Source: an uncultured Desulfobulbia bacterium | GTDB lineage: Bacteria > Desulfobacterota > Desulfobulbia > Desulfobulbales > BM004 | Reading direction: 5' to 3' | Assembly: GCA_964460745.1 (NCBI GenBank) | Contig: CAYWUR010000001.1 | Span: 1 to 30,659 of the forward strand | DNA: 30,659 nt | Shown: positions 1 through 30,659 of the stretch, piece by piece | Numbering within the stretch: position 1 is the stretch's first letter | How the letters are laid out: each line of letters begins with the position of its first letter | Program-made: the position numbers and the translations under genes | The notes under the pieces: model-generated | Databases searched by the model: none | Told to the model about the DNA's origin: nothing | Seen by the model: the letters and a program-made list of their open reading frames with translations, nothing else

Positions 1-119
1 CTCCGGATGTGCCCCAGGTTCGTTCGTTTTGACCTCCGATGCGTACTCCCTGTACATGAGGAGGGTAAAACGGACGAGGTAAGCGCAGACTCCGAGATGG
101 GGTGCAGCTGAATAGTTAC
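1..119. mobile_element. Partial copy (left end outside the window) of a miniature inverted-repeat element (MITE), IS66-like ends
   Basis: 1-119 matches 3001-3119 at 114/119 positions (differences at 30, 56, 66, 67, 107) and ends in the same terminal motif CTGAATAGTTAC (108-119). Confidence 0.8.
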
Positions 120-334
120 TGGCTAAGTAAGAATTTCGATATACAAGCAGTAAGAGCCACTCTACCAAAAACCGGAAAATCAGTAAACCATAAGCTTACC
201 TGCCGACAATACTTTAGCTGTAAGCGACCACGAGTCCACCAACTTTCGTATTTTAAATTGAAAAAAACCCAAAAAGATAGTCCACTACTATGATACCATT
301 TGTTTAGAACTGATTGACGGGGTTTTATCTTCTT

Positions 335-2245
335 ATGAAAAAAATTGTCCATTTTCTTCCCGATGATATCAAAATCACGGTGGAGGAAGGAGAAAATCTG
401 CTGAACGCCGCCGCCGCCGCCGGCGTTTATATTCACGCCTTCTGCGGCGGCGACGGCGTTTGCGGGAAATGCAAAGTCAAGATCGAAAAAGGCGAGGTGG
501 CCGCGGAGCAGGCGTCACGGCTTAAAAGCAGCGAGCAAAAAGAAGGCTTGCGGCTGGCATGCAAATCCAGGGTGGTCACGGATCTCGTGGTCCGTATACC
601 TGAACAAATCAAGGCGCAGGGCAAGACTTTAAAAAGAAAGCCCAAGACAACCCGCGCCATATCCGCCCGCTCGCTGCATGACCTGGTCGGTCAATGGCAG
701 GTGGACCCTCCCGTTATCAAGCAATTTTTGCAACTTGAGCCGCCGGCCGTGGAAGACAATCTTGCCGACATGGAACGCCTTATGCAAGCGCTTAAAAAAA
801 TATATCCGGGCGGCAAGGAACCCTCCTACGATCACCCGGCGCTTTTAAAAGAGCTGCCCTTTACTCTGCGCGAGAGCAACTGGCGGGTCACGGTTATCCT
901 GCTGCACGGCAAGTATGCGGAAGAGCCGGACAGAATTATAGCCGTGGAACCGGGCGACACCACAAACGCCCTCTATGGCCTGGCGGTGGATATCGGCACG
1001 ACGACGATCTGTGGGGTGCTGCTTGATCTGAACAAGGGCGGAATCATTGCCGACGCCTCCGGTTACAACGCCCAGATAGGCTACGGCGAGGATGTCATCT
1101 CGCGGATCATATATTCCCAGAGGCCCGGCGGCCTCAAAGCCTTGCAGGAAAAAGTAGTCCACACCATCAACAACGTAATCGAAACCGTCTGTAGGAAAAT
1201 GCTGATCAGCCCCAGCGATATCAGCTACATCATGGCGGCCGGCAATACTATCATGTCTCATCTGCTGCTCGGTCTCAACCCCAAATTTATCCGGGAAAGT
1301 CCTTATACGCCGACCTGCAGCCAGTTCCCGCTTTCCAGGGCGGCGGCCCTGGGTATTGCCGCCCATCCATCGGTACGTCTTTTTCTCTATCCCGCCGTGG
1401 CAAGTTATGTGGGGGGCGATATCGTTGCCGGCGTCCACGCCTGTCAGATGCATAAAAGTCCGCGGATCACCTTGTTCATCGATATCGGCACCAACGGTGA
1501 AATCGTGATCGGCAATAAGGATTGGATGGTCTGCGCGGCCTGCTCGGCCGGGCCGGCCTTTGAGGGCGGCGGCATCAAACACGGCATGCGGGCCAGCAGC
1601 GGGGCAATTGAAAATTTCCATATCCATCCGCAGACCCTGGACCCCATGATCATTACCATAGGCCACACAAAACCGCGCGGTATCTGTGGTTCCGGTTTGA
1701 TCAGCATTGTTTCCGAACTTCTAGAGGCGGAGGTTATCGACCAGCGGGGTAAGTTCAACCGCCGCCTGGACCACCCCAGGGTAAGGGAAGGCGAAGACGG
1801 CTATGAATATGTACTTGCCTGGGCCAAGGACTCGCTGCTCGGTGAAGACCTTGTGATTACCGAGGTAGATCTCGACAATCTCATCCGGGCTAAAGGCGCA
1901 ATGTACGCCGGTTATCAGACCCTGTTGGAATCGGTCGGCATGAGCTTTAAGGACCTTGACCGGGTGATCCTGGCCGGCAATTTCGGCGCCTTTATCGATC
2001 TTGAACAGGCAATCAGTATCGGGCTGCTGCCGGACATCGACCGGCAAAAATTTTACTATCTGGGCAATGCCTCATTGATGGGGGCGCAGATCAGCCTTAC
2101 TGATCACAAGCGTTTCCGGGAACGGACGGCGGTCCGCAATCTGCTGACCAATATGGAGCTCAGCGAAAATCCTCAATTCATGAATCATTATATGGCGGCC
2201 CTCTTTCTGCCTCATACCGACATGAGTTTATTCCCTTCGGTGTAA
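335..2245 (+). CDS. ASKHA-domain reductive activator of corrinoid proteins (RACo/AcsV-like, DUF4445) with N-terminal [2Fe-2S] ferredoxin domain
   Basis: N-terminal CGGDGVCGKC...C ferredoxin motif; ASKHA motifs LAVDIGTTT and FIDIGTNGE; GICGSG and LAGNFG motifs. ATG at 335 preferred over the ORF-track start at 314. Lies near an acsE-like gene. Confidence 0.9.
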   Translation: MKKIVHFLPDDIKITVEEGENLLNAAAAAGVYIHAFCGGDGVCGKCKVKIEKGEVAAEQASRLKSSEQKEGLRLACKSRVVTDLVVRIPEQIKAQGKTLKRKPKTTRAISARSLHDLVGQWQVDPPVIKQFLQLEPPAVEDNLADMERLMQALKKIYPGGKEPSYDHPALLKELPFTLRESNWRVTVILLHGKYAEEPDRIIAVEPGDTTNALYGLAVDIGTTTICGVLLDLNKGGIIADASGYNAQIGYGEDVISRIIYSQRPGGLKALQEKVVHTINNVIETVCRKMLISPSDISYIMAAGNTIMSHLLLGLNPKFIRESPYTPTCSQFPLSRAAALGIAAHPSVRLFLYPAVASYVGGDIVAGVHACQMHKSPRITLFIDIGTNGEIVIGNKDWMVCAACSAGPAFEGGGIKHGMRASSGAIENFHIHPQTLDPMIITIGHTKPRGICGSGLISIVSELLEAEVIDQRGKFNRRLDHPRVREGEDGYEYVLAWAKDSLLGEDLVITEVDLDNLIRAKGAMYAGYQTLLESVGMSFKDLDRVILAGNFGAFIDLEQAISIGLLPDIDRQKFYYLGNASLMGAQISLTDHKRFRERTAVRNLLTNMELSENPQFMNHYMAALFLPHTDMSLFPSV

Positions 2246-2351
2246 GCGGTCACAGGGCACACCTGCTGCGAACGATCGGCAAGCCTTATGTAGCACCAGT
2301 ACACGGCGTCTTGCCGATCGTCCACATCAGGCGCACCCTGTAACCACTTAC
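2242..2351. mobile_element. 110-bp palindromic element with GTAA...TTAC ends (probable degenerate IS66-type MITE or REP-like element)
   Basis: Arms 2241-2283 and 2310-2352 are inverted repeats matching at 35/43 positions. Begins GTAAGCG and ends CACTTAC. No target duplication visible. Confidence 0.55.
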
Positions 2352-2468
2352 AGTTTTTACGTAAGATTCAGGCATGTTGCTCACACTGTGATCGGTTACC
2401 CTTCGGTTAACTCCGGATCGGCGGCCTGAAAAGGCCGAAAAATTCAAGCTAAAAAAAGGTATTTGAAA

Positions 2469-2846
2469 ATGTCCGACAAAAAAACCCCAAAAGAACGGCG
2501 GCAGCATAAAAGATACAGCGTCAAAAGCTGTTCTTTCAGCGCAAAGTCTAAATTCGGAGAAATCGTTGACATAAGCATCGGCGGACTTGCCTTTACTTAT
2601 ATTGACAGAGGTGAATGGAAAAAGGAATCACTCGAATTGGGCGTCTTGTTCGGCAATGATGAATTATGCTTAAGCGATATACCATTTAAAATAATTTCCG
2701 ATTGTGCCATAGGTTCCGGTTTATCAATGATCAGAAGATGCGGCATACAATTTGAGGCGCTGACCCCCGCTCAGATTTCTCAGCTGGAATATTTTATCTG
2801 GATCAACACAAAAGCTGTTGATCGAGTAGAAGAACATAATGCTTGA
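2469..2846 (+). CDS. Stand-alone PilZ-domain protein (putative c-di-GMP receptor)
   Basis: RxxxR motif (RQHKR) followed by D/NxSxxG motif (DISIGG); C-terminal RCGIQF...L...Q...L pattern; about 125 aa. Confidence 0.85.
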   Translation: MSDKKTPKERRQHKRYSVKSCSFSAKSKFGEIVDISIGGLAFTYIDRGEWKKESLELGVLFGNDELCLSDIPFKIISDCAIGSGLSMIRRCGIQFEALTPAQISQLEYFIWINTKAVDRVEEHNA

Positions 2847-2849
2847 TTA

Positions 2850-2878
2850 TTGACAACCTGCCTGTTACACGCTATTTT
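2850..2878 (+). promoter_or_regulatory. Putative sigma70 promoter for the acsE-like operon
   Basis: Consensus -35 TTGACA (2850-2855), 17-nt spacer, -10 TATTTT (2873-2878, TAnnnT). Confidence 0.55.
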
Positions 2879-2926
2879 TGCAATTTTAACTTATCACGGA
2901 ATACAAGTGTCCAAGACAGTAAAAAC

Positions 2927-3119
2927 GTAACTATTCAGCAAAGGCAACAAATTACCATAAACTCGTACCCATAACTGTTCAGGTAAGCGAGTTCACGAGA
3001 CTCCGGATGTGCCCCAGGTTCGTTCGTTTCGACCTCCGATGCGTACTCCCTGTACGTGAGGAGGGCGAAACGGACGAGGTAAGCGCAGACTCCGAGATGG
3101 GGTGCATCTGAATAGTTAC
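2927..3119. mobile_element. Complete 193-bp MITE with 12-bp terminal inverted repeats and 8-bp target-site duplication (IS66-family-like, non-autonomous)
   Basis: TIR GTAACTATTCAG (2927-2938) / CTGAATAGTTAC (3108-3119); flanking direct repeat GTAAAAAC at 2919-2926 and 3120-3127; second copy at 1-119. GTAA ends with 8-bp duplications are the established IS66 signature. Confidence 0.85.
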
Positions 3120-3145
3120 GTAAAAACAAGCAAAGGAGAGCAAAA

Positions 3146-4042
3146 ATGTCGCAAAAAGTTTTAGGAATTGCTGAAAGTATAAATATAATGGGCAAACGAA
3201 GCGGCGCCGCCATGAAGGAAAGAAATCCCGCTCCGGTACAGGAGATGGCTAAGGAAGAAATCGCGGCCGGCTGCCATTATCTGGATTTGAATATCGGTCC
3301 CGCCCGGAAAGACGGCGTGGAGTTGCTGCCCTGGGTGGTGGAAACCGTGCAGGCGGCGTCGGATGCGCCGCTCTGTCTGGATACCACCAATACCGACGCC
3401 ATGGCGGCTGGTTTTAAGGCCGTCAAAAACAAAGACGTCGCGATCATGAATTCCATATCGGCCCAGCCCGAGCGTATGGAAAAATTAATACCCACTGCCG
3501 CCGAAACAGGCTGCAAGGCAATCGCGCTCCTCTGGGGGCCGGACGGCATGCCCAGGGATTCGAACGAGAGAGCGGCCATGGCCGTTGATCTTATGATGGC
3601 CTTGAATGAGGCGGGCATTCCCAATGAAAAAATCTTGTTCGATCCTATTGCCACGCCCATTACCCTGGGACCCGACCAGATCGCTTCCGGCCTGGAGTTC
3701 ATGAGCATGCTGGCGGATATCGCCCCCGGCGCCGGCTCCACCGTCGGTCTTTCCAATGTCTCCAACGGCGTGGATGAAAGTCTGCGCAAATATCTGGATC
3801 GCACCTACATGATAATGCTGATGAAGTATGGCATCAGCACCGCCATTGTAAACGCTTATGACTCTGAGTTGATGGCCATTATCAACGGACAACGGCAGAA
3901 TCTGGTGGACATGGTCCACAACATGATGGATGGCAATGAACCCGACCCCGCCACGCTTGATGCCGCCGCCCTTGAGCATTACAAGACATACAAGACCCTG
4001 TCGGGACAAACCGTCTTTTCCGAGTCCTGGCTGAAACTATAA
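3146..4042 (+). CDS. acsE: Methyltetrahydrofolate:corrinoid Fe-S protein methyltransferase (AcsE/MeTr-like, pterin-binding DHPS fold)
   Basis: IAESINIM start, YLDLNIGP, LCLDTTN, IMNSIS, LFDP and GLSNVSNG motifs of the MeTr/pterin-binding family; RBS AAGGAG upstream; RACo gene nearby. Confidence 0.8.
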   Translation: MSQKVLGIAESINIMGKRSGAAMKERNPAPVQEMAKEEIAAGCHYLDLNIGPARKDGVELLPWVVETVQAASDAPLCLDTTNTDAMAAGFKAVKNKDVAIMNSISAQPERMEKLIPTAAETGCKAIALLWGPDGMPRDSNERAAMAVDLMMALNEAGIPNEKILFDPIATPITLGPDQIASGLEFMSMLADIAPGAGSTVGLSNVSNGVDESLRKYLDRTYMIMLMKYGISTAIVNAYDSELMAIINGQRQNLVDMVHNMMDGNEPDPATLDAAALEHYKTYKTLSGQTVFSESWLKL

Positions 4043-4079
4043 TGGCCTGATACAGATTAAATCTGAAAGGGGGGCGCTC

Positions 4080-4658
4080 ATGGCCGATATCCCCTCGCAT
4101 CATCTCATTTACGGAACCTGCACGGATTTTGTCACCGGTGAAAACATTGTTGACACCGATGATGAACGATACCGCCAGAAAATTGCCCGTTTTCTGGTCA
4201 GGGAGAAAGGCTACGAAAAAAACGATCTCGAGATGCGACGCAAGATCGAAACCCTGTTCGCCAAACAGTTTGTCGTCTCCACTATCGACATTATCTTAAA
4301 AATGGCGGGCAAACGGTTCATGATCATCCGTTACGGCCCCGGCTCGCTTGTAACCCGGGAAAGACCGGCCATTGCGGCGGCCCGGGTTCTGGAGCCTTCC
4401 TACCAGATTCCCCTGGCAACGGTAACCAATGGCGAAGATGCCGAAATCATTGACACATACAACGGCAAAGTGCTGGGACGCGGCCTGGACGGTATTCCCT
4501 CCAAACAGCAGGCCGCATCGAGGATAGACTCTTTACGGTTTATCCCTTTCATTGATAACGCCAAAAAAGAACGGGAACTGCGTATTCTGAACGCCTTTGA
4601 TTTAGAGATCTGCTGCGCGGGTCCACTTTGCGCCCTGCCCCACGCCAAAGAGGGCTAG
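4080..4658 (+). CDS. Stand-alone type I restriction enzyme HsdR N-terminal-like (PD-(D/E)xK fold) protein
   Basis: DDERYRQKIARFLVREKGY...IDII...ATVTNG pattern resembles HsdR_N_2-type small proteins; no helicase motifs; 192 aa. Confidence 0.6.
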   Translation: MADIPSHHLIYGTCTDFVTGENIVDTDDERYRQKIARFLVREKGYEKNDLEMRRKIETLFAKQFVVSTIDIILKMAGKRFMIIRYGPGSLVTRERPAIAAARVLEPSYQIPLATVTNGEDAEIIDTYNGKVLGRGLDGIPSKQQAASRIDSLRFIPFIDNAKKERELRILNAFDLEICCAGPLCALPHAKEG

Positions 4659-4677
4659 GAGCAAAAGGATAAAACTT

Positions 4678-6027
4678 ATGAAAAACAATGCCACAACCTG
4701 GCACAAATCAAGCTGGCGACAATTACCGGCCATGCAGCAGCCGGCCTGGCCTGATCCCGATGAACATCGCACGGTTCTTGAAGCAATTGAACTCTTGCCG
4801 CCCCTGGTTTTTGCCGGTGAAATCCGGGCCTTGAAAAGCGCGTTGGCCCAGGCGGCGGCCGGTGAGGCCTTTCTTCTGCAAGGCGGTGACTGTGCTGAAG
4901 ATTTTGCCAACTGCAAGGCCGATATGATCAGGGATCATTTAAAGGTCATCCTGCAGATGGCGGTAATTTTAACGTATGCCGGCGGCAAACCGGTTATCAA
5001 GGTAGGCCGGATAGCGGGGCAGTATGCCAAGCCGCGCTCCAGCGATACCGAGACCGTCAACGGCGTCGAGATGCCAAGCTATCGGGGCGACATGGTCAAC
5101 AGCGCCGAACCGGCCATGCCTGCCCGGCTGGCTGACCCGCAAAGGCTGCTCAAGGGTTACTTCCTGGCGGCCTCCACCATGAACCTCCTCCGGGCCTTTA
5201 CCAGGGGCGGCTACGCGGCCTTGCACCGGGTCCATGCCTGGAACAACGAATTCATCAAAAAGTCGCCCATGGGCAGATCGTACGAGCGCCTGGCCAAGCA
5301 GATAAGCCAGGCTATAAATTTTATGAAGGTGATCGGTCTGAATACCGACATACCGCAGTTAAATCAGGCGACCTTCTTCACCTCCCATGAAGCTCTGCTC
5401 CTCGGTTACGAGGCGGCCCTGACCCGCCTGGATTCAACCACAGACAAATGGTATGACTGTAGCGCGCATATGCTCTGGATAGGGGACCGAACCCGCCAGG
5501 TAAACGGCGCCCATGTTGAGTTTCTGCGCGGCGTCCTAAATCCGATCGGCATAAAAATCGGCCCGAACCACGATCTGGAAGAGATCAAGCAGTTACTTAG
5601 CCGGCTTAACCCGGAGAATGAGCCGGGCCGTTTGACGCTGATCACCCGTTTGGGGGTCAACAGGATTGAAAAATATTTACCGCCGCTGATCAGGGCGATA
5701 AAAGAAGAAGGGTATAATGTGGTCTGGAGTTGTGATCCAATGCACGCCAACACCTATACGGCGGCATCAGGCCACAAGACCAGAAATTTTGATGAAATTA
5801 TCCAGGAGCTCCAGTCTTTTTTTGAAATTCATTGGGCGGAAGGCACGATTCCCGGCGGTGTTCATTTCGAATTAACCGGCGACAATGTCACCGAATGCAT
5901 CGGCGGGGCTCGAAACATCACGGATCATCAGCTGCACAAAAATTATCTGACAAACTGTGACCCGCGGTTGAATGCGGAACAAAGTCTGGAACTGGCTTTT
6001 CGGATTGCGGAAATGATCAGAACATAA
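4678..6027 (+). CDS. 3-deoxy-7-phosphoheptulonate (DAHP) synthase, class II
   Basis: LPPLVFAGE, LLQGGDCAE, GRIAGQYAKPRS, TSHEALLL, LWIGDRTRQ, CDPMHANT and CDPRLN motifs. Confidence 0.95.
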   Translation: MKNNATTWHKSSWRQLPAMQQPAWPDPDEHRTVLEAIELLPPLVFAGEIRALKSALAQAAAGEAFLLQGGDCAEDFANCKADMIRDHLKVILQMAVILTYAGGKPVIKVGRIAGQYAKPRSSDTETVNGVEMPSYRGDMVNSAEPAMPARLADPQRLLKGYFLAASTMNLLRAFTRGGYAALHRVHAWNNEFIKKSPMGRSYERLAKQISQAINFMKVIGLNTDIPQLNQATFFTSHEALLLGYEAALTRLDSTTDKWYDCSAHMLWIGDRTRQVNGAHVEFLRGVLNPIGIKIGPNHDLEEIKQLLSRLNPENEPGRLTLITRLGVNRIEKYLPPLIRAIKEEGYNVVWSCDPMHANTYTAASGHKTRNFDEIIQELQSFFEIHWAEGTIPGGVHFELTGDNVTECIGGARNITDHQLHKNYLTNCDPRLNAEQSLELAFRIAEMIRT

Positions 6028-6089
6028 TCCTGAATCCGTGACGTTCGTCCCGGCCGGCGGGATGCGGCGGCAACAACGGATTCAGGATT
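6026..6089. terminator. Long inverted repeat between convergent DAHP synthase and purF genes (probable bidirectional terminator or REP-like hairpin)
   Basis: Perfect 14-bp arms AATCCTGAATCCGT (6026-6039) / ACGGATTCAGGATT (6076-6089), with an inner TCCCG/CGGGA stem. No U-tract. Confidence 0.5.
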
Positions 6090-6092
6090 GTA

Positions 6093-7499
6093 TCAACCAA
6101 GGGACAGCTTCGTAAAAGACATATCCGGCGGCACGGGATAATCGCCGTTAAAGCAGGCCAGACAAAAACAGGCGCTGGATCGTTCCGTGGCCTCGACCAG
6201 GCCTTCCAGGCTTAGATAATATAGAGAGTCCAGGTCGAGATGACGGCGGATTTCTTCCACAGACTTGCTGGAAGCAATCATTTCACCGCGGGAAGAAAGA
6301 TCGATCCCATAATAACAAGGATTCCTGGTCGGCGGACAGCTTACCAGCATATGCACCTCTTTAGCCCCGGCCGCCCTTAAGGCGCGAACCCTGCTACGCC
6401 CCGTCGTGCCCCGGATGACGGAGTCCTCGACAATGATCACCCTTTTATCCTTGAGAAAGGACCTGACGGGATTAAGCTTCACCCGGACGGCAAATTCCCG
6501 CATGGACTGCGTTGGCTGAATAAAAGTACGTCCCACGTAATGATTACGTATTACCCCCATCTCCAAGGGAATACCCGAGGCCTGAGAATAGCCGATGGCG
6601 GCATAATTACCGGAATCGGGAAAGGGCATGACAAAATCACCTTCTATTCGGCATTCCCTGGCCATAATGCCGCCCATTCGTTTTCGGCACGCATAGACGT
6701 TAAAACCGAAGATATCACTATCCGGTCGGGCAAAATAAACATGCTCGAAGATACAGAAGCTTTGCCGCTGCCGGGGCCACGGGAATATGGATTTGAGGCC
6801 GTTCCGGTCGATTATCAGAACTTCGCCCGGTTCCACATCCCGGATATATTTTGCCTCTACCAGGTCAAGGGCGCAGGTCTCCGAGGCAACGATATGCGAA
6901 CCGTTATTAAGCCTGCCTAAACATAACGGCCGAAACCCTCCAGGATCGCGAATCGCCACCAACCGGTCCTGCGTCATAAGCAGAAGCGAATAAGCGCCCT
7001 TTATCTCTGAAAACGCTTTTTTAACAGCTTCTTCCAGCCCCTGGTGAATATTACGGGCCAGCAGATGAACCACCACTTCGCTGTCCATCGTCGATTGAAA
7101 AATCGAACCTTTGTTTTCCAGCTTATCACGCAAGGCCCTGGCATTTACAAGATTGCCGTTATGCGCCACCGACAGGGTATGGCCCTGATGGGTAACTTTA
7201 AAAGGCTGGGCATTAATGATGTTGGAAGAACCCGTCGTGGAGTAGCGGACATGCCCGATCGCCAGATGCCCCTTAAGACTTTGCAGGATGTCCTCATTAA
7301 AAACTTCGGGCACCAGCCCCATGGCATTATGCTGCAAGACCTGCCGGCCATCGGAAGTTACGATGCCGCAGCTTTCCTGGCCTCGATGCTGCAAGGCGTA
7401 TAAACCGAAATATGTCAGCCTGGAGGCGTCCTCATGTCCGAATATCCCGCAGACGCCGCACTCATCTCTGGGGCGGTCCGGACTTTTGTTGCAAACCAT
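6093..7499 (-). CDS. purF: Amidophosphoribosyltransferase (propeptide, Fe-S type)
   Basis: Propeptide followed by ECGVCG, LQHRGQES, GHVRYSTTG, HNGNLVN and PRPP motif IVEDSVIRGTT; Cys motifs CIFE, CYYGID, CLAC. ATG at 7499 preferred. Confidence 0.95.
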   Translation of the reverse strand: MVCNKSPDRPRDECGVCGIFGHEDASRLTYFGLYALQHRGQESCGIVTSDGRQVLQHNAMGLVPEVFNEDILQSLKGHLAIGHVRYSTTGSSNIINAQPFKVTHQGHTLSVAHNGNLVNARALRDKLENKGSIFQSTMDSEVVVHLLARNIHQGLEEAVKKAFSEIKGAYSLLLMTQDRLVAIRDPGGFRPLCLGRLNNGSHIVASETCALDLVEAKYIRDVEPGEVLIIDRNGLKSIFPWPRQRQSFCIFEHVYFARPDSDIFGFNVYACRKRMGGIMARECRIEGDFVMPFPDSGNYAAIGYSQASGIPLEMGVIRNHYVGRTFIQPTQSMREFAVRVKLNPVRSFLKDKRVIIVEDSVIRGTTGRSRVRALRAAGAKEVHMLVSCPPTRNPCYYGIDLSSRGEMIASSKSVEEIRRHLDLDSLYYLSLEGLVEATERSSACFCLACFNGDYPVPPDMSFTKLSLG

Positions 7500-7617
7500 A
7501 AAAAATTCCTTTTTAAATATCAGATTAATATTGCGCCGAGAGTACAATTACGTCCGTCAAAAGCGAAAGATTTCATCTTATAATCCTTTTTAAAAAATAA
7601 AAAAATCTTTTTTGTAA

Positions 7618-9177
7618 CTACCCTTTGTTTCGTAAATGGTCACCGGCTGCCGTATGATCCAGCCCCCGAAAAAAGTTAACCCAGGAAGAAGTATTATTTA
7701 AGGCCCAATCGCGGGGCGGCACAAAACCGGACTTCATTTCCGCCTCACGGCCACAGGCCTTGAGCCGCTCATAAACCAAGACATAAAGACAACGTTTTTC
7801 GCCGGGATATACTTCGCACCAGCCATCCCGGCTGCCGCCGCAGGGGCCGTTCAACAGATATTTGGCGCAGTCCGCCTGCGGACAGATATATGCCAGGTCC
7901 GCCAAGGTGCAGTCGCCGCAATTCTGACACCGGAAGGCCAGAAATTTAACAATATGCTCAAAACCGAACAAAAATTTTCGCAGGCAGGATTGATCCAGGG
8001 CCAGACATATTTTTTGCAGAGGACGACGAAAAACAGCCTGCTCGTCAAAGAAAAGATCATGAACCTGCCGGGCCAGAAAGTACGCCGCCTTTCCCCCCTT
8101 GCCGCGACCGGGGCGTACCGCCGGTTCGGACAGATTCAGGCCGCTGCTTTCGTCCTTTTCGTAATAATAAAAACTCCCGGCGGGCCAATAAGATAATTCC
8201 CCGACCAGAGTCCGCCAATCCGCGGCCCTGCCCTCGGCCTCTTCCAAAACAAAAGCCAGGTCGGCAAAGCTAAGGCCGGGGCCGCCGATATGGGCGCCGT
8301 TGTATCCCAGCCCTTTCAGGATAGCCAGCAGTTTGGCCGCCCTGCTTAAGCGCGCCCTTTTCCCCCTGTCCGGCGCGTTTGCCTCCTGTTTGATTTTCTC
8401 ATAGAGAGAGTCGGGAATCACGCAACCAGGCACCTTGCCGCGGTACATTAATTCGGTAACCGGCAGATTGGGAATAAAGACATTCCCCAGAATCGGAATA
8501 TCCAGCCCGTACTGTTTAATATAAAGAATGACTTCCTGAAATTTGCGGGCGTCAAACCCGAGCTGCGTAATGACGTAATCAGCGCCGGCCGCGACTTTAC
8601 GATGCAGCTTATAGTACTGCATCATGAGTTCCGCCTCAATCAGCTTGAAAGGCGAGAACGCCACGCCTTTCATAAAGGAGGTCGCCTGAATTTCACCCGC
8701 CGGCCGGCGGTTTCCGGCTGACAAGGCAACACCTTTATTCATGGCGCTCAACATATCCAGGACATGGACCGTATCAAAATCGAAAACCGGTTTCGGAAAC
8801 CCCCGATAGCCCTCTTTAGGGTAATCACCGGCAATAACCAACAGGTTGCGCAGGCCTCCCCGCTCCCAGGCAAAAAGCAGGCTTTCCATCTGGTTACGGT
8901 TCTTGTCCTTGCAGGAGAAATGGATTATGACTTCCGGTCCCATCGCCCGGATTTCCAGGCCCAGCACCTCCGGTGACAGCGCCGGATAACCACCGGCATT
9001 TTCAGTAATGCTGACGGCCTTAAATCGACCGTCAGCGGCAATATCTTCCGCCAGGCCAAGTATGCGGTTAAATTCCCGGCCTCTCCCGCCCCGACCGGGA
9101 ACCAACTCAAAGGTCAAGGTAAAATCGTCAGGGTCATGAAGGGCTTGTTTAAAAAGGGATTCGTTTATATTATGCAT
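7618..9177 (-). CDS. metF: Methylenetetrahydrofolate reductase with fused C-terminal Cys-rich MetV-like (MTHFR_C) domain
   Basis: N-terminal TFELVP, HFSCKDKN, LVIAGDYP, KVAAGADYVITQ motifs; C-terminal CQNCGDC...CPQADCAK...NGPCGG...CEV...C cluster. Confidence 0.85.
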   Translation of the reverse strand: MHNINESLFKQALHDPDDFTLTFELVPGRGGRGREFNRILGLAEDIAADGRFKAVSITENAGGYPALSPEVLGLEIRAMGPEVIIHFSCKDKNRNQMESLLFAWERGGLRNLLVIAGDYPKEGYRGFPKPVFDFDTVHVLDMLSAMNKGVALSAGNRRPAGEIQATSFMKGVAFSPFKLIEAELMMQYYKLHRKVAAGADYVITQLGFDARKFQEVILYIKQYGLDIPILGNVFIPNLPVTELMYRGKVPGCVIPDSLYEKIKQEANAPDRGKRARLSRAAKLLAILKGLGYNGAHIGGPGLSFADLAFVLEEAEGRAADWRTLVGELSYWPAGSFYYYEKDESSGLNLSEPAVRPGRGKGGKAAYFLARQVHDLFFDEQAVFRRPLQKICLALDQSCLRKFLFGFEHIVKFLAFRCQNCGDCTLADLAYICPQADCAKYLLNGPCGGSRDGWCEVYPGEKRCLYVLVYERLKACGREAEMKSGFVPPRDWALNNTSSWVNFFRGLDHTAAGDHLRNKG

Positions 9178-9282
9178 AATAGAGGATACTCCACGGCGTC
9201 TCCGGTTGTCCTGTAACCAGTTACAATTATGGGGGATTACGCAAATTATAGTCCTACCCCGGAGAGTAATTAACTTTTTAAA

Positions 9283-9966
9283 ATGACAAATAACAACAAA
9301 TTAATACCTGACTGGCGAAAAACAGCCTTGGTCTTTCATGAGCGGGCCGCGGAATACGACGGCTGGTTTGAAGGCAATCCGGTTTTTGAAATTGAATTGG
9401 CCGCCCTCAACAAAATAAGCATAGTCCTGCGCAAACCAAAATTTGAAATAGGAGTCGGCTCCGGCAGATTCGCCCAGGCCCTGGACATAACCCTGGGAAT
9501 AGACCCGGCCCGGGCGGCCCTTGATTTCGCGGCCAGGCGCGGCGTGGCAACTTGTCAAGGAATCGGAGAGGCATTACCGGTTAAGAATAAAAGTCTGGGG
9601 AGTATTTTCATGCTTTTCAGCCTCTGCTTTCTGAGGAATCCCCGGCAGACCCTGGCTGAATGCCATAGAGCGCTACAGGACAAAGGCTGTCTTGTTCTGG
9701 GGATGGTGCCGGCATCAAGCGCCTGGGGTAAGGCGCTGACCGTCAAAAAAGCCAAAAAACATCCTTTTTACCGTAATGCTTCTTTTTATAAAGTTGAAAC
9801 GGTAGAAAAATGGCTTGCTGAAGCCGGTTTTAAAATCATCGAGATCAAATCTTCATTATTGCAACCGCCGACGGGATTAACAAAAATGGAGCAACCGCGC
9901 GAAGGACGCCACGGCGACGCCGGATTCATGGTCATGGTTGCCGGGAAAAAACCGGGAAACGGTTAA
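9283..9966 (+). CDS. Class I SAM-dependent methyltransferase
   Basis: AAEYDGWF start, motif I EIGVGSGRFA, GIDPA, GIGEALP, LCFL..P..L.E..R.L. Confidence 0.85.
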   Translation: MTNNNKLIPDWRKTALVFHERAAEYDGWFEGNPVFEIELAALNKISIVLRKPKFEIGVGSGRFAQALDITLGIDPARAALDFAARRGVATCQGIGEALPVKNKSLGSIFMLFSLCFLRNPRQTLAECHRALQDKGCLVLGMVPASSAWGKALTVKKAKKHPFYRNASFYKVETVEKWLAEAGFKIIEIKSSLLQPPTGLTKMEQPREGRHGDAGFMVMVAGKKPGNG

Positions 9967-9968
9967 TT

Positions 9969-10811
9969 ATGCGGCAAATCATTACTTTAACCACGGATTT
10001 CGGCCTGACTGATGAATATGCCGGGGTAATGAAAGGCGTCATCCTGACGCTGGCCCCCGAAGCCCGAATTGTCGACCTCACCCACGGCATCCGGCGGCAG
10101 GATATCAACGCCGCGGCCTGTCTTATCGGCAGCGCCTATAAATTTTTCCCGGAGCGCAGCATACATATTGTGGTGGTTGATCCAGGCGTGGGCGGCAAAA
10201 GACGCTTGGTACTGCTCTGCAAAAACAGCCATTTATTCCTGGCGCCCGATAACGGCGTTTTGACTTTACTCTTAGATGCGAAAGTTGCCGGGGAGAAGCC
10301 GACGGCTTATGAGATAACGAATTCCGCCCTGTTTCCGCGGCCGGTCGGTAATACTTTTCACGGCCGGGACATCATGGCGCCGGTGGCGGCCCGCTTGGCA
10401 ACAGGCTCACCGCCAAGCGGGGTAGGAAGGCAATTGCCCATTGACGAACTCTTGACACTGCCCCTTCTCAGGGAAAAGATCAACCACAAACTTAAATCTA
10501 TTACAGGAGCAGTAATAACCGTCGACCATTTCGGCAACCTGTTGACCAACATTCAACTTGACGCCTATGTCGCATTAACCGGCGCCGGTCGATTCTCCAA
10601 CGGCAAGCTGATCATCAAAAATCATGTCATCCACGGGCTGTCGACTTCCTACGACTGTACGCCGCCAGGTGTGCCGCTGGCCATCTTCGGCAGCCGTGGC
10701 TGCCTGGAAATCGCGGCCAATAGAGACAGTGCCGCCGAAATACTTAACGCCGGGCCGGGAGAACAAGTGATATTGTCCTGCCCGGCCGCAGCGGATAATC
10801 AACACAGGTAA
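9969..10811 (+). CDS. DUF62 SAM hydroxide adenosyltransferase (SAM hydrolase; chlorinase/fluorinase family)
   Basis: ITLTTDFG, IVDLTH, VVVDPGVGGKRR, APDNG, TFHGRDI, VDHFGN motifs; 2-nt gap after the methyltransferase gene. Confidence 0.9.
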   Translation: MRQIITLTTDFGLTDEYAGVMKGVILTLAPEARIVDLTHGIRRQDINAAACLIGSAYKFFPERSIHIVVVDPGVGGKRRLVLLCKNSHLFLAPDNGVLTLLLDAKVAGEKPTAYEITNSALFPRPVGNTFHGRDIMAPVAARLATGSPPSGVGRQLPIDELLTLPLLREKINHKLKSITGAVITVDHFGNLLTNIQLDAYVALTGAGRFSNGKLIIKNHVIHGLSTSYDCTPPGVPLAIFGSRGCLEIAANRDSAAEILNAGPGEQVILSCPAAADNQHR

Positions 10812-10834
10812 ACTGTCGATCGTTTACTACAATA

Positions 10835-12355
10835 TCAAGCGGCATCGGCGGCCTTTTTACCATCAACCAACTGCGTCAAGAGGTTGACGTTTTCAAGCAG
10901 TTCGACCGTATGCGACTGCACCGAGGTTGCAGCGGCAGCCAGTTCCTCGGAATTTGCGGCCAGCGCCTGGGTGTTGTTATCCATTTCCGTAACAGCAACA
11001 TTTATCTGCGATATACCCTGGGCCTGTTCATGCGAGGCCCCGGCAATTTCCTCGACAAGAGAGCTGACCTTGCGAGACCCGTCGACAGACGCCTGCATCC
11101 CCTTGGCGACATCGCCTACCCGGTCGAGCCCATCGTTTACATTACCTATCGCTTGCTCCAGCAGCTCGCTGGATTTACGGGCCGAATTGGCGGTCCGCTG
11201 CGCCAGACTGCGCACCTCATCGGCAACCACGGCAAAACCCAAACCATGGTCACCGGCCCGGGCCGCTTCCACCGCCGCATTCAGGGCCAGCAGGTTGGTT
11301 TGAAAGGCTATTCCCTCAATTTCCTTAATAATGCCGGCGATCGCGTCACTGTCACTCTTAATGTTCTGCATACTGGCCAGCATTGCCTCCATCTCTTTAT
11401 TGGCGCTGCAACTGATCTCATCATTCTTTTTCGTGGCCGAATTCGCTTCACCGGAATTTGCATCGTTTTGCTGAACCATGCTGGAAATCTCCTCCAGCGA
11501 GGCGCTGGTCTCTTCCAGCGAGGCGGCCATCTGCGATGCCATATCGGCAAGCTGATTTGATGAAGTTGCCGTCAGGTCGGACTCGTTGGTAATTTTTTCG
11601 GCATTTTCTTCAAGCGCGGTCACGCTGCGGTTTATTGTTCCGACAAGCATGCGCACAAACAGGTAGGCAAAAATAATAGTCACGATGATGGTCATGATGC
11701 CGCCGACGGTATAAAAAACCGTCAGCAGGTCTGTTTCTTTCTTAACGCTCTGCTTCATCACTTCCAGGGAAGATCTCATTTCCTCAACAGCCGCCCTGGT
11801 GCCGGCCATAATTTCCATATAACGGTCATCATATTCGCCTTCTATTGACGAGATGGCGTCATCCTCTTCCGCCGCGGCCAGGGCCGGCAAAATCGTGCCG
11901 CTTATAATTTCCTTCATCCCAGCCCATGCCTCATTGGCCGGCGCCAGAAGAGCAAGAGTTTTGTTGGTGATCTCCCGGGCATGACAGGAAGTGCATTGCG
12001 CACTCTGCGAACCGGCCGTCGCCGTAAGGCCATGCGTCAAGCCCGCCATTGCGGTGTCAAACCGCTGCATACCGGCCTGTAGCGGTTCCAGCTCCGACTC
12101 CTCATAATCCATGGTAAGGGATTTCAGCATACTGCTGATCAAATTAAGATCACTACGCGCCCTTACAAGCCGCCCAACGTATGACGTCTTCAGTTCTATG
12201 CCCGTATAATTCCTGCCGCCTATCTGCACCCGGCTGATGATAATTTGCGCCAGGACGGTGCTGGTGACCAAGCCGACCAGGACGAAACCGACCAGCAGAA
12301 ACAGTTTTGCCTTGAGGCTCGTTCTGTCGCTCAAACTTATAAACCATTTAATCAT
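10835..12355 (-). CDS. Methyl-accepting chemotaxis protein with a periplasmic CxxCH (heme c) motif
   Basis: Two transmembrane segments; signalling-domain hairpin [37 protein letters not shown]; CTSCH encoded at 11981-11995 between the TM helices. Confidence 0.9.
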
Positions 12356-12431
12356 AGCATTTCTCCTTACGCTTGGTCAGCCATAACGTGTCGCCACCAT
12401 CCGGCCTGTTTCTTGTTCACAAATGTTATCG

Positions 12432-13814
12432 TTACATCTCCGCCGCGCTGATTGCGCCGCAAATCTCCAGAGCCATCGCGTCGATGACCGCCTCGTTTTC
12501 CCCTTCCACCATCACCCTGACCACCGGTTCGGTGCCCGACGGCCGCACCAGAATCCTGCCCTTATCGCCGAGTTTTTGTTCCAGGGCGGCTACCTTGTCC
12601 CGCAGCGCCGGAATCTGTCGCGGATCCATCTTCCGAGCGGTACGCACATTCTTCAGAACCTGGGGATAGGACTCCATAATTCCGGTGAGTTCCGACAAGG
12701 GTTTTTGTTGCTTTTTCATACTGACAAGCAGTTGCAGGGCGGCAAGAGTACCGTCGCCGGTTGTGTTGCTCTTAAGAAAAATCAGGTGGCCTGATTGTTC
12801 GCCGCCGAAACTGAAGCCGCCCCGCCGCATTTCTTCAACTACGTAACGGTCGCCGACCTGTGTCCGAACCATCCTGCCGCCCATGCGTCGCATGGCGATT
12901 TCCAGCCCCATATTGCTCATAACGGTGGTCACCAGGGTTTTCTTCTTTAGTTTGCGACGGGCCATGAGGTCGGCGGCACAGATGGCCATGATATAATCGC
13001 CGTCCACAATGCTCCCGTGTTCATCTGCAACAATTAAACGGTCGCCGTCACCGTCAAGGGCAATGCCGATATCAGCGCCCGTTGCCCGCACAGTTTCAGC
13101 CATACACTGCGGATAAAGCGCGCCGCATTTTTCGTTTATGTTCTTGCCGTCGGGCGCAACCCCGAGGGTGGTAACCTTGGCGCCCAGCTCCTCAAAAACA
13201 TGGGGCGCCACGCCATATGTGGCACCGTGGGCACAGTCCAGCACAATATGAAAATCGTCCAGCGTGTATCGGCCGGGAAAAGTATTTTTTAAAAAAACGA
13301 TGTACCGGCCTCTGGCATCATCGATGCGGTCGGCCTTGCCTATTTCATCGGCAACGGGCCGGAGGGCCTCCATCTTTTTCGAAAAAATGAGATCCTCTAT
13401 TTCGGCCTCCAGGGCATCAGGCAATTTGAAGCCGTCATGCGAAAAAATCTTGATGCCGTTATCCTGAAAAGGATTGTGCGAAGCGGAAATAACCACGCCG
13501 GCGTCAGCCCGCATGCTGGTAGTTATAAAGGCAATGCCGGGCGTGGGCAGCGGACCGACCAGCAAAACATCGACCCCCATGGAGCATATCCCGGCCGCCA
13601 GGGCGTTCTCAATCATGTAACCGGACAGACGGGTATCCTTGCCGATTACGATCCGGTGCCCATGCTTCTTATTTTTGACCAGATATGCTATCGCCCTGCC
13701 GATCTGCATGGCGATTTCGGAAGTCATGGGAAAAATATTGGCAACGCCCCTGACCCCGTCAGTACCGAACAATTTTCGTGTCAGACCTTCTTCTTGATTT
13801 GTTTGCCACCCCAT
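12432..13814 (-). CDS. glmM: Phosphoglucosamine mutase
   Basis: [17 protein letters not shown] (phospho-Ser), DGDGDR, GGEQSGH, RPSGTEP motifs. Confidence 0.95.
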
Positions 13815-13863
13815 AAATCACCCTATCGGCAGCTTCATTATTTTTCTTTACCCCTCGCCGTTT

Positions 13864-14865
13864 TTATCTTATGTTTTTTTTCCTTTTCCGTTCGCTGATC
13901 TCCAGCATCACGGATGCCGGGGAGATGTTAACAACATGGACATCGGGCGGAGTTGTTATGTGTACCCTGAGTTCGTGTTTTCCGGCGGAAAAATCGGCAA
14001 AATTGACAACGGCGGGAAAGAGGCTTTTCAAATCCCGGGTATTATTCAACAGGCTTAAAGGCAACTCGGCGCGGACATCAACAGTTGCCGGTAGCAAGCG
14101 AATCTTTTTATCACCCTGCCGCACCGCGGTCGGCAAGAGTTTGACCGGGATATTAGCAACCAGCCGCTTCGTTGTTTTTTCCCTGATTTTTATGCGGGCG
14201 GTGACAACGGTCTCCCCGATTAAATCGGCTATGGCCGGTTTAAGGTTCAGCGTCACTTCCTTGAGCGTCGGCGCCTTCATGTTGGCGATGTCAATTTTAT
14301 TTGTCTTCAGATAGTCTTCACCGCTCAAAACGCCGGCCGGGCCGGCAATAACGATACTGGTGGGCTCCAGTTGCAGCCCCGCCAGTTCGTAACCGGCGGC
14401 GGGCGCCCCCTTGATCACCGCCTTTACCCGCAGTTCTTTTTGAATCAGTTTATCCAGCAGAAGAGTTAAACTGGTTGGCTGTATTCGTAAAACACTGACC
14501 CCGCGCGGGAAAGGGATGGCATCCGGTTCATTATGCACGACGACCTTGCCCGGTCCCGCGTCGGACAAATCCACGGAACGGCTGATATGCTGCCCGGACA
14601 ACCCCGTTATCAGACGCCGCTGGCCGCTGACCAGAACATCGAGTTCTTTTTTGAATTGATTGGAAATAACCAGGTTGCGGGGCAGATTGACGATTTCCAC
14701 CGGCACGACGACATTCATATCCACCTTGTCCTCGCCGACCACGAAATACCAGAGGAATATCGCAAAAAAAAGGGAAAGGAGCTTAAGGACCCAGTTTTTG
14801 GGTCTCTTTTTAGGCCAGGGCCTTGTACTCAAAAAGGCTATTATCCGTTTAGCCAGTTTTTCCAT
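13864..14865 (-). CDS. cdaR: CdaR/YbbR-family diadenylate cyclase regulator
   Basis: N-terminal KLLSLFFAIFLWYFV anchor, YbbR-type repeats (AAGYEL...P....IAGP), position between cdaA and glmM. Confidence 0.85.
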   Translation of the reverse strand: MEKLAKRIIAFLSTRPWPKKRPKNWVLKLLSLFFAIFLWYFVVGEDKVDMNVVVPVEIVNLPRNLVISNQFKKELDVLVSGQRRLITGLSGQHISRSVDLSDAGPGKVVVHNEPDAIPFPRGVSVLRIQPTSLTLLLDKLIQKELRVKAVIKGAPAAGYELAGLQLEPTSIVIAGPAGVLSGEDYLKTNKIDIANMKAPTLKEVTLNLKPAIADLIGETVVTARIKIREKTTKRLVANIPVKLLPTAVRQGDKKIRLLPATVDVRAELPLSLLNNTRDLKSLFPAVVNFADFSAGKHELRVHITTPPDVHVVNISPASVMLEISERKRKKNIR

Positions 14866-15629
14866 AACGGTTGCTGGGATTCTTTATGAATAAAAATTTC
14901 CGCCAGTTGATTACGCATAACCGTCCCATCCGTCATTTTGTTGATCGCGCCATGCTGGACAAGGGATATCTGGCGGGTTTCCTCCGAGACCACAACGACC
15001 ACCGCGTCGGTCTCCTCTGAAAGACCAATGGCGGCCCGGTGTCTTGTCCCGTACTGCTTATTGATATACGGATTCTTGGTCAAGGGCAGCAGGCAGCCGG
15101 CCGTCTGAATCCGACCTTTGCGAATTATCACCCCGCCGTCATGCAGGGGGGAAGAAGTGTGAAACAGACAAATAAGGAGTTCCTTGCTTAATATGGCATC
15201 AATATTATGGCCGGACTCAACATAATCCTGCAGACCGGTTTCTCTTTCAAGCACTAGGAGGGCGCCGATCCGATGTCTGGCGAAATACTGAGCGGTCTGG
15301 ACAATTTCCTCCAGGGCGGCCATGGTTTCATCAAGGGGTTTATGAAACGCCGTTGTCCCTACCTGGGTCAAGGCCCGTCGGATGTCTCGCTGAAAAACGA
15401 TTATAATGATGAGAAAAATTGAACTTAAAAAGGTGCCGAGCAGCCAATAAAGGGTCAGAAGTTCAAGGGCGCGCGCCCCGAAATACATAACGGTCAGGAC
15501 GGCGATGCCGACCAGCATCTGGGCCGCCCGTGTCCCCCGGATCATCAAAAGAACCCGGTAAATTATGAAGTAGACCAACAGGATGTCAACCACATCCTGC
15601 CAGCGTAAGGAGCGTAAAACGTTAAACAT
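14841..15629 (-). CDS. cdaA: Membrane diadenylate cyclase (c-di-AMP synthase)
   Basis: Three N-terminal TM helices, IIVFQRDIRRAL, GALLV, SPLHDGGVII (DGA-like motif) and GTRHRAAIGLSEETDA (RHR motif). Confidence 0.93.
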   Translation of the reverse strand: MFNVLRSLRWQDVVDILLVYFIIYRVLLMIRGTRAAQMLVGIAVLTVMYFGARALELLTLYWLLGTFLSSIFLIIIIVFQRDIRRALTQVGTTAFHKPLDETMAALEEIVQTAQYFARHRIGALLVLERETGLQDYVESGHNIDAILSKELLICLFHTSSPLHDGGVIIRKGRIQTAGCLLPLTKNPYINKQYGTRHRAAIGLSEETDAVVVVVSEETRQISLVQHGAINKMTDGTVMRNQLAEIFIHKESQQPLWKNWLNG

Positions 15630-15876
15630 TATGCACTCGTAAAAGGTCTTGGGATGGCTAAGGAAAAAACTTGCTTACAAGGGTTACCATAATTCCTTAT
15701 TATAGACAACTTGTTGGATAGTCGGACAAGCAGAAATTTTCTGTTCGGCGAAACAATTTTCGCCTATAATGCCGGCTGACCGGCAGGCGCCCCATCAACT
15801 TTTGACTTTTTAATAATTCATCATTACAAGTGAAGGGGCGTGGCACAGAGAGAACTCTCAAGGAGCTTCAATATAC

Positions 15877-18800
15877 GTGAATGATCATCCCACAACGGAC
15901 AAATTCGGTTCAATATCCATTACGCCGGAAGATGAACGGCATGACACCGGGCGGGGAAACGAGCCCCCTGGCCCGGAGGTTGTCCCGCCCGGCAAAAAAA
16001 AGCCCGCCCGGTCCCGGCGGAAAAGGCTGTCTCTCTTTATTTTTTCGCTGATCATTGTCTACGGCCTTTATCTGCTGGCCGGCTTTATGCTTGTCCCCTA
16101 TCTGTGCCGCTCTTATCTGCCTGACCAATTAACGGCAATCATTCAAAGACCGGTTACGGTCGAAGCCGCTGAATTCAACCCTTTTTCTCTTACCCTGACC
16201 CTGCATGGCGGTATCATTGGACCCGGCCCTCTCCTCTCCTTTGACACATGGACGATTAATTTTGAGGCCGTTTCTCTGCTCAGGCAGGGCGTTGTTTGCA
16301 GAGCCGTGCAGATTGATAATCTTTTTCTGCGTATCGTGCGTAATAACGATTTAACTTACAATATCTTCAAGCTGCCGGCGACCGGGCCGCCGGCAGCTGA
16401 TACCGGCACGGCGGTCGGCTTTTTTTCTCGAATACCCTTACCTTTTTCGCTCAACAACATCCATGTCACCAACAGCCGCATCGCGTTTCTCGATGTCCCG
16501 ACCGGCAAAAAACACGCCATGGAAGAAATCAATCTGGCCCTGCCGATTCTGTCGAATTTTCCGTACCAGGCCGACAATTATATTATGCCCCGCTTTTCGG
16601 CCAGGATAAACGGCAGCCCGGTTAAAATCGCCGGCCGGACCAAAATTATGGCCGACCGCATCGAGACCCGGCTCAATTTGCGACTGACCGATATGGATGT
16701 GCCGGCTTATCTGGCGTATCTTCCCGGAAAATCCGGCCTTAATTTTACGCAGGGCAAAATGGATTTTAACCTTGATCTGCTTTTCTCTTCCGGCAAGACG
16801 GCCGAGACCCGGCTGCGGCTGGAGGGCGCCGCCATTATTAAAGATCTCTGGTTACAGGATCAAAAGGGCAAGGATCTCGCTAAAATCCCGGCGGTTGAAA
16901 TTGAGGGAAGTTGCGCCCCCTTGCTTAACAGCTGGCATATCAACAAGTTGCTCCTCGGGAAGCCGGTTTTTTATCTGGAAAAATCAGCGGCTGGTTTTTT
17001 CCGACTGCCGGAGAATAAATCGCCGACCGGCAATTTATTCTCCGGCAGGGCCGTGCAAATAGACAATTTCCGGATAAAAGACGGCACGCTCACCTTCATC
17101 GACCGTTTTATTGCCGGCGGCTTCGCCGGTACCTGGTCGGACATTGATTTTTCCCTCCATGATTTCAGCAGCGATCGTAAAAAACCGGCTGATTTTACAA
17201 TAAGCGGCAAAAATAAAAATAATGCCTTGCTGGCCGGCCGGGGCGAAATTTTTTCCACACCATCTAAGATTGACGCACGGCTGACGATCGACAATCTCCC
17301 GCTGCCGCATTTTCAACCCTATCTTAATGCCGCCGCAATAAATGCGGCCGGAGACTATCGGATAAAAAGCGGTCTTGCAAAAATAGCCGGCCGCCTGCTT
17401 ATCAATTCTTCCAGCGGTGAAGATAAAACACCCCGCCTGCTTATCAAAGAGCTGGGCGTCCATCTACAGAATCTTGTTCTAACGAAAAGAGACCGCGAAT
17501 GGCTGCGAATCCCGACCCTTGCCCTGCAAAAAGCGGCGGTGGATTTCCAGGATCACCGCCTCAATCTAGGCCGGATGAAGGCCGAAGACGCCTTTTGGCT
17601 GCTGAGACGTAATGACCCGGCATCGGAACGGCGGCAAGCGAAGAACGCCGGCGGCAACCGAAATCGACAAAAACAACCCTGGCACATAAGCCTGCAGGCT
17701 CTTGATCTACAGCGGTCCGACCTTACCGTCGAAGACATCTCCTTCCCGCTGATCCTGCAGTTGCACGAGATTGCCCTACAGGCGCACGACCTGGCAGGCC
17801 ACAAGGGACAAATCAATGCCGCGGCCCGCCTCAACGACAACGGCCGACTGCGACTGACCGGCGACATCTCGCTGTCTCCCTTTACCGCCACGCTTGAGGG
17901 CAGTATTGAAAAACTTAAGCTTGCCGGAATCAAACCCTTTATTAATTCCTGGTTCAAAAGGGAGGTGGTCAGCGGCGCCTTGCGGGCCAGCGGCGTCCTG
18001 CAACTGCCGGACTTTTCCTTTAGCGGCGAGGCGGAAATTGATAATTTCGCCGCAATAGCCGCCGGGGACGACAAAAAGGATAAAGCGGTCATCCGCTGGC
18101 GCAAAGCTGCAACTCGGAAAGTGCAACTGGCGACCAAGCCCCTTTCTCTCAAGATTGCCGCCCTCGATATCGAGCGGCCATATCTTGCCTGGACCATATT
18201 GGGTAAAGGCAAAACAAGCCTGGACAACCTTTTTGCGGCGACCGGCGGCGACCCTCAAAAAGAGCATAAAAAACCGATTGTTATCGGCATTGATTTAATA
18301 CGGCTGACCGGCGGCGAACTCGCCTTTGCCGACCGGGATATATCACCGCCATACGCCGTGACGATCAATAATATTAACGGCACGGCCAGCGATCTTCATA
18401 ACAAAACAGGCAACCGGACATTTTACGCCCTGCGCGGTACTGTTGCCGGAAGAGCGCCCCTGGTTTTATCAGGCGAAATCGGCGCATTCGACGACGAACT
18501 GTTCGCCGATTTATCCGTCGGCATAAGCAGGCTGGACATCAAACCCCTTTCGCCTTATATCGAGCCTCATCTGGGCTGGGAAATCAACACGGGCACGCTT
18601 GATATGGTGACATCATACAAACAAAAAAAGGGCCGCATCAAAGCCATCAATCGTCTCGATCTGACCGCCTTTAAACTTGGCAAATGGCTGCAGGGCAACA
18701 CCGCTCTGCCGGTCACCGTCGCCATGCTCATGGACCCGGCCGGCCACATTAAACTGGATATACCGGTCAACGGCGAAAGTCGCAACCCGGAATTCTCCTA

Positions 18801-19407
18801 TCAAACTGATTTTATTAAGGTACTCCGCAACTTGCTGCTCAAAACAGCGGTCAGCCCTTTTTCCATTTTAGGCTCGCTCTTCAAAAAAGAACAACCATTG
18901 GATCACCTCAATTTCCCATACGGCGAAACCAGATTGACCGATGAAGTTCGCGACAGCCTGGCGGATCTCGCCATAATTCTCAACAAACGGCCTTGGCTCA
19001 CCATTGAAATCAGAGGATATGCGGATGCCAAAGGCGACCGCGAAGCGATTATCGCCGCCCGGCAACGCCTGGCCGACCGGCAGCGCCTGACGGAAGCGGC
19101 CCGTCTTTCAAGCACCCTTACCTCTACGTACGGCCGGGAAGAAATCCCGCCGGTCCCGCTTCCCCAGGCAGGCAGTCGTGGGACGATTCAGGAACAACGG
19201 CGGCCCGCCTTTAAGGTTAACTACAAAACACTGCTTAAACTGGCGCGGAACCGCGCTTTGAAAATAAGGCAATATTTGGTGGAACAGCTGAAAATCGCGC
19301 CGGTCCGGGTATCGATCAACAAGGACGAGATCTTGACGCCCGCCGTTTCCCTGGGACGCTCCGGCAACCGAATAGACTTCACGCTGGGACATCTCCGTAC
19401 CCAGTGA
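15877..19407 (+). CDS. DUF748-repeat (AsmA-like) envelope protein with C-terminal OmpA-like domain
   Basis: N-terminal TM anchor (YLLAGFMLVP), FNPFSLTL motif, repeated beta-rich DUF748-like segments, LDIPVNG, C-terminal IEIRGYAD...LARNRA..IR.YL. GTG start with upstream AGGAG. Confidence 0.75.
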   Translation: MNDHPTTDKFGSISITPEDERHDTGRGNEPPGPEVVPPGKKKPARSRRKRLSLFIFSLIIVYGLYLLAGFMLVPYLCRSYLPDQLTAIIQRPVTVEAAEFNPFSLTLTLHGGIIGPGPLLSFDTWTINFEAVSLLRQGVVCRAVQIDNLFLRIVRNNDLTYNIFKLPATGPPAADTGTAVGFFSRIPLPFSLNNIHVTNSRIAFLDVPTGKKHAMEEINLALPILSNFPYQADNYIMPRFSARINGSPVKIAGRTKIMADRIETRLNLRLTDMDVPAYLAYLPGKSGLNFTQGKMDFNLDLLFSSGKTAETRLRLEGAAIIKDLWLQDQKGKDLAKIPAVEIEGSCAPLLNSWHINKLLLGKPVFYLEKSAAGFFRLPENKSPTGNLFSGRAVQIDNFRIKDGTLTFIDRFIAGGFAGTWSDIDFSLHDFSSDRKKPADFTISGKNKNNALLAGRGEIFSTPSKIDARLTIDNLPLPHFQPYLNAAAINAAGDYRIKSGLAKIAGRLLINSSSGEDKTPRLLIKELGVHLQNLVLTKRDREWLRIPTLALQKAAVDFQDHRLNLGRMKAEDAFWLLRRNDPASERRQAKNAGGNRNRQKQPWHISLQALDLQRSDLTVEDISFPLILQLHEIALQAHDLAGHKGQINAAARLNDNGRLRLTGDISLSPFTATLEGSIEKLKLAGIKPFINSWFKREVVSGALRASGVLQLPDFSFSGEAEIDNFAAIAAGDDKKDKAVIRWRKAATRKVQLATKPLSLKIAALDIERPYLAWTILGKGKTSLDNLFAATGGDPQKEHKKPIVIGIDLIRLTGGELAFADRDISPPYAVTINNINGTASDLHNKTGNRTFYALRGTVAGRAPLVLSGEIGAFDDELFADLSVGISRLDIKPLSPYIEPHLGWEINTGTLDMVTSYKQKKGRIKAINRLDLTAFKLGKWLQGNTALPVTVAMLMDPAGHIKLDIPVNGESRNPEFSYQTDFIKVLRNLLLKTAVSPFSILGSLFKKEQPLDHLNFPYGETRLTDEVRDSLADLAIILNKRPWLTIEIRGYADAKGDREAIIAARQRLADRQRLTEAARLSSTLTSTYGREEIPPVPLPQAGSRGTIQEQRRPAFKVNYKTLLKLARNRALKIRQYLVEQLKIAPVRVSINKDEILTPAVSLGRSGNRIDFTLGHLRTQ

Positions 19408-19411
19408 TCGT

Positions 19412-21331
19412 CTACAGCCCCCAGAGTTTTTCCTGTAATCCTGATTCGCGCTTGACCCCGGCGGCCAGAGCCCGGCGCACCACGTCAATCCCGCCCCGGA
19501 TCTCTACTGTTTTCCTTGCCCTGGTTATCGCCGTATAGATAAGCTCCCTGGTCAATACCGGCGAAGTTCCATCCGGCAGGATGAGGAGAATATCGTCGAA
19601 TTCCGACCCCTGACTTTTATGGACGGTCATCGCATAAACGGTTTCATGGGGCGGCAGCCGCATGGGCAAAAATTTACGGCTGCCGCCGGCCGGGTCCGGA
19701 AAAAAGACCCGAACAGGCGCCGATTGCGCCGGGCTTTGCGGTTCCGCCTCCGGATCAGTCAGAAATATTCCCACATCACCGTTATAAAGCTGCAAGGCAT
19801 AGCTGTTTTGATTGATCATGACCGGCCGGCCCGGGTAGTCATCAGGGCGGTCGGCGGCGATTAATTTTTTGCCGGCCAGGATGCGTTCCACCGTCCGGTT
19901 TATGCTGTCGACCCCATATGGCCCCTTGCGCAGAGCGCAAAGAATACGCCCCCGGTCCAGGGCGGCAAAAGCCGCCGCCGGCGAGACGGTCGCCGAAGAG
20001 CCGGCCCAGGCCGGATGTTGGGCAACAACAGCGCTTTTAAGCAGCATTTCCTCAAGCTCCGCCGGCGGGGGCGTGGCCTTTAAGGCTATATCCGTATACT
20101 TGCCGTCAGCCAGAACCGCCAGGGCGGTATCGGCATCGCCCTGATTAACGGCCCGGCTCAGGGCACGGATGCCGCTGTCAGGGGCAAAGCGAAAACTTTG
20201 ACGCAGTTCAACGATAGAATCCTGTAGATTTAATTTTTCGCCGATAGGCGGCCCGCTCTTATGGCCCTTAAGCTTTTGCCCGGCAAGTTGCAAAACATGC
20301 TTACGGAATTCTTCGGAAAAAACCGGCAGATAGTCCGGCCGGCAGATGTCGCCCAACACGGCGCCCGGTTCCACCGAGGCCAATTGATCCCGGTCCCCCA
20401 GGATAATGAGCCGGGCCGCCGCCGGCACCGCGGCCATCAATTTTGCCATCATGGGCAGGTCCACCATGGATGCCTCATCAACTACTATAACATCGGCCGG
20501 CAGAGGATTATCGCTGTTGAACCGGAAATATGGTGAACCGGGAATAGGGCCGAGCAGACGGTGCAGGGTCAAGACCTGCGCGGGAATGGCATCACGAGTC
20601 TCCGTCGCGGTCTGCAGCCGGGTCCGGGCCCGGCCCAGGGCTTCCTGTAGCCGCACGGCCGCCTTGCCCGTGGGGGCCGCCAGCACAATACGGAGTCGAC
20701 CGCGGCCCCTGGCCTGTTCAAGAAGCAGGGCTAGTATTTTTGCCACCGTAAAAGTCTTGCCGGTGCCGGGTCCGCCGGTGATAACGCAAAACGGCCGCAG
20801 CATAGCGGCAATCGCCGCTATTTTCTGCCAATCTATCTGCCGGGACGGCGCTTCCGGAAGAGCCGGGGGAAAAAGGCGTCGTAATCCCGCCGCCAGAAGA
20901 GAAAAATCAATATCGCCGGTCGGCGCGGCGCCGCGTTTTTTGATAAAATCCGCCACGGCCGTTTCATATTCCCAATATCGGTGGAAATAGAGCCGGCCCT
21001 GATCATCGAGGACAAGCGGCTTATATTCCCCCGGCCGGCCCGTAACCCCGCTTTGCAAAAGCTGCCGGGACCAGTCGGCAAGTTCCGGGCAGATAAAATT
21101 TTCACCCGCATAGGCGTTCCCGTTTTCCGCGGCAGGCGCCCACGGCCGGCCGGCCGATTCGGCAAGATTAAGGCAGATATGGCCTTCGGCTATCCTTTTG
21201 CTGACTAATGCCGCCGCCAGCCGCAGGGCGGCGCTATCCCTGCCGGCCAGCCGGGACATAAACGCGGCAAAATGCCGGTCAAGGCTCGAAAAAAACCGCT
21301 CGTTACCGGCTAAAAAATCATTTTTCAACAT
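19412..21331 (-). CDS. recD: Exodeoxyribonuclease V alpha subunit
   Basis: ITGGPGTGKT, APTGKAA, TLHRLLG, VVDEASMVD, LGDRDQLASVEPG, NGDVG, YAMTVHKSQGSEF, YTAITRAR motifs. Confidence 0.95.
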   Translation of the reverse strand: MLKNDFLAGNERFFSSLDRHFAAFMSRLAGRDSAALRLAAALVSKRIAEGHICLNLAESAGRPWAPAAENGNAYAGENFICPELADWSRQLLQSGVTGRPGEYKPLVLDDQGRLYFHRYWEYETAVADFIKKRGAAPTGDIDFSLLAAGLRRLFPPALPEAPSRQIDWQKIAAIAAMLRPFCVITGGPGTGKTFTVAKILALLLEQARGRGRLRIVLAAPTGKAAVRLQEALGRARTRLQTATETRDAIPAQVLTLHRLLGPIPGSPYFRFNSDNPLPADVIVVDEASMVDLPMMAKLMAAVPAAARLIILGDRDQLASVEPGAVLGDICRPDYLPVFSEEFRKHVLQLAGQKLKGHKSGPPIGEKLNLQDSIVELRQSFRFAPDSGIRALSRAVNQGDADTALAVLADGKYTDIALKATPPPAELEEMLLKSAVVAQHPAWAGSSATVSPAAAFAALDRGRILCALRKGPYGVDSINRTVERILAGKKLIAADRPDDYPGRPVMINQNSYALQLYNGDVGIFLTDPEAEPQSPAQSAPVRVFFPDPAGGSRKFLPMRLPPHETVYAMTVHKSQGSEFDDILLILPDGTSPVLTRELIYTAITRARKTVEIRGGIDVVRRALAAGVKRESGLQEKLWGL

Positions 21332-21335
21332 GGCG

Positions 21336-24300
21336 TCAACAGCGCTGATCGCGTTCAGATATTAATAAAGCAGCAAGTTCCTTAATCAGGGCGGCGGCCG
21401 GCACGTCATGGTAAATTCCAAAGTCCGGGCCGGCATCACGGTCAACGCCGCGCAGAAAGATATAAAAAACTCCGCCGAAATGTTTATCATAACAGTAGCC
21501 GGGCAGCCGAACGGCAAGATATTGATGCAGCGCCACCGTATATATATGGTACTGCAGGGTATATAAATCCGCCTGCATCACCGCCGCAAGCTGCCGCCGG
21601 TGATAATCCGCCGGCCGGTTGCCGAGAAAATTGGACTTCCAGTCCACCAGATAATAACGGCCGTCAAATTCAAAAACCAGGTCGATAAAACCCTTCATAA
21701 AGCCCTGCATGCGAACCGAGGAAATGCCGCCAAGCTCTTCAGCCAACCCCGCGGCACTTCCGTTTTTTTTAAAAATACGGATAAAATCCCTGATTGTCAC
21801 GGCCGCCAAAGGGAAATAAAATTCCAGTTCATTCAGGCGCTGCCGGGCGGCAACGCGGCCGAGCCGCAAGTCCGGCCGGCTCGCAAGCAGCGGCGTGGCG
21901 CACAGGTTGTCGATCATCGCCTGGATAACATCCCGCCATAAGGGATCAAAACCATATTCCTGCAATTTATCCCGCATAAGCATGGAAGTCTGCGCCGCTT
22001 CATTATTTGTAAAATCAAGATGTTCCAGCAGATCGTGCAAAAAGACGCCGGGCCGCGCGCCATGCGGAAAGTCAAAAATAGTCGCCCCCGGCTCCCCTTG
22101 CAACTGCTCGGCAAAACGATGTTGCGCAAGAGGACGGCCGGCGGTTATAGCGGAAAAACTGGTAACCTGCCAACTGGTGTCGATAAGCCCGGCAAACCGC
22201 CGGCAATGAGGCGCAACACCGCCGCCGGCCGGGGAAGTATAAGCGGCCGGCGCCGCGTCGGGCAACGCCCTCAGCCGAATACTGCCGTCACCCGCCGTCA
22301 CCAGCCTTTTGAGATCCTGCCACATCTCGCTGCCGGTCAAGCCGGCCAGTCGCTCGGCAGTAGCCGCCATTAACGAAAAAGAATCGGCGGCCGGCCGGCG
22401 GGGCCGGGGCTGATGAAACAGATAGGCCGGCGCCGAGGTCTCGGCGCCGCGTATCGGCCCCCATACCAGATAACAACGGTGTATGGCCCTGGTCAGCGCC
22501 ACATACAGGAGCCGCAGGTTTTCAGCCAGCTCCTCCCCGGCGGCCTGTTGCCGATGCTCCTCCTGGTCCGGAGAGCCGATATCCAGAACGAGCCGGTAGC
22601 CCTTCTCCCGGCGATGAAAGGTAAACTCCTTTTTTGTCGTTATCCTTGAACCCCGCCAGAGAAAAGGGCAGAAAACCACCGGATATTCAAGGCCCTTGGC
22701 CTTATGCACCGTCACAATCCGCACGCAATCGGCATCGCTCTCCAGCCGCAGCTGATGCTCTTCATTCACCGCCTGCCGCTCGCGGCGCTGCTCGGCAAGA
22801 TATTTCAACAACCCGGCTATGTTTAAATGCCGGGTAACCACGGCCTGATGCAAAACCTCCACAAGATGGAGAAGGTTGGTCAGCCGCCGCTCCCCGTCCG
22901 TAAAGCCGAGGAGACGGCTGCGGATGCGGTTGTCGGCCATAAAGGCGCGAAACATGGCCACGAAACCGGCCCGTTCCCACAACTCGAAAAAATACCGAAA
23001 TCCGGTCAGCCATTCTTCCCAGGCGACCTCATCATGGTTCAGCTTTTCAAGCTCGACACCGCTTACGCCCATGATATCGGTGGCCAGGGCCGCCTTGATT
23101 TTCCGGTCATTGCCGGGCGCCGCCAGGGCGGCCAACAGTCGTTCCATTTCTTCGGCTTCATGGGAGACGAACAGGCTTTCCATGCTGTGCAGCACGCAGG
23201 GAACGCCGCAGGCCGCCAACTGCTGCTGCGTCAGCCGGGCCTCTCTGTTGGTCAGCACCAGGATGGCGATATCGCCGGGCGCTAAAGGCCGGTCGCCAAG
23301 CAACGCCTTTTGTTCCCGGCCGAGATTAAGGAGACGAACCACTTCCGCCGCCATTGCCGGCAATATAATATCCCGGGCCTTGCCCTGGGGAATCGCCGTC
23401 CGCATCACCTTTTGTTCAGGCTCGGCCTGTAATTCAGCGCCGCCCGGGACCCATAAATGAAAAGGCGCTTCAATTTTGCCGTTGATGCGCAGGGCAAGGC
23501 TGTCATCCTTCGCCGCCGCGGCCACCGGCTGAAAGGGAATTTCCTTGAAAATAAAAGGAGCCCGCCCTTCCTTGAAAATAGCATTAACCGCCCTGATAAG
23601 CCCGGGCGTCGAACGCCAGTTTGTTCCCAGGGTGTGACGGCAGCCGTTGGCGGACGCCCTGGCCGCCGCCTGCATATATGCGAAGATATCCGCGCCGCGA
23701 AAGCTGTAAATGGCCTGCTTGGGGTCGCCGATAAGAAAAAGGAGCCGGCCGTTGTTTTTATAAATCAGCTGAAAGATTTCATACTGGATCGGATCGGTGT
23801 CCTGAAACTCGTCAATAAGGGCGACCGGATATTTCCCGGCAACGGCGGCGGCCAGCAATGATCCGTGCCGGCCGGTAAGCCCTTTGTGAAGCTGGACAAG
23901 AAGATCGTCAAAAAAATAGATCTGCAGACGGTCTTTGCGAACGGCCAGTTCTTTTTTATAGTAAGCGAATAACTCGTTTTTCAAGGCCTTGAGACAGAGC
24001 TCAAACCTATCCAGCAGATTCTGCCGCGTCTGTTGCACAACTTCGCACAGGTCAAAAAAAGGCAGCCGCGGCGGTGGTTTGTTTTTTTTGGTGCCGACGG
24101 CAATGCCGGTGGCGGTGAATTTCTCGAATTTTTTAAAAAGATCAAGGGTGGGACGCGCCGCCGACGCCAGCGCCTCCATGGCGTCTATCAAGGCGGGAAT
24201 GCCGCCGCGCTTGTAGCTGGTCTGCTTAAGATTTTCATCGTTCAGTAAAATCCGTTCCACATCATGGCAGGCCGCCGGCCAGGCCCGGCACATCGCCCGA

Positions 24301-24956
24301 AAGGCCCGGCTGAAATCTCCCTCCATTTCGGTCAGGCCGGCGCCGGCGTCTTTTACTGCGATTTCAGGGATAATTTGCAGATAGGGTTTAGCCTGATGTT
24401 CCCGCAATAAGGCATAAAAAGAATCCGGCGTTATTCGACGCCGCGCATAATCCACAAATAATCCGGAGCCCTGATAAAAATGCCGCCGCCAGAAATCTTC
24501 TACAATTTCGCGGCGCAACTGCTCCACATCAACGACCAGCTCGGTATCGAAAAACACGCCGCTTTCAAGGCTGTTTTCGCGCAGCATCCGCTGACAAAAA
24601 CCGTGAATGGTGAAGATGCCGGCCTCGTCAAAGCCGTGCAGAGCCTCGGTAAGCCGCTGTCTGACAAGACCGTGGTCGGCAAACCGCTGTAGCAGGGCCG
24701 CCAGGAACTCATCCTCGCTGTCGCCTGTCATAAAGGCGGTCAGGGCCTCGCGCAGCTTCTTTCTGATCCGGTCTCTTAAATCCTCGGTTGCCGCTTCGGT
24801 ATAAGTTACCACCAGAATCTGTTGAATGGCAAAATCTTCTTCCAGAAGCAGACGCAGCAGCAAACCGCAAATAGTGTAGGTCTTGCCGGTGCCGGCGCTG
24901 GCGTCAATGAGATTGATGCCGGTAAGCTGACAGGTTAACGGATCAAAGGTGTTCAT
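21336..24956 (-). CDS. recB: Exodeoxyribonuclease V beta subunit
   Basis: ASAGTGKTY, VVTYTEAATEDL, IFTIHGFC, IDEFQDTD, IGDPKQAIYSFRGAD, TVHKAKGLEY, YVALTRA; nuclease motif KGFIDLVF...DWKSN. ATG at 24956 preferred over TTG at 24980. Confidence 0.95.
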   Translation of the reverse strand: MNTFDPLTCQLTGINLIDASAGTGKTYTICGLLLRLLLEEDFAIQQILVVTYTEAATEDLRDRIRKKLREALTAFMTGDSEDEFLAALLQRFADHGLVRQRLTEALHGFDEAGIFTIHGFCQRMLRENSLESGVFFDTELVVDVEQLRREIVEDFWRRHFYQGSGLFVDYARRRITPDSFYALLREHQAKPYLQIIPEIAVKDAGAGLTEMEGDFSRAFRAMCRAWPAACHDVERILLNDENLKQTSYKRGGIPALIDAMEALASAARPTLDLFKKFEKFTATGIAVGTKKNKPPPRLPFFDLCEVVQQTRQNLLDRFELCLKALKNELFAYYKKELAVRKDRLQIYFFDDLLVQLHKGLTGRHGSLLAAAVAGKYPVALIDEFQDTDPIQYEIFQLIYKNNGRLLFLIGDPKQAIYSFRGADIFAYMQAAARASANGCRHTLGTNWRSTPGLIRAVNAIFKEGRAPFIFKEIPFQPVAAAAKDDSLALRINGKIEAPFHLWVPGGAELQAEPEQKVMRTAIPQGKARDIILPAMAAEVVRLLNLGREQKALLGDRPLAPGDIAILVLTNREARLTQQQLAACGVPCVLHSMESLFVSHEAEEMERLLAALAAPGNDRKIKAALATDIMGVSGVELEKLNHDEVAWEEWLTGFRYFFELWERAGFVAMFRAFMADNRIRSRLLGFTDGERRLTNLLHLVEVLHQAVVTRHLNIAGLLKYLAEQRRERQAVNEEHQLRLESDADCVRIVTVHKAKGLEYPVVFCPFLWRGSRITTKKEFTFHRREKGYRLVLDIGSPDQEEHRQQAAGEELAENLRLLYVALTRAIHRCYLVWGPIRGAETSAPAYLFHQPRPRRPAADSFSLMAATAERLAGLTGSEMWQDLKRLVTAGDGSIRLRALPDAAPAAYTSPAGGGVAPHCRRFAGLIDTSWQVTSFSAITAGRPLAQHRFAEQLQGEPGATIFDFPHGARPGVFLHDLLEHLDFTNNEAAQTSMLMRDKLQEYGFDPLWRDVIQAMIDNLCATPLLASRPDLRLGRVAARQRLNELEFYFPLAAVTIRDFIRIFKKNGSAAGLAEELGGISSVRMQGFMKGFIDLVFEFDGRYYLVDWKSNFLGNRPADYHRRQLAAVMQADLYTLQYHIYTVALHQYLAVRLPGYCYDKHFGGVFYIFLRGVDRDAGPDFGIYHDVPAAALIKELAALLISERDQRC

Positions 24957-24969
24957 AGCCGGCTGCGTT

Positions 24970-25473
24970 CTATCCAGCAATCGATTGGATCCTGTTTATC
25001 TTATATTGCAGATAAAAATTTAAAAATAAGAAGGTAAGGAGGCTTGAAAAATTGATGTTCATCTGTAGATAATTATTAAAATGATCCATTAGTATACGTT
25101 TGACTTTAAAAACCTGGGGGATGAGGACGCTCAGCATCACCAGGCATATCACATTGGTTAAAAGATCCAGAATATTCAGTGATGTCGGCGCGTCAAAACC
25201 GCCCGACACCAAGGCCGCGGCCCGCATGAACCCCGAATAAAGACCAGCTACAGCCACCAGGGAAAACACCGCGATCCCGGTGACAAAAACACCCTTGCCC
25301 AGCTTTTCCCGGCTGTGCAGGCTGTTAATCGCCGCCCGTCTGGTCAAAAACCATATGGGGAAATAAATCATGCCGGAAAGAAGAGTGAGAAAAACAACCG
25401 TGGCAACAGGCGTTTTTTTAAGATCCGTTTTTTTCTTGCCCCGCAGCCGCGGCAGCCGTCTTTTCGTAACCAT
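24970..25473 (-). CDS. DUF4234-like membrane protein
   Basis: K..V..V.FLTLLSG.IYF.IWF and C-terminal LLTFLF..FYLQYKIN patterns; four hydrophobic segments. ATG at 25473 avoids overlap with the DUF72 gene. Confidence 0.65.
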   Translation of the reverse strand: MVTKRRLPRLRGKKKTDLKKTPVATVVFLTLLSGMIYFPIWFLTRRAAINSLHSREKLGKGVFVTGIAVFSLVAVAGLYSGFMRAAALVSGGFDAPTSLNILDLLTNVICLVMLSVLIPQVFKVKRILMDHFNNYLQMNINFSSLLTFLFLNFYLQYKINRIQSIAG

Positions 25474-25481
25474 GTTGCCTG

Positions 25482-25490
25482 TGGTATAAT
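25482..25490 (+). promoter_or_regulatory. Extended -10 promoter element upstream of the DUF72 gene
   Basis: TG-G-TATAAT, a perfect TGnTATAAT, 34 nt before the ATG at 25525. Confidence 0.55.
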
Positions 25491-25524
25491 GAATTCCACT
25501 GAATTCTGCAATTTCTTTAAACAA

Positions 25525-26262
25525 ATGACATCCTCTACCATACATATCGGCACCTCCGGCTGGCATTACCGGCACTGGCGGGGAAATTTCTATCCAGCCG
25601 GCCTGGCGCCGCCCCATTTTCTTGAATTTTACTGCCGGCAATTTCAGACAGTGGAGATCAACAACTCCTTTTACCGCCTGCCGCTGGAAAAGACCCTGGC
25701 CGCCTGGCGGGCGGCGGCGCCGACCGACTTTCTATTCGCCGTCAAGGCCGGCCGTTTTCTCACCCACATGAAAAAGCTCAAGGACGCCGCCGAACCGCTC
25801 GACTATTTCCTGACCAGAATCGCCATACTGGGCGACAAGCTTGGCCCTGTCCTCTTCCAGTTGCCGCCGCGCTGGCAATGCAATGTCGAGCGGCTCACCG
25901 CTTTTCTGGCGCTATTGCCGGACCAATTTCGCTACGCCTTTGAGTTCCGCGATGAAAGCTGGTTCCGCCAACCGGTTTACGATGCCCTCCGCCGGGCAAA
26001 CGCCGCCTTCTGCATCTATCACCTGGCCGGTCGGTCGGCGCCCCGCCAAGTCACGGCGGACTTTATCTATATCAGGCTACATGGCCCGGCCGCACCATAC
26101 AGCGGCAAATATGACGACCGGACCTTAGCCGAATGGGCCGACGCCATCTCCGCCTGGCAGCGCCAAGGCAAGGATGTTTTCTGCTATTTTGACAACGACC
26201 AACACGGTTACGCCGCCGCCAACGCCCGCCGACTGGCGGAAATTCTTAACCAGCTCGCCTGA
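25525..26262 (+). CDS. DUF72 (YecE-like) family protein
   Basis: IHIGTSGW.Y..W, VEINNSFYR, FAVKA, LGPVLFQLPP, AFEFR..SW, YIRLHG, FCYFDND motifs. ATG at 25525. Confidence 0.9.
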   Translation: MTSSTIHIGTSGWHYRHWRGNFYPAGLAPPHFLEFYCRQFQTVEINNSFYRLPLEKTLAAWRAAAPTDFLFAVKAGRFLTHMKKLKDAAEPLDYFLTRIAILGDKLGPVLFQLPPRWQCNVERLTAFLALLPDQFRYAFEFRDESWFRQPVYDALRRANAAFCIYHLAGRSAPRQVTADFIYIRLHGPAAPYSGKYDDRTLAEWADAISAWQRQGKDVFCYFDNDQHGYAAANARRLAEILNQLA

Positions 26263-26332
26263 TTTCCTCCTGAAATTATCTCTTTATATCAAACTATTAT
26301 CCTTAAACGCCAGTTTTTTACTGTAATTATAC

Positions 26333-26361
26333 TTGCATTCTTTATCTATTAATTATACTCT
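26333..26361 (+). promoter_or_regulatory. Possible sigma70 promoter for the RHS gene
   Basis: TTGCAT (26333-26338), 17-nt spacer, TACTCT (26356-26361) within an AT-rich intergenic region. Confidence 0.35.
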
Positions 26362-26570
26362 GTTAGTTTAATTATTATATAGATTTGCCCCGTTACTTGA
26401 CAATAAACGCCTACGGTTTCGATATCTGCCCTTGTATATCAGTGCCTAAGGTGGAATAAACATTGCCAACAATTTGTGCGGCGGAGACTTTTGCGCAAAT
26501 TATGTCGGCAATATAACCAAATGGTGGGGGCAACCCCACTTCAAACAACAAAACAGGACTGTCTCCAAAA

Positions 26571-29500
26571 ATGCGAAAAAAATCTGCCGCCCGACTACTG
26601 TCATGCCTTCTCCTCTTTATTTGTTCCCCGTTAACCGTTAATGCCGCCCGGCCGCCGGCCGACCTCTCCTGCATATTAAAGGTCAAGGCCTACTATATTC
26701 ATAAAAAATTCCGTGCCCAGAACCCTACATTTACGAGCTTTACTTTCGATGAAGAAAAGGGCGCGCAAGTCACCTGTAAAGCGGTCACAAGCCGGAGCTG
26801 GTACGAAGTCAGCCATTTAAGCGCGCCGCATTTATGGTACCGCGACTCAAGGGGCAAATGGACGGATCAACTGCCTGCATGCCCTCACTGGTCTTATTTA
26901 TATTCAGTATGGCGACCGGAGGACATGGAATACTATGACAACCTGCCTTACCCTGAATTTGATGCAAGGGAATACCGAACACGCAAGCCGTACCAGCTGC
27001 CGCCGGAACTGGTAGAATCTTTATGCGCCCAGTGGAATCAGGCCGGCAAAAAGGCAAACCCCGACACCGGCAGAAAATACTGCCTGAATCATCAAAAAAT
27101 AGGCTCATCCGTCAATGTCGCCAATGGCAATCTTTTCGATGCCTACCAGGTTTCACCTGATCCGAATTTTCCCATTACCATAAACTATAACAGCCGCTCC
27201 CGCCGGACGGGCCGTTTCGGATACGGCTGGAACGACAGTTACGATATCCGTATTCTGCCGGGTCTGGCCGGCGCGGTCATTCTAATCGATGCCGACGGTC
27301 GGGAAGAAGAATTCCAACCCGGCACGGACGGCACATTCGCCGCGCCGCCGGGCAACCACGATATCCTAGCAACGGACAGCACGGGAACATACCGGCTCAG
27401 TCGCAAGAACGGCATGGTTGTCACCTTTAACCAGGAGGGCCGCCCCACATCGGTCGCCGACCCAAACGGCAATACCACGAGCTACAATTATGACGGCGAA
27501 ATATTATCCGGCATCACCGGCCCGGCCGGGCAAATTTTAACATTTACGGCAGACGGCAACGGCCTGCTTACAGGCATCACCGATTCTGCCGGCCGATCTT
27601 CGTTGTTCAGCTATGATGCAGAGGGGAATTTAACCATGGTTACCAACCCGGCGGGCGACAGCCGGATGTTTTCGTATGACGCCGATCATAACCTTATCCG
27701 CAAAACCGATACACTGGGCCGGACAACCGATTACGCCTATGACGATCAGGACCGGGTGCTGAGATCCCTTGCCGCCGACGGCAAGACGCACCAAGTTGAA
27801 TACAACGCGCCCGGCACGACAACCGTTTCCGACACCGCCGACCGGCAGACCGTTTTCATACATGACGATTCAGGCAGAGTAACGGAAAAAATCGATGCGC
27901 AAAACAATATGACCGAGTATGGCTGGGATGCCGACATGAACCTGACGAGCATAAAGGATGCCGGCGGTACACGGTCATACGAGTTTGACAACGTCGGCAA
28001 CCTACTCTCTAAAACCGACCAGGACGGCAACACAACAACATACACCTACGACTCCCGGGGCAACCTGCTTTCCATCACCGACCCGGAAGGCCGCAGCCTC
28101 GGTTTCACTTACGATCAGCAGGGCAATCTGCTTTCCGTCAGGGATGCCGCCGGCAACGTCACCCGATACCAATATAACGCGCGTGGCAGAATAACCGGCA
28201 AAATCGACCCGACCGGCCGAAACTGGTCCTATGCCTATGATGAGTCCGGCAATATTATTAAAATTACCGGCCCGACCGGCGCGGCGATCAACTTAACTTA
28301 TGATGCGGCCGGCAACCTTAATTCCCTGGCCGACCCCAACGGCAAGGTTTCGTCTTTTGAACACGATATCCTCAACCGGCTGACGAGCATTACGGATCCG
28401 CTGGGCAATCAAACCGTTTTTACTTACGATGCCATGGGTAACCGATTGTCTGCTACCGATGCCGACGGTAACACGACAACCTTTGCATACGATTACCAAA
28501 ACCGCGTTGTCGGAATTGTCGACGCCTTGGGGCGGACGACATCCTTCGCTTATAGCGCGGCCGGCTGCTCCGCCTGCGGTGATAACGGCGACGGCAGGCC
28601 CGCGACCGTTACCGATGCCAACGGCCGGACGACAACATTCGAATACGATGCGCTCGGCAGGCTGTCAAAGGAAGCACGACCATCGGCAAATGAAAACTCT
28701 TATCAATATGACGCGACCGGCAATTTGCTTGCCATGACGGACGGCAAAGGGCAAATCACCCGCTACCGTTACGATAATCTGGGACGGCTGCTGGAAAAAA
28801 CCTATCCTGACGGAACCGCGACTTTTTTCACCTATGACGCGAGTAACAACATAATAACCGCCGGCAATCAGTATATCTCGTATCGCATGGCCTACGACCT
28901 TCTGGACCGGCTGACGGAAATCTCCGATTCAAACGGCATGAAGACTGTCTATGAATACGACGCGCTGGGCAACAGAACACGAATGATCACGCCGGCAGGC
29001 GGCGTCGTGACATACGCCTATGACCTTGATAACCGCCCGGCCCGGATAGATTCTTGGGCGGGAAGCATCGGCTTCGCCTATGATGCCGCGGGCCGCAGAA
29101 CCGCCCTTTCTCTGCCCAACGGGATAACCACGTCATATGCCTACGATAACGCGGGACGGCTGCTACATTTGCAAGGCGTCAACCGCAAAGGCAGGTTGGT
29201 GAATTTCTTTTCCTATACGCACGACAAGACCGGGAACCGCCTGACAAACGCCGCCGACAATTGGCAGAAAAGCTACAACTACGACAACGCCTACCAAATC
29301 CTCGGCGCGGCGCTGACCAGGAACCATAAAAACGGCAAATACGGTGGCAAAAAGCACGAAAAACATGAGAGTCATCACGCCAAAGATAAAAATAAGCGCG
29401 AGGGAAACGGCAGGCATGCGCATCATGGAAAGCTGCGTGCCTTTTCTTACGACCCGGCGGGAAACCGGATGAACGGTCCGCAAGATAAAGATGTATATCT

Positions 29501-30587
29501 TTACAATGAAGAGAACCAGCTCACCTACGACCGGCGGCACTATTACCAGTATGACGAAAACGGCAATCTTGTCCGGAAGATAAGGCTGGACGAAGATGGC
29601 GAGATAAGGCATGAAACGACTTATGGGTATGATTACGAAAACCGCTTGACTAAAATTACCAAAAACGGCCATGATGAATCGACAACCGTTGGTTTCAAGT
29701 ATGATCCATTCGGCCGACGGATTGAAAAAATGGTCGAGAAATACGGCGACGGGAAGATCAAGGTAAATATTTTCACATACGTATATGACAACGAAGATAT
29801 TATCCTTGAAATACGGACCAAACCGCACGGCGGTAAGGAAAAGACGCAAAAAATCAGCTACCTGCATGGACCCGGCCTCGATGAACCCCTAGCGATTGAG
29901 GAGAAGGGCCGCATTTATTTTTACCACGCCGACGGCCTGGGGAGCATAGTCGCCCTGAGCGATAAAAAGGGACATACCGTCCAGACTTACGATTACAGCC
30001 CCTTCGGCACCTTGAAACGCCACGGCAACAAAATAAAAAACCATTACACCTTCACCGGCCGTGAATGGGACAGGGAAACCGGTCTCTATTATTACCGGGC
30101 CAGATATTACGACCCGAAAACCGGCAGATTTATCACCGAGGACCCGCTTGGCTTTGCAAGCGGCACCACAAACCTGTATAGTTACGTCGGTAATAATCCG
30201 CTTAATTGGGTGGATCCGTGGGGACTTAGTTGGAGATCTGTTGTTTTGGGGGGCACGAGTACGGCACTGAACACGGCTGCACTTGCTACTGTTTGGAATC
30301 CTCCATTAGCAGCAACGTTTAAAACATTGGGAGGTGCTGCCACATTGCTCACTCTCGGTAATGCATACTATGAGTATAAAACAGGTCAAATATCCAAAAA
30401 TAATTTGGCATTAACTGCTTTAGAAACTGCTGGCCAATTAATAGGCGGAAAACTTACTTCTAAAGCCTTTGGCGTTGCAGGTGAAGCTTTCTTTAATGGT
30501 ATTGCAAGAACAAGTGACGTTTTCGGTACAGCCTTGGATGCTATACAAACCTTTGCCCCTACTCCAGGAGGAGGGACTTGTAAATGA
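26571..30587 (+). CDS. RHS/YD-repeat polymorphic toxin with Sec-type signal peptide, DUF6531-like domain, RHS core and C-terminal toxin domain
   Basis: Signal peptide MRKKSAARLLSCLLLFICSPLTVNA; SVNVANGNLF...YNSR...FGYGW (DUF6531-like); many YD..GN/GR repeats; RHS core FTGREWDRETGLYYYRARYYDP..GRFITEDPLG...NLYSYVGNNPLNWVDPWG. Confidence 0.93.
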   Translation: MRKKSAARLLSCLLLFICSPLTVNAARPPADLSCILKVKAYYIHKKFRAQNPTFTSFTFDEEKGAQVTCKAVTSRSWYEVSHLSAPHLWYRDSRGKWTDQLPACPHWSYLYSVWRPEDMEYYDNLPYPEFDAREYRTRKPYQLPPELVESLCAQWNQAGKKANPDTGRKYCLNHQKIGSSVNVANGNLFDAYQVSPDPNFPITINYNSRSRRTGRFGYGWNDSYDIRILPGLAGAVILIDADGREEEFQPGTDGTFAAPPGNHDILATDSTGTYRLSRKNGMVVTFNQEGRPTSVADPNGNTTSYNYDGEILSGITGPAGQILTFTADGNGLLTGITDSAGRSSLFSYDAEGNLTMVTNPAGDSRMFSYDADHNLIRKTDTLGRTTDYAYDDQDRVLRSLAADGKTHQVEYNAPGTTTVSDTADRQTVFIHDDSGRVTEKIDAQNNMTEYGWDADMNLTSIKDAGGTRSYEFDNVGNLLSKTDQDGNTTTYTYDSRGNLLSITDPEGRSLGFTYDQQGNLLSVRDAAGNVTRYQYNARGRITGKIDPTGRNWSYAYDESGNIIKITGPTGAAINLTYDAAGNLNSLADPNGKVSSFEHDILNRLTSITDPLGNQTVFTYDAMGNRLSATDADGNTTTFAYDYQNRVVGIVDALGRTTSFAYSAAGCSACGDNGDGRPATVTDANGRTTTFEYDALGRLSKEARPSANENSYQYDATGNLLAMTDGKGQITRYRYDNLGRLLEKTYPDGTATFFTYDASNNIITAGNQYISYRMAYDLLDRLTEISDSNGMKTVYEYDALGNRTRMITPAGGVVTYAYDLDNRPARIDSWAGSIGFAYDAAGRRTALSLPNGITTSYAYDNAGRLLHLQGVNRKGRLVNFFSYTHDKTGNRLTNAADNWQKSYNYDNAYQILGAALTRNHKNGKYGGKKHEKHESHHAKDKNKREGNGRHAHHGKLRAFSYDPAGNRMNGPQDKDVYLYNEENQLTYDRRHYYQYDENGNLVRKIRLDEDGEIRHETTYGYDYENRLTKITKNGHDESTTVGFKYDPFGRRIEKMVEKYGDGKIKVNIFTYVYDNEDIILEIRTKPHGGKEKTQKISYLHGPGLDEPLAIEEKGRIYFYHADGLGSIVALSDKKGHTVQTYDYSPFGTLKRHGNKIKNHYTFTGREWDRETGLYYYRARYYDPKTGRFITEDPLGFASGTTNLYSYVGNNPLNWVDPWGLSWRSVVLGGTSTALNTAALATVWNPPLAATFKTLGGAATLLTLGNAYYEYKTGQISKNNLALTALETAGQLIGGKLTSKAFGVAGEAFFNGIARTSDVFGTALDAIQTFAPTPGGGTCK

Positions 30588-30659
30588 AATTAGGACTTTC
30601 AGGAGAAGCATTCGGGAATTTGCTTGTAGTCGGAGGCCTTATTGGACTGATAATCTGTG
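30584..30659 (+). CDS. 5-prime fragment of a candidate immunity protein (truncated by window end)
   Basis: ATG overlaps the RHS stop codon (ATGA, 30584-30587); RBS AGGAGG at 30566-30571; open to the window end, reading MKLGLSGEAFGNLLVVGGLIGLIIC. Confidence 0.65.
   Translation, partial: MKLGLSGEAFGNLLVVGGLIGLIIC

Follow-up and report, generated by a model that had tools for sequence, protein, structure and literature searches.

The module described here is a conserved, previously unnamed pair of genes from uncultured anaerobic bacteria. It consists of the C-terminal tip of an RHS polymorphic-toxin protein and a translationally coupled gene for a small inner-membrane protein, and the two are very probably a cognate toxin-immunity module. 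The type of the immunity protein and the composition of the tip suggest that the tip depolarises membranes; it may well act by permeabilising the membrane of the target cell, either as a pore or as an ionophore. The window, that is the whole stretch of DNA that was analysed, is an entire NCBI contig of 30659 nt, and the Logan contig from the source run, the only run found with this sequence (about 7x depth), stops at the same base (30659).

The RHS gene and its surroundings

The carrier gene lies at the end of the window, and its parts ahead of the tip are as follows.

26571..30587, + strand: RHS polymorphic-toxin gene, 1338 aa, with Sec-type signal peptide, DUF6531, YD/RHS repeats, Rhs-associated core and toxin tip
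aa 1-25: Sec-type signal peptide
aa 27-177: N-terminal region, no family assigned
aa 178-248: DUF6531
29994..30227, + strand: Rhs-associated core (aa 1142-1219), TIGR03696 at 1.3e-27, plug of the RHS shell
30141-30155, + strand: DPLGF, first aspartyl-protease motif (aa 1191)
30213-30227, + strand: DPWGL, second aspartyl-protease motif (aa 1215-1219)

In Pfam and NCBIfam scans the protein matched PF05593 at 1.6e-134, with 17 RHS_repeat stretches, and TIGR01643 at 5e-105. The YD/RHS repeats that form the RHS shell are present, and the best PDB sequence matches of the protein are Rhs structures. A DPxGx(18-19)DPxGL aspartyl-protease motif is found in the Rhs-associated core, immediately ahead of the variable tip. 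Self-cleavage would be expected after L1219, cleavage after DPxGL being known from Tse5 (PMC9637101, PMC10684867).

No PAAR or other Pfam match was found in the N-terminal 180 aa, and there are no secretion-system genes within 26 kb upstream of the RHS gene. A reading of the protein as a T6SS effector was rejected, as the window contains no PAAR, VgrG or any T6SS gene. A lipoprotein reading of the signal peptide (LLSC) was also rejected, the hydrophobic stretch ahead of the Cys being too short. The index of encoding contigs has no gene on record for the RHS product. The contig also encodes a DUF748/AsmA-like protein with an OmpA-family match, which together with further genes of the contig suggests a diderm anaerobe.

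The putative toxin tip and its relatives

The tip and its predicted secondary structure are placed as follows.

30228..30584, + strand: C-terminal toxin tip, aa 1220-1338, 119 aa, unnamed family, GC 0.437, GC3 0.27
~30228-30287, + strand: predicted helix 1
~30300-30383, + strand: predicted helix 2
~30396-30470, + strand: predicted helix 3
~30474-30554, + strand: predicted helix 4

An earlier note on this DNA had placed a 120-aa domain after DPWG. The domain is there, but it is one residue shorter (30228-30584). An exhaustive phmmer search of 1.84 billion representative proteins gave eight true relatives of the tip (E 4e-20 to 8e-4), for the most part C-terminal fragments of RHS proteins, and a profile search found further relatives beyond these. 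About 20 relatives were found in metagenomes, nearly all of them at the C-termini of RHS proteins, and the uncultured anaerobes that carry the module come from mats, peat and groundwater. Two phmmer matches (P0005 and P0010) are repetitive proteins and were dropped as spurious. No match was obtained in a word-indexed homology search with the single tip as query, or by tblastn of the tip against 72,556 plasmids, and peptide-pattern scans with the tip gave nothing in GTDB genomes and JGI metagenomes.

Eight tips scanned against Pfam gave nothing credible even at E <= 1. Pfam and NCBIfam scans of the tips, the long-type tips, the immunity proteins and the RHS N terminus returned sub-threshold noise only, and geobacillin-26 (E 0.04), CypR and holin-X (E 0.18) were dismissed as such. 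PDB sequences compared with the tip profile gave chance matches only (E >= 0.2). The suggestion that this may be an undescribed family therefore holds at the level of sequence, with neither the tip nor the immunity proteins falling in any Pfam, NCBIfam or PDB-sequence family. Nor did the scans return any nuclease, deaminase or ADP-ribosyltransferase family for the tip, in which no such motif had been recognised by eye.

The tip had been described as rich in Ala, Gly, Leu and Thr, and a count of 120 aa from L1219 agrees with this (A 15.8 %, T 14.2 %, G 13.3 %, L 12.5 %). The same 120 aa contain 13 charged residues. Amphipathic-looking segments are likewise present, the maximum helical hydrophobic moment being 0.47 at residues 87-107 in the numbering from L1219. 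The word "hydrophobic" applies to the tip in a mild sense (GRAVY +0.27 over the 120 aa) but not in a strong one, since its helices are only borderline for membrane insertion. Their best 19-residue Kyte-Doolittle mean ranges from 1.06 to 1.74; it is 1.18 in the window's tip, where no 19-residue stretch reaches the usual threshold for a TM segment. Wimley-White octanol sums of the tip helices run from -3.3 to +1.8 kcal/mol, compared to -9 to -18 for the immunity helices. Borderline hydrophobicity is as expected for a toxin that would be water-soluble inside the shell and insert later.

The structural model of the tip is poor (pLDDT 57, pTM 0.33, built on only 10 sequences). Foldseek returned generic helical bundles alone (E > 2), and these matches carry no meaning because the model is too uncertain.

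Six residues are invariant in the family, ie L7, L19, P25, K32, Y48 and E49 in tip numbering. R94 is conserved at 89 %, and D104 at >= 90 % in alignment A4 (10 sequences), which lists it as D105. K32 lies at the mid-point of the semi-hydrophobic helix 2, and a YEYKTGQIS loop is conserved among the tips. Small residues make up about 48 % of the tip. Zippers of the form small-xxx-small are conserved in helices 1 and 4 (4-8-12-16-20; 87-91-95; 93-97-101), that of helix 1 reading S4-G8-T12-T16-A20, and a strict GxxxGxxxG glycine zipper is present in 3/18 tips and absent from the window's tip. There is no conserved His or catalytic-type Cys in the tip family; the single Cys of the window's tip, C1337, adjoins the C terminus. 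A second conserved peptide, GG(F/Y)LIYPNKPNTNMMQxVY(K/R)K, is found at the C terminus of the long-type relatives.

The downstream gene

30566..30575, + strand: Shine-Dalgarno AGGAGGAGGG for the downstream gene, within the last codons of the tip
30584..30659, + strand: candidate immunity gene, first 25 codons, ended by the contig edge; full-length counterpart P0032

The next ORF had been said to overlap the RHS stop, to have a strong RBS and to start hydrophobic. All of this was found. The ATGA at 30584-30587 contains its start (ATG) and the stop of the RHS gene (TGA), the GGAGG at 30570-30574 ends 9 nt ahead of the ATG, and the ORF begins MKLGLSGEAFGNLLVVGGLIGLIIC before it ends at 30659. A full-length counterpart, P0032 (104 aa), is identical to the window's fragment over residues 1-25 (25/25). 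Its AF2 model (pLDDT 83.7) has three helices, at 7-34, 42-63 and 68-101, two of which are strongly hydrophobic. The N terminus is predicted to lie outside and the basic tail in the cytoplasm, with charges that obey the positive-inside rule. The immunity helices have best 19-residue Kyte-Doolittle means of 2.6-3.7, and their octanol-scale sums are those given above. From hydropathy and the AF2 model, the downstream product is thus predicted to be an integral-membrane protein of about 100 aa, as the proposal of a membrane-type immunity candidate had supposed. Its loops are shorter than 10 residues, so contact with the toxin would be made only in or at the membrane. The immunity family has 44 members with a near-invariant N-terminal motif, G-x-S-G-E-x-F-x-N-L. 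Foldseek with the immunity model gave generic helical bundles, with a best E of about 2.

It is very improbable that the tip is a soluble cytoplasmic enzyme (nuclease, NADase or similar) whose immunity protein is anchored in the membrane by chance. Enzymes make up most characterised RHS tips, and E49, R94 and D104 are conserved residues of a kind that such a reading could use. However, the tip is of only about 110 aa, is predicted to be all-helical and is nearly half small residues; it has no conserved His and no enzyme-family match even at E <= 1, and the immunity protein as modelled exposes hardly any soluble surface that could cover an active site.

More improbable still is that the module is a defunct remnant in this genome, its likeness to other loci reflecting shared ancestry only. 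Only the 25 codons of the immunity gene are visible, and no RNA reads were found in the sample's one small metatranscriptome. Against this, the 1338-codon RHS frame is unbroken through the tip, which retains all the family-invariant residues, its sole departure being a D in place of the 89 %-conserved G97. The Shine-Dalgarno and the 4-nt overlap are intact, and an intact full-length partner exists in P0032.

Pairing, arrays and orphans

When all fetched loci were searched by tblastn, some 16 distinct loci, with 19 modules between them, had a tip immediately ahead of an immunity homologue. A homologous gene of 99-124 aa comes next at every locus where a relative of the tip ends an RHS protein, and the same 4-nt overlap (ATGA/TTGA) is seen in 10 of the 19 modules. 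The earlier statement that tips are exchanged together with the adjacent gene is in keeping with this conserved two-gene module. Orphan tips, which the earlier note had proposed to retrieve, were found in tandem arrays of two or three diverged tip-immunity modules in loci L002 and L015, where each extra orphan tip has its own diverged immunity copy. In a Syntrophobacteraceae MAG an intact immunity gene adjoins the remains of a decayed tip, and the same immunity protein is present on at least 24 contigs. With the orphan immunity genes of L019, L020 and L024 included, intact copies stand beside decayed tips, or without tip and RHS, in L009-L012, L019, L020 and L024. The divergence of tip and immunity protein is correlated (Mantel r 0.63, p <= 2e-4). 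That correlation is no proof of specificity, because it is expected for any two tightly linked genes. Taken together, the tandem arrays, the orphans beside decayed tips and the co-divergence argue for a cognate toxin-immunity pair. For a protection specific to the cognate toxin, the retention of orphans and the co-divergence are indirect evidence.

The downstream protein could also be an accessory factor of the RHS protein, acting in its export, release or maturation in the producer. An obligatory helper would likewise show translational coupling and constant synteny, but it would have no need of a separate diverged copy for each further orphan tip of the arrays at L002 and L015, nor of intact copies kept beside decayed tips or where tip and RHS are both absent (the seven loci named above). 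Array copies and orphan retention are the rule for immunity genes and pointless for a helper, and we regard this explanation as very unlikely, though a shade less so than the soluble enzyme.

Base composition and module exchange

The fall in GC from about 55 to about 43 percent that had been counted by hand was reproduced, with 0.430 over 30241-30540 and 0.551 over the repeats (27100-29400). GC this low is found in only 4.5 % of the contig's 357-bp windows. GC3 is 0.62 in the core and only 0.27 in the tip, with the break at DPWGL. Between relatives, tip identity is 56-60 % where the last 100 core residues share just 35-41 % identity. The tip is thus conserved above the adjacent RHS core, and therefore the module has been exchanged between RHS scaffolds. 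Of the phrase "recently swapped", the swap is supported by these identities and by the GC3 break, while "recently" goes beyond the evidence.

Proposed mode of action

We propose that the RHS shell encloses the 119-aa tip, and that the aspartyl-protease plug (DPLGF...DPWGL) would free it by cutting after L1219. In the target bacterium the all-helical, Ala/Gly/Thr-rich tip would enter the cytoplasmic membrane and dissipate the membrane potential, as an ionophore or a small oligomeric pore. The producer would be guarded by the translationally coupled inner-membrane protein of about 100 aa and three helices, which may bind the cognate tip inside the bilayer or at its surface. The scheme as a whole, in which a cleaved RHS tip depolarises the target inner membrane and the coupled three-helix protein protects the producer, appears moderately likely to us.

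The invariant K32, Y48 and E49, with R94 (89 %), might just as well belong to an active or binding site, and to that extent they count against a permeabilising mechanism. A membrane toxin that forms no pore is rather unlikely, but is the most probable of the alternatives. Such a tip would bind and block, or hijack, a membrane-embedded target (a transporter, a lipid-linked cell-wall precursor or its flippase), and the three-helix protein would sequester the tip or shield the target. A membrane immunity protein only places the encounter in or at the membrane, the hydrophobicity of the tip is borderline, and the invariant K32/Y48/E49 with the YEYKTGQIS loop resemble a binding or active site more than a pore lining. 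Membrane-protein receptors are, moreover, required by CDI ionophores and several bacteriocins too (PMC11630599). On the other side, the tip has no similarity to a known binder or enzyme in the Pfam, NCBIfam and PDB-sequence searches, and its small-residue zippers, with no His or Cys conserved, are in keeping with helices packed against one another in the bilayer. By analogy with Tse5-CT/Tsi5 and the CDI ionophores, a pore or an ionophore is the favoured reading.

Comparison with known systems

In Pseudomonas aeruginosa, the Rhs tip Tse5-CT makes ion-selective pores, and a two-TM protein, Tsi5, neutralises it (PA2684 / PA2683; PMC9637101, PMC10684867). As in the module here, the toxin forms the C-terminal end of an Rhs protein and follows a DPxGL...DPxGL aspartyl-protease plug. 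At 149 aa in Tse5 and 119 aa here, the tips are both small; they have no enzymatic motif, and their predicted helices are semi-hydrophobic and amphipathic. Tsi5 and the immunity protein here are both small integral inner-membrane proteins whose genes adjoin the toxin, the former with two predicted TM segments and the latter with three helices. The N terminus of Tse5 is PAAR-like and the protein uses VgrG and the H1-T6SS, whereas the RHS protein here has a Sec signal peptide and DUF6531, with no T6SS genes nearby. Tip profile A2 gave no homology to Tse5 among PDB chains at E <= 10, 8cp6 included, which assumes that the CT is deposited as its own chain. No Pseudomonas Rhs was among the matches of the exhaustive phmmer search (1.84 billion representatives).

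The CDI ionophore domains fold as small helical bundles, and their CdiI partners are membrane proteins (PMC11630599). CdiA-CT EC93 groups 1-6 resemble the tip here as small helical bundles at the tips of polymorphic toxins, for which loss of membrane potential is shown or proposed. CdiI and the immunity protein here are small polytopic membrane proteins, with strong co-diversification and many mutually diverged cognate pairs. The CDI domains are carried on CdiA (type V secretion) after VENN and have a separate N-terminal entry domain, whereas the tip here is carried on an RHS protein, begins straight after DPWGL and has no entry domain. They are also predicted five-helix bundles with GxxxGxxxG in helix 4, in contrast to the four predicted helices of the tip here and a strict zipper in 3/18 tips. 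Phmmer with the tip gave no sequence match to CDI ionophores, in a comparison at the level of single sequences.

The pore-forming colicins (A, B, E1, Ia, K, N) are water-soluble and enter the inner membrane from its periplasmic face, as is proposed for the tip, and are neutralised within the bilayer by a small polytopic immunity protein, as is proposed for the module. In the colicin channel domain ten helices form a globule of roughly 200 aa, and one hairpin is clearly hydrophobic. The tip is half that size and has four predicted helices; no match to the colicin channel domain was found in Pfam (E <= 1, 8 tips) or by tblastn in 72,556 plasmids. The likeness to colicins and their membrane immunity proteins is taken in part from the discussion in PMC11630599.

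The WapA-type RHS toxins are Sec-dependent and have the same layout as the protein here, in which an N-terminal signal peptide is followed by DUF6531, an RHS shell and a polymorphic tip, with the immunity gene immediately downstream (PMC12704120). WapA is found in Gram-positive bacteria, and its characterised tips are nucleases with soluble immunity proteins, whereas the contig genes here suggest a diderm host. As to class, the immunity protein shows the common trait of a small polytopic inner-membrane protein that adjoins the toxin and is conserved with it, which is a functional class and implies no homology.

A more specific joint reading is tentative, and we would not expect all of it to hold. 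The tip would be a minimal ionophore of a new type, made of four helices in about 110 aa and with no relation to colicins, CDI ionophores or Tse5-CT, and would be carried on Sec-dependent, T6SS-independent RHS proteins of strictly anaerobic Desulfobacterota-like diderms. A new three-helix immunity family would neutralise it in the bilayer via G-x-S-G-E-x-F-x-N-L, and the C-terminal peptide of the long-type tips could be a targeting or receptor-binding element.

Significance

To our knowledge few membrane-acting RHS tips have been characterised, and Tse5 was the only experimentally characterised one in the literature searched. The general picture of polymorphic toxins is unchanged by the module. 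If the proposal is true, the module would add a second family of membrane-acting RHS tips, unrelated to the first and much smaller. No T6SS signature is present in its carrier, and this poses the question of how a membrane toxin would be delivered by an RHS protein exported through Sec. The hosts are uncultured anaerobes of mats, peat and groundwater, settings in which bacterial antagonism is little studied. The module offers a compact candidate ionophore in a defined pair, and its natural toxin-immunity variants, about 20 in number, would be material for mapping specificity.

The RHS carrier and its tip

The tip is carried by a gene coding for an RHS protein whose top PDB sequence matches are Rhs shells, among them the Tse5 entry 8cp6. 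The protein and its junction with the next ORF are laid out as follows.

Features of the RHS gene and its 3' junction
26571-30587, + strand: RHS gene, ORF coding for 1338 aa
start of the RHS protein, + strand: N-terminal Sec-type signal peptide, MRKKSAARLLSCLLLFICSPLTVNA
aa 178-248, + strand: DUF6531
17 stretches of the RHS protein, + strand: RHS repeats (PF05593, 1.6e-134)
aa 1142-1219, + strand: Rhs-associated core domain (TIGR03696)
aa 1191, + strand: DPLGF aspartyl-protease motif
30213-30227 (aa 1215-1219), + strand: DPWGL aspartyl-protease motif
30228-30584 (aa 1220-1338), + strand: tip, 119 aa, everything after DPWGL
30566-30575, + strand: AGGAGGAGGG, 5' of the next start
30584-30587, + strand: ATGA overlap of the RHS stop and the next start
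next ORF, + strand: begins MKLGLSGEAFGNLLVVGGLIGLIIC, runs beyond the window end

No PAAR or prePAAR domain was found in the N-terminal part of the RHS protein. Residues 1-177 (26571-27101) comprise the signal peptide and a 150-aa region with five Cys, which had no Pfam match. The shell carries a 37-aa His/Lys-rich low-complexity insert, NHKNGKYGGKKHEKHESHHAKDKNKREGNGRHAHHGK, at aa 918-954 (29322-29432), next to a stretch where GC is lower and AT skew is strong; the insert may form an exposed loop that binds metal or an anionic surface.

The earlier note had described a 120-aa Ala/Gly/Leu/Thr-rich domain after DPWG. The composition stands (A 15.8%, T 14.2%, G 13.3% and L 12.5% over 120 aa counted from L1219, with 13 charged residues), and the length is corrected to 119 aa. 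GC was 0.551 in the repeats but 0.430 over 30241-30540 and 0.437 for the tip as a whole, reproducing the fall from about 55% to about 43% reported there, and GC3 drops from 0.62 to 0.27 precisely at the cleavage motif. The overlapping ATGA and the RBS claimed upstream of the next ORF are both present, and all elements of that observation are confirmed. The window is the entire 30659-nt NCBI contig, from a microbial-mat metagenome. A Logan contig, an independent assembly of the same run, breaks at the same base, 30659, inside the first helix of the immunity gene product, which is the variable part of that family. That both assemblies stop there points to heterogeneity among strains or to repeats of orphan modules further downstream.

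The tip family

Neither Pfam nor NCBIfam gave a match for the tip, and a word-indexed homology search returned no relatives. Exhaustive phmmer over 1.84 billion representative proteins gave eight real relatives (E 4e-20 to 8e-4), from which a profile was built that brought in additional members. Most of the phmmer relatives are short metagenomic ORFs in which an RHS core end (…NNPxxxxDPxGL) is followed by the homologous tip. One homologue, P0009 (locus L006, 1375-1968), lies instead behind a Gly/Asp-rich leader with GYHYNFDTGNFE repeats; it may be an orphan whose ORF arose by chance, or the leader may be a different delivery domain. The earlier suggestion of a possibly undescribed family is supported by these sequence searches.

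Eighteen tips taken from the fetched loci were aligned. L7, L19, P25, K32, Y48 and E49 are invariant, and G8, S11, T16, A20, G35, N45, A46, G73, G74, R94 and T101 nearly so. The motifs LNTAALA, WNP and NAxYEYKTGQIS recur, and the alignment has no conserved His or internal Cys. The window's tip belongs to a short subtype in which one Cys stands 1-4 residues before the C terminus and is the only conserved one. This residue is C1337 in the window (30579-30581) and is also found in L001, L003, L004, L005, L013, L021, P0002, P0003 and P0015, with endings …TCK, …ECKS, …KCK, …CGK, …CRQ and …CKK; it might link two molecules by a disulfide or be a target of modification. A long subtype has a core of about 110 aa, a Ser/Thr-rich linker of variable length and a strongly conserved C-terminal peptide, GG(F/Y)LIYPNKPNTNMMQ(S/T)VY(K/R)K. 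Its members had no Pfam match, and their immunity gene lies 79-195 nt downstream, without overlap.

Long-subtype tips
L002: 1437-1850 and 2537-3058
L015: 10560-11081
L025: 2625-3257
L026: 353-862
L027: 493-1104
L028: 2620-3159

The downstream protein

In every fetched contig with a tip homologue the next gene codes for a protein of 99-124 aa, starting M-K-x-G-(F/L)-S-G-E-A-F-G-N-L-L, as does the window's cut ORF. A profile of these proteins found 44 cluster representatives, all unnamed and all without a match in Pfam or NCBIfam. P0032 (104 aa, from a JGI contig) equals the window fragment at all 25 residues, including the otherwise variable VVGGLIGLIIC, and on this identity was taken as its full-length counterpart.

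The AlphaFold2 model of P0032 (43 sequences, mean pLDDT 83.7) has helices at 7-34, 42-63 and 68-101. Helices 1 and 2 are strongly hydrophobic across the family (best 19-residue Kyte-Doolittle means 2.6-3.7, octanol-scale sums -9 to -18 kcal/mol), which upholds the membrane part of the claimed membrane-type immunity candidate. Helix 3 is weaker and small-residue-rich (…AMAGGLANYYG…), and runs on into a Lys/Arg-rich tail. Because the charges of P0032 obey the positive-inside rule (loop 1 HKRG, loop 2 SDLSIEG, six K/R in the tail), the N terminus is predicted to be outside and the tail cytoplasmic. The loops are shorter than ten residues, and as modelled the protein can meet the toxin only in or at the membrane.

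Pairing and movement of the module

In a tblastn survey of all loci, a tip directly preceded an immunity homologue in 19 modules at about 16 distinct loci, 10 of the modules having the same 4-nt ATGA/TTGA overlap and the others being gapped by 24-195 nt; no tip was detectable beside the immunity homologue in L019 and L024. Behind the main RHS gene, L002 and L015 have two or three modules in tandem, each made up of a core end, a tip and an immunity gene; the tips are about 80% identical and the immunity proteins about 66-76%. A Syntrophobacteraceae MAG and related peat contigs (L009-L012, L014) have an intact immunity gene preceded, at a distance of about 620 nt, by a tip remnant that lacks helix 1 and the C-terminal part (eg in L010, remnant at 9150-9377 and gene at 10001-10339). 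There the gene sits among housekeeping genes, without an RHS gene, and at least 24 contigs encode the identical product, P0044; the arrangement resembles an orphan immunity gene that has outlived its toxin. L020 likewise has an orphan immunity gene without a tip. It closes a small 'immunity island' (2841-5829) that opens with the C-terminal end of an RHS protein, bearing an unrelated tip and followed by a partner gene of its own; between lie hicA/hicB and a gene resembling REP-associated tyrosine transposases.

Across 17 modules, tip identities correlate with those of the immunity proteins in pairwise comparison (Mantel r 0.63, p <= 2e-4), as would fit cognate pairs but is also expected of any two linked genes. 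The core end is normally the best-conserved part of RHS proteins. For the window, L001 and L013, identity reaches 56-60% in the tips and only 35-41% in the last 100 core residues. This difference and the GC3 break at the motif together show that the module moves between RHS scaffolds. The exchange proposed earlier is therefore supported, and the word 'recently' attached to it cannot be dated. Such genetic behaviour is typical of toxin-immunity modules, and the comparisons support the tip and the small membrane protein as a conserved, mobile, unnamed RHS pair.

Mode of action

The AlphaFold2 model of the tip is weak (pLDDT 57, pTM 0.33, 10 sequences), with four helices consistently predicted at model residues 2-21, 26-53, 58-82 and 84-110. 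Hydrophobicity is highest in helices 1 and 2, between which lies the conserved WNP turn; the invariant Lys is in helix 2. Helix 1 has a conserved small-residue zipper (4-8-12-16-20) and helix 4 two shorter ones, and a strict GxxxGxxxG occurs in 3 of the 18 tips. The description of the tip as hydrophobic holds in part: GRAVY is +0.27 and the helices are borderline family-wide (best Kyte-Doolittle means 1.06-1.74, octanol sums -3.3 to +1.8 kcal/mol). Such values fit a protein soluble in the RHS shell that later enters a bilayer, not a constitutive membrane protein.

A match to a characterised family, put forward earlier as grounds against a new toxin, did not appear in Pfam, PDB sequences, phmmer or Foldseek. 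Pfam at E <= 1 gave no family for any tip searched, the tip profile found nothing at E <= 10 among PDB chain sequences that included the Tse5 entry, and Foldseek with the weak model returned generic helical bundles alone (E > 2). The phmmer relatives included no CdiA, colicin or Pseudomonas Rhs, and tblastn of the tip against 72,556 plasmids gave no match. Homology to known membrane toxins was thus not detected, Tse5-CT and the CDI ionophores being compared by sequence searches and published descriptions.

The tip may remain soluble while enclosed by the RHS shell and later enter the bilayer, where it would act as an ionophore or pore-forming toxin. We favour this reading because the partner is membrane-embedded, the tip has no enzymatic signature and its hydrophobicity is borderline. 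Its chief competitor is a toxin located at the membrane that acts by binding one particular target there and forms no pore; the invariant K, Y and E residues of the tip would suit this alternative. With modest confidence, membrane depolarisation is the most likely explanation. Pore-forming colicins are one functional analogue; tip size and helix count rule out a colicin channel domain as its identity. Others are Tse5-CT/Tsi5 (PMC9637101, PMC10684867) and the CDI ionophores with CdiI (PMC11630599), the latter having a CdiA carrier, an entry domain and a glycine zipper, all of which the tip lacks. The tip-immunity pair adds a new family to a type of system that is already well known.

Host and delivery

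The immunity family occurs in two MAGs only among GTDB species representatives, a Pseudomonadota bacterium and a Syntrophobacteraceae bacterium; few genomes therefore have the module, which is found mainly in uncultured organisms. The contig codes for a DUF748/AsmA-like protein with an OmpA-family match and, in 314-9966 and 12432-15629, for RACo (corrinoid activator), a pterin-binding methyltransferase-like protein, MTHFR with a C-terminal DUF5981, class II DAHP synthase and a cdaA-ybbR-glmM operon. The genes of these two intervals suggest an anaerobe with Wood-Ljungdahl-type C1 metabolism. Elsewhere, a 223-aa ORF without a Pfam match (24970-25641, - strand) overlaps the 5' part of a DUF72 ORF (25315-26262, + strand), in which the domain begins at residue 93, so that the true start probably lies downstream of the listed GTG.

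WapA-type toxins (PMC12704120) share the carrier layout of signal peptide, DUF6531 and RHS, whereas the window contig, from its gene content, looks like that of a diderm anaerobe. No T6SS, T5SS or T7SS gene lies in the 26 kb upstream of the RHS gene, whose product, probably exported by Sec, would in a diderm have to reach the inner membrane of a neighbour.
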